Source: Sphingomonas bacterium
GTDB lineage: Bacteria > Pseudomonadota > Alphaproteobacteria > Sphingomonadales > Sphingomonadaceae
Reading direction: 5' to 3'
DNA length: 64,000 bases
NCBI RefSeq assembly: GCF_028292945.1
Contig: NZ_JAQGLJ010000022.1
Span: 14,436-78,435, forward strand
Under the pieces are notes generated by a model. That model saw only the letters and a program-made list of their open reading frames with translations. It was not told the origin of the DNA and ran no database searches. Shown here in pieces: positions 1-64,000 of the stretch. The position numbers were made by a program, and so were the translations under genes. Position 1 is the stretch's first letter; each line of letters begins with the position of its first letter.

Positions 1-196
1 GGAGAGTCGCGCGCTGGTGACGCAAGCACAGTCCGCGATCCGCGACGGCGCGATTGCCGCGCAAGCGGCGGTGTCAGGCGTCGACCTCGATCAGGAGGCG
101 GTCGACCTGATGCGCTTCCAGCAGGCCTATCAGGCGTCTAGCCGCGTCATTCAGGTCGCGCGCGATGTCATGCAGACGATACTGGATATCCGCTGA
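1..196 (+). CDS. flgK: 3' end of flagellar hook-associated protein FlgK (partial; start lies outside the window)
   Basis: The frame is open from the window edge to TGA 194-196. The tail ...DLDQEAVDLMRFQQAYQASSRVIQVARDVMQTILDIR is the conserved C-terminal helix of flagellar rod/hook/HAP proteins. The stop overlaps the flgL ATG (TGATG). Confidence 0.6.
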   Translation, partial: ESRALVTQAQSAIRDGAIAAQAAVSGVDLDQEAVDLMRFQQAYQASSRVIQVARDVMQTILDIR

Positions 197-1086
197 TGCA
201 GGTCTCGACCAGGCTCTTCTACGATCGTTCGGCGACCGCAATGGCGACGCTGACCGGACGCGCCGATGCGTTGCAGACGCAGATCGCGACGGGCAAGCGG
301 TTGGCCGCACCCTCCGACGACTCGGTCGCCTATACGCGGCTGAGCGGACTCGCGCGCGCTGAGGCGGATGCAGAGGTGTCGATGAAGAACCTCGATGTCG
401 CCGCCGGCGTGCTGGCGCAGGCTGATTCGACGCTGAGCGCGATCACGGCGCAGCTGACACGCGCCAACGAACTCGCGATCAGTGCACGCAGCGGCACGGG
501 CGATGCGACGGCGCGACAGGCGATCGCCGACGAACTCGATCAGATCGTCGCGCAACTCGTCAGCCTGGGCAACACCACCGATACCCGCGGGCAGCCGCTG
601 TTCGGCGGTGCTGATGGAGCGGCGGCGTTGACGGTCGGCCCAGACGGCTATGTCTTTGCCAGCACGCTGCCAAGCGCGATCCCGACCGGTGATGGTCAGG
701 CGATCCAGCCGGGCGATACGGCTGCGCGCATCTTCGCTCAGGCTGGCGGCAACACGCTGGCCACCCTTGCCGATCTATCCGCCGCCTTGCGATCGAACAC
801 CGCCGTCGATGCGACCGCGGCCGCGACGGTGGACAAGCTCGGTCTCGCCGCCACGCAGGTGGTGGGCGTCCAGGCGTCGCTGGGCGCGCGCGCGGCGCGG
901 GTCGAGCTAGAGCAGGCGCAGTTGCGGCAGACCGGGATCGACCGCGAGGCGCTGCGCTCCGGGCTCGAGGACACCGACATCACCGTCGCGATCACCGAGT
1001 TGCAGAAGACGATGACGATCCTGTCGGCGACGCAGGCGAGCTTTTCCAAGCTGCAGGCGCTCAGTCTGTTCGACTATCTGCGTTGA
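196..1086 (+). CDS. flgL: flagellar hook-associated protein 3 (FlgL, flagellin-like)
   Basis: 296-aa ORF. It has a flagellin-type N-terminus (MQVSTRLFYDRS...LQTQIATGKRL..PSDD) and C-terminus (ITELQKTMTILSATQASFSKLQALSLFDYLR), and sits next to flgK and motAB. Confidence 0.8.
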   Translation: MQVSTRLFYDRSATAMATLTGRADALQTQIATGKRLAAPSDDSVAYTRLSGLARAEADAEVSMKNLDVAAGVLAQADSTLSAITAQLTRANELAISARSGTGDATARQAIADELDQIVAQLVSLGNTTDTRGQPLFGGADGAAALTVGPDGYVFASTLPSAIPTGDGQAIQPGDTAARIFAQAGGNTLATLADLSAALRSNTAVDATAAATVDKLGLAATQVVGVQASLGARAARVELEQAQLRQTGIDREALRSGLEDTDITVAITELQKTMTILSATQASFSKLQALSLFDYLR

Positions 1087-1176
1087 GCTGACGCGGCTGG
1101 TTAACCGCCCGCTTACCATTCGCGGGTAACCCTCGACCCGAACGGTAAAGCGCCACGCTGCCGCCGGAGTTGCCTA

Positions 1177-2040
1177 ATGTTTCCAGCCATCGGTTTCGTC
1201 GTCCTGATCGCGATGGTGTTCGGCGGCTTCGCGATCACCGGCGGTGCGCTCGGCCCCGTGCTGCACGCACTGCCGCACGAAATGCTGATCATCGGCGGTG
1301 CGGCGATCGGCGCGCTGATCATCGGCAACTCCACCGCCGAGCTGAAGGCGATGGGCGGCGGCCTGGCCAAGGTCTTCAAGGGACCGAAATACAAGAAGCA
1401 GGACTTCCTCGACGTCATCTTCCTGGTGTCGAAACTGATGAAGATGCTGCGCACCGAAGGTCCGATCGCGCTGGAGCCGCATGTCGAGGATCCGCAATCC
1501 TCCGCGCTGTTCGCCGAATATCCGCGGCTGCTGAAGGATCACACGCTGGTCAACCTGATCGCCGACACGCTGCGGCTGGTCGTCGTCTCGAGCGGAACGC
1601 TGGACGTGCATGCGGTCGAGGAGGTGATGGACAACGCGATCAAGACGCATCACCACGAGGTCGAGGGTCCGCACACTACCTTGCAATCGCTCGCCGATGC
1701 GCTGCCCGCATTGGGCATCGTCGCGGCGGTGCTGGGCGTGGTGAAGACGATGGGCTCGATCGACAAGCCGCCCAGCGTGCTGGGTGGGATGATCGGGTCG
1801 GCGCTGGTGGGTACGTTCCTGGGCGTGCTGCTGGCGTACGGCATGGTCGGGCCGCTCGCGTCCCGCCTGAAGCAGGTGATCGACGCGGACGGTGCGATCT
1901 ATCATGTCGTCAAGCAGATCATCATCGCCTCGCTGCACGGTCACCCCCAGCCCCTGGTGATCGAGGCCGCGCGCTCGGGCATCAAGCACGCCAATCAGCC
2001 AGCCTTCGCCGAAGTGTTCGACGGGTTGCGGGGCAGGTAA
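1177..2040 (+). CDS. motA: flagellar motor stator protein MotA
   Basis: 287-aa ORF with four TM segments and a MotA/TolQ/ExbB channel C-terminal region (LPALGIVAAVLGVVKTMG...GSALVGTFLGVLLAYG). GGAG lies 7 nt upstream of the ATG. Confidence 0.9.
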   Translation: MFPAIGFVVLIAMVFGGFAITGGALGPVLHALPHEMLIIGGAAIGALIIGNSTAELKAMGGGLAKVFKGPKYKKQDFLDVIFLVSKLMKMLRTEGPIALEPHVEDPQSSALFAEYPRLLKDHTLVNLIADTLRLVVVSSGTLDVHAVEEVMDNAIKTHHHEVEGPHTTLQSLADALPALGIVAAVLGVVKTMGSIDKPPSVLGGMIGSALVGTFLGVLLAYGMVGPLASRLKQVIDADGAIYHVVKQIIIASLHGHPQPLVIEAARSGIKHANQPAFAEVFDGLRGR

Positions 2041-2930
2041 TGGCGGCGAGAGCACCGCACGGCACGAACCAGCCGCCCAAGATCGTCATCGTCAAGAAGA
2101 TCATCGAAGGCGGTCACGGCGCTCACCACGGTGGCGCGTGGAAGGTCGCGTATGCGGACTTCGTCACTGCGATGATGGCGTTCTTCCTCCTGCTATGGCT
2201 GCTTGGAGCCACCACCGAAAAGCAGCGCAAGGGCATCGCGGATTATTTCGCGCCGACGATCATCGACACCCGCGCGCTCGGCATGGGCGGCAGCGGTCTG
2301 TTCGGTGGCGAGTCCGTGCTCTCGGATCAGAAGATCGGCGAAAAGGCGGGTCGCTCCAGCGAGCAGGGTCTGGCGACACCCGTCACCGGCGCGGGCGGCA
2401 ACAAGCCGGGCACGGGCGACAAGGGCTCGCTGCGCAATGAGGACCGCAAGAATTTCGAGCGCATGCGCGGCGACGTGCAAAAGGCGATGCAGGCGTCGAC
2501 CGAGCTGCGCAAACTGGCACCGCAGGTAAAATTCGTGATGACCACCGAGGGCATGCGCATCGATCTGGTGGACAATGCCGACTATTCGATGTTCGCGCTC
2601 GGAACCACTGCACTCGCGCCCGAAGCATCGGCGCTGATCGGCAGGATCGCGACCGCCATCACCGGCACGGGCAACACGATCATGATCCGCGGCCACACCG
2701 ACGCGGTGCCATGGGGCGATCCGCGCGCGATGAACAACTGGATGCTGTCATCGGGCCGCGCGGAGGCGACACGCCGCCGCCTGGCACTCGGCGGAATCGC
2801 CGAGCCGCGGTTCGCGCGGATTGAGGGGGTCGCCGATCGCGAGCCGATGGTGAAGGACGCACCCACTGACCCGCGCAACCGGCGGGTGGCGATCACCCTG
2901 CTGTATCGCCGGGGCGGGTTCGGGAGCTAA
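2040..2930 (+). CDS. motB: flagellar motor protein MotB (OmpA-like C-terminal domain)
   Basis: The ATG at 2040 overlaps the motA TAA (TAATG). There is an N-terminal TM segment (WKVAYADFVTAMMAFFLLLWLL) and an OmpA/MotB peptidoglycan-binding domain (IRGHTD..NWMLSSGRAEATRRRL..RNRRVAI). The upstream part of ORF 1170..2930 is only an out-of-frame overlap with motA. Confidence 0.85.
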   Translation: MAARAPHGTNQPPKIVIVKKIIEGGHGAHHGGAWKVAYADFVTAMMAFFLLLWLLGATTEKQRKGIADYFAPTIIDTRALGMGGSGLFGGESVLSDQKIGEKAGRSSEQGLATPVTGAGGNKPGTGDKGSLRNEDRKNFERMRGDVQKAMQASTELRKLAPQVKFVMTTEGMRIDLVDNADYSMFALGTTALAPEASALIGRIATAITGTGNTIMIRGHTDAVPWGDPRAMNNWMLSSGRAEATRRRLALGGIAEPRFARIEGVADREPMVKDAPTDPRNRRVAITLLYRRGGFGS

Positions 2931-3092
2931 CCCTCTCTCCCGCGAGCGGGAGAGGGACAGACCGCGCAGCGGTCAGGGTGAGGGAACTACGCGGGTTTGA
3001 GGTGAGGGCGTCCGGACCCGCGTCACGCCCTCACTGTGCCGCCTGGTGCGGCTGTTCCTCTCCCGCAAACGCGGGAGAGGGGCTGGGGGTGC
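2931..3092. repeat. GC-rich palindromic intergenic element (REP-like) with three stem-loops
   Basis: Stem 1: TCTCCCGC(2936-2943)/GCGGGAGA(2946-2953). Stem 2: GTGAGGGCGT(3002-3011)/ACGCCCTCAC(3025-3034). Stem 3: CCTCTCCCGC(3057-3066)/GCGGGAGAGG(3071-3080). The element fills the whole gap between convergent motB and mucR. Confidence 0.5.
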
Positions 3093-3608
3093 CTACTCCG
3101 CCCCCGCTTCCGGCTGCGCCTTCCTGCGGCCGCGTCCACTCGCGGGCTTCTCCGCCGCAGCCGGAGCGGCTTCCGGCTTGCGCTGACCCGGCTTGCGGCC
3201 GAGGCCGATCTGCTTGGCCATCGCGCGCCTGCTCTCCGAATAGTTCTCGGCCACCATCGGGTAATCGCTCTTCAGATTGTAGCGCTCGCGATACTGCTCG
3301 GGGGTCAGGCCGTTGGTTTTTAGGTGGCGGCGCAAGGTCTTGTACGACTTGCCATCGATCATCGAGATGATGTGGTCCTTGGACGACAGGCTCTTGCGCG
3401 CGGTGACCTTGCCGACATAGTCCTGCGTCGGTTCGGGCGAGGCAGCGGCGGAATTGCTCCCCATCAGCTGCTGCACGGTGTCGTGCATCTTGCCCATGAA
3501 GGCGGGCACGTCCTCGGCATTGCTGCGGGTGTTGGGGTTGCCGAGCCAGGCGATGGTCAGCTCGACCGCTAGTTCGACGGCGTTCAGGTCGGTGGTATCG
3601 TCGGCCAT
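3093..3608 (-). CDS. mucR: MucR/Ros family transcriptional regulator
   Basis: 171-aa product MADDTTDLNAVELAVELTIAWLGNPNT...SMIDGKSYKTLRRHLKTNGLTPEQYRERYNLKSDYPMVAENYSESRRAMAKQIGLGR is a typical Ros/MucR sequence. AAGGAG lies upstream of the ATG at 3608. The longer ORF up to 4232 overlaps yaiI and was not used. Confidence 0.9.
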   Translation of the reverse strand: MADDTTDLNAVELAVELTIAWLGNPNTRSNAEDVPAFMGKMHDTVQQLMGSNSAAASPEPTQDYVGKVTARKSLSSKDHIISMIDGKSYKTLRRHLKTNGLTPEQYRERYNLKSDYPMVAENYSESRRAMAKQIGLGRKPGQRKPEAAPAAAEKPASGRGRRKAQPEAGAE

Positions 3609-3658
3609 GTGTTTGCGCTCCTTCAGTTCGGAGCGCCGTAACATTTGGACGCGCCGCG

Positions 3659-4111
3659 TCAATACTTGCGGCGTTTGAGCTGTACCAATGCAGTATCGAG
3701 TGCCTGAAGAAAGCGCGAACGATCCACCTTGGCGAACGCCGCGGGCCCACCGAGCTGATCCCCGCCTGCGCGCAGATCGACCATGATGGCGCGGGTCGCC
3801 ACCGCTGTGCCGATCGACGCTGGTGTGAACGGTTTGCCGGTAGGCGACAGCACGGTCGCATCTGCCTTGAGGCAGCGGTCCGCGAGCAGGATGTCGCTGG
3901 TGACCACGACCGTGCCCGCGTCGGCGCGCTCGGCGATCCAGTCGTCCGCTGCATCGAACCCGTCCGACACCACCACGCGCTCGACCAGCGGATGCTGTGG
4001 CACACGGAATGGTGAGTTGCTGACGATCGTCACCGCGACCTCGTGCCGCCAGGCAACCTTGTAGATCTCGTCCTTGACCGGGCACGCGTCGGCGTCGACG
4101 AGAATGCGCAT
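3659..4111 (-). CDS. yaiI: YaiI/YqxD family protein (DUF188/UPF0178)
   Basis: 150-aa ORF starting MRILVDADACPVKDEIYKVA...VVTSDILLADRCL, a DUF188 signature. Its ATG overlaps the helicase TGA by 1 nt (TGATG). Confidence 0.75.
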   Translation of the reverse strand: MRILVDADACPVKDEIYKVAWRHEVAVTIVSNSPFRVPQHPLVERVVVSDGFDAADDWIAERADAGTVVVTSDILLADRCLKADATVLSPTGKPFTPASIGTAVATRAIMVDLRAGGDQLGGPAAFAKVDRSRFLQALDTALVQLKRRKY

Positions 4112-5832
4112 CAGGTCTTGGCGCGGTACGGCTTTGCCTGGTGGCGCGCGGGCGGACGATTTGGGCCGCCGCCCTGATTGCCGCCTTGGCCACCACGCGG
4201 CGCACCGCCGCCACCCGCGCGCGGCGGCTCACCGTGAGCCTGCTCTATGCGAACGCCGCTTTCGTCCTCGCCGTCTGCGTTGGCGGTGCGCTGGACGGCG
4301 GCCATGAACTTCGCCCCGATCCCGCGGGGGATCTGAAACCAGGTCTCGCCGGGACCGACGCGGATCGCGCCGATCTCGCCGCGGGTGATGTGCCCACGCC
4401 GGCAGATCAGCGGCAGGATCCAGCGCGGGTCGGCATTCTGGCGGCGTCCGACGTCCATCCGGAACCACAGCACATCATCAAAGCCGGGGCGGTGACCGTC
4501 CTGCGCAGCGCGCTGCGCCTGCGGCGTCGCCTCGATCATCTCTTCGACCGCCGGCATGCGCGCACGGTGGACGCGAACCAACGCAGCGGCGATCTCGTGC
4601 GGCGATCGCTCCGCCATCAGCCGCTCCGCCAACGCCTGATCCTCCTCGTCGATCTCGACCGGGGCGAGCAATGCCGCAAGCAACCGCTCGCGATCCGCAA
4701 GCCGGATCGTTTCGGGCGTCGGCACGTCGATCCACTCCGCGGCGATACGCGCGCCGCGCAGCATCATCTCGACGCGGCGGCGGCGTGGATAGGGGACGAT
4801 CAACACCGCGGTGCCCTTGTTGCCTGCGCGTCCCGTTCGGCCGGAGCGATGCTGCAATGCTTCCGCATCGCGCGGCAACTCGACATGGACGACCAGGCTC
4901 AGCGTCGGCAGATCGATCCCGCGCGCGGCGACATCGGTCGCGACGCACACGCGCGCGCGCCCATCGCGCAAGGCATGCATCGCCGCGTTGCGCTCGTTCT
5001 GCGAATGCTCGCCCGACAGCGCCACTGCCGCAAAGCCGCGTTCGACCAGGCTGGCGTGCAGGTGGCGGACATTGTCGCGCGTCGCGCAGAACAGCATCGC
5101 CGTTTCCGCCTCGTGCAGCCGCAGCAGATTGATCACCGCATGCTCGATATCGGCGGGCGAGACGGCGACCGCCTGGTACGCGATGTCGCCATGGCCGCGA
5201 TCCTCGCCGACCGTGGAAATCCGCTGAGCATCGCGCTGGTAGCGCCGCGCCAGCGTCACGATCGGCTTGGCCAGGGTGGCGGAGAACATCAGCGTGCGGC
5301 GCATCGCCGGGGTGGTGTCGAGGATCGCTTCCAGATCGTCGCGGAAGCCCATGTCGAGCATCTCGTCCGCCTCGTCGAGCACGACCGCGCGCAGCGACGA
5401 CAGGTCCAGGCTGCCGCGTTCCAGATGGTCGCGCAACCGGCCCGGCGTACCGACGACGATATGCGCGCCATGGCTCAGCGAGCGGCGCTCCTTGCTCGCG
5501 TCCATGCCGCCGACGCAGGTGGAGATGCGGCCCCCTGCGGCGGCATAGAGCCAGCCCAGCTCGCGGCTGACCTGCAACGCCAGCTCGCGCGTGGGCGCGA
5601 TCGCCAACGCGAGCGGTGCGCCCGGCGTCGGCAACTGGCCGTCCACGAGCAGCTCGCCCGCCATCGCCAGCCCGAACGCGACGGTCTTGCCCGACCCGGT
5701 CTGCGCGGAGACGAGCAGGTCGCGCCCGATCACCTCCGGCTGCAGCACGGCGGCCTGCACGGGCGTGGGGGTTTCATAGCCGCGCGCGCGGAGCGCCTCG
5801 GCGAGGGGTTGCGGAAGATCGGGAAAGGACAT
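4111..5832 (-). CDS. DEAD-box ATP-dependent RNA helicase with DbpA-type RNA-binding domain and Gly/Arg-rich tail
   Basis: Motifs seen: Q-motif region TPVQ, AQTGSGKT, DEAD (VLDEADEML), SAT, HRSGRTGRAG. The C-terminus reads WFRMDVGRRQNADPRWILPLICRRGHI..IGAIRV followed by GGGGAPRGGQGGNQGGG. The start was taken at MSFPDL (5832) rather than the upstream ATG at 5871. Confidence 0.9.
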   Translation of the reverse strand: MSFPDLPQPLAEALRARGYETPTPVQAAVLQPEVIGRDLLVSAQTGSGKTVAFGLAMAGELLVDGQLPTPGAPLALAIAPTRELALQVSRELGWLYAAAGGRISTCVGGMDASKERRSLSHGAHIVVGTPGRLRDHLERGSLDLSSLRAVVLDEADEMLDMGFRDDLEAILDTTPAMRRTLMFSATLAKPIVTLARRYQRDAQRISTVGEDRGHGDIAYQAVAVSPADIEHAVINLLRLHEAETAMLFCATRDNVRHLHASLVERGFAAVALSGEHSQNERNAAMHALRDGRARVCVATDVAARGIDLPTLSLVVHVELPRDAEALQHRSGRTGRAGNKGTAVLIVPYPRRRRVEMMLRGARIAAEWIDVPTPETIRLADRERLLAALLAPVEIDEEDQALAERLMAERSPHEIAAALVRVHRARMPAVEEMIEATPQAQRAAQDGHRPGFDDVLWFRMDVGRRQNADPRWILPLICRRGHITRGEIGAIRVGPGETWFQIPRGIGAKFMAAVQRTANADGEDESGVRIEQAHGEPPRAGGGGAPRGGQGGNQGGGPNRPPARHQAKPYRAKT

Positions 5833-5867
5833 GAAGCCCGGTGAGATGGGGCCTGAAGGCGCGTTTC

Positions 5868-7277
5868 TCAACCCTGTTCGGCATATACCTTGACGAGATC
5901 GTACAGGAAATCGCGCCCGACATAGACCGAGCGGACGCCGCGCCGCTCGTTCAGCCCGTGCGTGCCATTGCCGTCCGGATCGCTCCAGCTGCCCGGCACG
6001 CCATAGGTCGGGATGCCGATCGGCGCGATGAAGGTCGCGTCGGTGGCGCCGGTCGACATGGTCGGGATCAGCGGCACGCCGGGGAAGTATTTCGCCACCA
6101 GCGCGCGCGCCGGCTCCATCACCTTGGGATCGAGCGGCGGCGTGGTGGCGATCGGGCGCAGTCGGCCGACCAGCTTCACCTCAACCTCCGGATCGCCGAT
6201 GGCCCCGATCAGCGCGGCACGCGTCGTGTCCGCGTCCTCGCCCGGCGCGATGCGGCAATTGACGGTGGCGACCGCGCGCTGCGGCAGCGCGTTGGCGGCG
6301 TGACCCGCCTCCAGCATCGTCGCGGCGCAGGTGGTGCGCAGCATCGAGTTCAGCCCACGATCGCGCGCCACCACCGCCTCCGCTGCACGGTCGGCGAGGT
6401 CGCGCGACAGCGCCTGCATCGCGGTGCCCAATGGCCCGCCGCGCGCCGCCCCTGCCTGCGCAAAATAGGCGCGGGTCGTGGCATTGAAGCGAACCGGAAA
6501 CTTGAGTGCACGGACCTTCACCAGCGCGTCACTGAGCTGATAGATCGCGTTGTCGTCGATCGGAATAGAACTGTGTCCGCCCGGATTGGTGACGGTGAGC
6601 TCGAAGTTGCGGTTGGACTTCTCGCCGACCTGCATCGTCTGGACGACGACGCGGCCCTGCGCGTCGGTCTGCCCACCTCCGCCCTCGTTCAACGCGAACT
6701 CGGCGCGGATCAGCTCCGGCTGCTTTTGGGCCAGATACTGCGCGCCGTTGAAGCGCGCGCCCGACTCCTCGCCGCAGGTCAGCGCCATCTTGACGGTGCG
6801 CTTGGGGGCGTAGCCCGCCTGCTTGAAGCGCGCGAGCGTGTCGACCCAGGTCGCCACCAGCGCCTTCATGTCGGACGTGCCGCGACCATAGAAATAGCCG
6901 CCCTCCTCGATGAACTTGTACGGATCGCGCTGCCAGTCCGCCGGCCGCGCGTTGACCACGTCCAGATGCCCGAGCAGCAGGATCGGCTTGGCCGTGCGCG
7001 ACGACCCCGGCAGCGTCGCCACCAGCCCCCCGTCCAGCGGAAATTCGGGCAGCGTGAACAGCGTCAGCTGCGCGTCGGTGAACCCGGCGCGCTTGAGGTG
7101 CGCGGCCATCTTCTGCGCCGCCAGCGTGCAGCTGCCGGTGCTGACCGACGTGTCGGTCTCGACCAGCTCCCGGTACAGCGCGCGAAAGGCGAGCTGGTCG
7201 GGGCGGGGGGCGGCTTGCGGCTGTTGCGCGACAGCAACCGTCGCGAGAGCAGCCAGGGCAACGGCAAACCACTTCAT
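5868..7277 (-). CDS. secreted M20 family metallopeptidase
   Basis: 469-aa ORF with a signal peptide (MKWFAVALAALATVAVAQQ). M20 motifs present: LLGHLDVV, GRGTSDMK, CGEESG. Confidence 0.8.
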   Translation of the reverse strand: MKWFAVALAALATVAVAQQPQAAPRPDQLAFRALYRELVETDTSVSTGSCTLAAQKMAAHLKRAGFTDAQLTLFTLPEFPLDGGLVATLPGSSRTAKPILLLGHLDVVNARPADWQRDPYKFIEEGGYFYGRGTSDMKALVATWVDTLARFKQAGYAPKRTVKMALTCGEESGARFNGAQYLAQKQPELIRAEFALNEGGGGQTDAQGRVVVQTMQVGEKSNRNFELTVTNPGGHSSIPIDDNAIYQLSDALVKVRALKFPVRFNATTRAYFAQAGAARGGPLGTAMQALSRDLADRAAEAVVARDRGLNSMLRTTCAATMLEAGHAANALPQRAVATVNCRIAPGEDADTTRAALIGAIGDPEVEVKLVGRLRPIATTPPLDPKVMEPARALVAKYFPGVPLIPTMSTGATDATFIAPIGIPTYGVPGSWSDPDGNGTHGLNERRGVRSVYVGRDFLYDLVKVYAEQG

Positions 7278-7415
7278 GCGAAGCCTTCCGAATGGAGGAT
7301 GCTTGAACGCTATGGGTGCAACGGTACGGCGTCAAACCGCATCCGTTGATCCAATGAGTAGCGGCTAGAGCGGTCTGAACGGCTGTTTGTGGGTCAAGGG
7401 GCACCCTGGTGCGGG

Positions 7416-9347
7416 TCAGTGTTCCAGGATCTCGCGAATGCGGTCGGCGAGGACCTCCATCTGGAATGGCTTGGTCAGCACGTGCATCCCGTTCGTCAGC
7501 CGCGTGCGGCCGATCACGGCGTTTTCCGCATACCCGGTGATGAACAGCACCTTGAGGTCCGGACGGTTCTGGCGCGCCGCATCGGCAACCTGCCTGCCGT
7601 TCATGCCGCCGGGCAAGCCGACATCGGTGATGAGAAGGTCGATCCTGGCGTTCGACTCCAGCACGCGCAGACCCGCCGGCCCGTCGGTCGCCTCGATCAC
7701 GGCATAGCCTGACTCCGCCAGAACCTCCGCTACCAGCATCCGGATGGTCGGCTCGTCGTCGATGACCAGCACGACCTCGCCCTCGCCGCTCGGACTTGGC
7801 GTAGGGCGAGGTTCGACCTCGTCGTCGGCCGGTGCGTCCTCATCGTGGCGGGGCAGGTAAAGGCACATGGTCGTGCCTTGCCCGACTTCCGAATAGATGC
7901 GGATCTGTCCGCCCGACTGGCGCGCAAATCCATATATCATCGAAAGGCCTAGCCCCGTTCCCTCGCCTAGCGGTTTGGTGGTGAAGAAGGGATCGAAGGC
8001 CTTGGCGATGACGTCGGCCGTCATGCCGCTGCCGGTATCGGTGACGCAGATCGAGACATACTGGCCGATCGGCAGATCCTGCTGCCGTGCCGCTCGCTCG
8101 TCGAGCCAGCGGTTGGCGGTCTCGATCGTCAGCATCCCCCCGTCCGGCATGGCGTCGCGGGCGTTGATGCACAGGTTCAGGATCGCATTTTCGAGCTGAT
8201 TGGGATCTATCAGGGTCGGCCAGACCCCGCTTGTTCCGACCACGTCGACCTTGACGGCCGGTCCCACGGTGCGCCGGACCAACTCCTCCAGTCCGCTCAG
8301 CAGCCGGTTGACGTTGGTGGGCTTGGGATCGAGCGTCTGGCGGCGGGAAAACGCAAGCAAGCGGTGGGTAAGCGCTGAAGCGCGTCGGACGGCGCCCTGG
8401 GCCGCGGTGAAGTAGCGGTCGCAATCGTGCGTTCGACCCTGCGCCATGCGAACCTGCATCATCTCCAGACTGCCGCTGATGCCGGTCAGGAGGTTGTTGA
8501 AGTCGTGCGCGAGCCCGCCGGTCAGTTGCCCAACCGCTTCCATCTTCTGCGACTGGCGCAACTGCTCCTCTATCGCGCGTTTTTCGGTGAGATCGCGCGT
8601 CACCTTGGCAAAGCCGATCAGGTCTCCCGCGTCGTTGCGGATCGGGTCGATGATGACGGAAGCCCAGAATCGTGAGCCGTCCTTGCGCACTCGCCAGCCT
8701 TCGGCCTCGAACCGGCCTTCGTCAGTCGCGGTCCGTAATGCGCTGTGCGGAGTCCCGGCGGCGCGGTCCTCCTCGGTGTAGAAGCGGGAGAAGTGCTCGC
8801 CCATGATCTCGTCGGCGGCATAACCCTTGAAGCGCTCGGCACCGGCGTTCCAGCTGCTGACCCGACCGTCGGGATCAAGCATGTAGATTGCATAGTCGGT
8901 AACGCTCTGGACCAGCAACCGGAAGCGCTCTTCGCTTGCACGCAACTCCTCCTCGGCGGCACGCCGCTCCGTCAGGTCGCGCGTTACTTTGGCATACCCT
9001 ACAAGCATCCCGCTGGCATCGCGGATGGGGTCGATCACGACGTTGGCCCAGAAGCGGGTGCCGTCCTTGCGCACGCGCCAGCCCTCGGCTTCGAAGCGGC
9101 CTTCCCGCTCGGCGGTCTCCAATGCGATGCGGGGGATCTCGCGTTGGCGTTCTTCGGGTGTGTAGAAGCGAGAGAAATGCTCGCCGATGATTTCGTCGGC
9201 CTCATAGCCTTTGAACCGGCGCGCGCCGGGGTTCCAGCTCGATACCCGACCCTGCCGGTCGAGCATGTAGATGGCGTAGTCGGTGACGCTCTGAACGAGC
9301 AGCTCGAAGCGACCGGCGACGTCGGCAGGAAGATTGTGGTCGGCCAT
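7416..9347 (-). CDS. hybrid sensor histidine kinase/response regulator with two tandem PAS domains
   Basis: 643 aa. Two roughly 128-aa PAS repeats are followed by the H-box LAHDFNNLLT, an HATPase_c domain (DTGSGM..GTGLGLS) and a C-terminal receiver domain (VLVIDDE...DLLITDVGLPG..LKVLFITGY). GGAG lies upstream of the ATG. Confidence 0.9.
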   Translation of the reverse strand: MADHNLPADVAGRFELLVQSVTDYAIYMLDRQGRVSSWNPGARRFKGYEADEIIGEHFSRFYTPEERQREIPRIALETAEREGRFEAEGWRVRKDGTRFWANVVIDPIRDASGMLVGYAKVTRDLTERRAAEEELRASEERFRLLVQSVTDYAIYMLDPDGRVSSWNAGAERFKGYAADEIMGEHFSRFYTEEDRAAGTPHSALRTATDEGRFEAEGWRVRKDGSRFWASVIIDPIRNDAGDLIGFAKVTRDLTEKRAIEEQLRQSQKMEAVGQLTGGLAHDFNNLLTGISGSLEMMQVRMAQGRTHDCDRYFTAAQGAVRRASALTHRLLAFSRRQTLDPKPTNVNRLLSGLEELVRRTVGPAVKVDVVGTSGVWPTLIDPNQLENAILNLCINARDAMPDGGMLTIETANRWLDERAARQQDLPIGQYVSICVTDTGSGMTADVIAKAFDPFFTTKPLGEGTGLGLSMIYGFARQSGGQIRIYSEVGQGTTMCLYLPRHDEDAPADDEVEPRPTPSPSGEGEVVLVIDDEPTIRMLVAEVLAESGYAVIEATDGPAGLRVLESNARIDLLITDVGLPGGMNGRQVADAARQNRPDLKVLFITGYAENAVIGRTRLTNGMHVLTKPFQMEVLADRIREILEH

Positions 9348-9396
9348 TCTTGCTCCGGAACGAAAGCGTACGCGTCAGGGGAGCTGACCCGACTGT

Positions 9397-9412
9397 GACA
9401 ACCTAGGTTGTC
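9397..9412. promoter_or_regulatory. perfect 16-bp palindrome GACAACCTAGGTTGTC upstream of the hybrid kinase gene
   Basis: Read directly from the sequence. It lies 50-65 bp upstream of the kinase ATG and immediately follows a TTGACC hexamer on the kinase strand. The operator role is inferred. Confidence 0.3.
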
Positions 9413-9913
9413 GGTCAACCTCCGTTGGTAGACGGCAGCTGGGTTCCGCAGGTGCTCCGACCGCAGACAAGCGGATGTGCGGAATGGTGGTCCTGCATGA
9501 GCGGCTGGGCGTCTGCTTCCGGGTAGAGGCTGTCATTCGGCCTCGGCCCTGGCAGCTCCCGTCGTCCAGACTCCGGCTGCGCTGCTGACGCATCAATGGA
9601 GGCTGGCAGCGGCTGGACGTGGCCGGATCAGCCGGTGGCGGAGACCGCCGTTCTCGATCTCGGCGCGCCCCGGCGGACCCGTGAGATCCGCGAACCGTGC
9701 TGGCATCGCGTCCGCGCTGCTCGGTTTCCTGCAGATGGCCTGCGCCGCGATTTGAACGGTGCTCATCGGCAATCTGCCTGTGGACGCGGCGACAGCGTTC
9801 ACCTGGGTCGTGATCGGGGGCGGTTTGGCGGCGACATCCTTGCATCCGGTGATACGGGCCGCCGGGCTGCAATCAGTGGATGTCACGCTCGACGAAGTCC
9901 GGGATGCAGCCGG

Positions 9914-10675
9914 TCAGACTGAAATGCCGGACCGGTCCGACACGAGCGAAGCGCAATTGCGAAGTCTGTTCGCTACGCTGTGATAGCCGCTTGCGGGCGC
10001 GGTTCTGAACGACGCGGATAACGCCGCGATGGCATCGCCGCCCTGCCCGTAGATTGGAACGGCGACACAGGAAAGGCCATCGACGATCTCGCCCCGGTCG
10101 AAAGCGCAACCTGCCGATCGGACGCGCTTGAGTTCCTCGCGGAGCATATCGGGATCGACGATCGTACGCTCGGTCAGCGCGACGAACGGCCCCCCGCCAA
10201 GATAATCGTCCCGCTGCCGGTCCGGGAGGTGGGCGAGCAGCACCTTGCCAAGCCCCGAACAATAGGCCTCGAGCTGCTTCAGTTCCCGCGTGAACAGCGA
10301 CTGTGCGCCCCATTGTTCCTTGACCAGGTAGGTCACCATGTCGTCCTCCAGCACGGCGAGATGGACGGTGGCACGAAGCTCGCGCGCCAGCCGGCGCAGC
10401 GGCGCGCGACCTGCATTCGCCATCAACATTCGCATGTCGCGATCCCGAGCGCAGGCAAAAATGTGACCGGCGACATAGTGGCCGCGATCGGCTGGGGCGA
10501 TGAAGCCCTGCCGCCTCAAGCCGGCGGCCAGACGGCGGGTCGTCGACTGAGCAAGGCCAAGCTGATCGGCGAGCGTGCTCAATCGCGTGCGTCCGCCGTC
10601 GCTCACGATGAGCGCGAGCAACGCCAAGCCTTTGTCCAGCGTCGCACTTCGACTGTTGCTGTCGTGAATAGCCAT
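9914..10675 (-). CDS. IclR family transcriptional regulator
   Basis: N-terminal wHTH (LDKGLALLALIVSDGGRTRLSTLADQLGLAQSTTRRLAAGLRRQGFI) plus an IclR effector domain. The ATG at 10675 is preferred over the TTG at 10696. The gene is divergent from the lower-pathway operon. Confidence 0.85.
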   Translation of the reverse strand: MAIHDSNSRSATLDKGLALLALIVSDGGRTRLSTLADQLGLAQSTTRRLAAGLRRQGFIAPADRGHYVAGHIFACARDRDMRMLMANAGRAPLRRLARELRATVHLAVLEDDMVTYLVKEQWGAQSLFTRELKQLEAYCSGLGKVLLAHLPDRQRDDYLGGGPFVALTERTIVDPDMLREELKRVRSAGCAFDRGEIVDGLSCVAVPIYGQGGDAIAALSASFRTAPASGYHSVANRLRNCASLVSDRSGISV

Positions 10676-10786
10676 CCGCTCATCATGTGAGCGCAACGCC
10701 GCGACGTAAATTGCCGAGTTCCATCAAACGGGCGTAACCAACAGCGATCAGGCCGTAGCGAATGCCACCGCTTCGAAGGGAGAGAG

Positions 10787-11578
10787 ATGAGCACGCACGA
10801 CCTTATCGCAGAACGTCTGCGCATGGCCTATTCGGCAGGTGCCATCCCGCCGTTGCGCGACGGGCTCGATCCGGCCGACGGCGCCAGCGCATACGCGGTG
10901 CAGGCGCTCAACACCCGCTTTTGGCAGGCGCAGGGTCGGCGCATCGTCGGACGCAAGGTCGGCCTGACCGCGAAGGCGGTGCAGGTGCAGCTGGGCGTAA
11001 ATCAGCCCGACTTCGGCGTATTGTTCGACGACATGCGGATCGTAGACGGCGGCGTGCTGGCCGCCGACCGGGTGCTTCAGCCCAAGGCGGAGGCGGAGGT
11101 CGCGCTGGTCCTCGCGGCGGCCCTTCCCTCGGCGCAGACCAGTGCCGCGGACGTCACCGCCGCCACCGCGCACGCGGTCGCCGCGATCGAGATCGTCGAC
11201 AGCCGCATCGCCGACTGGAGGATCAGCTTTGCCGATACCGTGGCCGACAACGGTTCTTCCGCTTTCTTCGTGCTGGGCCGCGACGAACGACCGCTCGACG
11301 GCCTCGATCTCTACACCTGCGGAATGGCGCTCGAAGTCAACGGCGAGCTGGCTTCGCTGGGCGCGGGTGCGGCGTGCCTGGGCCATCCGCTGGAGGCTGC
11401 GGCCTGGCTGGCGCGGACGCTGGCCGCAAGCGGGGATCCCTTGCGAGCGGGCGACATCATCCTGACCGGGGCGCTGGGGCCTATGGTCGCCATCTCGCCC
11501 GGAGACCGGATCGAGGCGAAGATCGGCGGATTGGGCGCGGTGTCGTTCCACTATGGGGAGCCAGGCGATGGCCAATAA
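10787..11578 (+). CDS. 2-keto-4-pentenoate (2-oxopent-4-enoate) hydratase, MhpD/BphH/XylJ type
   Basis: 263 aa. Has a hydratase/decarboxylase family pattern (AYAVQ...[20 protein letters not shown]) and GGGAGAGAG upstream. It is followed by the acetaldehyde dehydrogenase and aldolase genes. Confidence 0.85.
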
Positions 11579-12506
11579 GGTTAAGGCGGCGATCATCGGA
11601 TCGGGTAACATCGGCACCGACCTGATGATCAAGATCATCCGCCGGTCGGACGTGCTGGAGATGGCGGCGCTGGTCGGCATCGATCCGGCGTCGGACGGGC
11701 TGGAGCGGGCCCGGCAGCTGGGAGTCGCGACCACGCACGACGGGATCGACGGGCTCCAGGCGCTCGAAGCCTGGCCATCAATCGGGGTGGTGTTCGACGC
11801 CACTTCGGCCGGCGCGCACCAGCGTCACAGCGACGTGGTGACCGCCGCGGGCAAGGTGATGATCGATCTGACCCCAGCGGCGATTGGCCCCTATGTCATC
11901 CCGGTCGTCAACGGCGATGCGCACCTGACCGAACCGAACGTCAACATGGTCACCTGCGGCGGGCAGGCGACCATTCCGATCGTGGCGGCGGTGTCGTCGG
12001 TGGCGACGGTGCATTATGCTGAGATCGTCGCCTCTATCGCGTCGAAGTCGGCCGGGCCCGGCACTCGCGCCAATATCGACGAGTTCACCGAAACGACCAG
12101 CCGCGGGCTGGAAGAGGTCGGCGGCGCGGCGAAGGGCAAGGCGATCATCATCCTAAACCCCGCGGAACCGCCGATGCTAATGCGCGACACGGTCTTCACG
12201 CTGTCGTCGGGCGCCGATGAGGCCACTATCGCGGCGGCAGTCGAGGCGATGGTGGCGAAGGTCCACGCCTACGTCCCCGGTTATCGGTTGAAACAGGCGG
12301 TCCAGTTCGAACGCTTCGGCTCGAACGATCCGATCGAGATCCCCGGCTACGGCCGCTTCGAGGGTATCAAGACCACCGTGTTCCTGGAGGTCGAGGGCGC
12401 GGCGCATTACCTGCCCGCTTATGCGGGCAATCTGGACATAATGACCTCGGCGGCGCTGCGCACCGCCGAAAAGATCGCCGTGAACCGCCTGATGGACGCC
12501 GCTTGA
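11568..12506 (+). CDS. acetaldehyde dehydrogenase (acetylating), MhpF/DmpF/BphJ type
   Basis: Starts [27 protein letters not shown]..., and [15 protein letters not shown] contains the catalytic Cys region. The start overlaps the hydratase 3' end. Confidence 0.9.
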
Positions 12507-13567
12507 TGCCTTTCGACCCGACGACCACGAAGCTCTATATCCAGGACGTGACGCTGCGCGACGGCATGCATGCCGTCCGCCATCGCTACAGCATCGATCA
12601 CGTGCGCCAGATCGCAAGGGCACTCGACGAGGCCGGTGTCGATGCAATCGAGGTGGCGCATGGCGACGGCCTGAGCGGTTCCAGCTTCAACTACGGCTTC
12701 GGCGCGCATACCGATTGGGAATGGATCGAGGCCGTCGCCGATGTCGTTCGCCATTCGGTCCTGACGACCTTGCTCCTCCCCGGCATCGGCACGGTTCACG
12801 ACCTGAAGCGAGCCCATGACCTGGGCGTGCGGTCGGTCCGCATCGCGACGCATTGCACCGAGGCCGACGTCGCTAAGCAGCATATCGGCGCGGCGCGGGA
12901 TCTGGGCATGGACACTGTCGGCTTCCTGATGATGAGCCATATGATCGAACCCGATGCCTTGGCACAGCAGGCTAGGCTGATGGAAAGCTATGGCGCGACC
13001 TGCGTTTACGTGACTGACAGCGGCGGCGCACTCGACATGGACGGCTATCGGGCGCGGTGCGAGGCCTATGATCGGGTGTTGAAGCCGGAAACGCAGCGCG
13101 GCATCCACGCGCATCACAATCTGTCGTTGGGCGTCGCCAATTCGATTGTTGGGGTCCAGGCGGGCGCCATCCGCGTGGACGCCAGTCTGGCAGGCATGGG
13201 CGCGGGCGCGGGCAACGCGCCGCTCGAAGTGTTCATTGCCGCGGCGACGCGCAAGGGCTGGCAGCATGGCTGCGACCTGAACAAGCTGATGGATGCCGCC
13301 GAGGACCTTGTCCGCCCGCTTCAGGATCGTCCGGTCCGGGTGGACCGCGAAACGCTTAGCCTGGGCTATGCCGGTGTCTATTCGTCGTTCCTGCGCCACG
13401 CCGAGAAGGCCGCGCTCGACTATGGCGTCGACACCCGCGAAGTGCTGGTCGAGCTCGGCCGCCGCCGGATGGTCGGCGGACAGGAAGACATGATCGTCGA
13501 TGTGGCGCTCGACATCGTCGCCCAACGCTCGGTCTCAGGCCGCGAGAGGCTGGCAGCGGAACAATAG
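12506..13567 (+). CDS. 4-hydroxy-2-oxovalerate aldolase, MhpE/DmpG/BphI type
   Basis: Starts [29 protein letters not shown]...[12 protein letters not shown] (HMGL-like domain plus DmpG communication domain). The ATG at 12506 overlaps the upstream TGA; an in-frame TTG at 12503 is an alternative start. Confidence 0.9.
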
Positions 13568-13578
13568 GATAGTTCTAG

Positions 13579-14823
13579 ATGATCGCCGCGGACAAATACG
13601 ACGTCGTCATTGTCGGCGCAGGGCATGCCGGCGCGCAAGCGGCAATCGCGCTTCGGCAAAGAGGCTTTCGCGGCAGCGTAGCGCTGGTCAGCGAGGAAGC
13701 GGATCCGCCATATGAACGACCGCCGCTGTCTAAAGAGTATCTGTCGGGCGCGAAGGCGTTCGATCGCATCCTGATCCGGCCGAACGCATTCTGGGCCGAA
13801 CGCGAAATCAGCCTAATGTTGGGACGCCGGGCGATCTCGGTAGAAGCAGCGGATCACAGTCTGCAGCTGTCCGATGGCACCACGCTAGGCTACGGGGCCC
13901 TGATCTGGGCGGCCGGTGGGTCGCCGCGCCGGTTGACCTGCCCGGGTCATGATCTTCGCGGCGTGCACAGCGTCAGAACACGCGCCGACGTCGACCGGAT
14001 GATCCACGAACTCGACCGCGTCTCCCGCGTGGTCGTCGTCGGCGGAGGCTACATCGGGCTGGAGGCAGCCGCTGTTTTGACCACGCTGGGGAAATCCGTG
14101 ACGGTGGTCGAGACCCAGGAGCGGGTTCTTTCCCGCGTCGCCGGCGAGGTCTTGTCGCGGTTCTACGAGCAGGAGCATCGGGCACAGGGCGTCGATGTAC
14201 GCCTCGGCGAGACAGTCACGTGCATCGAGGAAATGGCGGGTGCTGCATGCGGCGTCAGGCTCGGCGACGGATCAGTGCTGCCTTGCGAAATGGTAATCGT
14301 GGGGATCGGCATCGTGCCGGCCGTGCAGCCGTTGCTCGCGGCAGGCATAGGAGGCGAGAACGGCGTTACCGTCGATCCGCTGTGCCGAACGACGTCGCCG
14401 GACATTTATGCAATCGGCGATTGCGCCGCCCATGCGAACGCCTTTGCCGACGGCGCGGTCATCCGGCTCGAGTCGGTTCAGAACGCCAACGACCAGGCAA
14501 TGGTCGTCGCAAAGGCGTTGACCGGCCTTGAGGAAGCATATGTGGCACTGCCGTGGTTCTGGTCGTACCAATATGACCTGCAACTGCAGACCGTCGGCTT
14601 GTCGATGGGCCACGACCGCGCGGTTCTGCGGGGCGACCCGGGACAGCGAAGTTTCTCCATCATATACCTCAGGGACGACCGGGTCATCGCACTGGATTGC
14701 GTCAACGCCGTCAGGGATTATGTGCAGGGCCGCGCACTGGTCCGCGCCGGCACCCGCGTCAGGGCCGCGAGCCTCGCCGACGACACGATCCCCCTCAAGG
14801 ATCTGCTTGTAAGGTCGTCTTAG
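13579..14823 (+). CDS. FAD/NAD(P)-dependent ferredoxin reductase (glutathione-reductase type, putidaredoxin-reductase-like)
   Basis: 414 aa. Motifs: VVIVGAGHAGAQAA (FAD GxGxxG), YERPPLSKEYL, VVVVGGGYIGLEAA (NAD). The gene belongs to the oxygenase module. Confidence 0.85.
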   Translation: MIAADKYDVVIVGAGHAGAQAAIALRQRGFRGSVALVSEEADPPYERPPLSKEYLSGAKAFDRILIRPNAFWAEREISLMLGRRAISVEAADHSLQLSDGTTLGYGALIWAAGGSPRRLTCPGHDLRGVHSVRTRADVDRMIHELDRVSRVVVVGGGYIGLEAAAVLTTLGKSVTVVETQERVLSRVAGEVLSRFYEQEHRAQGVDVRLGETVTCIEEMAGAACGVRLGDGSVLPCEMVIVGIGIVPAVQPLLAAGIGGENGVTVDPLCRTTSPDIYAIGDCAAHANAFADGAVIRLESVQNANDQAMVVAKALTGLEEAYVALPWFWSYQYDLQLQTVGLSMGHDRAVLRGDPGQRSFSIIYLRDDRVIALDCVNAVRDYVQGRALVRAGTRVRAASLADDTIPLKDLLVRSS

Positions 14824-14941
14824 CCGCCTGCGAAACTCACGGCGTTCCAAAAGCCAACGTATCTCATCGGCGGACTACCGGCACCCAATCGGAATATATC
14901 ATATTCGCGCCGGTCATCGCTGGCTGCGATAGCGCAGGACC

Positions 14942-15700
14942 TCAGCGCTGCAGCAGACACCCGCCGTCGACGACGAGTTCCGACCCGGTGACATAGCGCG
15001 CCGAATCCGACGCCAGGTAGAGAATCGCCTCCGCAACGTCGTCGGCCGAACCGAAACGTCGCAACGGAATGTCCGGCAGCACGACGTCGCTCATCGACTC
15101 ATCGGGGTGGCGGCCTCGGGCGCGTCGCGACATCGGCGTATCGATTGGGCCTGGCACGATCGCGCAGACGCGGATGTCGTGCGGCGCCCATTCCAGTGCT
15201 GCGGTCCGTGTCAGACCGCGAATGGCCCATTTCGTCGCTGCGTAAGCGCCACGGTTCGGGTGGCCGATCATGCCCGAGACCGACGACAAGTTGATAATGG
15301 CTCCGCCCCGCTCCGCGGCGATCATCGCGGCCGCACAGGCGCGCATGCCCAGCCAGGTGCCGATCAGGTTAACGTCGATATGCCGCCGGAACTGGTCTTC
15401 GACGAGATCGAGAAGCGACGCGTCGGACAGATAGGCCGCGTTGTTCACCAGCACATCGATGCCGCCCCATCGCTCGGCCATGTTATCCACCATGGTCGAC
15501 CAGCCCGTGGGATCGCCAATATCCTGGCGCTGAACGACGATGTCGCCTGGAATGTCGCGCAGCGCCTGTGCTCCATCCGGGTTCAGGTCGGTCGCCAAGA
15601 TCCGCGCGCCCTCCTGCGCCAGGAGCCGCACCGTCGCTAGGCCAATGCCCCCGGCCGCGCCCGTCACCAAGACGCGCTTTCCTGTCATGCGTTCGGGCAT
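14942..15700 (-). CDS. SDR family oxidoreductase (possible dihydrodiol dehydrogenase of the aromatic module)
   Basis: Motifs: TGAAGGIG, NNAA, SSVSG...YAATK catalytic triad region. The ATG at 15700 has GGAAG 6 nt upstream. Alternative starts are 15706 (TTG) and 15688 (ATG). Confidence 0.8.
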   Translation of the reverse strand: MPERMTGKRVLVTGAAGGIGLATVRLLAQEGARILATDLNPDGAQALRDIPGDIVVQRQDIGDPTGWSTMVDNMAERWGGIDVLVNNAAYLSDASLLDLVEDQFRRHIDVNLIGTWLGMRACAAAMIAAERGGAIINLSSVSGMIGHPNRGAYAATKWAIRGLTRTAALEWAPHDIRVCAIVPGPIDTPMSRRARGRHPDESMSDVVLPDIPLRRFGSADDVAEAILYLASDSARYVTGSELVVDGGCLLQR

Positions 15701-15719
15701 TGGCAACTTCCAATCGTGG

Positions 15720-15729
15720 ACGATATATG
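15720..15729. promoter_or_regulatory. AT-rich 10-mer ACGATATATG in the SDR/GntR divergent promoter region (identical copy at 20886-20895)
   Basis: The exact 10-mer occurs twice in this window, both times in promoter gaps of the aromatic module. A related CGATATA lies at 20801-20807. Function as a -10 element or operator is inferred. Confidence 0.3.
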
Positions 15730-15792
15730 CAATCCCATGGCGTTTCGCATGTACCGGTAGGACCAGGTCACGCGCAGTCGCCGGAGGATTTT

Positions 15793-16515
15793 ATGACCCA
15801 GACCCGGCCCGCGATGGCCCAGTTCGATATCCGCCCGCCAATCACCGATCTGGTATACGACCGGCTGTACGCCGCGATCATAGGGCGCGAACTCCTTCCG
15901 GGGTCGCAGCTCACCGAACAGGCGCTCGCCGATCAGCTGAACGTGTCCAAGACGCCGGTTCGCGAAGCCCTGCTGCGGCTCAGGCAGGTCGGGCTGATCG
16001 AACCGGACGGCCGGCGGGGCATGCGCGTCGTCAAGCTGTCGCTCGAGGACCTTCGGCAAGCGACCGAGTTGCGCGCTGTTCTCGAAGGTTTCACCGCCGG
16101 CCGCGCCGCCGAGCTGGCGACCAAGGCTCAGGCGCGCCTCATCACTCGTGCGGCCGAAGACTCGCTCGATGCAGCGGAAGACGGCAATATCGACAGCTTT
16201 CACCAGCATGACCGCGCCTTCCATGCGCGCATCGCGGACGCCGGCAACAATGTGCGAGCGAGACAGTGCGCGGACAACACCGCGGCGCTGATTCACACAG
16301 TGATGACGCGCGATACCTTCCCCACGCCCGATCACCTGGTCGATTGCGCGGGCGCTCATGTGCGTATCGGACAAGCGATCATGGGCGGGGACGCCGCGAC
16401 GGCGTCGACGGAGATGCACAAGCACATCTGGCGCATCCACGAGTTGCTGCTGGCGCAGGACCTCGATCTGGAGCAGAGCGACGCGATCCCGTTCCGCCCG
16501 GCGCTGGTCGCCTGA
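15793..16515 (+). CDS. GntR family (FadR-like) transcriptional regulator
   Basis: GGAGGA lies 5 nt upstream of the ATG. The wHTH reads LPGSQLTEQALADQLNVSKTPVREALLRLRQVGLIE, followed by an all-helical FCD-type C-terminal domain. Confidence 0.8.
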   Translation: MTQTRPAMAQFDIRPPITDLVYDRLYAAIIGRELLPGSQLTEQALADQLNVSKTPVREALLRLRQVGLIEPDGRRGMRVVKLSLEDLRQATELRAVLEGFTAGRAAELATKAQARLITRAAEDSLDAAEDGNIDSFHQHDRAFHARIADAGNNVRARQCADNTAALIHTVMTRDTFPTPDHLVDCAGAHVRIGQAIMGGDAATASTEMHKHIWRIHELLLAQDLDLEQSDAIPFRPALVA

Positions 16516-16539
16516 GATCGTTGGCGGGAGTGCACCGCC

Positions 16540-16863
16540 TCAGCCTTGCTCCGCCGGAATGCTGACCGCGATTTCCGGAACGTCCGCCGAAGGCATGATC
16601 TGGCAGGCCAGACGGCTGTTCGCGTGCCGCGCGCCCGCGATGCCATCGAGCATCGCGTCCTCATTGTCACCCATCGCGGGCAGCAACCCAGCGATATCGT
16701 CGGCGACATAGACGTGACAGGTGCCACAGGCGCCGGATCCCCCGCACTCGGCGATGATGCCATCGATATCATGCTCGACCGCCGCTCGCATGACCGTGGT
16801 TCCCGCCCGCACCTGGACGGACTGCACCGTGCCGTCGGGCTGTATGAAATCAATCTTGAACAT
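16540..16863 (-). CDS. [2Fe-2S] ferredoxin, putidaredoxin/adrenodoxin type
   Basis: 107 aa starting [12 protein letters not shown].... Cys ligand pattern [11 protein letters not shown]...LACQI. It is the last gene of the oxygenase operon. Confidence 0.85.
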
Positions 16864-16892
16864 TGGTTTCCGCTTGTGTTTCGGGTCACGAC

Positions 16893-17717
16893 TTAGGTCG
16901 CCAGCCCGCACTCCATCACGCTCATGCCGGTCAACCACGCGCCGATCGGCTCATAGACCGTAACGCGCCGCGGCAGTGCCCCAAGCGCGCCGACCGCGGT
17001 GATCCAGCTTCGTACCTCATGCGCACCCGTCCCGGCATGGTCGAGTTCGCTGTCGGGAAGGTCGAGCAGGTCGGACATATCGTCGCCCGCGATCCGCTCG
17101 AGAAACCATCGGTCGAACTGCTCGTCGATGACACCGTCGCGCGGCGTGCCGATCCAGTGCGACAGTCCGCCCGCGCCCACTACGGCCACCCGCAGCGGTT
17201 CCGGAAAGCTGCAGATGGCGGCATGCAGCGCCACACCCATTTCGTGGCAGCGACGCAGGGGCATCATCGGCGACACCAAGGTGTTCTGGATGATCGGAAC
17301 CAGCGGGATCGTCATCGTGGAATCGATCGGCAGATAGGTCGTCAGCATCCCGTGATCGAGCAGCAGCGCGTTGGAGGTCGACGGATCGAATCCTGTTCCG
17401 AGAAGCCGGTCCGCCAGATGTCGAGCGAAATTCGGATGCCCCGGAAACGCGCTCATGGGCATGTTCATCCACCGTTCCGCAGGTCCCATATGGGCCGGTC
17501 CGGTGCCGATTGTCGCCTGCGGGAACAAGTCGGGCTGAAAATTGGTGAAATGTTCGCCAGAGCAGATGACTACGACATCGGGTTCCAGCGCGCGCAACTT
17601 CCCGGCCGCCGCCTGCTGCGCCGCCATGAAGCGATCCGCGGCGTCGCCGCCAAGCGTGCGCCGGACGATCTGGCCCGGCGCGTGCGATGCGCAAAAGCCG
17701 CCTATTACTTCCGCCAT
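16893..17717 (-). CDS. class III extradiol ring-cleavage dioxygenase, catalytic LigB-type large subunit
   Basis: 274 aa with LigB-family features (GGFCASHAP...VVICSGEHF...LLDHG...AGGLSHW). GGAGG lies 7 nt upstream of the ATG. Confidence 0.8.
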
Positions 17718-17992
17718 CTCGGCACCTCCGGACTCAGTTGGACCTCGGGCAACCGATCCATGAACGCTGGGCGCTGGACGCCGACGGCATAGGCGAAACC
17801 GATCAGAAGGCAGGGGTGCACGCCAATCGCTCCCAACGCGGCGATGTCGCCCCCCGTTACCGCGTCACGGTGCGGCTCGGGCAAGTCGGCGGCAAGTGCC
17901 GCCACGTCCGCCCCCTCGTCCTCGTCCCGCGCGCGGATGATGTCGAACAGGCGTTTCTGCAGCCCGGACAGGTCCCACGTCGCAGCGCTCAC
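17705..17992 (-). CDS. LigA-like small subunit of the two-subunit extradiol dioxygenase
   Basis: 95 aa. The GTG start overlaps the oxygenase beta-subunit TGA (GTGA), and the 3' end overlaps the ligB-like start by 13 nt. The assignment rests on size and position immediately upstream of the LigB-type subunit, as in ligAB/carBaBb; sequence similarity was judged by eye only. Confidence 0.55.
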   Translation of the reverse strand: MSAATWDLSGLQKRLFDIIRARDEDEGADVAALAADLPEPHRDAVTGGDIAALGAIGVHPCLLIGFAYAVGVQRPAFMDRLPEVQLSPEVPRWRK

Positions 17993-18501
17993 AACAGGAT
18001 CGCCAGGTTCTGCATGGGTAATGTCGAGTGATCGAGATACACCGTGCGCGCGGCGAGCTTCCAGCCGCCATCGCTTCGGACCAGGCGATCATGCCGTTCC
18101 CCGACCAGCTGCTCGGGCTGGGCTATGTCACCCCGCGTGCGATGCAACAGCAGATTGGAGACGGCCAGCACCTCGTCGTCCTGCTCGGTCGGCCGAATGC
18201 GGATGTTGGTGAGGATATGGCGGGTGCGCGACGGTGGGTCTTCCGCCCAAGCGAAATCGGTTTCGAGCCGCCTGATCCGTTGTTCCAGGAGAAAATAATT
18301 GTCGTCGAAATGCGCCGCCGAGTCCTGGAAACCCTCACCCTGGCCCGACGGCTTGGTCACGCGTACGGGCACTAGATACCGGACGCTAGGGGACACCAGC
18401 GCAAGCCAGTCGCGCAACCGCCCGTGATCAAGAAGCTCTGCCTCGGCGAACAGCCACTGGGAGATCTCGAAGTGGAGGCTCTGGTCGATCGTCACGGTCA
18501 T
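17989..18501 (-). CDS. aromatic ring-hydroxylating dioxygenase beta (small) subunit
   Basis: 170 aa from MTVTIDQSLHFEISQWLFAEAELLDHGRLRDWL..., an SnoaL/NTF2-like RHO beta pattern. Its ATG overlaps the alpha-subunit TGA (ATGA). Confidence 0.85.
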   Translation of the reverse strand: MTVTIDQSLHFEISQWLFAEAELLDHGRLRDWLALVSPSVRYLVPVRVTKPSGQGEGFQDSAAHFDDNYFLLEQRIRRLETDFAWAEDPPSRTRHILTNIRIRPTEQDDEVLAVSNLLLHRTRGDIAQPEQLVGERHDRLVRSDGGWKLAARTVYLDHSTLPMQNLAILL

Positions 18502-19865
18502 GCGCCTTCCCCGTCCTGAACCATGTAGCCGAGCCACGTGCGCCAGAACTGACGCTGGTTATGCTCGGCATAGGAGACCGGATAAGCGTTGCCCGGCCCC
18601 GGCCAGTCGGCGATCGGCTGCTCGATCGGCGCATTGTCCTTGTCGAGACCCATGCGGTAGTTGAGCGCGATGTCCGACGCCGACGCGCCCTTGGCCGCTG
18701 CGGTCACGTAAGACCAATTCTCGGTGTCGTCCTGCTCGAACATGCCGGACGAGCCGAACGACGCCGAGTAGGCCCGCTCGTTCAGTCGCTTGACGTGTTC
18801 GGGAGCTTCTTTGTCGACGGCGCACCACGAGATGATCTCCATCCTGTCGGCACTCAGCGGGCGCCACTGGCGAAAGCTGTAGAAGCGCACCGGTGCCGCG
18901 CCCTTGTCGATGATCGCGGGTCCGCTGACGAACGACAGGTTCGGAAAGAGCGTGCCCGACACCGGCAGGAAGCCGCGGTCGAACACTGTCTCCTTGTGGC
19001 CGTCGGAAAGATGCGCGCGGGCCGCCTCGACCACCTCGGGCGCATAGCTGGTCGCCATCTCGCCCATGCTCGCCAGACCGCCGCCGCCGATGCCACCGGC
19101 GTTGAAATGCACGCCTTCCTTGCGGAAGTTGACGTTGCCGCCGACCGCGACCAGCCCGGTCTCGATCACCGACCGGTGCGATGTCATCGTGTGATAGGCG
19201 TCGCCGAAGAAATTCTCGGCGCCCAGCTTCCAGTTGCAGGGGACGATGAACCGGTGCGGTGCGCCGCGGACCTCCATGCCCTGTTCGGTCAGGCGCGTGT
19301 AGAGATCGAAATACCAGCTGTATTCGCCCATGTAATCCACCAGCGAGGGCGCATCGGGATCGAGGTTTGCGAAAATGAAGCCGTTTCGTGAATCCTGATG
19401 CGCGACGGGCAACAGGCCCCAGTCCTTGCGCGCGAACTGGTCGCCGTAGGCCTTGCGGCTCTCCGGCGCGCCGAGCAACCCGCCGTTCGATCCATAGGCC
19501 CAGCCGTGATAGGGGCATACGAAGCGATCGGTGCTGCCGGCCTCGGCTCGGCAGATCTGCATCCCCCGGTGGCGGCAGATCGCGTGGAAGGCACGCACCT
19601 GGTCATCGTCGCCGCGCACCACCAGGATCGGGTCGGCGCCGATGTGGCGCAGCACATAGTCGCCCGGATTTGGGACCTCGGTTTCATGCGCGAGGAAATT
19701 CCACGCACGCCCGAATATCCGCGTTATCTCCGCCGCATAGATACCCTCGTCGGCGAACAAGCCGAGCGGCAGGCCGAAACTGCCGTTGGCGATCTCGTCG
19801 CGTGTGCGATCGAACAGGGTTCGCGACGGCCCGGGGGCCAGTTCAGCTGCGCTACTCACGTACAT
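18498..19865 (-). CDS. aromatic ring-hydroxylating dioxygenase alpha subunit (Rieske [2Fe-2S] plus mononuclear iron)
   Basis: 455 aa. Rieske motif CRHRG-x-CPYHGW (C-x-H-x17-C-x2-H). Catalytic iron motif NFFGDAYHTMTSH (D-x2-H-x4-H). AAGGAG lies upstream of the ATG at 19865; the longer upstream ORF extension was not used. Confidence 0.9.
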   Translation of the reverse strand: MYVSSAAELAPGPSRTLFDRTRDEIANGSFGLPLGLFADEGIYAAEITRIFGRAWNFLAHETEVPNPGDYVLRHIGADPILVVRGDDDQVRAFHAICRHRGMQICRAEAGSTDRFVCPYHGWAYGSNGGLLGAPESRKAYGDQFARKDWGLLPVAHQDSRNGFIFANLDPDAPSLVDYMGEYSWYFDLYTRLTEQGMEVRGAPHRFIVPCNWKLGAENFFGDAYHTMTSHRSVIETGLVAVGGNVNFRKEGVHFNAGGIGGGGLASMGEMATSYAPEVVEAARAHLSDGHKETVFDRGFLPVSGTLFPNLSFVSGPAIIDKGAAPVRFYSFRQWRPLSADRMEIISWCAVDKEAPEHVKRLNERAYSASFGSSGMFEQDDTENWSYVTAAAKGASASDIALNYRMGLDKDNAPIEQPIADWPGPGNAYPVSYAEHNQRQFWRTWLGYMVQDGEGA

Positions 19866-19875
19866 CTCCTTGCAA

Positions 19876-20745
19876 TCAGGCTCTTGGTGCCAGCGCACCG
19901 TCGACGAACGCCCGCAGTAGGCTGACGAACAATCGCGGCTGGTCGATATGGCTCCAATGTCCGGCGGCCGGCAGGATGTGCAGGCTGGCGCCAGGCAGGC
20001 GGCGAGCCAGCGCCAGGCTGTTGCGTGGGTCGCTGATCTGGTCTTCGCCACCGTGGATCAGCATCATCGGAGTGCGGATGCGCTGGAAGGCTTCGGGATT
20101 CGTGGGCGCGGCCGGCAGGCCACCGCGCACCATCGCGCGGAAGGCCTCGACCGCGCCGGGCCGGATGCTTTGGGCGTAACGGCGCTCGGTCAGCGCTTCG
20201 ACCGTCATCGGCAGCGCCGCCGGATCGTGAAAGAACAGGGGCACGATTTGCGCCATCCGTTCGACCGATGGCGCCGTGTAGAAATCTTTGATCAGCGATT
20301 CCCGCGCGCTGGCCGTGCCCGGCTCCTCGTCGGCGGAATAGCCGGCCGCACCCATAAGCACGGCGCCGCGCACGCGATCCGGCGCCTGCAGCAGCATCTG
20401 CAGCAGGATCGCGCCGCCGCCGCGCGAGTTTCCGACAATATATGCCGATGGCTCGCCCAGCGCGTCCATTACGTTTTCGACCTGGGCCACCCGGAGCGCC
20501 ATCCATGCCGCCGGCCCCTCCGGCAGCGGATCCGGCATCGAGGTTTCTCCGAACCCCGCGAGGTCGATGGCGTAACACCGGAAGTGGTCGGCGAGCGGCA
20601 CCATGGTTCCACCCCAGTTGAGATCGGCATCCATGCCCGGCCCGATGCCGTGCAGCAGGAACAGCGGTACGCCGTCGCCTGACGCCAAGACGCGCGTGCG
20701 GAGCCCCGCCCCCTCGACCCACAGCGTTTCGACCACCTTCGTCAT
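19876..20745 (-). CDS. alpha/beta-fold hydrolase, meta-cleavage-product (C-C bond) hydrolase-like
   Basis: Nucleophile elbow GNSRGG and C-terminal AGHWSHIDQP. It is the first gene of the oxygenase operon. The ATG at 20745 has GAGAGGA upstream; a GTG at 20757 is an alternative. Confidence 0.8.
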   Translation of the reverse strand: MTKVVETLWVEGAGLRTRVLASGDGVPLFLLHGIGPGMDADLNWGGTMVPLADHFRCYAIDLAGFGETSMPDPLPEGPAAWMALRVAQVENVMDALGEPSAYIVGNSRGGGAILLQMLLQAPDRVRGAVLMGAAGYSADEEPGTASARESLIKDFYTAPSVERMAQIVPLFFHDPAALPMTVEALTERRYAQSIRPGAVEAFRAMVRGGLPAAPTNPEAFQRIRTPMMLIHGGEDQISDPRNSLALARRLPGASLHILPAAGHWSHIDQPRLFVSLLRAFVDGALAPRA

Positions 20746-20802
20746 GCGTCCTCTCACTCGCCCGTCATTGCGGGCAGTTGGCCGGCAGGCCCATTAAGTT
20801 CG

Positions 20803-20815
20803 ATATACTGTATAT
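20803..20815. promoter_or_regulatory. 13-bp AT-rich palindrome ATATAC-T-GTATAT between the oxygenase operon and the TonB-dependent receptor gene
   Basis: Perfect inverted repeat 58-70 bp upstream of the hydrolase ATG, in a conspicuously AT-rich gap. The operator role is inferred. Confidence 0.3.
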
Positions 20816-20929
20816 ATGCTTCCTCTTGTCAAGGCGTCCTGATGCCGCTCCGCGCGGGGACCCGATTAGTTGACACAAAGGGAATACGATATATGAGACA
20901 TTGCTTAAAGCAGATCCGGGGAGGGATAT

Positions 20930-23134
20930 ATGTTGCTCAAGGTTGGAACAATCGGGATTTTGTTGGCGTCCGTAGCGGCAGTGCCGGCGATGGCTCAGTC
21001 ACAGCCGGTGCCGGAAGCCGCGCCATCCGCCGCCCCGGTTGATCCCGCCGTCAGCACCGTCGAACCGGTGCAGGACACCCCTTCCTCGAGCATCGAAGAC
21101 ATCGTCGTCACGGCCACCCGCCGCGCCGAACGCCTCCAGGACGTTCCGATCGCCGTCACCGCGATCGGTGGCAGCCAGCTTGCCAGCGCGGGCGTGACCG
21201 ATATCCGTCAGCTCACGGCAGTCGTGCCGGGCTTTAACGGCGGACGCAATTTCGCGGTCATGCAGCCGGTGATCCGCGGCGTCGGATCGACCGGCATCAC
21301 CCTGCTCGATGAATCGAACGTGGCGGTGTACATCGACGGGATCTACCAGCCCAACTCGTACACGACGATGCTCGAGTTGGTCGAGGTCGAGCGCGTCGAG
21401 GTTCTGCGCGGGCCGCAGGGCACGATCTTCGGACGCAATGCGACCGGCGGACTGGTCAACGTCATCACCCCGGATCCGAAACATGATTTCCGCGGAAAGG
21501 TCGTCGGCAGCTACGCGCGCTTTGGCGGTGCTAACGACGTCAACCTGCGCGGATACGTGACAGGCGGGCTGTCCGACACCGTCGCGATGGACCTGGCGGT
21601 CGTCTATCGGCACAATGGGGGCTATATCGACGATCTGGTGAACGGCGGCCAGATCGGGCGGACGTCCTATTTCGACGTTCGCAGCAAGCTGCTCTTCGAA
21701 CCGTCGGACAATGTCGAAATCGTCCTGACGCTGGGCTACGCCAATTCCGAGGATTTCGCGGCGAACGCCGTGCAGCCCTATGAGAACAACGCCCGGGGTC
21801 GCGCCTTCCCGGGCAACATCCTGGCGTCCCGCCCGTACCAGGCTTCGCTCAATCTCGAGCCGTTCATGAAGTTCGACCGGTATAATGCCGCGCTCAAGGT
21901 GTCGACCGACATCGGCTTCGCCAATCTCGAATCGACCACCGCCTACACCCGCAGCAGTATCGATCAGCAGTCCGATTCCGATGCGTCCAACATCCTCCTC
22001 GCCCAGAACGAAATCCATCCGCAATCAGAGGCCTACAGCCAGGAATTCCGCCTTTTGTCGGGCGGCGGCGGGCCGTTCCGGTGGATCGCCGGCCTCTATG
22101 CGTTCCGCCAGACCGGCGAGGCACTCGTAAACGTGATCACGTCCGCCGGCCCTCCCGCCCCGGTCAACCGTACCGTCATCAACGCGAGCGGATCGACCAC
22201 CGCCTTCGCCGGCTTCGCTGAGGGCACCTACGCGCTGACCGATCGACTCGAACTGACTGTGGGCGCGCGGTACAGCGACGAAAAGCGGGACATGACCGCG
22301 GGCGCGAACGGCCGCATCTTCGTCGATGACGTCGATACCTCGTTCTCACAGCTGACCTACCGCGGTTCGCTGAAATATGATCTCTCGCCGACCGCCAATG
22401 TCTATGCGAGCTACTCGACCGGCTTCAAGTCCGGGGTGTTCAACACCTATTCGGTATCGCCCGTCCCGACCGATCCGGAGCGGATCAAGGCGCTGGAAGT
22501 CGGGTTCAAAGCTGATCCCCTGTCCTGGCTGCGCACCAACGCAGCGATCTTCAAATATGTCTATGACGACCTGCAGGTCACGGCGCGCGACCAGAACGGC
22601 ACGGCCTATATCCTGCAGAACGCTGCGAAGGCCGACATTTGGGGCGGCGAGCTGGAAGTCACGGCGATGCCGACTCCAGATCTGTCGATCAGAGTCGCCG
22701 CGAGCTACAATAAAGCGACCTACGACGAGTTTCCCTTGGCGCAGGTCTACGTACCTCTGCCCGCCGGGGGCAACCAGACGGCGGCATTGGATGTCTCGGG
22801 CAACGACCTGATCCGTGCACCGCGATATACGCTCAATCTCGGCGTCGGCTACGGCTTCGACCTGGGCGGAGGGCGGGTCCAGCTGTCAGGGAACCTGTTC
22901 CACAGCGCGAAGGTCTTTCACGACTTCCTCAACATCGCCGTGCAGGACGCCTATTCCCTGCTGAACGCGGAAATCGCCTGGACAGACGCGGCGCAACGCG
23001 TGCGGGTGGCCCTGTTCGGGAGCAACCTGACCGACGCCCGCGTCGCCCAGCAGATCACGCCGGGACCGGTCGGCACCTACCTCAGCTACGAAAAGCCGTT
23101 GCGCGTGGGCGCTTCGGTCCAGCTAAACTTTTAA
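20930..23134 (+). CDS. TonB-dependent outer-membrane receptor
   Basis: 734 aa. Signal peptide (ILLASVAAVPAMAQ), plug region (DIVVTATRRAERLQDVPIAVTAI), beta-barrel, and C-terminal ...LRVGASVQLNF with a terminal aromatic residue. Confidence 0.9.
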   Translation: MLLKVGTIGILLASVAAVPAMAQSQPVPEAAPSAAPVDPAVSTVEPVQDTPSSSIEDIVVTATRRAERLQDVPIAVTAIGGSQLASAGVTDIRQLTAVVPGFNGGRNFAVMQPVIRGVGSTGITLLDESNVAVYIDGIYQPNSYTTMLELVEVERVEVLRGPQGTIFGRNATGGLVNVITPDPKHDFRGKVVGSYARFGGANDVNLRGYVTGGLSDTVAMDLAVVYRHNGGYIDDLVNGGQIGRTSYFDVRSKLLFEPSDNVEIVLTLGYANSEDFAANAVQPYENNARGRAFPGNILASRPYQASLNLEPFMKFDRYNAALKVSTDIGFANLESTTAYTRSSIDQQSDSDASNILLAQNEIHPQSEAYSQEFRLLSGGGGPFRWIAGLYAFRQTGEALVNVITSAGPPAPVNRTVINASGSTTAFAGFAEGTYALTDRLELTVGARYSDEKRDMTAGANGRIFVDDVDTSFSQLTYRGSLKYDLSPTANVYASYSTGFKSGVFNTYSVSPVPTDPERIKALEVGFKADPLSWLRTNAAIFKYVYDDLQVTARDQNGTAYILQNAAKADIWGGELEVTAMPTPDLSIRVAASYNKATYDEFPLAQVYVPLPAGGNQTAALDVSGNDLIRAPRYTLNLGVGYGFDLGGGRVQLSGNLFHSAKVFHDFLNIAVQDAYSLLNAEIAWTDAAQRVRVALFGSNLTDARVAQQITPGPVGTYLSYEKPLRVGASVQLNF

Positions 23135-23194
23135 AGTCTCCAGTCCGGCCGACGTCTGGCTAGGCCTCTCATCAATCAAGCGCATGGTAGAATC

Positions 23195-24022
23195 ATGACA
23201 AACAACAGCGATCCGGAAATCGGGAACTTCATCGACGTCGGAGCCATCAGGACGAACTATCATGACCTTGGCTCCGGGGATCCGATCGTCCTGATTCATG
23301 GTTCCGGCCCCGGGGTCACGGCCTGGGCCAACTGGCGCTTCACGCTTCCGGAGCTTGCCAAGACCCACCGCGTGATCGCTCTCGACATGCTGGGTTTCGG
23401 ATACACCGACCCTGCGCCCGACGGAAACTACACGCAGAAGTCCTGGCAAGCGCATCTGCGGGGCTTCCTCGACGCGCTCGAGCTCGACAAGGTTTCGCTG
23501 ATCGGAAACTCATTCGGCGGCGCGATGTCGCTGGCGCTAGCGGCTGCGGCTCCCGATCGCGTGGACAAGATCCTTCTTATGGGTTCGGGCGGACTCGAGT
23601 TTCCGATCACGCCGGCGCTGGCCACCGTGTGGAGCTATCGGCCCTCGGTCGAGAATATGCGCGAGGTGATGAACGTGTTCGCGTACAATCGCGCACTGCT
23701 GAACGAAGACTTGATCGAGATGCGCTATCGCGCCTCAATCCGTCCGGGTATTTCAGAGGCTTTCGCGCAGATGTTCGCCAGAGACCAGCAGGCCAAGGCG
23801 CTGGACATGACGACGCCCGAAGATCGCATCGCGGCGCTTTCCCATCAAACGCTGATCGTCCACGGCCGCGAAGACCAGGTCGTGCCGCTGGAACACGCGC
23901 TGCGGCTGCACAGCCTGATCAAGCGGTCGCAGCTACACGTCTTCGGAGAGTGTGGGCACTGGACGCAGATCGAGCAGCGAGCGCGGTTCAATCAGCTGGC
24001 GATTTCATTCTTCGCAGAATGA
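23195..24022 (+). CDS. meta-cleavage-product hydrolase (BphD/XylF/DmpD-like alpha/beta hydrolase)
   Basis: 275 aa. Motifs: LIHGSGPGVTAWANW, nucleophile elbow GNSFGG, HGREDQVVP, CGHWTQIEQ. Confidence 0.85.
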   Translation: MTNNSDPEIGNFIDVGAIRTNYHDLGSGDPIVLIHGSGPGVTAWANWRFTLPELAKTHRVIALDMLGFGYTDPAPDGNYTQKSWQAHLRGFLDALELDKVSLIGNSFGGAMSLALAAAAPDRVDKILLMGSGGLEFPITPALATVWSYRPSVENMREVMNVFAYNRALLNEDLIEMRYRASIRPGISEAFAQMFARDQQAKALDMTTPEDRIAALSHQTLIVHGREDQVVPLEHALRLHSLIKRSQLHVFGECGHWTQIEQRARFNQLAISFFAE

Positions 24023-24230
24023 CGGCGGGTTCCAACCGGGAACCACAGCAAACGGCGATCCGGGAATCGGATCGAGCGCCGTCGGCGGCCCGTCGACGGC
24101 AAGTTATAACGGTGATCGGCGACCCCCGACCGGGGCTGTTCGACTGTTGATCAACGGCCCGAATGCTCGACCGCTGCCTGCCGCCTGGGCGCCATCGCGG
24201 TGGCTATCGATCTTTTGAAGGAGGCGGCGC

Positions 24231-25808
24231 ATGCTTCGGGGAATGCAGGACTGGCCGCTCAGGATCTCCCGGATCTTGGACCACGCCGCGCGGGAGCATG
24301 GACAACGCGAGATCGTCAGTCGATATGCCGATGGCCAGGTCGTTCGCACGAACTGGGCCGGGATCGATCGCGACGCTCGCCGCCTTGCCAACGCGGCGAC
24401 GCGTCTGGGTCTCGCGCGGGGCGACCGGATCGCGACGCTGGCGATGAATCATGACCGCCATCTGGTCGCCTGGTATGGGGTGATCGGGATGGGCGGCGTG
24501 CTTCATACCCTCAATCCCAGGCTATCTGACGATCACCTCGTCTACATCGTCAACCACGCGCAGGATCGGGCGGTCTTCTATGACCGGGCGTTCGCGTCGC
24601 TCGTCGAACGGATCAAGCCGCGCATCCCGACGGTGCAGCATTTCATTTGCTTCGATCCCGGTCAGGACGATCAGTTCCAAGATCTGCTGAGAGCGGAGAC
24701 CGAGGATTTCGAATGGGTGGAGGGCGACGAACGCGAACCCGCCATGTTGTGCTACACCAGCGGCACGACCGGCGATCCGAAGGGGGTGCTGTACGAGCAT
24801 CGCTCGACCGTCCTTCACGCGATCACAGCCAGCCTGCCCGACCTCTTCGATCTGTCCGCGCGCGCGGTCGTGATGCCAATCGTGCCGATGTTCCATGCCG
24901 CGGCCTGGGGGCTGCCGTTCGCTGCGGGGGTGACGGGAGCGACCCTGGTCTTCACCACCGAGACAGCCCCGGAGGTGATCCGCGATCTCATTCATGCCGA
25001 GCATGTGACCCATTCAGCGGCCGTTCCCACCGTCTGGCTCGCGCTTATGGGACAGGGCGACGATGATGGCGCCGGTTATAGATCGTTGCGTGTCTTGGTA
25101 ATCGGTGGCGCAGCGGCGCCGCGCACCATGATCGAGCATTTCGACGGTCGCGGCATTCGTGTAGCGCATGCTTGGGGGATGACCGAAATGTCACCCATCG
25201 GCACCCTCGTCTCACCTGATCTCGACTGGCAGGCGTTGCCGCAAAACGAACGCACCGATCGACTGGCGCGGCAGGGACGGCCGCCCTTCGGCATCGAGCT
25301 GCGTACCGTGGACAACGAGGGCAGGGCGCTGCCCCGTGACGGCCGTTCGAGCGGACTGTTGCAGTCGCGCGGCGCTTGGGTCATCGACCGTTATTTCCTC
25401 GATTCGCAGACGATGGCGGCCGGCGTTGACGGGTGGTTCGACACCGGCGACGTCGCGATCCTCCATCCCGATGGCTCGATGCAGATCACGGACCGGGCCA
25501 AGGACGTCATCAAGTCCGGGGGCGAATGGATCAGCTCGATCCAGCTTGAGAACGCCGCATTGGGTTGCGAAGGCGTGGTCGAAGCCGCTGCGATCAGCGT
25601 TCCCGATACCAAGTGGGGCGAGCGGCCCGTGCTTGTGGTCGTCAGGTCGGACAGGTTTCGCGTCACAGAAGAGACGATCCTTCGGCACCTTGCCAACTGC
25701 GTGGCCAGATGGTGGATCCCCGACAGGATCCTGTTCGTCGACTCCCTACCCTACGGCGTGACTGGAAAGATCCAGAAGGCAGTGTTGCGCGAACAGCTTC
25801 GGCAATGA
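24231..25808 (+). CDS. AMP-dependent acyl-CoA synthetase/ligase (fatty-acid-CoA-ligase-like)
   Basis: 525 aa. AMP-binding motif [12 protein letters not shown], plus WGMTE and DTGD..DGS..ITDRAKD and [16 protein letters not shown] lies upstream of the ATG. Confidence 0.9.
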
Positions 25809-26529
25809 TGGCCCAGCCAAGGGCGCCGTGCTTCTTGACCTCGGGCGCCGGCCGATCACGCGCTTTGGCGCTGGTCGGCATTGGCACGCCGGTCGCGCCG
25901 CTGGGGACCTTAGAGCGAGCGGCAGCGCCGGCAGTCGCTTCGTTGATGTCGTCCTTCATGTTCATTCTCCAGTGTCGTTGATCGCGGAGTGACTCAGCGG
26001 CCGCCGCTCAGTTCCAGGTGACGACGCGGCGGCCGATCGCGTCGAGCGCCTCGCCGGCCGCCTCGGGCGCTACGCCAGCGCTCGGCGAGCACGGCGGCGG
26101 CGCGGGTGTCCGACCAGGCGCGACGCGGTCGGGATGGAAGCCGCTGGCGACGTCGTGCCAGTGGCGGAAGCCCATGCCCCGGGCGGTTCCCTGGAAGCTG
26201 TCGCTCATCCGGACGCGGTGGCCCATCTGAGCTGCTGCCGGTTCCGTGGACACCGAAATAAGGTGTTTTTGGAACCGGAGGATGGAGATGCAACGACGGC
26301 GAGGCTGGGGCGTGGCTTGTTTGACTATGAACGACGCGGCGGACTTCCTCGAAACCGTGCGACTTATCGCTCCGGATGCGGCGGCTCGACCAAGGAAGAG
26401 AGGCGGGCGCCTGGCTGGGTGAACTGCCGCAATATAACCTTGAGGGATAAGGACGGCGTATCTTCGACTTTGACGGAGGCCTTCCCCGCTCGTCAGGAAC
26501 GGGACGAATAAAGACATTCTTGGGGATAG

Positions 26530-29454
26530 ATGATGAAGCTATATGGGGCCAAGCGCCGCAGCTCGCGCGGAGCGCTGTGCTGTGCGGCAAGCCTAGCAAC
26601 CATCGCCCTGACCTTCGCAACCGGCGCCTCCGCGCAAGCGGTTGCGGAGCAGACGTCCCCTCCGACAGCACCTGCTTTCGAGGTCACTGCGGCGGAACAG
26701 AACACGCAGGAGCAGAAGGCCGAACCGGCGGAGACCCAAGGCGCGGTCGACGTCGTGGTGACGGGTACCCGAGTAGTGCGCGACGGCTTCAAGGCGCCGA
26801 CGCCGACATCGGTCATCGGTGCCGCGGAGATCGCAGCGCGGGCTCCCGGGAACATCGCCGACTTCATCAATGTGCTTCCCTCGCTTGCAGGCAGTGCAAC
26901 GCCTCGATCGACCGGCTCGTTCGTCGGCGGAGGCCTCATCGGCATCAACGCGCTCAACCTGCGCAGCCTGAACCCGAGCCGGACGCTGGTCCTGCTTGAC
27001 GGTCAGCGGGTGGGCGCGTCGTCCCTCACCGGCCTCGTCGACGTCAACCAGTTCCCCCAGCAGCTCGTGAGCCGCGTCGACGTGGTCACCGGCGGTGCTT
27101 CTGCCAGCTGGGGCTCGGACGCGGTCGCTGGCGTGGTCAACTTCGTGCTCGACCGCAACTTTACCGGCGTGAAGGGGCAGGTCCAGGGCGGCGTCACCAC
27201 CTACGGGGACAATCGGAACTGGAACGTCCAGCTGTCCGCGGGAACCAAGTTTGCCGATGGCCGGGGTCATATCGTCGTCAGCGGCGAGCTCGCCCAAGAC
27301 GACGGTACCGAAGGGCTGGGTGATCGCACGTGGTACAATGGCCGCAAGATCATCCTGAACCCAGCCTACAGCGCGACGAACGGACAGCCGCAGCTGCTGG
27401 TTCGCGACAATGTCGGCGTAGCCCTCGCGACGCCGGGCGGCATCATCCTGTCCGGTCCTCTTCGGGGAACATATTTCGGTCCTTCGGGGACGGCGGGCCA
27501 GTTCAACTTCGGATCGCTGACGAGCGGCAGCTTTCACGTCGGGGGGGATTGGCGGTATTCAGACTTCGGCACCGCGATCAACATCGCACCGGAGCTAGGG
27601 CGACAGAACATCTTCGGCCGGATCAGCTACGAGCTTACCGATGACATCGAGGTGTTTGCGCAGGCCTCCTACGGTCGATCCACCGCGACTCAGATAGCCA
27701 CCGTCTACACCAAACTCGGCACGCTCACGATCCAGCCGGACAACGCCTACATCCCCGCGAGCGTCGCGCCGCGGGTCACGGCGCCCTTCACGTACGGCAC
27801 ATATAATGCCGATCTCGGCCGGGTCCCGGTGTACAACAAGCGGACTTCGCGCCGGTACGTGGTGGGCGCGAGCGGCAAGTTCGATGGTCTCGGGTCGCCG
27901 TGGACGTGGGACGTCTACGCCCAGCGCAGCGACAACCATGTCTACAATTCGGTCCGCACGATCGCCACTGCGCGATACACCGAGGCCATCGACGCTGTGC
28001 GCAACCCGGCCGGGCAGATCGTATGCCGGTCCACGCTCATTAACCCTGCCAATGGCTGCTCGCCCTTCAATGTGTTCGGAACCGGTGTCGTGAGCCCCGC
28101 TGCGGCAAACTACGTAACGGGTCTCTCGGAAGGCAATAACAGGCTCACCCAGGACGTAGTTGCAGCCACCCTGCGCGGCGAACCCTTCTCAACATGGGCT
28201 GGTCCAGTCTCTATCGCGACGGGCGTCGAGCATCGCCGTGAGAAGGTGAGCGGCAGCAACGATCCCCTTTCGTCGACCCGGGGCTGGGATCAGGGCAACT
28301 ACCAGGCGAGCTTCGGATCGCTCAGCGTGACCGAGGGCTTCCTCGAAACCGTCGTGCCCCTGGCGAAGGACTCGCCCTTCGCGCAGAGCCTCGATCTGAA
28401 CGCAGCCGTGCGCGCCACTGACTACAGCACCTCTGGTTACGTGACGACGTGGAAGGTCGGCCTCACCTATGCACCGGTGGACGACGTATCGTTCCGCGTC
28501 ACCCGTTCACGCGACATCCGAGCACCGAACCTCGCCGAGCTGTTCCAGACCGGCGTCGGTGGCCGGTCAACCGCGCCGGACCCGTTCAGGGCCAACGCGA
28601 GCACCAGTTTCCTGACGAGTCAAAATGGCAACCCGGCACTCACGCCTGAGAAGGCGGACACGTTCGGTGTGGGCGTCGTCCTGAAGCCTCGCTTCCTGCC
28701 GGGCTTTGGCGCCTCGATCGACTACTATCGGATCAAGATCGACGACTCGATCACCACGATCGCGCCGGTGACGTTGCTCAACCAGTGCTTTGCCGGAAAC
28801 ACTGCGCTCTGCTCGGGTATCACCCGCAACGCTGGCGGTGTGATCACGCTCATCACCTCCACCCCGATCAACTTCGCCAAGCAGATCTCCAAGGGAATCG
28901 ATTTCGAGGCCAGCTATCGCAGTGGGCTCTTCGGCGGGAACCTGTCGATCCGCGCGCTCGCCACACGCTACCTCAAAAACTACCAAGACAACGGCATCAA
29001 CCTGCCGACTGACAATGTCGGGAAGAACAGCGCGGACGTGTCGCTTGCGGCGGCAAGCGGCTCGGGGTCGACCTCGCTGCCGAAATGGCGCTACTTCGCC
29101 AGTGTGGGCTGGGATCGTGACTCGTTCGGTGCGGTGTTCTCGGCGCGTGGTTTTAGCGACGGTTTCTACAATCCTGCCTTCGTCGAGTGCACCACGGGTT
29201 GTCCCACTTCGACGACGGACAACCAGACGATCGACAACAATAGCATCCCAGGCGCGATCTACTTCGACGCCAATGTGACCCTGAAGATAACGCCCAAGGT
29301 GGAATCCTTCCTGGTCGTCGATAACCTCCTGAACACCGATCCAGTGCAGATCGGCATTGGGCCGTCGGTTGGCGGCGCCCCACTCTCTGTAAACCAGTCG
29401 CTCTACGACACGCTTGGCCGGGTGTTCCGCGTCGGCTTGCGGTTCAAGCTCTAA
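26530..29454 (+). CDS. large TonB-dependent outer-membrane receptor
   Basis: 974 aa. Signal peptide ending ASAQA, plug region (VVVTGTRVVRDGFKAPTPTSVIG), long beta-barrel, and C-terminus ...RVGLRFKL. Confidence 0.9.
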   Translation: MMKLYGAKRRSSRGALCCAASLATIALTFATGASAQAVAEQTSPPTAPAFEVTAAEQNTQEQKAEPAETQGAVDVVVTGTRVVRDGFKAPTPTSVIGAAEIAARAPGNIADFINVLPSLAGSATPRSTGSFVGGGLIGINALNLRSLNPSRTLVLLDGQRVGASSLTGLVDVNQFPQQLVSRVDVVTGGASASWGSDAVAGVVNFVLDRNFTGVKGQVQGGVTTYGDNRNWNVQLSAGTKFADGRGHIVVSGELAQDDGTEGLGDRTWYNGRKIILNPAYSATNGQPQLLVRDNVGVALATPGGIILSGPLRGTYFGPSGTAGQFNFGSLTSGSFHVGGDWRYSDFGTAINIAPELGRQNIFGRISYELTDDIEVFAQASYGRSTATQIATVYTKLGTLTIQPDNAYIPASVAPRVTAPFTYGTYNADLGRVPVYNKRTSRRYVVGASGKFDGLGSPWTWDVYAQRSDNHVYNSVRTIATARYTEAIDAVRNPAGQIVCRSTLINPANGCSPFNVFGTGVVSPAAANYVTGLSEGNNRLTQDVVAATLRGEPFSTWAGPVSIATGVEHRREKVSGSNDPLSSTRGWDQGNYQASFGSLSVTEGFLETVVPLAKDSPFAQSLDLNAAVRATDYSTSGYVTTWKVGLTYAPVDDVSFRVTRSRDIRAPNLAELFQTGVGGRSTAPDPFRANASTSFLTSQNGNPALTPEKADTFGVGVVLKPRFLPGFGASIDYYRIKIDDSITTIAPVTLLNQCFAGNTALCSGITRNAGGVITLITSTPINFAKQISKGIDFEASYRSGLFGGNLSIRALATRYLKNYQDNGINLPTDNVGKNSADVSLAAASGSGSTSLPKWRYFASVGWDRDSFGAVFSARGFSDGFYNPAFVECTTGCPTSTTDNQTIDNNSIPGAIYFDANVTLKITPKVESFLVVDNLLNTDPVQIGIGPSVGGAPLSVNQSLYDTLGRVFRVGLRFKL

Positions 29455-29521
29455 GCGCGCTCGCCTGGATGCGTCGTTGCGACCCGTAAGTGATACGGGT
29501 CGCGGCAGCGCCAGACCACAC

Positions 29522-29568
29522 AGAACGACCATGCGACCGCATAGCCGGCAGCATGGTCGTTCTTCTTT
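29522..29568 (+). terminator. intrinsic-terminator-like hairpin downstream of the large TonB-dependent receptor
   Basis: Perfect 13-bp stem AGAACGACCATGC(29522-29534)/GCATGGTCGTTCT(29551-29563) followed by TCTTT. A second perfect 10-bp hairpin, GCGACCCGTA/TACGGGTCGC, lies at 29479-29503. Confidence 0.5.
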
Positions 29569-29746
29569 GGCCTACCTAGTCTTCCTGGCCCTCAGAGCCA
29601 CTTCCTGGTTGCCCCCTCCTTCACCTGCGACCGCGCTATTCGGAGAGGGTGGTGGCCATCCAGATCGCCGCTCACGGCGCTCACGCGTCGGGCCGCAGGC
29701 ATGTCTCTACGCCGTTGGCATCGGAGGAGGTCCTCGGTTCCCGAGC

Positions 29747-30664
29747 CTAGCGCCGATTGAGAATGGCGTCCGATACGGACCCCGCGGTCGCGCGGATCTC
29801 CGCCGCGAACGCCTCCGCGATCTTCGCATTCCTGCCCTCTGAGCTGCGGCACAGCTGGAACTTGTACATCACACTTGGCTCGAACGGTTTCACCGCAAGC
29901 CTGGCCTCGAACCCACTGATCATGAGCGGGTGCACCAGCGATACTCCGAAGCCGGCGGCGACGAACTCGCACACGGACAGCGCGGCGGTCGCGGAGACCA
30001 CGATACGCGGAGCGATCCCGTGATTACGGAACGTGCTCGAGACCATGTCGCCGACCGAATTGTCAGGCTCGAACGCCACGAACGCCGATTGGTCGAGGTC
30101 GTCGGGAGTGATGCACGAACGGGCGGCGAGCGGGTGCTCCGGCGGAAGAATGCATACCAGTGGCAGCTCCATCAAAGGTTCAAGCCTGACGTGAGGGACA
30201 CTACTCTGACCGTTGACCAGGCCCACATCCAGCTTCCGGGCGGCCACCCGTTCCGCAACCCAATGCGAACTCATCGCATGGACGGCGCAGAACACGTCAC
30301 CGTGCTTCTCGACGAAGTTGCTCGCGACCCGCTGGATGAATGCCCCGGATAGTGCTGGCAGGACACCCACCGCGATGCGGCTGAGCGTCTCGCGGTGGAG
30401 CGCATCGACCGCGCTTTCGACCTGGCGAACGCCAGCGAATATTCGTTCCACCTCGTCATGTAGGCGCAGCGCGTGCTCGGTGGGGACGAGGCGCTTCTTG
30501 ACCCGATCGAATAACCGCAGTCCGGTATCCGCCTCGAGGTGAGCGATGAGCTTGCTCATGGCCGGCTGCGAGATGTGGAGGACCTCTGCGCCTCTGCTGA
30601 CCGTCCCAGTGTCGATCACCGCCTTGAAGGCCTCGATCTGGCGCAGGTTGATGTGACGGCGCAT
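29747..30664 (-). CDS. LysR family transcriptional regulator
   Basis: 305 aa. The N-terminal HTH reads MRRHINLRQIEAFKAVIDTGTVSRGAEVLHISQPAMSKLIAHLE, followed by a LysR substrate-binding domain. GGGAGG lies 6 nt upstream of the ATG. The gene is divergent from the MFS-hyu operon. Confidence 0.9.
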   Translation of the reverse strand: MRRHINLRQIEAFKAVIDTGTVSRGAEVLHISQPAMSKLIAHLEADTGLRLFDRVKKRLVPTEHALRLHDEVERIFAGVRQVESAVDALHRETLSRIAVGVLPALSGAFIQRVASNFVEKHGDVFCAVHAMSSHWVAERVAARKLDVGLVNGQSSVPHVRLEPLMELPLVCILPPEHPLAARSCITPDDLDQSAFVAFEPDNSVGDMVSSTFRNHGIAPRIVVSATAALSVCEFVAAGFGVSLVHPLMISGFEARLAVKPFEPSVMYKFQLCRSSEGRNAKIAEAFAAEIRATAGSVSDAILNRR

Positions 30665-30974
30665 TCATAACCTCCCAGAATGTCTTTGGCCGCATGAACT
30701 TTGGCATCATCGCAGGACCGACGCAAGTTTCCCGCAAAAACGGGCTTGCTACCGGAAGGGTTGATAACTCCCGAGAATGCTACACCTTCGTTTTCTTATT
30801 GGATGATGCCACCCGTAGGGCGTAGCGTTTCAGATCAGCTTCGCCGAGGAAGCGCGAACGCGGAGCGTAAAAGATGTCGGCCTTATCCACTGAAAAGCGC
30901 CTTCCACGTCGTGAAGCCGGCGATCACCAGTCGCGAAACCATCACGGCGCTGTGCCGTCAGCAGGTGCGAAAAT

Positions 30975-32315
30975 ATGAACCATCCACAGATGGCGGAAAA
31001 CCGTCGGGAGCCACAGGTCAGTCCCGAGGCTTGGTGGACGCTTGCCGTGCTGTGCCTGTTCTATGTCCTTTCCTACCTCGACAGATACCTGCTGACGATG
31101 CTGGTCGACCCGATCCAGAAAGATCTCGGCATCGGTGACTTCGAGATGGGGCTCGTTCTTGGACCCGCCTTCGGAATCGCATTGGGCGTCGCCGCCCTGC
31201 CATTCGGCTGGATGGTCGACAGGTCGCCTCGTCGCAAGGTCCTCTTCTTCGGCGTGGCCTTTTGGTCGTTCGCGACCGCCGCCACGGGGTTCGCTCGGTC
31301 GACGCTGGGCTTGGGGCTCGCGCGCCTTGGTGTGGGTGCCGGAGAAGCGGCCCTCGGTCCCGCCGCCGCCTCTCTGCTGGCCGACAAGTTCCCGCGCCGC
31401 CGCCTCACCACGGCGCTCGCGATATTCCAGGCAAGCAATAAGCTAGGGTCCGCGACGGCGTTCGGGGTCGGCGGGCTGCTGATCGGCATGCTCGGTGGCG
31501 CAGCGTTGAGCATCCCGCTCATCGGGAGCGTGCGCCCTTGGCAGATCGCGTTCTTCTGCGTGGGTACTCCCGGCATCCTCGCCGCCTTCCTAGTCTACAC
31601 ATTCTCCGAGCCGGTCCGACGCGGCCGCAAGAGCACCGAGCCGCCCAGGCCGGGCGCGCTGCTCGCATTCCTGAAAGAGCACCGCACCCTGATGCTACTT
31701 ATCTATGGCGGATTCACGCTCATAGCGTTGTGCGGATACTCTTTGGTCGCATGGGTGCCTACGTTCGTCTCGCGACGCTATGGGCTCGAACCGCAGGTGT
31801 ATGGCCCACTACTTAGCGTCGTCAGCATCGTTGCTGCGGGTGCGCTCGTTATCAAGGGCACCATCGTCGACTGGCTCTACGCGCGTGGTCACAAGGACGC
31901 CAACATACTGTTCTACTCGTGGATCGTATTCGGCTCGACGCCGCTGGCGGTCATCGCCTTCTTCGTGCCGGGACCTTGGATATTCTTCGGGATTTATGGG
32001 GTGCTGCTAGCGGTCTCGATCCCGTCGATGCTCTACCTCGCCGCGAGCCTCGCGACGCTCGCGCCCAATGAACTTCGGGGTCAGCTTACCGCCCTTGCCT
32101 ACGCGCTACACGGAATTCTTGGCCTGGGACTCGGGCCCACGATCGTGGGCGCAATCACCGACTTTGGCTTTCAGGACCCGAACAAGATCGGTTGGTCCCT
32201 GGCACTTGTGTGCGGAGTCGGCATGCCCGCCGGGGCGATCCTCCTGAGGTTCGCAATGAAGCCGATGCGCATTGCCGTCGGTGAGGTCGAGGCGATTGAG
32301 CAAGCTCGCGGCTGA
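30975..32315 (+). CDS. MFS transporter
   Basis: 446 aa with about 12 predicted TM segments and an MFS motif region (GWMVDRSPRRKVLF). The start is uncertain; an in-frame ATG lies 5 codons downstream. Confidence 0.85.
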   Translation: MNHPQMAENRREPQVSPEAWWTLAVLCLFYVLSYLDRYLLTMLVDPIQKDLGIGDFEMGLVLGPAFGIALGVAALPFGWMVDRSPRRKVLFFGVAFWSFATAATGFARSTLGLGLARLGVGAGEAALGPAAASLLADKFPRRRLTTALAIFQASNKLGSATAFGVGGLLIGMLGGAALSIPLIGSVRPWQIAFFCVGTPGILAAFLVYTFSEPVRRGRKSTEPPRPGALLAFLKEHRTLMLLIYGGFTLIALCGYSLVAWVPTFVSRRYGLEPQVYGPLLSVVSIVAAGALVIKGTIVDWLYARGHKDANILFYSWIVFGSTPLAVIAFFVPGPWIFFGIYGVLLAVSIPSMLYLAASLATLAPNELRGQLTALAYALHGILGLGLGPTIVGAITDFGFQDPNKIGWSLALVCGVGMPAGAILLRFAMKPMRIAVGEVEAIEQARG

Positions 32316-32453
32316 AGCGCGGTGGAACATAACCTCTGGTGATGATGTGCCGGGGTATTGGCCTTTGATTCCGATACTCGTTGGGAACATCTTTCTCGAA
32401 GAAGAAGAAGACGCCTCCACCGCTGTGGACGTTCTCAACCGCGTGGAGAAAGC

Positions 32454-34493
32454 ATGTATCGGATCGGTATCGACGTGGGTGGCACGTTCACTGACTTTGT
32501 GATGCTCAACGCCGAAGATGGGCACGTCGCCTACTATAAGCGGTCGTCATCTCCACATGACCCGTCCGAGGCGATCGCGCTCGGGCTCGCGGAGTTTCTG
32601 GAGGTGGAGAACGTCAGCGCCGGCTCGATAGGTTTCCTGGGCCATGGGACCACTGTCGCCACGAATATGATCATCGAACGACGGGGCGTATCCACCGGCC
32701 TGCTGACGACCAAGGGGTTTCGCGACGTTCTGGCAATCGGCAGACAGTCACGTCCAGGCCTGTACGACTACCGTGTGCGCAAGCCCGACCCGCTGGTGCC
32801 GCGCCGAAACCGTTTGGAGGTCGACGAGAGGCTTGCCGCAGACGGTTCTGTGCTCTCGCCTCTCGACGAGGCCGACGTCGCCGAGCAGGCCAGGAAGCTC
32901 AAGGAGGCCGGCGTCGAGTCGATCGCAATCTGCTTCCTGCACTCGTATCGAAACGCCGCCCATGAACGGGCCGCGCGCCGGGTCGTCGAAAAGGTGTTCC
33001 CCGAGGCCTATGTCAGCATCTCGTCGCAGGTGCTCCCGGAGTTCCGGGAGTATGAACGGACATCCACGACGGTGCTGAATGCTTATATCGGGCCGAAGAT
33101 GCGCGGCTACACGCGCCAGCTTCGTAGCCGGCTCGAGGAGCTCAAAGTCCCAGTCCAGCCGATGACGATCCATTCGAACGGTGGTCTGCTCTCGCTGGAT
33201 ACCGTCGAGGAACTGCCCGTCCTCACCTGCCTGTCGGGACCTGCCGCCGGCGTGGTCGGCGCGGCCGCGCTCGGGTTGGTTTCCGGGATCCCGAACCTGA
33301 TCACCTTCGATGTCGGGGGCACCAGCACCGACGTCTCGCTCATTGCCGACGGGAAGCCCAGTTACACGTCCAAGCGCGAGATCACGCACTTGCCGCTGAA
33401 GATGCCGATGATCGACATCCACGTCATCGGTGCCGGCGGCGGAAGCATCGCATGGATCGATCATGCAGGGGCGCTCAAGGTCGGCCCCCAGAGCGCCGGT
33501 GCCTATCCGGGCCCGGTCGCCTATGGCCACGGCGGCACCCAACCGACACTCACCGATGCCCAGATCGTCCTCCAGCGCCTAAATCCCGTGGCTATCCTGA
33601 ACGGCCGAATGGCAGTCGACAGGGAGGGCGCCTGGGCAGTCATCAAGGAGAAGATCGCCGACCCGCTCGGGATGTCGGTCGAGGACGCGGCATTCGGCAT
33701 GGTGAGGATCGCGATCGCGAACATGAGCCGCGCGATCCGCTCGATCTCCATCGAGCACGGGCACGATCTGGCGGACTTCACCCTCGCATCGTTCGGCGGC
33801 GCGGGGCCGCTGCACTCGTCCGATGCCGCGATCGAATGCGGCATCAAGCAGATCCTCGTTCCTCAGGAGCCCGGCACGATGTGCGCCCGCGGCATCCTGC
33901 TGTCAGACATCAGCCGGGATTTCGTCCGCACCGAGATGACGCTGGCCAACCCGACCGGTTGGGGACGCCTCCGGTCCCTGTTCGCCGAGATGGTGGCCGA
34001 GGGAGACGCATGGCTCACGCGAGAGAACGTCGAGCGGCCGCTGCGGAGTTTCGATTGCGTGGTCGAGGCCCGCTACAAGGGACAGAATCACGAGATCCGA
34101 ATTCCGATGCCCTCGGAAGATTCCGGTGATCTCGATGAATTGCTGGCGACCTATCGAGACGCCTATCGCGCCGAGTACGGCAACGTGATCTCCACGCGGC
34201 CGGTCGAGGTCGTCAACTGCCGCGTGCGGGCCTCCGGAGCCGTCCCCAAGGCCGACCTTGCGCCGGTGCGGCAGGAGGGGGAGCTCGACGACGCCCTGAT
34301 CGAAAGACGCCAGGTCTATTTTGGTCCAGACGTGGGATGGCGAGAGGCGCGCGTGTTCGCACGCGCCAAGCTGCCGGGCGACGAACGCATCGAAGGCCCC
34401 GCCATTGTCGAGGAGATGAGTTCCACGACCGTGATCCTCCCGTCCCAGACCTTTCATGTCGATGCCATCGGCAACATGATCATAGCCTGCTGA
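32454..34493 (+). CDS. hydantoinase/oxoprolinase family protein, A (HyuA-like) subunit
   Basis: 679 aa from MYRIGIDVGGTFTDFVML..., with ITFDVGGTSTDV further in. This is the typical N-methylhydantoinase A/5-oxoprolinase/acetone-carboxylase beta family. GGAGA lies 4 nt upstream of the ATG. Confidence 0.9.
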   Translation: MYRIGIDVGGTFTDFVMLNAEDGHVAYYKRSSSPHDPSEAIALGLAEFLEVENVSAGSIGFLGHGTTVATNMIIERRGVSTGLLTTKGFRDVLAIGRQSRPGLYDYRVRKPDPLVPRRNRLEVDERLAADGSVLSPLDEADVAEQARKLKEAGVESIAICFLHSYRNAAHERAARRVVEKVFPEAYVSISSQVLPEFREYERTSTTVLNAYIGPKMRGYTRQLRSRLEELKVPVQPMTIHSNGGLLSLDTVEELPVLTCLSGPAAGVVGAAALGLVSGIPNLITFDVGGTSTDVSLIADGKPSYTSKREITHLPLKMPMIDIHVIGAGGGSIAWIDHAGALKVGPQSAGAYPGPVAYGHGGTQPTLTDAQIVLQRLNPVAILNGRMAVDREGAWAVIKEKIADPLGMSVEDAAFGMVRIAIANMSRAIRSISIEHGHDLADFTLASFGGAGPLHSSDAAIECGIKQILVPQEPGTMCARGILLSDISRDFVRTEMTLANPTGWGRLRSLFAEMVAEGDAWLTRENVERPLRSFDCVVEARYKGQNHEIRIPMPSEDSGDLDELLATYRDAYRAEYGNVISTRPVEVVNCRVRASGAVPKADLAPVRQEGELDDALIERRQVYFGPDVGWREARVFARAKLPGDERIEGPAIVEEMSSTTVILPSQTFHVDAIGNMIIAC

Positions 34494-34504
34494 GGAGCCT
34501 GAAC

Positions 34505-36253
34505 TTGACCACCAGCACGCTGCAAACCCCTTCGAAGAAGGCCAAGTTCGATCCGGTGATGATGGAGGTTCTCTCGAACCGCCTGCTATCGATCACCGAG
34601 GACATGGCGATCCACATGATGAAGTCGTCGTTCTCGGCGCAGATCAAGGAACGTCGCGACTTCTCGGTTGGCCTCTTCGACCGTGGCGGCCGGCTCATCG
34701 CTCAGGGAACGCACATCCCCCTGCATCTCGCATCGCTGATCGGCAGCATGGAGGCGATCCTCAGAACCTTCGAGCCCTCATCGTTCGAAGAGGGCAATGC
34801 CTACATCTGCAACGATCCATATCTGTCGGGTGGCTCGCACCTCCCCGACATCTCCATCGTCAGCCCGATCTTCTGGCGCGGCGAGCTGGTGGGGTTCGCG
34901 GCGAACATCGGACACCATTCCGACATCGGCGGGTCGGTGCCCGGCTCCACGTCCGCGATGGCGAAGACGCTGTTCGAGGAAGGCATTCGCATCCCCGCTG
35001 TCCGCATCGCTCACAGGGGCGATATCGATGAGAACGTCCTTGCACTCGTCGCCTCGAATTCCCGTCTTCCGGAAGAGCGTCGTCTCGACCTCAACGTGCA
35101 GATCCTCACGAACCTGAGGGGCGGTAACGCCTACTGCCAGGTGCTGGACCAATCGGGGCTCGAGAGCGTCCGCTCCGCGGTCGACAGCATCATCCACTAT
35201 ACCAGTGCCCGCCTACAGAGCCGCATCGCCGCGCTCGCGCCGGGAGCCCACACCTTCACGACCTATCTGGACGATGACGGCTATGGCGGCGATCCACTGC
35301 CGATCACCGCGACCGTCGAGAGGGTCGGGGCTGAGCTGATCATCGACTTCGCCGGAACCGGCCCCCAGGCGAGAGGGGCGCTCAACGTCCCCAACAGCGC
35401 CGTCAGGGCGACCGTCTACTACTGCGTCAAGGCGATGCTCGATCCCGAACTGCTGCCGAACAGCGGCATGTTCGACGGGATCGTCATCCGCACGCCGGAG
35501 GGCACGATCGTCAATCCAGAGTTCCCTGCGGCCGTCGGCGCTCGAAGCATCACCACACAGAAGATTGCGGGCGCCGTGGTCGGCGCGCTCAATGGCCTGG
35601 TGCTTGAGGAACAGCGCATTGCCTCAAGCAACGACGTGCTCCCGTCCATATTGTTCTCGGGAAAGGTGGCCGGTGGCGGGGTCTACGTGTCCGGCGAGAC
35701 GCTGGGCGGCGGCGGCGGGGCGCTCTTCGACCTCGACGGCATGAGCGCCATACACGTCCATTGCACGAACACGCTCAACATGCCGACCGAGGCACTGGAG
35801 AACGAGTTCCCGCTGATGATCGACGAATATAGCCTGGTGGAGGATTCAGGCGGAGCCGGGCGCCAGCGCGGGGGCCTGGGCATCGCGCGGCAGTTCCGGG
35901 CGCTGCACGACCACACGATCATGAACTGCCGGTCCGACAGCCACAAGCGTGGTGCCGCAGGGATGGAGGGAGGCCATGCCGGTGGCCTGGCGCGCCTGAT
36001 CCGCAACGCGGGCACCGATCACGAGGAAGAGCTCAATTCGAAGGTCGCCGGCGTGATCCTGCGCGCCGGCGACACCGTCCGCATCCAGACGCCGGGCGGC
36101 GGGGGCTTCGGCGACCCTGCCGAGCGGGAGATCCTCGCGATCGCCCGCGACATCCAGGATGGAGTCGTTTCGAAAGCCGCAGCGGAGCTGGACTATGGTG
36201 CTGACCGCGTCGCAGCCGCATCGAGCATAAGCGCTCGGGCCAAAGCAGCGTGA
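34505..36253 (+). CDS. hydantoinase B/oxoprolinase family protein (HyuB-like subunit)
   Basis: A TTG at 34505 has GGAG 7 nt upstream. The family-conserved N-terminal segment FDPVMMEVLSNRL begins before the first ATG (34559). Hydantoinase_B-like sequence runs throughout (ERRDFSVGLFD..., NDPYLSGGSHLPD). Confidence 0.85.
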   Translation: MTTSTLQTPSKKAKFDPVMMEVLSNRLLSITEDMAIHMMKSSFSAQIKERRDFSVGLFDRGGRLIAQGTHIPLHLASLIGSMEAILRTFEPSSFEEGNAYICNDPYLSGGSHLPDISIVSPIFWRGELVGFAANIGHHSDIGGSVPGSTSAMAKTLFEEGIRIPAVRIAHRGDIDENVLALVASNSRLPEERRLDLNVQILTNLRGGNAYCQVLDQSGLESVRSAVDSIIHYTSARLQSRIAALAPGAHTFTTYLDDDGYGGDPLPITATVERVGAELIIDFAGTGPQARGALNVPNSAVRATVYYCVKAMLDPELLPNSGMFDGIVIRTPEGTIVNPEFPAAVGARSITTQKIAGAVVGALNGLVLEEQRIASSNDVLPSILFSGKVAGGGVYVSGETLGGGGGALFDLDGMSAIHVHCTNTLNMPTEALENEFPLMIDEYSLVEDSGGAGRQRGGLGIARQFRALHDHTIMNCRSDSHKRGAAGMEGGHAGGLARLIRNAGTDHEEELNSKVAGVILRAGDTVRIQTPGGGGFGDPAEREILAIARDIQDGVVSKAAAELDYGADRVAAASSISARAKAA

Positions 36254-37671
36254 CGATCGTGAGACCGACAAGCCGCATAGCGCATTGGGTGGCATCGCTT
36301 CCCAGGCAGCGCACACGCGAGGTGCAGTCCCTGGCGGTGGACGGTATCCGCGATCTGATCGGTTGCATGATCGCAGGCACCCTGGAACCACCATCCCAGA
36401 AGGCCATTCGTGTTGCTCTGGCGTGGGGACGGGGTTCGTCCTCGATCGCCGGCATCGACCATACGGTGTCCGCCCCAGCGAGCGCGTTCGCGAACGGCAC
36501 GGCTGCGCACGTCCTGGACTTCGACGACTCCTTCGCGCCACTGACAGGCCACCCATCCGCTCCGATCGTTCCGGCCCTCCTGGCACTGGGGGAAGAGCTT
36601 GGGTCGTCGGGCGCGGCGATCCTCGACGCCTACGTCGTGGGCATCGAGGTCCTGGCGACAATCGCTCGCGTCGCGAATCCATCCCACTACGCAATGGGCT
36701 GGCACAGCACGGCCACCATCGGCAGAATCGGCTCGGCCGCCGCCTGCGCGCGGCTGCTTGGCCTGGATGCAGCCCAGACAACGGCCGCCATCAGCATCGC
36801 AATGAGCAGCTCGGCCGGGACCCGCCTGCAGCTTGGCTCTCCCATGAAGTCCGTGCACGCGGGCTTCGCGGCGCGCGACGCGGTGATCGCCGCTCGACTG
36901 GCCGCCGAAGGCATGACGGGTGGCAGTGAAGTGCTTGCGGGCGAGCGCGGCTTCCAAGGTCTCTACACTATGTCCCACGCCGGCGAGGAGGCATTCACGG
37001 TCCCCGGTGAAGGCGAGCCACTGGCGATCGTGTCGCCTGGGATCACCTTCAAGCCCTATCCGACCTGCGGGAGCACTCACCGGAGTCTCGATGCACTGCT
37101 CTTCCTGAAGACCGAGCATCGCTTCTCGGGCGACGATGTCGACTCCGCCGTGTTGAGTATTCCCGCCCTCAACGTGAAGAACCTGATCTACGATCGACCC
37201 GCGTCGGGTCTCGAAGCGAAGTTCAGCATGCCCTACTGCGCCGCGCTGGCGCTTGAGCAGGGCTCCCTGCGCCTCGGAGACTTCGACGACGCCGCGATCG
37301 AGCGGCCCAGAATTCAGGCGCTGATGCCGCGGATCGTCATGGAGACGACGCCTGGCTCGGAGCACACCGAAAAAGACTATCTCGATCTGCCGGCACACAC
37401 GACGGTGCGCCTCAAAGACGGTTCCACCCTGTCCGACGAGCGCTATGTCCGAAGGGGTTCGCTCAGCTCGCCCATGTCGGACCAGGAGCATGCCGGCAAG
37501 TTCAGGGACTGCGCCGGGCGCGTATTCGGGCACTCCGAGACGGAGCGGTTGCTCGAGCTCATTTCGAACCTTCCGGTCACCCCGGACGTGCGCCTTTTCA
37601 CGAGCCTGCTGCGGCAGACCAAGAGCCAGGTCGCATCCTCAACCGATGCCAGTCACCATGCAGCACGCTGA
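36250..37671 (+). CDS. MmgE/PrpD family protein
   Basis: 473 aa. The GTG start overlaps the hyuB TGA (GTGA). MmgE/PrpD features: FANGTAAHVLDFDD, GHPSAPIVPALLA, WHSTATIG. Confidence 0.85.
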   Translation: MTIVRPTSRIAHWVASLPRQRTREVQSLAVDGIRDLIGCMIAGTLEPPSQKAIRVALAWGRGSSSIAGIDHTVSAPASAFANGTAAHVLDFDDSFAPLTGHPSAPIVPALLALGEELGSSGAAILDAYVVGIEVLATIARVANPSHYAMGWHSTATIGRIGSAAACARLLGLDAAQTTAAISIAMSSSAGTRLQLGSPMKSVHAGFAARDAVIAARLAAEGMTGGSEVLAGERGFQGLYTMSHAGEEAFTVPGEGEPLAIVSPGITFKPYPTCGSTHRSLDALLFLKTEHRFSGDDVDSAVLSIPALNVKNLIYDRPASGLEAKFSMPYCAALALEQGSLRLGDFDDAAIERPRIQALMPRIVMETTPGSEHTEKDYLDLPAHTTVRLKDGSTLSDERYVRRGSLSSPMSDQEHAGKFRDCAGRVFGHSETERLLELISNLPVTPDVRLFTSLLRQTKSQVASSTDASHHAAR

Positions 37672-39154
37672 GATGGCCTTCAGCGCGGCTCGCCTGTCGA
37701 AGCCCCCCAGCGAACACGTCCAGCAGTTCTACCAGCTGCCGGCGCTGCAGCGCGAGAGGCGCCAATTCGATCAGTTCTCGAAGATCGATCTCGCTCACGC
37801 CGTCATGCTCGTGGAGCAGGGCATCGTCACCGCCGAGGTCGGTCGTCAGCTGCTTCCCACGCTCCTCGAGATACGCACGCTCGGCTATGACGGGCTCGGC
37901 GTCGATCCAGCGCGCGGGAGCCTTCTGTTCCAGATCGAAGCGTTCCTCGCGTCCAAAGTCGGTGAGGATGCCGCCGGTGCGCTTCACACCGCCCGGAGCC
38001 GCATAGACCAGAGCGCGACAGCGCGCCGCCTGTTCAAGCGCGATGGCCTGATCCGCGTCATGGCGGGCATCCTCGAGCTCACGGACGTGCTGATCGAGGT
38101 CGCCGAGCGACACAGCTCGACCATCATGCCCAGCTACACCCACATGCAGCAGGCCCAGCCCGGGAACTTCGGCCACTACGTCCTCAGCTTCGCATCCCGG
38201 CTCGAGGCCGACTTCGACCGATGCCTGGAGATCCTCGTCCGGGTCAACCAAAGCCCCCTGGGGGCGGTGGGACTGTCCGGTACGTCGTGGCCTATCAATC
38301 GCGACCGGACAGCCGAGCTGCTTGGGTTCGACGGCATCGTCTACAACTCCAAGCTCGGGCGGGAGGCTTACTACGCCGCAGAGATCGCAGCATGCCTCTC
38401 GCTCGTCATGAGCGACCTGAACGACCTCGCCACCGATCTGCATATCTGGTCCAGCAGCGAGTTCGCCCTCGTCGAGCTTGATGATTCCTACTGCAGCACG
38501 AGCAGCATCTTTCCGCAGAAGAAGAACCCGGTCACGCTCGAGACGATCAAGGCTGCCGCCGGACCCGCCGTGACCTGGTTCGCCACCGCGCTCGCCACCT
38601 TCCGCGGCGAGGGCACCGGTGACCAAGCGATCCGCGCCGTGTCCCTTCTCGACCCTGCCTTCGACACCGTCGCAAACATGCTGGAGCTTTCTGCAGGCAT
38701 AATGGCGACGCTCAAGGTCCATGAGCGTCGCATGGAGGAGATCCTCGATGCGAGCTGGTCGACATCCAGCAACCTGGCGGATGTCCTTGTGCAGAGCCAC
38801 GGCCTGTCTTTCAGGCAGGCCCACCACGTCGTCGGCCGCTTCGTGCGCATCGCGATGGCGGACAACATCTCGAGGGGCCAGGCAGGGACGGAGCTGCTGT
38901 GCCGCGCCAGCCGCGAGACAATCGGCAGTGACCTGAAGATCTCGGGCATCGAACTGGCAGCCGCGCTGGATCCAAGGGAGTTCGTCCGGACCAGGATTAG
39001 CGCGGGAAGCGTGGGACCGACCGAGGTCAGCCACATGCTCGGACGCTCCAAGATTTCGCTGTCGGACAACCGGTCCAAGCTCGATCGCCGCCGTCTGCAG
39101 TTCTCGCAAGCCGAGGAAATGCTAGCCGAGGCGGTCCGCAGGATCGTCGCGTAG
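37658..39154 (+). CDS. argininosuccinate-lyase-like protein (aspartase/fumarase, Lyase_1 superfamily)
   Basis: ASL-like blocks: HTARSRIDQ, SYTHMQQAQP, SPLGAVGLSGTSWPINRDRTAELLGF. The SS-loop signature is variant, STSSIFPQKKNP (38495-38530). Candidate starts are 37646, 37658 and 37673, at or overlapping the prpD-like stop. Confidence 0.8.
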   Translation: MQHAEMAFSAARLSKPPSEHVQQFYQLPALQRERRQFDQFSKIDLAHAVMLVEQGIVTAEVGRQLLPTLLEIRTLGYDGLGVDPARGSLLFQIEAFLASKVGEDAAGALHTARSRIDQSATARRLFKRDGLIRVMAGILELTDVLIEVAERHSSTIMPSYTHMQQAQPGNFGHYVLSFASRLEADFDRCLEILVRVNQSPLGAVGLSGTSWPINRDRTAELLGFDGIVYNSKLGREAYYAAEIAACLSLVMSDLNDLATDLHIWSSSEFALVELDDSYCSTSSIFPQKKNPVTLETIKAAAGPAVTWFATALATFRGEGTGDQAIRAVSLLDPAFDTVANMLELSAGIMATLKVHERRMEEILDASWSTSSNLADVLVQSHGLSFRQAHHVVGRFVRIAMADNISRGQAGTELLCRASRETIGSDLKISGIELAAALDPREFVRTRISAGSVGPTEVSHMLGRSKISLSDNRSKLDRRRLQFSQAEEMLAEAVRRIVA

Positions 39155-39576
39155 CTGACCTTCAGCTTCGCGGCGCCTCTGAGACGATGGATAGCCCAGT
39201 ATCGGAGGTCCGGGCTCGCGGGCAGCGGCACCCTGACTCACTCCCGCTGGCGATGCGGCGAGATCAACGACCAACGACAACCCGGCAAGACAAGCACCGC
39301 ACCAGCCCGCTGACGAAGGAGATCAGCCGCCGGACGGCGCGCGCGCTCCGGAGAGACCGGCCGGCGCCATAGGCTCGGCGGCAATCGCGGCTGCCGTCCT
39401 CTATGCCTCGGGCAAGCATAAGCCGCGTTGAGGCTTAAAATCCGCGGCGGCAGTGCGGATATGCCTTCCGGCGCGCTGATTGCCAGCACTGCGCGTCCGC
39501 ACCCGTAGGCGACCGACTGACCACCATCACCCTGGCTCCGACGGGTCTGGAAGGGGCACAAGCACCGCAGCCACGG

Positions 39577-39690
39577 ATGCCCGACGAAGTGCAATTCTCC
39601 GATCGCGAGGCGCTGCTGTTCCATTCGGAGGGACGGCCGGGCACGATCGAGATCGTCGCGTCGAAGCCGATGGCGAGGCAGCGCCACCTA
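39577..39690 (+). pseudogene. N-terminal fragment of an NAD(P)-dependent malic enzyme (about 37 recognisable codons, then no recognisable similarity)
   Basis: MPDEVQFSDREALLFHSEGRPGTIEIVASKPMARQRHL resembles the conserved malic-enzyme N-terminus (..EAL.YH...PGK.E...TKP.A.QRDL). The following SPGVA and GxGxxG regions are absent. Confidence 0.45.
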
Positions 39691-39983
39691 GGCCGCCTTC
39701 GACCGCGCACTGAAAAACCTTGCCGGTCGACGGAGGCTACGAATTCGGACGTCCTTGAGCGGCATGATGAGTTTCCTCGACTGATCCCAAAGGACGCTCG
39801 TCGAAGACTTGGCGGAGCCGTGGTGCCACCAAATTCCATCGAGGCCATCATGGCCTCGCCCGTGGCACCATATGGCCCTGGATGGTCTGAAATCGCCTGA
39901 GACATCCCGGGATCGGTGAAGCTCTTTTATGGCGGAAATTCAGGGTTTTGTCGATCCTCCCGAGACATCTCGGGAAGAACAAA

Positions 39984-40070
39984 TGGTGCCCGGAAGAGGA
40001 CTCGAACCTCCACGACCTTGCGATCGCCAGCACCTGAAGCTGGTGCGTCTACCAATTCCGCCATCCGGGC
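39984..40070 (-). tRNA. tRNA-Leu (anticodon CAG), type II with long variable arm, CCA encoded
   Basis: Reverse complement: GCCCGGATGGCGGAATTGGTAGACGCACCAGCTTCAGGTGCTGGCGATCGCAAGGTCGTGGAGGTTCGAGTCCTCTTCCGGGCACCA. The acceptor stem is 7 bp, the anticodon loop is TTCAGGT, and the T-loop is TTCGAGT. Confidence 0.95.
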
Positions 40071-40179
40071 ACGAGGGGGCTGTCGGCCCCCGGGTAGGGG
40101 CGGGCCTCTAGGGGACGTCGCTTCGCCTTGTCAATCGGGTCGCACAAAGGCAGGACGCCGCCGACATGAGGGTTCAGAC

Positions 40180-41145
40180 ATGACACGCGACGCGCTGGTG
40201 GTGGTGTTCGGCGGATCGGGGTTCATCGGCCGCTATGCCGCGCAGGCGCTGATGCGCGCCGGGCTGCGGGTGCGCTTTGCGGAGCGTGACCCCCGGCGCG
40301 CTGCCGGGCTCAAGGCGCTGGGCGCGTTGGGACAGAGCCAGTTCGTCGCGGCGGACCTCTCGCGACCCGACACGGTGGCGCGCGCGCTCGCCGGAGCCGA
40401 TGCGGCCGTCAATTTGGTCGGGACCTTCGGCAAGGCGATGGAAGCGATCCACGTCGACGGCGCGCGCGCGGTGGCGGAAGCGGCGGCGTCAGCGGGCGCG
40501 GGCGCGCTGGTTCACGTTTCCGCGATCGGCGCCGACCCGAGCGGCGCGGCGCTCTACGCGCAGACCAAGGGCCGGGGCGAGGAGGCGGTGCGCGCCGCTT
40601 TTCCGACCGCCACGATCCTGCGGCCGTCGGTGGTGTTCGGGGCGGAGGATCAGTTTCTCAATCGTTTTGCCGGGCTGATCGCCCGGGCGCCCGTCGTCCC
40701 CGTGCTGCGCGCCGGCACGCGCTTTCAGCCGGTATTCGTCGGTGACGTGGCGGATGCGATCGCGCTCGCCGTTACCGAGCCTGCTCGATTCGGTGGGCAA
40801 ATGTACGAATTGGGCGGCCCCGACACGCCGACGATGGCCGAGCTGCTGCGCTGGATCGCCGCCGAGACCAATCGTGCTGGCCGCTTCGTCGAGCTGCCCG
40901 ACTTCGCCGGCTCGCTGCTGGCCAGCGCGGGCTTTCTGCCCGGCGCGCCGATCACGCGCGACCAGTGGCTGATGCTGCAGAAGGACAATGTCGTCGCTCC
41001 GGGTGCGCAGGGGCTGGCGGCATTCGACATCGCGCCGACGCCGATGGCGACGGTCGCGCCCGCGTGGCTGGTCAGGTTTCGCCGCCAGGGCAGGTTCGCG
41101 CGGCCCGCCCCGGAACGTGTTGGCTCAACACGAGACGCCTCGTGA
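40180..41145 (+). CDS. NAD(P)H-binding, complex I NDUFA9-subunit-like / NAD-dependent epimerase family protein
   Basis: 321 aa from MTRDALVVVFGGSGFIGRYAAQAL (Rossmann GxxGxxG). The upstream part of ORF 39916.. overlaps the tRNA and was rejected. Confidence 0.8.
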   Translation: MTRDALVVVFGGSGFIGRYAAQALMRAGLRVRFAERDPRRAAGLKALGALGQSQFVAADLSRPDTVARALAGADAAVNLVGTFGKAMEAIHVDGARAVAEAAASAGAGALVHVSAIGADPSGAALYAQTKGRGEEAVRAAFPTATILRPSVVFGAEDQFLNRFAGLIARAPVVPVLRAGTRFQPVFVGDVADAIALAVTEPARFGGQMYELGGPDTPTMAELLRWIAAETNRAGRFVELPDFAGSLLASAGFLPGAPITRDQWLMLQKDNVVAPGAQGLAAFDIAPTPMATVAPAWLVRFRRQGRFARPAPERVGSTRDAS

Positions 41146-41155
41146 GGATCGGGGC

Positions 41156-41953
41156 GTGAACCAATGGCTGACCGCGATCCTGCTCGGCATCGTCGAGGGG
41201 ATCACCGAGTTCCTGCCCGTCTCCTCCACCGGCCATCTGGTGCTGGCGACCGAGCTGCTCGGCTTTCGCGCGGAGGACTGGGCGGTGTTCAACATCGCCA
41301 TCCAGCCCGGCGCGATCATGGCGATCGTGGTGCTGTACTGGCGCACGTTCGTGGCGGTGTGGCGCGGGCTGCTGACCTGGGAACCGGGCGCGGTGGCGTT
41401 CGTGCGCAATCTGCTGCTCGCCTTCATCCCCGCGGTCGTCCTGGGGCTGATCTTCGACGATCAGATCGAGGCGCTGCTGGAGAATGCGACGGTGGTCGCC
41501 TGGGCGCTGATCGTCGGCGGGGTCGCGATCCTGGTGGTGGAGCGACTGGCCAAGACACAGAACGTGCTTGGCATTGCGGGCGTGTCGGTGTCGCAATCGG
41601 TGAAGATCGGGCTGGTCCAGTGCCTCGCCATGGTGCCCGGCGTCAGCCGCTCGGGCGCGACGATCATGGGTGCGATGGCGCTGGGCATCGATCGGCGCAC
41701 GGCGGCGGACTTCTCGTTCTTCCTGGCGCTGCCGACGCTGAGCGGCGCAACCGTTTTGCAATTGGTGAAACATCGCGACGAGATCGGGGTCGACGACCTG
41801 CAACTGATCGGCGTCGGTGCGCTGGTGTCGTTCGTGGTGGCACTGGTCGTGGTGAAGGCATTCATGGCCGTGGTAACGCGCCACGGCTTCGCGCCGTTTG
41901 CATGGTACCGCATCGTCGCCGGCATAGTGGCACTGGCCGTGCTCAACAGCTGA
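41156..41953 (+). CDS. uppP: undecaprenyl-diphosphate phosphatase
   Basis: GTG start. The sequence VNQWLTAILLGIVEGITEFLPVSSTGHL and PGVSRSGATI are BacA/UppP signature motifs. About 8 TM segments. Confidence 0.9.
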   Translation: MNQWLTAILLGIVEGITEFLPVSSTGHLVLATELLGFRAEDWAVFNIAIQPGAIMAIVVLYWRTFVAVWRGLLTWEPGAVAFVRNLLLAFIPAVVLGLIFDDQIEALLENATVVAWALIVGGVAILVVERLAKTQNVLGIAGVSVSQSVKIGLVQCLAMVPGVSRSGATIMGAMALGIDRRTAADFSFFLALPTLSGATVLQLVKHRDEIGVDDLQLIGVGALVSFVVALVVVKAFMAVVTRHGFAPFAWYRIVAGIVALAVLNS

Positions 41954-42098
41954 AGGCCCGGTCTGGACCTATTTAATTGGTTCGTATCGTTCCAGTCGTA
42001 CTTCAGTAACCACCGCCTCTATTAATAGGTAAGGTATCCTGACTAGTAGCTGTGCGGGGCCACTGCTATGCTTCGCCAAACTTGTTGAGGCGGACGCG

Positions 42099-43519
42099 AT
42101 GGCGACGGATCAGATGCTGCAGTTCGTCGTTCGCGATCAGGCCTATCCGGCCAAACGCGCGGCGGGCAACCGCGCCGCCGACTTCGCCGAGATCGCCGCA
42201 CGTTATCCAGTGCCCGACGCCGCCGAGCAATCGGGGCGGTGCTCGCAATGCGGTGTGCCCTATTGCACCGTCCATTGCCCGCTCCACAATCACATCCCCG
42301 ACTGGCTGCGCCTGACCGCTGAGGGCCGGCTGCGCGAAGCCTACGAGCTGTCCAACGCCACCTCGACCATGCCCGAGATCTGCGGCCGGATTTGCCCGCA
42401 AGATCGGCTGTGCGAGGGCAATTGCGTGATCGAGTTCTCCGGCCACGGCGCGGTGACGATCGGCGCGGTGGAGAAGTTCATCACCGACAAGGCGTGGGAA
42501 GAGGGCTGGGTCGAGCCGGTCGCGATCGGCCCGGCGCGCGGCCAGTCGGTTGGCGTGATCGGCGCGGGACCGGCCGGCCTGACGGCGGCGGAGTATCTGC
42601 GCAATCACGGCTACGAGGTGCACGTCTATGATCGGCACGATCGTGCGGGCGGGCTGCTGACCTATGGCATCCCCGGCTTCAAGCTGGAGAAGCCGGTCGT
42701 GATGCGCCGCGTCGAACGCCTGCGCGAAGGCGGGATCGTATTTCACCACGGCTTCGCGGTGGGAGAGCAGGCGAGTCTCGACGAGCTTCGCCAGCGCCAC
42801 GACGCGGTGCTGATCGCGACGGGCGTGTACCGCGCGCGCGCCGTGGACATTCCCGGCGCCGACCGCGCCGTGCCGGCGCTGGATTACCTCACCACCTCCA
42901 ACCGCAAGGGGTTCGGCGACGCGGTGCCCGCCTATGACGACGGCACGCTGTCGGCGGCGGGCAAGCATGTGGTGGTGATCGGCGGCGGCGACACGGCGAT
43001 GGACTGTGTCCGCACCGCCGTGCGTCAGGGCGCCGCGAGCGTGAAGTGCCTGTACCGCCGCGACCGTGCCAACATGCCCGGTTCGCAGCGTGAGGTCGCG
43101 AACGCCGAGGAGGAGGGCGTCGAGTTCGTCTGGCTGGCCGCGCCGACCGATATCGGCGACGGCGAAGTGACGCTGCGCCGGATGCGCCTGGGTGCGCCCG
43201 ACGCCAGCGGTCGGCGCGCGCCCGAGCCCGAACCGGACGGCGAGGTGAGCGTGCCTGCCGACATGGTGATCGCCGCGCTTGGCTTCGACGCGGAAGATCT
43301 GCCGGCGCTGTTCGGTGCGCCCGAGCTGGGCGTGACGCGGTGGGGCACGGTGCTGGTCGACGGCAAGACGATGATGACCAGCCTGGACGGCGTGTTCGCG
43401 GCCGGCGACATCGTTCGCGGCGCCAGCCTGGTCGTGTGGGCGATCCGCGACGGCCGCGACGTGACGGCGAGCATGCACAAGTGGCTTCGCTCACGGGCCG
43501 CGGCCGCGAAGGTGGCAGC

Positions 43520-43523
<4 letters not shown>
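42099..43523 (+). CDS. gltD: glutamate synthase small (beta) subunit, NADPH-dependent
   Basis: 474 aa. Cys clusters CSQCGVPYC..HCP and CGRICPQDRLCEGNC. Dinucleotide folds: VGVIGAGPAGL, VVVIGGGDTAMDC. Confidence 0.9.
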
Positions 43524-48025
<4,502 letters not shown>

Positions 48026-48085
48026 CGGGCGAGGTTGAAAATTTCGGGCTAAACCGTTATATCCGGGTCGTTCAATCGGAGACTC

Positions 48086-48526
48086 GTGATGCGTATCGCA
48101 CTTGCCGCCGTCGCTCTGACCAGTTCCGCACTGATCGCCGCTGCGCCCGCCGTGGCGCGTGAGCCGGTTCGCCCCACTGCCGAACAGGCTGCGGCCGCGC
48201 TGGGCAATCCCCTGGTTCAGGAAGCTGCTGCGCGCGCGCTGACGCAGTTGGTCGGCATCGTCCTGGATACGCGCGTCGGACCGGCGGCGATGTTGAGCGG
48301 CCCCGACGCGCGGGTCCGGCCCGATGACACGCTGCGTGATCTTGCCCAGCGCGACGATCCGTACTTCGAGGAACGCCTGTACGAAGGCGCGAAGCGCTCG
48401 ATGGGCACGGCGGCTGCGGTCGCCGGCGGTGCAGCCGTGCAGGCCAAGGAGCTGAAGCGCACCGCCGATCGGCTCGAGGCTGCTCTGGCACCCCTGCTCG
48501 GCGCGATCGCGCCCGAGCGTTACTGA
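48086..48526 (+). CDS. hypothetical secreted protein
   Basis: 146-aa ORF with a signal peptide (MMRIALAAVALTSSALIAAAPAVA) and high GC3. No family was recognised. Confidence 0.5.
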   Translation: MMRIALAAVALTSSALIAAAPAVAREPVRPTAEQAAAALGNPLVQEAAARALTQLVGIVLDTRVGPAAMLSGPDARVRPDDTLRDLAQRDDPYFEERLYEGAKRSMGTAAAVAGGAAVQAKELKRTADRLEAALAPLLGAIAPERY

Positions 48527-49071
48527 GCCAGTCGGCGGCCACGCGCCGCCAGCCAGCCCAGCCCGGCGAACAGCATCAGCGCCCACCAGCCGCCGTCGGT
48601 GCGGTACAGATACACCAGGCCCATTGCCGCGGCGGCGATCAGCACCAGCGCGGCGACGCGAGGCGTTGTTATCAGGCACGCTAGTGCGGTCCCGGCGACC
48701 AGCGCCACCCCGGCGTTGATCGCGAACCACCAATAGGACGCGTCCGGCCCGATCGACCCCGCTCCCGGCAGCTTGACCGTCGCGAAACCGCGCATCGCAT
48801 TGGGGAACAGATCGGCCGACAGGTGCAACCCGATGCCGAGCGCCAGTCCGGCTGCGACTGCGAAACCGCGTCGATGCCAGCAGGCAAGGGCCGCAGGCAG
48901 TACGCTGTGCGTCAGCCCGCTGCGGTGGCCGATACCCAGATACAGGTCGAGATCGGGCAGCGTCGTGCCTGCCCACGCGGCAGCGAGGATCGCGAGCGCC
49001 GCTGCCCAGGAGAAGCGGGCGGCGAGCGCTGCAAGCCCGGCGGCCAGTAGCAGGAACCCAAAGGCTTGCAT
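48520..49071 (-). CDS. membrane-bound metal-dependent hydrolase-like protein (YdjM/DUF457-like)
   Basis: 183 aa, multi-TM, with His-containing motifs LPDLDL..GHRSGLTHS and GLHLSADL typical of DUF457. Confidence 0.55.
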   Translation of the reverse strand: MQAFGFLLLAAGLAALAARFSWAAALAILAAAWAGTTLPDLDLYLGIGHRSGLTHSVLPAALACWHRRGFAVAAGLALGIGLHLSADLFPNAMRGFATVKLPGAGSIGPDASYWWFAINAGVALVAGTALACLITTPRVAALVLIAAAAMGLVYLYRTDGGWWALMLFAGLGWLAARGRRLAQ

Positions 49072-49080
49072 CAGTCTCCG

Positions 49081-49200
49081 TCACCCGGCCTTGAGCCGGG
49101 GTCCAACGCGCCCCCGGCCGTGCCGTTCGAGGCACGATGGATGCCGGCGCAAGGGCTCCCGGCAAAGTAGTACTTTGCTGGGCCCCCACGGCCGGCATGA
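49081..49200. repeat. composite GC-rich palindromic element (nested stem-loops) in the divergent promoter gap
   Basis: Stems: ACCCGGC(49083-89)/GCCGGGGT(49095-102); CGTGCC(49119-24)/GGCACG(49131-36); ATGCCGGC(49141-48)/GCCGGCAT(49191-98), which encloses CCGGCAAAGTA-G-TACTTTGCTGG (49159-81). Confidence 0.4.
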
Positions 49201-49248
49201 CGGATTAGGTGTAGAACCGGTCTTCCGCCTTGCCTAACAGCATCACCC

Positions 49249-49920
49249 ATGTGGCAGCTTTTCCAATTCCCCCTGTGCCCCTTTTCCCGGAAAGTTCGCC
49301 TGCTGCTGGGCGAGAAGAACATCGGCTATCAGCTCGTGCGCGAGTCGCCCTGGCAGCGCCGCGACGAGTTCCTGGACATGAACCCGGCCGGGCAGACGCC
49401 GGTGATGGTCGATCCCGGCCGCGGCATCATGTTGATCGATTCGATGGCGATCTGCGAATATCTGGAGGAGACGGTCGAAAAGTCCGCGACGATCAACGGC
49501 ACCGCCGTCAATCGCGCGGAGATCCGCCGCCTGGTGACGTGGTTCGACACGCAATTCTTTCGCGAGGTGACCGGCCCGCTGCTGTACGAGCGGATGGAAA
49601 AGCGCGTGGCGCTGGGGCAGGCGCCCGATGCGCGCGGCCTGCGCGACGCGATGAAGGGTGCGATCAAGCATCTCGATTATACCGACTATCTGCTCGATCA
49701 CCGGCAGTGGCTGGGCGGCGCGACGCTGAGCCTCGCCGATCTCGCGGCGGCGGCGCAGATCTCGGTCACCGATTATCTGGGCGGCATCGACTGGAAAGGG
49801 CACGAGCAGACCGCGCGCTGGTATCGCGGGCTGAAAAGCCGGCCGAGCTTTCGCCCGTTGCTGAGCGAGCGGATGGAGATGGTGACGCCGCCCTCGCACT
49901 ACGACAATGTCGATTTCTGA
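49249..49920 (+). CDS. glutathione S-transferase family protein (Cys-type CPFS active-site motif)
   Basis: 223 aa. The thioredoxin-like N-domain reads MWQLFQFPLCPFSRKVRLLL...QTPVMVD..IDSMAICEYL, followed by a helical GST C-domain. Confidence 0.85.
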   Translation: MWQLFQFPLCPFSRKVRLLLGEKNIGYQLVRESPWQRRDEFLDMNPAGQTPVMVDPGRGIMLIDSMAICEYLEETVEKSATINGTAVNRAEIRRLVTWFDTQFFREVTGPLLYERMEKRVALGQAPDARGLRDAMKGAIKHLDYTDYLLDHRQWLGGATLSLADLAAAAQISVTDYLGGIDWKGHEQTARWYRGLKSRPSFRPLLSERMEMVTPPSHYDNVDF

Positions 49921-50291
49921 TGCACGTCGGCGCCGGTCCTGACGCGCCTGCGGCAGCGCAGATCGGCTTCGACGACTGGCTGCGGGTCGACATCCGGGTT
50001 GGCACGGTGGTCGCGGCCGAGCCGTTTCCCGAGGCGCGCAAGCCGGCGCTGAAGCTGCGCATCGATTTCGGCGCCGTCATCGGCGTCAAGCGATCGTCGG
50101 CGCAGATCACCGAACATTATGCGCCGGAGCAGCTGCTGGGGCGGCAGGTGGCGGCGGTGGTCAACTTCGCGCCACGCCAGATCGGCCGCTTTCTGTCGGA
50201 GGTGCTGTGTCTCGGCTTCCCCGACGCGGGTGGGGCAGTGGTGCTGATCGCGCCCGACGCGAAACTGCCCGACGGCGGCCGGCTGTTCTGA
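49920..50291 (+). CDS. csaA: tRNA-binding (OB-fold) protein, CsaA/YgjH-like
   Basis: 123 aa. The ATG overlaps the GST TGA. FDDWLRVDIRVGTVVAAEPFPEARKPALKLRIDFG...SSAQIT..Y is a typical tRNA_bind domain. Confidence 0.8.
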   Translation: MHVGAGPDAPAAAQIGFDDWLRVDIRVGTVVAAEPFPEARKPALKLRIDFGAVIGVKRSSAQITEHYAPEQLLGRQVAAVVNFAPRQIGRFLSEVLCLGFPDAGGAVVLIAPDAKLPDGGRLF

Positions 50292-50998
50292 TCCGCGTCG
50301 GCACCGCGGGCTGGGCGATCCCGGCGGCAGTGCGCGACGCGTTCCCGGCCGAGGGAACGGCGCTGCAACGCTATGCCGCACGGTTTGGCGCGGTCGAGAT
50401 CAACTCCAGTTTCCACCGCCCGCACCGCCGCGCGACCTACGAACGCTGGGCCGCGAGCGTGCCGCCGGGGTTCAGGTTTGCGGCCAAGCTGCCCAAGACG
50501 ATCACGCACGGGGCGCGGCTGATCGACTGCGACGCGTTGCTGGTGAAGTTCGCAGACGAAGTCGGCGGCCTCGGCGACCGGCTCGGACCGATCCTGGTGC
50601 AATTGCCGCCGAGCCTTGCCCTTGATGCGGAGGTAGCGGCTAGCTTCTTCGACCGGCTGGCGGCGGTGCTGCCGGCCGCGCATGCCTGCGAGCCGCGTCA
50701 CGCGAGCTGGTTCACGGCCGAGGCCGACGCGCTGCTTGCCGGCCACCGCGTCGCGCGCGTCGCGGCCGACCCGGCGCGGGTTCCCGAAGCAGCACTGCCG
50801 GGCGGCTGGCGCGGCCTCACCTACGCCCGCTGGCACGGCTCGCCGGCGATGTACCGGTCGAGCTACGACGATGCGGCGTTGGCGGGGCATGCGGGGGTGG
50901 CGCGGGCCGAAGGGGAGAGCTGGACCTTCTACGACAACACTACGCTTGGCGCGGCCACGCCGAATGCGCTGGCGTTGGTCGATCTGCTCGCCCCGTAG
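50207..50998 (+). CDS. DUF72 domain-containing protein
   Basis: The DUF72 pattern IRVGTAGW...YA..F..VEINSSFH starts at about 50291. The only canonical start is the ATG at 50207, 85 nt inside csaA. An in-frame CTG at 50288 overlaps the csaA stop (CTGA) and is a possible true start. Confidence 0.75.
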   Translation: MSRLPRRGWGSGADRARRETARRRPAVLIRVGTAGWAIPAAVRDAFPAEGTALQRYAARFGAVEINSSFHRPHRRATYERWAASVPPGFRFAAKLPKTITHGARLIDCDALLVKFADEVGGLGDRLGPILVQLPPSLALDAEVAASFFDRLAAVLPAAHACEPRHASWFTAEADALLAGHRVARVAADPARVPEAALPGGWRGLTYARWHGSPAMYRSSYDDAALAGHAGVARAEGESWTFYDNTTLGAATPNALALVDLLAP

Positions 50999-51088
50999 AG
51001 TTCGAAGCCGCCACCGCCCCGCCACGGTCACCCTTGGCCGTACATGGAATTCTGCTATGAGTAAGGCCTCAGCAAAGTGGAGGCGACG

Positions 51089-51139
51089 ATGGACGATTGT
51101 TGCGGTAAAGACTGCCCCTGCTGCCAAAAGGGCAAGTAA
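51089..51139 (+). CDS. candidate 16-aa Cys-rich micropeptide MDDCCGKDCPCCQKGK
   Basis: The ATG is preceded by GGAGG (51079-51083) with a 5-nt spacer and the ORF ends in TAA. Five of 16 residues are Cys. It sits in an otherwise empty 173-bp gap between convergent genes. Too short for the ORF track. Confidence 0.35.
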   Translation: MDDCCGKDCPCCQKGK

Positions 51140-51171
51140 ACACGTTTGGATCCGACGGCCGGTGGCGACCT

Positions 51172-51846
51172 TCAGTCTTCGCCGGCCGCCAGCAGCGACT
51201 CATCAAACTGCGCGAGCAGGTCCGCCACATCGTCATAGATCACCGCCGCGCCCGCCTCGCGCAGCACGTCGTCGCTGAACCCGCCCGAGCGCACCGCGAC
51301 CGGCGTCATCCCGCACCGCTTTGCAGCCTCCATGTCGAACGGCGAGTCGCCGACCACCACCACCGCGTCGGCCGCGATGCCGTTCGCCTTCTTCAGTGCG
51401 ACGGCGAAGATGTCGGGGGCGGGCTTGGAATGTTCGACATCGTCGATGGTGGTAACCACGTCGACCAGCCCGGCGATGCCGAGCAGCTGCTGGTAGTGGT
51501 CGAGTTCGTCCTTACCCGCCGACGAGGCGAGCGCGACGAGGCGACCGCTGGCGTGGACGCGTTCGACCAGCTCCCGCGCCTGCGGAAAGGCGGCGGCGGT
51601 CTCCAGAAAACGGTCCTTGAAGATGCGGCCGTGCGCGTCGCCCAGCGCCTCGGCTGTGTCCTCGTTGGCGCCAGGCAAGAGGGTGGGGACGAGGTTGTCG
51701 GCGCCCTTGCCGATCTGCGCAGCGATGCGCTCGGGATCGATGTCATGGCCGGCGTCGGCGAACGCCTGCACCCAGGCGTCCACATGCAGGCGGTTGGTGT
51801 CGACCAGCGTCCCGTCGAGGTCGAAGAAGACCGCACGACAGGTCAT
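51172..51846 (-). CDS. HAD family hydrolase (phosphatase)
   Basis: 224 aa. HAD motifs: FFDLDGTLVDT, ALASS, K..., VVGDSPFDMEAA. The ATG overlaps the pepN TGA (ATGA). Confidence 0.85.
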   Translation of the reverse strand: MTCRAVFFDLDGTLVDTNRLHVDAWVQAFADAGHDIDPERIAAQIGKGADNLVPTLLPGANEDTAEALGDAHGRIFKDRFLETAAAFPQARELVERVHASGRLVALASSAGKDELDHYQQLLGIAGLVDVVTTIDDVEHSKPAPDIFAVALKKANGIAADAVVVVGDSPFDMEAAKRCGMTPVAVRSGGFSDDVLREAGAAVIYDDVADLLAQFDESLLAAGED

Positions 51847-54440
51847 GGGTCGATACTCTTGCTGGCTTGTTCGAACAGGTCGCGCGACAGGCCGGGAGTC
51901 GCGGTGATTCGCTCCAGCTCGGCGCGCATCAGCGCGGCCCGGCCCGCATCGTACCGCTTCCAGCGGGCGAGCGGCGGCAACAGCTTGGCGGCGGTCTGCG
52001 GGTTGAGCTTGTCGAGCGCGATCAGCTGGTCGGCGAGCAGGCGGTAGCCGGAACCGTCGGCGGCGTTGAACGCGCGCTGGTTGACCCCGAATGCGCCGAC
52101 CAGCGCGCGCGCGCGATTGGGATTGGCGAGCGTGAAGTCACGGTGCTGCAACAGCTCCGTCACCGTGACGCCGGTGTCATCGCGCGACGACAGCGCCTGC
52201 GTCTGGAACCATTTGTCGAGCACCAGCGCGTTGTCGGCATAGCGGTTGTAGAAGATGTCGAGCGCCGCCACACGCTCGTTGCTGTCACCGTTCGCCAGCG
52301 TGGTCAGCGCGGCCTGCCGATCGGTCATGTTGTCCGCCACCTCGAACTGCGTGAACGCGAGCTTCGCCGCGTCACCCGCCCCGGACGCGGCGATGTAGCC
52401 GAGCGCCACGTTGCGCAGCCGGCGCAGACCCTTGGCGGCGGGCGAATAGGTGTAAGGTTCGCGCGCACCGCTGTACTTCTCGCGCCATTGCCCGTCGAGG
52501 CGACGGCCGAGCTCGCGCCGCAGCCCTTCGCGCGCTCGGAAGATCGCGTCGGGATCGACGATGGCGAGCTGATCGCCGACGAAGCTCTCGGCGGGCAGCA
52601 GCACCGCCTCCGCGACGAATGCCGGATCGAGATCGGGGTCCGCCAGCGTCGCCGCCACCGCCTTCACGACGGCGTCGCTGTCCGCGCGACCCTCCACCGT
52701 CGCCGCGACGAGCGTGTCGAGCATCAGCTGCTGCATCGCCTCGTAGCGCGCGAACGGATCATCGTCGTGCGCGGACAGGAACGCCAGATCCGCGGCCGAG
52801 CGGTCGCTTTCGATCACCACCGGAGCCGAAAAGCCGCGGTTTATCGACAGCACCGGCCGCTCGCCCATGTCGTCGAAGACCAGCGTCTCGCTTGCCCGAT
52901 CCAGCATGACCAGCTGCTCGGCCCCGAGCGGCCGGCCGGTGTCCGCGCCGAACAGGCGCAGCTTCAGCGGCAACACCATCGGCTGCTTGTGGGGCTGACC
53001 CGGCGTGGCGGGCAGGTGCTGCGCCAGCCGCAGCGTCGTGCGACCCCCCTCTTGCGACAGGGCGTCGTGCGTCAGCTCGGCGACGACGCGCGGCGTACCG
53101 GCCTGCGAATACCACAGCCGGAACTGCGTCAGGTCGACCCCACCGCCGAATTCCATGCAGCGCACGAAATCCTCGCACGTCGCGGCGGTGCCGTCATAGC
53201 GATCGAAATACAGATCGGTCGCCATCCGGAAGCGCTGCGGCCCCAGGATCGTCGCCATCATGCGGATCAGCTCCGCGCCCTTGTTGTAGATGGTGGCGGT
53301 GTAGAAGTTGGAGATCTCCTGATATTCGTCGGGCCGGACCGGGTGCGCGAGCGGGCCCGCGTCCTCCGGGAACTGCGCGGCGCGAAGCCCGCGCACGTCC
53401 TCGATGCGCTTGACCGCAGCACTGCCCTGATCGGCGGAAAAGCCCTGGTCGCGATAGACGGTGAACCCCTCCTTCAGCGACAGCTGGAACCAGTCGCGGC
53501 AGGTGACGCGGTTGCCCGACCAGTTGTGAAAATATTCGTGCGCGACCACCGTGGCGATCCCGTCGTAATCATAGTCGGTCGCGGTATCAGGGTCGGCCAG
53601 GATGTAGCGGCTGTTGAAGATGTTCAGCCCCTTGTTCTCCATCGCCCCGAAATTGAAATCGTCGACCGCGACGATGTTGAACACGTCGAGATCGTACTCG
53701 CGCCCGTACGCCTTTTCGTCCCACGCCATCGACAGCTTGAGCGCGTGCATGGCATGCGCGGTGCGCGGCAGGTCGGCCTCGCGCACCCAGATACCGAGCT
53801 GCACCGTGCGGCCCGAAGCGGTGACGAAGCTGTCGCGATTGCAGGCGAGATCGCCTGCGACCAGCGCGAACAGGTAGCACGGCTTCAGGAACGGGTCGTG
53901 CCACTCGGCCCAGTGCGTGCCGTCCGCCTCATCTCCGGCCGCGATCGGATCGCCATTGGCGAGCAGCACCGGATAGCGCGCCTTGTCCGCGCTCAGGCGT
54001 ACGCGATAGCGGCTGAGCACGTCCGGGCGATCGGGGAAGAAGGTAATGCGGCGAAAGCCCTCCGCCTCGCACTGCGTGCACAGATTGCCGCCCGATGCGT
54101 ACAGCCCCATCAGCTGCGTGTTGGCGGCGGGCGCGATCTCGACCTCGGTTTCGATCGTGTGCGTATCGCCCGACAGCGCGATGACGAGCTGCTCGTTCTC
54201 CATGCGCCAGTCGTTGATCGCGACGCCGTCGACGCTGACCGACAGCGGCGTCAGCCCGTCGCCGTCGAGGCGCAGCGGTTCGTCGGGCGTAGAACGGGTG
54301 ACGTGCAGCGTCGCCCTGACCCGCGTCGCGACCGGATCGAGCCGAAAGTCGAGCACCACGTCCGGCACCAGCCAGGCGGGAGGGCGGTAATCCACACGCC
54401 GGGTGACGTGTGGGGCGCTGAGGCTCTGCTGCATGTCCAT
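51843..54440 (-). CDS. pepN: aminopeptidase N (M1 family)
   Basis: 865 aa from MDMQQSLSAPHV.... Motifs: GAMEN, and the zinc motif HEYFHNWSGNRVTCRDWFQLSLKEG (HExxH-x18-E). The upstream ORF extension was rejected. Confidence 0.9.
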   Translation of the reverse strand: MDMQQSLSAPHVTRRVDYRPPAWLVPDVVLDFRLDPVATRVRATLHVTRSTPDEPLRLDGDGLTPLSVSVDGVAINDWRMENEQLVIALSGDTHTIETEVEIAPAANTQLMGLYASGGNLCTQCEAEGFRRITFFPDRPDVLSRYRVRLSADKARYPVLLANGDPIAAGDEADGTHWAEWHDPFLKPCYLFALVAGDLACNRDSFVTASGRTVQLGIWVREADLPRTAHAMHALKLSMAWDEKAYGREYDLDVFNIVAVDDFNFGAMENKGLNIFNSRYILADPDTATDYDYDGIATVVAHEYFHNWSGNRVTCRDWFQLSLKEGFTVYRDQGFSADQGSAAVKRIEDVRGLRAAQFPEDAGPLAHPVRPDEYQEISNFYTATIYNKGAELIRMMATILGPQRFRMATDLYFDRYDGTAATCEDFVRCMEFGGGVDLTQFRLWYSQAGTPRVVAELTHDALSQEGGRTTLRLAQHLPATPGQPHKQPMVLPLKLRLFGADTGRPLGAEQLVMLDRASETLVFDDMGERPVLSINRGFSAPVVIESDRSAADLAFLSAHDDDPFARYEAMQQLMLDTLVAATVEGRADSDAVVKAVAATLADPDLDPAFVAEAVLLPAESFVGDQLAIVDPDAIFRAREGLRRELGRRLDGQWREKYSGAREPYTYSPAAKGLRRLRNVALGYIAASGAGDAAKLAFTQFEVADNMTDRQAALTTLANGDSNERVAALDIFYNRYADNALVLDKWFQTQALSSRDDTGVTVTELLQHRDFTLANPNRARALVGAFGVNQRAFNAADGSGYRLLADQLIALDKLNPQTAAKLLPPLARWKRYDAGRAALMRAELERITATPGLSRDLFEQASKSIDP

Positions 54441-54469
54441 GGAGCGGATATACGCACGAAAGGGCAAAA

Positions 54470-54491
54470 ATCCTCCCCATCCGGGGAGGAT
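54470..54491. repeat. REP-like hairpin ATCCTCCCC-N4-GGGGAGGAT
   Basis: A 9-bp perfect stem in the pepN/M28 divergent gap. It has the same CCTCCCC/GGGGAGG core as the hairpins at 57890-57909 and 58002-58020. Confidence 0.4.
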
Positions 54492-54544
54492 TGCGCCACG
54501 CCGCCGCCATGCTACCGCCCCGACACACACGATAAGGATCGAGG

Positions 54545-56275
54545 ATGTTTCGCATTTCCGCCGCGCTGGGTCTCGCGCTGCTGACCGGGGCGGCGGTCGC
54601 CCAGCGCCCGGAGCCGGCCGCCAGGGTCGATGCGCGCATGGCCGCGCCGCTGCCTGCCGACCAGGCCGCGATGAAGGCGCATGTGCTGTTCCTCGCTTCC
54701 GATGCGATGCGTGGGCGTGAGGCCGGCAGCGCCGAATACGACATCGCGGCACAGTATGTGGCCGCGCAGTTCTACGCCGCCGGGCTGAGGCCGGCTGGCG
54801 ACGCCGACGCCGCGGGCACCGGCTATCTGCAGCGCGTGCCGATGGTAAGCTATCGGGTCGAGGGGCCGGGGAAGTTCGCGTGGAAGCCGAGGAACGGGCG
54901 CGCGCAGCCGTTGGCGCCGGGCGCCGACTTCATCGCCACGGCCAATGCCGCCCGGGCGGAGACCCGCGTCAGCGCGCCCGTCGTCTTCGTCGGCCACGGC
55001 GTCACCGCACCGCAATATGGCCATGACGACTACAAGGGCGTCGATGTGCGCGGCAAGATCGTCGCCGTGGTGAACGGCGCGCCGGCGGGGTTCGGGGGCG
55101 AGGAATCCGCCTTCTTCGCGAGGGCCGGCACAAAGGCGCGCACGGCACAGGCAAGGGGCGCCGTCGGGCTGATCACCGTCGCCGCGCGCGCCGCGCCTCC
55201 ACGTCCTGCCGCCGCGCCCGCTGCGGCGCCGGGCGCGACGGCGGCACCCCTGGCCGCTGTTCAGCCCGTCGTACCCGCCCCCGCGCCCGTCCTGCCTCGC
55301 GGGCCGGCGCGGATGACCTGGGCCAATCCCGACGGCACCGGCCGTGTCGATGCGGCGGGCGCGCCGATGCTTGGCTCACTGACGGCGCTGGGCGCGGCGA
55401 AGCTGTTCGGCGCGGACTATTCGCGCATCACGGCGGCCGCGGCGGCGGGGGAGAAGGCGCGCTACACCGCGATCCGGCCCGCCGGCGTCCTGTCGGTCGA
55501 GGTGAACACGAGCTTCGAGAAGGTCGCGAGCAGCAATGTCGTCGGCGTGATCCCCGGCAGCGATCCGAAGGTCGGCAAGGAAGTGGTCGTCCTGTCGGCG
55601 CATCTCGACCATATCGGCGTGCGGACGACAGGAGAGGGCGACCGGATCAACAACGGCGCGCTCGACAATGCGATCGGGATCGCCAGCCTGATCGAGGAGG
55701 CGAAGCGTTTCGCGGCATCCGGCACGCCACCCAGGCGCACCGTCATGTTCCTGGCGGTGACCGCTGAGGAAAAGGGGCTGGTGGGCGCGGATTACTTTGC
55801 GAACCATCCCACCGTGCCGATCGGCAACATCGTCGCGAACGTGAACCTCGACATGCCGGTGCTGCTCTACCGTTTCCAGGACATGACCGTGTTCGGGGCG
55901 GAGCGGTCGACGCTGGGCCCGATCGTCCGCCGCGCGGCGCAGTCGGCGGGGGTCGACCTGACCCCCGACGCGAACCCGGAAGAAGCGTTCTTCGTCCGCT
56001 CCGACCATTTCCGCTTTGTCGAAAAGGGAGTGCCGTCGGTCTTCCTCTGGCCCGGGCAGAAGGGCGACGGCGGCGCGTTCCGGAACTTCCTCAAGACCTG
56101 CTACCATCGCCCGTGCGACGAACTCGCCAAACAGCCGATCCTGTGGGATCAGGGCGTGCGCTTCGTCGACGTCAATTACCGCATCGCCCGCGAGATCGCC
56201 GACGGGCCGGCGCGGCCGGTGTGGAACAAGGGCGATTATTTCGGGATGTTGTTCAAGGGACCGATGGCTAAATGA
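54545..56275 (+). CDS. secreted M28 family peptidase with PA domain (paralog 1)
   Basis: 576 aa. Signal peptide present, plus HLDHIGV, NNGALDNAIG, TAEEKGLVGADYF. An Ala/Pro-rich insertion lies at about 55180-55312. Confidence 0.85.
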   Translation: MFRISAALGLALLTGAAVAQRPEPAARVDARMAAPLPADQAAMKAHVLFLASDAMRGREAGSAEYDIAAQYVAAQFYAAGLRPAGDADAAGTGYLQRVPMVSYRVEGPGKFAWKPRNGRAQPLAPGADFIATANAARAETRVSAPVVFVGHGVTAPQYGHDDYKGVDVRGKIVAVVNGAPAGFGGEESAFFARAGTKARTAQARGAVGLITVAARAAPPRPAAAPAAAPGATAAPLAAVQPVVPAPAPVLPRGPARMTWANPDGTGRVDAAGAPMLGSLTALGAAKLFGADYSRITAAAAAGEKARYTAIRPAGVLSVEVNTSFEKVASSNVVGVIPGSDPKVGKEVVVLSAHLDHIGVRTTGEGDRINNGALDNAIGIASLIEEAKRFAASGTPPRRTVMFLAVTAEEKGLVGADYFANHPTVPIGNIVANVNLDMPVLLYRFQDMTVFGAERSTLGPIVRRAAQSAGVDLTPDANPEEAFFVRSDHFRFVEKGVPSVFLWPGQKGDGGAFRNFLKTCYHRPCDELAKQPILWDQGVRFVDVNYRIAREIADGPARPVWNKGDYFGMLFKGPMAK

Positions 56276-57882
56276 GATCGACTTTTAAGCTCGCAGCGGC
56301 GGCCTTGCTGGCCGCCACTCCAGGCCTCGCCGCCGACCCGCTCGCGCCCGAGGAAGCGGCCCTGAAGGCGCATGTCGCCTTCCTCGCGTCGGACGCGCTG
56401 CGCGGGCGCGAGGCGGGCACGGCGGATTACGACGTCGCCGCCGAATATGTCGCCGCCGAGATGATGAAGGCGGGGCTTGTGCCCGCCGGCCCGAATGGCA
56501 GCTGGTTCCAGCAGGTGCCGCTCCTCGTCTCGCGGCCCGCCGGCCAGCCGACGATGTCGCTGACCGTCGCCGGCCGAACCACGCCGCTGGTCCTCAACAC
56601 CGACTTCACCTTGCGCCGGACCACCGGCATCGAGCAGCTGGACGTATCGGGGCCGGTAGTGTTCGCCGGCTATGGCGTGGTCGACCCTGCTTCCGGTCGC
56701 GACGATTATCGTGGTCTCGACGTGCGCGGCAAGATCGTCGCGGTGCTGCAATCGGGGCCGCGCGGCGGCAACAGCGAAGTCGACGCGCATCTCGGCAACC
56801 GCGTCGATCGCGCCAAGGTCGCGGCGGCACGCGGTGCCAGGGGCGTGGTGCTGATCGAATCCTCGCAGATCCATGCACGCCTACCCTTCGCACGTCAGGC
56901 GCAGGATTGGGACGCGCGCGCGGTCACTTGGCTGGGTGCCGACGGCAAGCCTCGGGGTGAGGGTGCGCCGGGGCTGGGCGTGATCGGCTATGCAGGCGCG
57001 GCCAAGCTGTTCGCCGGGTCACGGCTGCGCTGGGCGGACGTGCTGGCCGCCGACACCGCCGGCCGTGCGGTGCCGACCGGGCCGCTCGCCGCGACGCTGT
57101 CCACCACGCAACGCTTCACTACCGAGCGGCTGCGTAGCGCCAATGTCGTGGGCCGGCTGCCGGGCAGCGACGCCAGGCTGGATGCCGAGCACATCGTGCT
57201 GTCGGGCCATCTCGACCATATCGGCGTCACGCGGCCGGTGGAGGGTGACGGCATCAACAATGGCGCGATGGATAACGCCATCGGCATCGCGGCGATGATC
57301 GAGGTCGCGCGCGCGTTCCAGAAATCGGGCGAGCGGCCCAAGCGATCGCTGCTGTTCGCCGCGGTGACGGCGGAGGAGAAGGGGCTGGTCGGGTCCGACT
57401 ATCTCGCCAGCAACCCGCTCGCCTCCGCGCGCACGGTGGTGGCCAACGTCAACCTCGACATGCCGCTGCTGACCTACAAGTTCACCGACCTGACGGCCTA
57501 CGGCGCCGATCGCTCCACCATCGGCCCCGTGGCGGCGGCGGCGGCGCGTGCGGAGGGCTACAGTCTCGCGCCCGATCCCTCGCCGGCGGAGGCGATCTTC
57601 ACGCGCTCGGATCACTACAGCTGGGTGCGCCAGGGCGTGCCGTCGGTGTTCCTCGTCACCGGCTATGGCGGGGCAGGCCGCACGGCGTGGGAACGGTTCC
57701 TCAAGAGCCACTATCATCAGCCGTCCGACGAAATCGGCCTGCCGATCGACTGGACCGCCGCGCGCGGCTTCGTACGGGTCAACTACCAGATCGCCCGCGC
57801 ACTGGCGAACGGCGCGGATCGGCCACGCTGGGTGAAGGGTGATTACTTCGGGACGGCATTCAAGGGACCGATGGCGCGATGA
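56272..57882 (+). CDS. secreted M28 family peptidase with PA domain (paralog 2)
   Basis: 536 aa. The ATG overlaps the paralog-1 TGA (ATGA). The architecture and motifs match paralog 1 (HLDHIGV, NNGAMDNAIG, TAEEKGLVGSDYL). Confidence 0.85.
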   Translation: MRSTFKLAAAALLAATPGLAADPLAPEEAALKAHVAFLASDALRGREAGTADYDVAAEYVAAEMMKAGLVPAGPNGSWFQQVPLLVSRPAGQPTMSLTVAGRTTPLVLNTDFTLRRTTGIEQLDVSGPVVFAGYGVVDPASGRDDYRGLDVRGKIVAVLQSGPRGGNSEVDAHLGNRVDRAKVAAARGARGVVLIESSQIHARLPFARQAQDWDARAVTWLGADGKPRGEGAPGLGVIGYAGAAKLFAGSRLRWADVLAADTAGRAVPTGPLAATLSTTQRFTTERLRSANVVGRLPGSDARLDAEHIVLSGHLDHIGVTRPVEGDGINNGAMDNAIGIAAMIEVARAFQKSGERPKRSLLFAAVTAEEKGLVGSDYLASNPLASARTVVANVNLDMPLLTYKFTDLTAYGADRSTIGPVAAAAARAEGYSLAPDPSPAEAIFTRSDHYSWVRQGVPSVFLVTGYGGAGRTAWERFLKSHYHQPSDEIGLPIDWTAARGFVRVNYQIARALANGADRPRWVKGDYFGTAFKGPMAR

Positions 57883-57884
57883 CC

Positions 57885-58022
57885 CCAATCCTCCCCGTTT
57901 ACGGGGAGGTGGCGCGCCCGAAGCGCGTGACGGAGGGGGCTCTCGGCGGGCAGTGCTCCCCTTGGCCCACCCCCTCCAGCGCTCGCTGCGCGAGCGGTTC
58001 CCCTCCCCGTCCCGGGGAGGAT
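57885..58022. repeat. GC-rich palindromic intergenic element (REP-like) with several hairpins
   Basis: CCTCCCCG-TTTA-CGGGGAGG (57890-57909), GCGCGCCCGAAGCGCG, CGCTCG-CTGCG-CGAGCG (57981-57996), and CCTCCCCG-TCC-CGGGGAGG (58002-58020). Confidence 0.5.
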
Positions 58023-58025
58023 TGA

Positions 58026-58850
58026 GTGCGCCTCCTGATCTTCGGCCTCGGCTACTCCGCTCGACGCATCGCCATGTTGGCGGCAGCGCGCGGCGCGATC
58101 GTCACCGCCACGACGCGCGACGGGCGGGACGGTACGCTGCGTTTTGGCGACCGCGATGCGGTGCTGCCCGCGCTTGCGGCGGCGACCCATGTCCTGTCCT
58201 CCGTTCCGCCCGACGGTGACACCGACCCGGTGCTCGCCACCTACGGCGACGCGCTCCGCGGCAAGTGGCTCGGCTATCTGTCCTCTACCGGCGTCTATGG
58301 CGACACGGGCGGCGCCTGGGTGGACGAGAGCGCCGCAATCGGCGGACGCCGGCCAGCACGCGCCGCGGCGGACCGTGCCTGGCTGGCGCTGGGCGCGCGC
58401 GTGTTCCGCCTGCCAGGCATCTACGGACCGGGCCGTTCGGCGCTCGACCGCGTGCGGTCCGGCGAGGCGCATCGGGTCGGCGGCAGCGGCGTGTTCAGCC
58501 GCATCCATGTCGACGATCTGGCTGCGGGCGTGGTGGCGGGCTTCGATGCGCCGGCGGGCGCGTACAATCTCGCCGACGGCCTGCCGGCCCCGCACGATGC
58601 GGTGATCGAGTTCGCCGCCCGGCTGCTCGGCAAGGAGCCGCCGCCGGTCGTCCCGCTCGGCCAGCTGTCGCCGATGGCGCGCGGCTTTCACGCGGAGAAC
58701 CGGCGCGTGTCCAGCGCCAAGGCGCGGCGGGAACTAGGCTGGAGCCCTTGCTACCCCGACTACCGTGCCGGCCTGCGCGCGGTCAGCGCCACCAGCAGCC
58801 CCACCGCCGCCAGCCCCGCTCCCCCCGCGGCGAGCAGCGACCAGCGATAG
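58026..58850 (+). CDS. NAD(P)-binding SDR/epimerase family protein
   Basis: 274 aa with a GTG start. Has a Rossmann-like N-terminus (MRLLIFGLGYS) and LSSTGVYGD..G.W.DE and FRL.GIYGPGR motifs. The last roughly 90 nt overlap the convergent EamA gene. Confidence 0.7.
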   Translation: MRLLIFGLGYSARRIAMLAAARGAIVTATTRDGRDGTLRFGDRDAVLPALAAATHVLSSVPPDGDTDPVLATYGDALRGKWLGYLSSTGVYGDTGGAWVDESAAIGGRRPARAAADRAWLALGARVFRLPGIYGPGRSALDRVRSGEAHRVGGSGVFSRIHVDDLAAGVVAGFDAPAGAYNLADGLPAPHDAVIEFAARLLGKEPPPVVPLGQLSPMARGFHAENRRVSSAKARRELGWSPCYPDYRAGLRAVSATSSPTAASPAPPAASSDQR

Positions 58851-59677
58851 CCCTCGAACAGCGTCGACAGGGCCATCGCGATCACCGGCACGATGACCGA
58901 CGAATAGGCCGCCTTGGCCGGTCCGATCACGCGCAGGACCCGGTAATAGAGCGGAAACGCCAGCGCCGACGCGAACAGCGCCAGGTACCCGACGCCCAGC
59001 CAATAGCCCGCGCGCGTTTCGACGACCGGCGGGCCGTGCAGCGCCCAGGCGAGCGCGCCGTCGATGAGCGCGCCCAGCGCCATCGCCACCGTCAGCGTCG
59101 CGAACATCGGATATCGCTTGGCGGTCTGCGTCGCCTGCAGCACGTTGGCGATCGACGCCGACAGGATCCCCGCCGCGGTCAGTCCAATCCCCAGCAGCGC
59201 AGACGATGCCCCGCGCGGGCCGGCGCGCGCCTCGTGCAGCAGCAACAGCCCGATGCCGGCCAGCGCGATGGCCGATCCGACCAGCAGTTGCCGGCCCAGC
59301 CGCTGCCCCAGGAAGATGCGCGCGAGCAGCGCATTGGGGATCAGCAGCGTCGCGAACAGCACCGCGACCAGCCCGGACGTGATGAAGCCCTCCGCCCGGT
59401 AGACGAGGTTGAAGTTGCCGCAGAACTGAAACAGCCCGATCGCCGCCGCGAACGCCCAGCCACGCGCGTCCAGCCGGAAGCTCTCGCGGCGCAGGATCGC
59501 GACCAGCGCCATCGCGGCGGCGGCGAGGATGAAGCGGTAGGTGACCGACCAGGCCGGCGGCACGACACCGAGCTGATCGCGGATGATGATCCAGGTGGAT
59601 CCCCAGATCAGCGTGACCACAGCGAAGGGGATCAGGATGGCGGCTCTGGTGGATTGCGGGCGAGCGACCTCGCTCAC
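58760..59677 (-). CDS. EamA/DMT family transporter
   Basis: 305 aa with 10 predicted TM segments and two EamA-like halves. The GTG start overlaps the threonine aldolase TGA (GTGA). Confidence 0.85.
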   Translation of the reverse strand: MSEVARPQSTRAAILIPFAVVTLIWGSTWIIIRDQLGVVPPAWSVTYRFILAAAAMALVAILRRESFRLDARGWAFAAAIGLFQFCGNFNLVYRAEGFITSGLVAVLFATLLIPNALLARIFLGQRLGRQLLVGSAIALAGIGLLLLHEARAGPRGASSALLGIGLTAAGILSASIANVLQATQTAKRYPMFATLTVAMALGALIDGALAWALHGPPVVETRAGYWLGVGYLALFASALAFPLYYRVLRVIGPAKAAYSSVIVPVIAMALSTLFEGYRWSLLAAGGAGLAAVGLLVALTARRPAR

Positions 59678-60675
59678 AGCGCGCTGATCGCCTCTGCGAG
59701 CTTCGCCACGTCGGCTGCCTCGCTGTCCCATGCCGTCACCAGCCGCACCTCGCCGGGCGCCCAGTCGTAGAAGTCGAAGCCCTGCGCCCGCAGCGCGGCC
59801 GCTTCGTCCGGTGTGGCGCGCAGGAACACCTCGTTCGCCTCGACGCGATGCACCAGCCGCTCTCCCGCTCCCACCGCGAGCGTCGCGGCACGCGCGTTGG
59901 CGGCGCGGCCGCAGTCCAGCCACAGATCGCCCTCCAGCATCGCCAGGATCTGCGCGGCGAGATAACGACCCTTCGACAGCAGCAGCCCGGCGCGCTTGCG
60001 GCGGCGCAGCGTCTGCTCCGCCAGCTCGGGCTTGAAGAACACCAGCGCCTCCGCGCTCATGCCGCCATTCTTGACGAAGCCGAACGAGAGCGCGTCGACG
60101 CCCGCGCGCCAGGTCAGGTCGGCCAAGTTCCCCCCGGTGAACGCGACCGCGTTGGCAAAGCGCGCCCCATCCATATGCAGGCCCCAGCCCCGCGCCCGGC
60201 ACAGCTCCCCGATCGCTGCGACCTCGTCCGCGCGGTAAGCGAGGCCGTATTCGGTGGCGTTGGTGATCGACACGGCGTGCGGCTGGACGCGATGCACATC
60301 GTTGACCACCGCATCGGCGACCGCGGCAATCGCGTCCGGCGTCAGCTTCGCACCCGGCCCCTCGGCGAGCATCAGCTGGCTCCCGTGCGTGTAGAATGCC
60401 GGCGCGCCCGCCTCGTCGTTCTGGATATGCGCGTCGCGGTGGCAGATCGTGGCACCCCAGGGGGGGCAAAGCGCACCCAGCGCGAGGCAGTTCGCCGCCG
60501 TGCCCGTCGGCACCCACAGCACACGCACTTCGGTGCCGAACAGCTCGCCCAGGCGCCCGTCGAGCGCCTTTGACCAGCGATCCCCGTCATACGCGGTATC
60601 GAGCGTGTTTGCGTCCGCCATGGCGGCGAGCACGCGCGGATGAACCGCGGCGGCATTGTCGGAGAAGAAGCGCAT
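59674..60675 (-). CDS. ltaE: low-specificity L-threonine aldolase-like PLP enzyme (beta-eliminating lyase family)
   Basis: Starts MRFFSDNAAAVHP..., then VPTGTAANCLAL, HMDGARFANA, SFGFVKNGG (PLP Lys region). An alternative start is the ATG at 60723. Confidence 0.8.
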   Translation of the reverse strand: MRFFSDNAAAVHPRVLAAMADANTLDTAYDGDRWSKALDGRLGELFGTEVRVLWVPTGTAANCLALGALCPPWGATICHRDAHIQNDEAGAPAFYTHGSQLMLAEGPGAKLTPDAIAAVADAVVNDVHRVQPHAVSITNATEYGLAYRADEVAAIGELCRARGWGLHMDGARFANAVAFTGGNLADLTWRAGVDALSFGFVKNGGMSAEALVFFKPELAEQTLRRRKRAGLLLSKGRYLAAQILAMLEGDLWLDCGRAANARAATLAVGAGERLVHRVEANEVFLRATPDEAAALRAQGFDFYDWAPGEVRLVTAWDSEAADVAKLAEAISAL

Positions 60676-60721
60676 GGGCGCGGGCTTTACGGGCAGGCGG
60701 CTTGGGGTCAACGATTTGTCC

Positions 60722-61894
60722 ATGACCGAGCGATTGACCCTGGCGCAGGCGCGGCGCGTGGCGGTGGCCGCGCAAGGCTTCGCGCAGGGACGGCCGAAGG
60801 TTGTAACCGCAGCCGATCTGCGACGGACGATCGGCAGGACGCAGCTGCACCAGATCGACAGCGTCAACGTACTCGCGCGAGCGCATTACCTGCCGGCCTT
60901 CTCGCGCCTTGGTGCGTACGACATCGCGCTGCTGGATCGCGCGGCGTGGGGACACCGGCGCGAGCGGCGGCTCTTCGAATATTGGGCGCACGAGGCGTCG
61001 CTGCTGCCGCTGGAGTTGCACCCGCTGTTGCGCTGGCGGATGGCGGAGGCGGATCAGGGATCGATCGGTTGGGCCAGCCTGCGCGCGTACGCCGGCGAGC
61101 GCCGGCCAGAGGCAATGGCATTGCTGAAGCGCATCCGTGAAGATGGTCCGCTCGCCGCATCCGATGTCGAACAACGCACAACTCCCGGCGGCTGGTGGAC
61201 GTGGAGCGAGGCGAAGCGGCAGCTGGAGTGGCTGTTCTGGGCAGGACACGTCACCACCGCGACGCGGCGCGGCAGCTTCGAGCGCGTGTACGACCTGACC
61301 GAGCGCATCATCCCCGCCGCCGTGCTGGCGCTGCCGACGCTTTCGCCGGCCGACGCGCACAAGGCGCTGGTCGAGCGGTCGGCGCGCGCGCTCGGCATCG
61401 CCACCGAGCCCGAGCTGCGCGACTATTTCCGCCTCAAGCCCGCGCAGAGCGCGGCGGCGGTCGCGGCGCTGGTCGCCGATGGCGTGCTGCTGCCGACGAC
61501 GGTGCCAGGCTGGAGCGATCGCGCGTTCCTCCACCGCGACGCGCGCCGCCCGCGTCGCCTCGAGGCGCGCGCGCTGCTCGCCCCGTTCGATCCGCTGGTC
61601 TGGGAGCGCACCCGCACCGAGCGGCTGTTCGGCTTCCGCTATCGGCTGGAGATCTACACGCCCGCGGACCGGCGCGTGCACGGCTACTACGTCCTGCCCT
61701 TCCTGCTCGGCGACCGGCTGGTCGCGCGCGCGGACCTGAAGGCGGATCGCCAGGCGGGTCACCTGCTGGTGCAGCAGGTGACGGTGGAGCACGGCGCACC
61801 GGGCGAGACGATGCGCGAGCTGGCGGCGGAGTTGGATGCGATCGCGATGTGGTTGGGGCTGAACAGGCCCCTGCCGCTTGCGGAAGGAGTTTAG
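60722..61894 (+). CDS. winged-helix DNA-binding protein of the YcaQ/AlkZ-like (DUF1006) family, putative interstrand-crosslink DNA glycosylase
   Basis: MTERLTLAQARRVAVAAQGF...QIDSVNVLARAHYLPAFSRLG.Y....EYWAHEAS is typical of the YcaQ family. The earlier ATG at 60656 would overlap the divergent ltaE. Confidence 0.8.
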   Translation: MTERLTLAQARRVAVAAQGFAQGRPKVVTAADLRRTIGRTQLHQIDSVNVLARAHYLPAFSRLGAYDIALLDRAAWGHRRERRLFEYWAHEASLLPLELHPLLRWRMAEADQGSIGWASLRAYAGERRPEAMALLKRIREDGPLAASDVEQRTTPGGWWTWSEAKRQLEWLFWAGHVTTATRRGSFERVYDLTERIIPAAVLALPTLSPADAHKALVERSARALGIATEPELRDYFRLKPAQSAAAVAALVADGVLLPTTVPGWSDRAFLHRDARRPRRLEARALLAPFDPLVWERTRTERLFGFRYRLEIYTPADRRVHGYYVLPFLLGDRLVARADLKADRQAGHLLVQQVTVEHGAPGETMRELAAELDAIAMWLGLNRPLPLAEGV

Positions 61895-62457
61895 CCCCCC
61901 GTCAGTCCTGCAAACCTGACCACCTGCTGCCCCACACGGCAGAGCTGCTCCACCACCGAGGGGTCGCTTGCCCCGCCCTCGTTGTCGAACTTGGTCTCCT
62001 GGCTGTTGATCGCGGCCGCAAAGGGTGTCGGCCAGCCGCGCAGCGCGTGGACGATCGAGCGCAGCGCGGCGATCGTCGAGCCGGTCGCCTGCCAGCCATA
62101 AGCGGTCGCGATCAACCCGACCGGCATGTCGGCCAGGTATGGCCGAGCGTCTCCCGCCGTCTCCTCCAGCAGGTCGAGCGCGTTCTTGACCACCCCGGAG
62201 ATCGACCCGTGATAGCCGGGGCTGGCGATGATCACCGCCGATGCTTCGCGGATCGCGGTTACGAAGGCCTGCTCGTCGGCCGTACGGCTCGTCGCGCGGG
62301 GGTCGTACAGCGGCAACCGGGCCATGTCGGCGCCGCCGAACATGCGGGTCGCGAACCCTTCGCGCTCGGCCGCGTCCAGCGCGATGCGCAGCGCGCGTTC
62401 GGTGGAAGAGGGGCCACCGATCGTGCCGCCGATGCCGACTACTAGAGGAGTACTCAC
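61891..62457 (-). CDS. NADPH-dependent FMN reductase family protein
   Basis: 188 aa. Flavodoxin-like fold: LVVGIGGT...SSTERAL, IIASPGYHGSISGVVKNALD. Confidence 0.85.
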   Translation of the reverse strand: MSTPLVVGIGGTIGGPSSTERALRIALDAAEREGFATRMFGGADMARLPLYDPRATSRTADEQAFVTAIREASAVIIASPGYHGSISGVVKNALDLLEETAGDARPYLADMPVGLIATAYGWQATGSTIAALRSIVHALRGWPTPFAAAINSQETKFDNEGGASDPSVVEQLCRVGQQVVRFAGLTGG

Positions 62458-62482
62458 AGGCTGGCCCTTACAGGGCGCGGGG

Positions 62483-62605
62483 CGTCACGGAAGTAAATTC
62501 CGTGACGTCGGACGGGCTCGCCGATGGACCCGCCGGCCGGCCAGCGCCGTCTCGTGACTAGCCGTGGCTAGTCACGTGCGGACAGCAGGCCTAAGATGGC
62601 CTGCT
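62483..62605. promoter_or_regulatory. three consecutive perfect stem-loops in the FMN-reductase/PBP divergent gap
   Basis: CGTCACGGAA-GTAAA-TTCCGTGACG (62483-62507), CGTGACTAGCC-GT-GGCTAGTCACG (62553-62576), and AGCAGGCC-TAAGAT-GGCCTGCT (62584-62605). Confidence 0.35.
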
Positions 62606-62661
62606 TGCGCTGGCTGTATTATAACGGTAACACACGATTGACCGACCGCCGGAGCGATTCC

Positions 62662-64000
62662 ATGCCACCCGACGCACTGCCCCCCACGGCACGCCTGCGG
62701 TACGCCTATGATCGCGCGATCGGCAGCGACTGGCCGTATCGGGCCGAGGGCGGACAGCCCGACGAGCCGGCCGAACCGCTTTATCCCGCGCTGAAGCCAA
62801 AGCGGGCTGCGCGACCATGGCTGCGCTGGGTGATGCGCGCGCTGGGCGCCGGCATCGTGCTGCTGGTCATCGCGATCATCTGGCTGGCGGTGACCGCGCC
62901 CTTGTCGCGCTCGCTGCTGCCGCCGACGCCGCCTTCGGTCACGCTGACCGCCGCCGACGGCACCCCGATCGCGCGGCGCGGCGCGATCATCGGCGCGCCG
63001 GTCGATGCCAGCAAGCTGCCGGACCATGTCACGCAGGCGTTCCTGGCGATCGAGGATCGCAGCTTCCAGTCGCACTGGGGCATCAGCCTCAAAGGCATCG
63101 CGCGCGCAGCGTGGAGCAACGTCGGCGCGGGCGGGGTGCGGCAGGGCGGGTCGACCATCACGCAGCAGCTGGCGAAGAACGCGTTCCTCGACTCCGATCG
63201 CACCGCCGCGCGCAAGCTGCGCGAGGTGATGATCGCGTTCTGGCTGGAAGCCTGGCTGTCGAAGAACGAGATCCTGTCGCGCTATCTGTCGAACGTCTAT
63301 TTCGGCGATAACGTCTACGGCATGCGCGCGGCGGCGAAGCATTATTTCGGCCGCACGCCCGAGCGGCTCAACATCGGTCAGGCGGCAATGCTGGCGGGGC
63401 TGGTCAAGGCGCCGTCGCGGCTTGCCCCCACCGGCAACCTCTCGGGCGCGCGCAAGCGGCAGGCGCTGGTCGTCGCGGCGATGGTTGACGCGGATTTCCT
63501 GACTCCGGCGCAGGCGCGCGTGGTGCAGCCACAGCGGGTGCTCGCGACCCGTCCAGTCGGCCTGCCCAGCGGCACCTATTTCGCCGATTGGGTGCTGCCC
63601 GAAGCGCGCGACGCGGCGGGTGAGGTCAAGAGCGAGGCGACGGTCCAGACCACGCTCGACATCCGGATGCAAAAGGCGGCGGAGGCGGCGGTGCGGCGCG
63701 CCGGCCTGCGCGACGCGCAGGTCGCGATGGTGGCGATGCGCCCCGATGGCCGCGTGGTCGCGATGGTCGGCGGCAAGGACTATAAGAAGTCCAGCTTCAA
63801 CCGTGCGACGCAGGCGCGCCGTCAGCCGGGCTCCGCGTTCAAGCTGTTCGTGTACCTAGCCGCCTTGCGCAGCGGGATGAGGCCGAGCTCCACCGTCGAG
63901 GACGCGCCGATCGACTTCGCGGGGTGGAAGCCCAAGAACGACGACGGTCGCTATCTGGGCGAGATCAGCCTGCAACGTGCGTTCGCGCGCTCGTGCAACG
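62662..64000 (+). CDS. class A penicillin-binding protein (transglycosylase/transpeptidase), 5' part; continues beyond the window
   Basis: Translated by hand because it is not in the ORF track (no stop in the window). N-terminal TM segment present. GT51 motifs: AIEDRSFQSHWG, GGSTITQQLAKN, RKLREV. Transpeptidase SxxK motif: PGSAFKLFVY. Confidence 0.9.
   Translation, partial: MPPDALPPTARLRYAYDRAIGSDWPYRAEGGQPDEPAEPLYPALKPKRAARPWLRWVMRALGAGIVLLVIAIIWLAVTAPLSRSLLPPTPPSVTLTAADGTPIARRGAIIGAPVDASKLPDHVTQAFLAIEDRSFQSHWGISLKGIARAAWSNVGAGGVRQGGSTITQQLAKNAFLDSDRTAARKLREVMIAFWLEAWLSKNEILSRYLSNVYFGDNVYGMRAAAKHYFGRTPERLNIGQAAMLAGLVKAPSRLAPTGNLSGARKRQALVVAAMVDADFLTPAQARVVQPQRVLATRPVGLPSGTYFADWVLPEARDAAGEVKSEATVQTTLDIRMQKAAEAAVRRAGLRDAQVAMVAMRPDGRVVAMVGGKDYKKSSFNRATQARRQPGSAFKLFVYLAALRSGMRPSSTVEDAPIDFAGWKPKNDDGRYLGEISLQRAFARSCN

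Follow-up and report, generated by a model that had tools for sequence, protein, structure and literature searches.

A rare but conserved hyuA-hyuB-mmgE-lyase gene set in Sphingomonas shares an operator-like motif with opine loci: a candidate route for catabolism of an opine-like lactam

The hyuA-hyuB-mmgE-lyase gene set of a Sphingomonas bacterium is a rare but conserved functional unit, and its 40-nt motif is shared with orthologous loci and with the SacR (succinamopine) regulon of the Ti plasmid pTiEU6. The stretch examined is a 64,000-nt window of contig NZ_JAQGLJ010000022.1. Judged by their closest relatives, the regulator, the operator, the HyuAB subunits and the binding protein of Agrobacterium vitis all point to opine catabolism of Agrobacterium plasmids. 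The chances are about even that the locus serves the catabolism of an N-(1,2-dicarboxyethyl) amino acid lactam, of the succinopine-lactam type, to fumarate and glutamate. As a concrete substrate, succinopine lactam or one of its stereoisomers or analogues is the leading candidate, and the exact assignment is tentative and rather doubtful. This combination of enzymes has not been described before, yet it is assembled from known parts.

Domain searches bore out the coordinates and domains of all six genes of the original prediction. A LysR-type regulator (29747..30664, - strand; HTH_1 and LysR_substrate) is followed on the + strand by an MFS transporter (30975..32315; MFS_1, 134 bits), hyuA (32454..34493; Hydant_A_N, Hydantoinase_A and Hydant_A_C, all three Pfam domains full-length), hyuB (34505..36253; TTG start; Hydantoinase_B, positions 1-519/519), an MmgE/PrpD-family gene (36250..37671; both family domains) and a C-N lyase gene of the aspartase/fumarase superfamily (37658..39154; 498 aa; Lyase_1 and ASL_C2). 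Convergent with the LysR gene lies a TonB-dependent outer-membrane receptor (26530..29454, + strand; 974 aa; Plug and TonB_dep_Rec_b-barrel). Two hairpins, likely terminators, can be read in the interval between them (29479..29570, no strand assigned). The first is GCGACCCGT-7-ACGGGTCGC and the second GAACGACCATGC-16-GCATGGTCGTTC, then TTCTTT; a simple terminator scan caught only part of the second, on the - strand.

The predicted hyuA/hyuB junction (an 11-nt gap with the Shine-Dalgarno sequence GGAG inside it) and the GTGA overlap of hyuB and mmgE at 36250-36253 were both found. If the lyase starts at ATG 37658, its gene overlaps mmgE by 14 nt. That ATG is most likely the start, because the product then has 498 aa as in its orthologues and the overlap is identical in L005 (L numbers denote compared loci). 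Translational coupling of all five + strand genes was also proposed. However, the MFS-hyuA gap measures 138 nt and holds its own motif copy, which reduces the coupled unit to four genes.

A neighbourhood search found the four families together in six independent loci with swapped transporters. Independent contexts of the core number at least six and include the chromosome of A. vitis and five metagenome contigs. The four genes lie side by side in the window, L005/L006, L093, the A. vitis chromosome (L001-3), L087/88 and L089 (62-84% identity). Its transporters are either a TonB receptor plus an MFS protein or an ABC importer. Recurrence in six contexts with swapped transporters argues against chance juxtaposition.

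The window contains three copies of the motif, ATAACC-N6-RATR-N18-CTTTGA, at three or fewer mismatches (0.19 expected), one each in front of the TonB receptor gene, the MFS gene and hyuA and none elsewhere. The copy ATAACCTTGAGGGATAAGGACGGCGTATCTTCGACTTTGA (26434..26473, +) is exact and lies 57 nt before the receptor start. The copy before the MFS gene (30764..30803, +) has 3 mismatches and lies 172 nt before the start codon. The third, 86 nt upstream of hyuA (32329..32368, +), is again exact and is the predicted promoter/operator of the four-gene enzyme operon. A variant copy, ATAACC-N6-AATG-N16-CTTTGG (30667..30704, +), was read in the sequence 3 nt from the LysR start codon; the pattern search missed it because its spacing differs by 2 nt. 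It is probably an autoregulatory site, and a half-site occupies the equivalent position beside the regulator start codon in L005 and pTiEU6.

Across the compared loci the motif stands 83-89 nt upstream of hyuA (L001, L005, L087, L089 and L093), upstream of the receptor genes of L005 and L093, in the corresponding position before the L005 MFS gene, and in both divergent promoters of L001 and L087. Within about 1.7 Mb of these loci, matches with two or fewer mismatches fall almost only before the corresponding genes. In pTiEU6 the motif precedes the sac oxidase operon and sacA, with 0 and 1 mismatch, respectively.

The window LysR belongs to the SacR/opine-catabolism subgroup. It shares 45% identity with SacR of pTiEU6, 51% with the regulator of pAt2788b and 59-75% with the L093 and L005 regulators. 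The closest plasmid LysR (56%) comes from Terrarubrum; it has a sac-like opine-oxidase operon on one side and an SBP-MmgE/PrpD operon on the other, both with the motif. Agrobacterium accounts for 49 of the 68 plasmid records with a LysR relative and for 18 of the 38 plasmid matches to HyuB. The nearest plasmid relatives of HyuB are those of the Agrobacterium opine plasmids pAtCFBP4996a (62%), pAt2788b (60%, beside opine-oxidase-like genes), pTiS4 (48%) and pTiChry5 (45%, beside Amadori kinase/deglycase genes).

The TonB receptor and the MFS protein are predicted to mediate uptake of the substrate across the outer and inner membrane, respectively. The receptor had been described simply as lying directly upstream. 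It is indeed adjacent, and it also shares the motif and keeps its synteny in two further loci. An orthologue of 78% identity adjoins the L005 cluster, and the L093 operon contains an unrelated receptor (27% identity to the window's). Other lineages have a porin in place of the receptor or lack it. The best NCBIfam model for the MFS protein is TIGR00893 '2A0114' (124 bits, under the cut-off), which we take to be TC 2.A.1.14, the organic anion:cation symporter family. Its orthologue in L005 (77% identity) lies downstream of the lyase and is followed after 98 nt, on the same strand, by a glutamate-dehydrogenase-family gene, a hint that glutamate is a product. Loci of the A. vitis type carry an SBP_bac_5 ABC importer in place of the MFS gene. 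The best PDB match of this SBP is by far AgaA (305 bits vs 156 for the next), the agropinic-acid binding protein (title of Marty et al. 2019, cited in PMC6683767); agropinic acid is an N-substituted 5-oxoproline. The A. vitis SBP is also 50% identical to SBPs beside plasmid HyuAB genes. The original prediction had named an opine-like compound only in passing.

HyuA is the alpha subunit of a predicted ATP-dependent lactam/hydantoin ring-opening enzyme, with the hyuB product as the putative HyuB-type beta subunit. The best PDB match of HyuA is N-methylhydantoinase 7HK5 (E 1e-154), then caprolactamase 6YRA, and HyuA scores 559 bits against the caprolactamase equivalog model, under the 1000-bit cut-off. 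HyuAB of Ti plasmids has been proposed to open succinamopine lactam and succinopine lactam (PMC6733357), and spontaneous cyclisation is stated for nopaline, succinamopine and leucinopine (PMC4192606).

The MmgE/PrpD protein best matches iminodisuccinate (IDS) epimerase 2HP0/2HP3 (E 8e-70, 35% identity) and is not a PrpD equivalog (67 vs 950 bits). The proposed catalytic residues of the epimerase, H85, D88, H99, Y145, H150, K198 and K266 (the six His, Asp and Lys residues as listed in PMC12290011), are all kept, as H87, D90, H101, Y147, H152, K200 and K268. A 2-substituted C4-dicarboxylate is common to all known MmgE/PrpD substrates (PMC12290011). We predict that the protein epimerises C2 in a 2-substituted succinate (N-substituted aspartate) group.

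The best PDB match of the lyase is EDDS lyase 6G3D/6RX8 (E 1e-73, 33% identity), above all ArgH structures, and a neighbour-joining tree separates the lyase family, as a clade of its own, from about 55 sequences of canonical ArgH. Its score against the TIGR00838 argH model is 321.7 bits (cut-off 279.5). The public name of all its relatives is 'argininosuccinate lyase'. The SS-loop STSSIFPQKKNP, previously read as a variant, is present as read and is not unique: it is essentially GTSSIMPQKKNP of EDDS lyase, and the catalytic Ser-Ser, Lys and Asn are kept. By contrast, the amine-positioning residues of EDDS lyase are changed (Asp290 to Val, Tyr320 to Asp), and the SRND motif has Ile in place of its conserved Asn. 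Given these changes and identities of 33% and 35%, substrate specificity is not transferable from the two structural relatives. EDDS lyase splits N-substituted aspartates into fumarate and an amine (PMC7586795), and we predict that the window lyase likewise frees fumarate from an aspartate with an N-substituent.

These best structure matches provide precedent for half of the pathway. The original prediction knew of no described pathway, and a search of one literature library returned no paper naming the three enzyme families together, but the epimerase plus C-N lyase pairing is that of iminodisuccinate degradation (Cokesa et al. 2004, cited in PMC7347537). The earlier interpretation was right about a functional unit with a non-ArgH lyase and overlooked this precedent.

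The comparative evidence favours the four-step scheme first put forward (import, ATP-dependent ring opening, isomerisation and fumarate-releasing C-N cleavage), whose steps we infer as follows. The SacR-type LysR would bind the bipartite site at three units (the TonB receptor, the MFS gene and hyuA-hyuB-mmgE-lyase) and beside its own start codon, in an inducible regulon for the catabolism of an imported ring-closed (lactam), opine-like polycarboxylate with an N-(1,2-dicarboxyethyl) (N-substituted aspartate) group. This compound would cross the outer membrane via the receptor and the inner membrane via the MFS anion symporter. HyuAB and ATP would then open the gamma-lactam (an N-substituted 5-oxoproline) to an N-(1,2-dicarboxyethyl)glutamate-type acid. 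The MmgE/PrpD protein would epimerise the succinyl (aspartyl) C2 by the two-base His/Tyr mechanism of iminodisuccinate epimerase, and the EDDS-lyase-like enzyme would convert the correct epimer to fumarate and a free amino acid, which the concrete model takes to be glutamate. Alternatively, the lyase may attack the lactam before HyuAB does, yielding fumarate and 5-oxoproline, with HyuAB then serving as a 5-oxoprolinase.

Several observations count against the opine reading, besides the low identity to the characterised epimerase and lyase. Relatives of MmgE adjoin HyuAB in loci that lack a lyase (L094, L102, L104, L105 and L167), and lyase relatives (53-55%) stand alone in ABC operons whose regulators are unrelated and whose SBPs are only ~25% identical. 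The two halves may therefore have different substrates. HyuA and HyuB of pTiEU6 are only 36% and 26% identical to those of the window, and its MmgE 27% over about half its length. The aspartyl centre of succinopine is already L in known opines, which leaves the need for an epimerase unexplained, and succinopine lactam itself is rare, with reports of it from crown galls.

Breakdown of an aminopolycarboxylate that serves as chelator or metallophore (EDDS, iminodisuccinate or aspergillomarasmine type) is unlikely. Here a metal chelate, typical TonB receptor cargo, would be taken up, HyuAB would open a piperazinone-type lactam (anhydro-aspergillomarasmine, EDDS lactam), and epimerase and lyase would act as in iminodisuccinate degradation. 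The two best solved-structure relatives are indeed chelator-degradation enzymes, and EDDS lyase, which accepts a wide range of amines, forms aspergillomarasmines when run in the reverse direction (PMC7586795). However, regulator, operator, HyuAB and A. vitis SBP are closest to opine systems for N-substituted 5-oxoprolines, and the receptor is not retained across lineages. Furthermore, the Asp290 lost from the window lyase binds the distal amine of EDDS, and no Fur/Zur-type control was seen at the locus, where LysR is the sole regulator.

It is also improbable that the operon joins two co-regulated but chemically separate modules, with HyuAB and MmgE/PrpD acting on one compound and the lyase cleaving a related, directly imported N-substituted aspartate; MmgE would then not necessarily be an epimerase feeding the lyase. 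Each module does occur by itself. L094 has HyuAB, TctC and an MmgE of 54% identity without a lyase, and HyuAB adjoins more distant MmgE relatives in 4 of 80 metagenome loci. Conversely, ABC operons with the lyase alone are present in Pigmentiphaga, Pseudomonas and Trinickia, and a lyase gene adjoins an MFS gene in the yeast Kwoniella. Against this separation, mmgE and the lyase gene overlap and are always adjacent in the window's clade, and iminodisuccinate degradation is a direct precedent for their pairing.

A hydantoin route, in which HyuAB would convert 5-carboxymethylhydantoin to N-carbamoyl-aspartate, MmgE would racemise it and the lyase, on the model of argininosuccinate cleavage, would yield fumarate and urea, is very unlikely. 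N-methylhydantoinase is the best PDB match for HyuA/HyuB, N-carbamoyl-aspartate is a 2-N-substituted succinate, and the lyase exceeds the argH cut-off. Yet no urease, allophanate or other urea-handling gene was seen in any compared locus, the transporters and the regulator have opine-type relatives, it would be costly to break down an intermediate of the pyrimidine pathway, and EDDS-lyase kinship suggests amine leaving groups. An ordinary arginine-biosynthesis ArgH beside unrelated genes by chance is scarcely credible despite the argH score and the shared public name, since the four-gene order is kept in six contexts, the clade stands apart, EDDS lyase was itself deposited as 'argininosuccinate lyase', and both the SRND Asn and the Y/Q loop, which we take to be the ArgH region binding the arginine moiety, differ in the window lyase.

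The window carries genes for a TonB-dependent receptor (26530-29454, + strand; Plug and TonB_dep_Rec_b-barrel), a LysR regulator (29747-30664, - strand; HTH_1 and LysR_substrate) and an MFS transporter (30975-32315, +; MFS_1, with TIGR00893 '2A0114' as the best model). These are followed by hyuA (32454-34493, +; Hydant_A_N, Hydantoinase_A and Hydant_A_C), hyuB (34505, from a TTG codon, to 36253, +; Hydantoinase_B), a gene for an MmgE/PrpD protein (36250-37671, +; both MmgE_PrpD domains) and a lyase gene (37658-39154, +; Lyase_1 and ASL_C2). All genes and families named in the original prediction are present in the ORF map and in the Pfam and NCBIfam scans, and the sequence confirms the 11-nt gap between hyuA and hyuB, which contains GGAG, as well as the GTGA overlap of hyuB with mmgE. 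The MFS gene and the four enzyme genes had been read as one coupled unit; this holds for the latter four, and the MFS gene drops out because 138 nt separate it from hyuA. ATG 37658 is the most probable start codon of the lyase, giving a 14-nt overlap with mmgE and a protein of 498 aa, like its orthologues. A consensus sigma-70 promoter scan of the window produced no match, and terminator matches were found only at background level.

The order hyuA-hyuB-mmgE-lyase repeats at 62-84% protein identity on the chromosome of Agrobacterium vitis (L001-3) and on metagenome contigs (L005/L006, L087/88, L089 and L093). The metagenome contigs derive from JGI 3300053088 and 3300053729 and from Logan SRR28678183 and SRR26114444. 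Chance juxtaposition of the four genes, a possibility raised with the original prediction, was considered and is rejected, as the gene order is kept across these loci. Two of the metagenome contigs (L005 and L006) have the same receptor, regulator and MFS gene as the window. A. vitis and two more contig families (L087/88 and L089) carry instead a divergent SBP_bac_5 ABC importer, and their LysR gene lies after the lyase gene. The L093 contig has a different TonB receptor and an MFS gene within the operon, immediately after a divergent LysR gene. This retention of enzymes while transporters are exchanged marks the genes as a functional catabolic unit. The cassette is genuine, though rare: in a collection of 5.8 billion proteins, only some twelve clusters rise above 66% identity with the lyase or above 58% with the MmgE protein. 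A metagenome scan with the MmgE alignment found no orthologue above 49% identity, so the cassette is rare in that collection. The corresponding genome scan with the lyase alignment relied on peptide patterns common to ArgH and returned 80 loci, mostly ArgH and used as an outgroup, none of them above 55% identity to the lyase; it also brought to light ABC operons that contain the lyase alone. Searched against plasmids, the cluster DNA had no match, and the lyase had only relatives of at most 55% identity, none accompanied by HyuAB or MmgE.

Comparison of the intergenic regions brought out a 40-nt bipartite motif, ATAACC-N6-RATR-N18-CTTTGA, a putative promoter/operator. With up to 3 mismatches, the 64-kb window contains three matches against 0.19 expected, a number that no shuffle reached. 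They lie 57 nt before the receptor gene (26434-26473), before the MFS gene (30764-30803) and 86 nt before hyuA (32329-32368); a further copy with a spacing 2 nt shorter (30667-30704) lies directly against the start codon of the LysR gene. Every orthologous locus has the motif 83-89 nt before hyuA and also before each transporter unit. In A. vitis and L087 the two divergent promoters each contain it, and in L093 it also precedes a DcuC-like gene. Because the motif stands before receptor, MFS gene and enzyme operon, these are three units of one LysR regulon, with the motif as its predicted operator.

The window LysR is 45% identical to SacR, the succinamopine regulator of the Ti plasmid pTiEU6, where the motif precedes both the sac oxidase operon (0 mismatches) and sacA (1 mismatch). 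Of the 68 plasmid records with a relative of this regulator, 49 are from Agrobacterium, mostly succinamopine-type Ti plasmids. The closest plasmid regulator, from Terrarubrum flagellatum (56% identical), lies between a sac-like oxidase/ABC operon and an operon for a binding protein and an MmgE/PrpD protein, and the motif is present at both. A SacR-related regulator together with a common motif before uptake and catabolic units characterizes the window locus as a SacR-type LysR regulon. No gene for an FAD/2Fe-2S opine oxidase was found between 26 and 40 kb of the window; the lyase takes its place. At up to 3 mismatches, the motif has no copy in the Agrobacterium opine plasmid pAt2788b and none 5' of hyuA in pTiChry5. 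The motif ties loci of Agrobacterium, Terrarubrum, Trinickia and uncultured bacteria into one regulatory family, and provides a direct handle for finding the inducer.

Other members and relatives of this regulatory family extend the picture. In a Trinickia MAG (L009), a copy with 1 mismatch (13368-13407) precedes a Porin_4 gene and then a dCache chemoreceptor gene (13499-14731 and 14769-16583), which come directly after a lyase-containing ABC operon, 9 kb downstream of a LysR gene whose product shares 50% identity with that of the window. Beta-proteobacteria, too, thus seem to co-regulate entry through the outer membrane and perhaps chemotaxis. Plasmid p2 of Burkholderia sp. JP2-270 (L182, 10001-18018) harbors an integrase-flanked island that encodes a LysR with 46% identity to that of the window, a porin, a binding protein of the amino-acid type, a member of the octopine/nopaline dehydrogenase family and, in a set of three genes, an opine oxidase; no motif within 3 mismatches was found there. 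It is an opine-type catabolic island of a rice-rhizosphere Burkholderia. In pTiEU6 (L099, NZ_KX388535), the motif falls within the first sac oxidase gene (HTK22_RS00095) as annotated, at its 5' end. The FAD-binding motif of this gene comes after an ATG close to 27643, so RefSeq, with a start at 27765, probably begins the gene some 120 nt too early.

The first two enzymes belong to the HyuAB family, with alpha domains scoring 201, 302 and 43 bits, Hydantoinase_B scoring 531 bits over residues 1-519 of 519, and adjacent genes. Their best PDB matches are N-methylhydantoinase (7HK5) and caprolactamase (6YRA). The ATP-dependent lactamases CapAB, N-methylhydantoinase and 5-oxoprolinase share the same two-subunit HyuA/HyuB architecture but stand in a different operon context (PMC8453981). 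Caprolactamase CapAB itself is rejected, its models scoring far below the NCBIfam cut-offs (CapA 559 versus 1000 bits, CapB 254 versus 1000), as is acetophenone carboxylase (Apc subunits 121-301 versus 1250-1500 bits).

The nearest plasmid-borne HyuB proteins are encoded by Agrobacterium opine plasmids: pAtCFBP4996a (62%), pAt2788b (60%), pTiS4 (48%) and pTiChry5 (45%). In pAt2788b, whose regulator is 51% identical to the window LysR, HyuAB is accompanied by an importer like that of the agropinic-acid binding protein AgaA, a SoxA/SoxB-like opine oxidase and an opine-dehydrogenase-family gene rather than by MmgE and lyase. The pTiChry5 module combines HyuAB and an AgaA-like ABC importer with genes for a fructoselysine kinase and a deglycase-like SIS-domain protein. 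The partner enzymes on these two plasmids differ, but in both cases they serve to take off an N-substituent. HyuAB of pAtCFBP4996a has only an ABC importer alongside, and the motif lies upstream of hyuA, as in the window. No biochemical characterisation of these three HyuAB pairs is reported in the literature consulted. The binding protein of the A. vitis cassette matches AgaA (6HLX) at 305 bits, the next match being 156; it is 50% identical to the binding proteins of the plasmid HyuAB modules and about 25% identical to those of lyase-only operons. In 4 of 80 metagenome loci HyuAB lies beside more distant MmgE relatives, none with the lyase. On a JGI contig (3300053174; L094, 4187-11383), a LysR gene is followed by genes for HyuA (57%), HyuB (59%), a binding protein of the TctC family and an MmgE protein (54%), again without the lyase; the DNA just upstream encodes a further MmgE-like protein and a further TctC, together with an RraA-like protein and a CN-hydrolase.

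The best solved-structure match of the MmgE protein is iminodisuccinate (IDS) epimerase (E 8e-70, 35% identity). The six His, Asp and Lys residues listed for the mechanism of that enzyme (PMC12290011), H85, D88, H99, H150, K198 and K266, are kept as H87, D90, H101, H152, K200 and K268 and are invariant in 11 relatives. Tyr145 of IDS epimerase, which in our reading of the alignment is taken to be the 'additional catalytic tyrosine' (second base) of PMC12290011, corresponds to Y147 and is replaced by His only in two fungal sequences. With both MmgE_PrpD domains, all listed residues and the tyrosine, the protein has the complete IDS-epimerase-type residue set. Every known substrate of the MmgE/PrpD family is a 2-substituted C4-dicarboxylate (PMC12290011). 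The alternative of a 2-methylcitrate dehydratase (PrpD) is rejected, as all three model scores are below the equivalog cut-offs (67 versus 950, 37.5 versus 575 and 31 versus 458 bits).

Three MmgE/PrpD lineages with about 25% mutual identity occur in SacR-type opine clusters, namely the window clade, Terrarubrum flagellatum (L181, plasmid NZ_CP091852, 12899-15922) and pTiEU6 (41448-42770). In the Terrarubrum plasmid, the MmgE/PrpD gene and a binding-protein gene form one motif-driven operon. For pTiEU6 mmgE, an opine epimerase seems at least as likely as the methylcitrate dehydratase proposed by its authors. Ascomycete MmgE homologues of about 50% identity are found in Clonostachys solani (L097) and Niveomyces insectorum (L098). 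In Niveomyces, the MmgE gene and a gene for a fused HyuAB protein of 1293 aa point away from each other, and genes for an FAD oxidase and an MFS transporter are close by; this pair is not counted as conservation of the module since its HyuA part is only 30% identical.

The lyase has the marks of the Lyase_1 superfamily: SRID in C1 (with Ile in place of Asn), TH in C2 and STSSIFPQKKNP in C3. Its best solved-structure match is the EDDS lyase of Chelativorans (6G3D/6RX8; E 1e-73, 33% identity), which ranks above every ArgH. The loop that the original prediction considered a variant SS-loop turns out to be the EDDS-lyase loop: that of the Chelativorans sp. BNC1 enzyme (PDB 6G3D-6G3I, 6RX8), GTSSIMPQKKNP, is nearly identical to it in the alignment. 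Ser280, Ser281, Ser111, Arg112 and Asn288 of EDDS lyase are kept. Asp290 and Tyr320, which hold the diamine substrate in EDDS lyase (PMC7586795), are replaced by Val and Asp, the latter within a family-invariant EGTGDQ, and SRND becomes SRID. K232, R235, R316, D322, Q323 and R326 are likewise invariant across the family and are candidates for lining its amine pocket. EDDS lyase also forms a separate deep branch of the tree and has a different gene context. With these diamine-positioning residues replaced and 33% identity, the window protein does not classify as an EDDS lyase. A bona fide ArgH is likewise rejected, since synteny and tree contradict it. The argH model TIGR00838 does score the protein above its cut-off (321.7 versus 279.5 bits), but it evidently also catches non-ArgH relatives, as EDDS lyase itself is deposited under an argininosuccinate lyase name. 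In a neighbour-joining tree of 98 sequences, the lyase family forms a clade apart from about 55 canonical ArgH; Ile for Asn of SRND is invariant across the family, and the operon context is catabolic.

Outside the cassette, relatives of the lyase are encoded in ABC operons of Pigmentiphaga, Pseudomonas and Trinickia (53-55% identity), and the yeast Kwoniella has a 60% identical enzyme whose gene neighbours one for an MFS transporter. Across tremellomycete yeasts the identity is 56-60% (L090 being Kwoniella shivajii). In the neighbour-joining tree, the lyases of fungi form the sister group of the bacterial subclade linked to HyuAB. Cross-kingdom transfer is likely.

These activities can be arranged into a pathway. 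An N-substituted 5-oxoproline, that is a lactam opine, would be imported, and HyuAB would open its ring with ATP to give an N-substituted glutamate. The N-substituent would then be removed by an epimerase acting on a 2-substituted succinate and a fumarate-forming lyase; given these two enzymes, the substituent should be a 1,2-dicarboxyethyl group. On this sequence evidence, we give lactam-opine catabolism as the class of function an even chance. Of the compounds that fit, succinopine lactam, which is reported to occur in crown galls of the succinamopine type (PMC6733357), is the simplest, though it is rather unlikely to be the substrate itself. Its ring-opened form is the one-carbon homologue of iminodisuccinate and would yield fumarate and glutamate; L005 has a glutamate-dehydrogenase-family gene after its MFS gene. 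The step order is left free by the data. Since amide nitrogens can be leaving groups in this superfamily, for example when adenylosuccinate lyase cleaves SAICAR, the lyase might act first on the lactam, HyuAB then serving as a 5-oxoprolinase. The full non-oxidative opine route, from ATP-dependent lactam opening through epimerisation to a fumarate-releasing C-N lyase, is a tentative proposal and less likely than not. Identity to characterised enzymes is low (33% lyase, 35% epimerase), and EDDS lyase has a different amine pocket.

Two co-regulated yet separate activities, HyuAB/MmgE on the one hand and the lyase on the other, also fit the data: HyuAB and MmgE occur without the lyase (L094 and the 4 of 80 metagenome loci), and the lyase without HyuAB (the ABC operons and Kwoniella). 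The same patterns fit a modular pathway in which HyuAB and MmgE widen the range of the lyase to lactams and epimers. A chelator or metallophore as substrate and, further, a hydantoin/N-carbamoyl-aspartate route were weighed as well.

The lactam-opine pathway resembles two known systems. IDS degradation in Agrobacterium tumefaciens BY6, as far as later accounts of it relate, proceeds through an MmgE/PrpD-family epimerase and a stereoselective C-N lyase (Cokesa et al. 2004 and Lohkamp et al. 2006, cited in PMC7347537 and PMC12290011). The enzyme-family pair is the same as in the window, the IDS lyase being likened by family, and the chemistry is C2 epimerisation of an N-substituted aspartate followed by fumarate elimination; unlike the window scheme, it lacks ATP-dependent ring opening. 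Iminodisuccinate is a synthetic chelator, and we know of no report of TonB/MFS uptake or SacR-type control in its degradation. The succinamopine region of pTiEU6 comprises sacA, sacBCD and sacEFGH together with HyuAB, asparaginase and mmgE under SacR (PMC6733357). It thus has HyuAB and an MmgE/PrpD gene, as does the window, and its substrates include lactams of the opine formed from Asn/Asp and 2-oxoglutarate. However, its proteins are distant relatives (HyuA 36% and HyuB 26% identical, MmgE 27% over about half its length), C-N cleavage is by an FAD/2Fe-2S opine oxidase where the window has a lyase, and the region lies on a Ti plasmid with an ABC importer and no TonB receptor.

The searched literature contains no joint mention of MmgE, hydantoinase and argininosuccinate lyase, in keeping with the original view that this combination of three enzyme types is undescribed, and 'succinopine' appears there in a single paper. 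The family of each part is known, as is the overall kind of locus, an inducible opine or aminopolycarboxylate catabolic operon. The union of an ATP-dependent lactamase with an epimerase/lyase pair, the TonB-dependent version and the predicted common operator motif are new. To our knowledge, opine C-N bonds are cleaved oxidatively, and cleavage by a lyase would be novel, with fumarate as a direct product. IDS epimerase and EDDS lyase are, as far as we know, familiar only from the breakdown of man-made or rare chelators. By joining relatives of both to an opine-type lactamase, transporter and regulator, the conserved operon offers these orphan enzyme types a candidate natural context and a short list of candidate substrates; a 2025 survey had a single sequence for IDS epimerase (PMC12290011). 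If the pathway is correct, it would reveal the natural job of these 'xenobiotic' enzyme types, and non-agrobacterial soil bacteria would pirate lactam opines by means of a TonB-dependent receptor, a SacR-like regulator and an operator shared with Ti plasmids. The lyase in tremellomycete yeasts (57-60%) would then mark a widespread, overlooked natural N-(1,2-dicarboxyethyl) amino acid. Since its amine pocket is not the one of EDDS lyase, the family may also serve biocatalysis in the making of N-substituted aspartates.

Conjugation, partition or integrase genes adjoin several cassette loci, and G+C content drops across the window cluster (28-36 kb), which together make a mobile cassette plausible. 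The gltB DNA matches plasmids or chromids of Azospirillum at 77%. On the 5' side of the regulon, 18498-25808 contains a second TonB-dependent receptor gene (20930-23134) and genes for the alpha subunit of a Rieske ring-hydroxylating oxygenase, for two alpha/beta-hydrolases and for an AMP-dependent ligase. The motif search of the window found no copy at any of these genes, which therefore appear to be part of a separate catabolic cluster. On the other side, the approximately 760 nt past the lyase (39155-39915) are without a convincing gene. An ORF at 39577-39900 (+) has no Pfam or NCBIfam match; its first ~35 residues (EVQFSDREALLFHSEGRPGTIEIVASKPMARQR) are similar to the N-terminus of E. coli MaeB, like a truncated malic-enzyme start. 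Together with the G+C dip, this is a hint at insertion of the cassette into an older gene.
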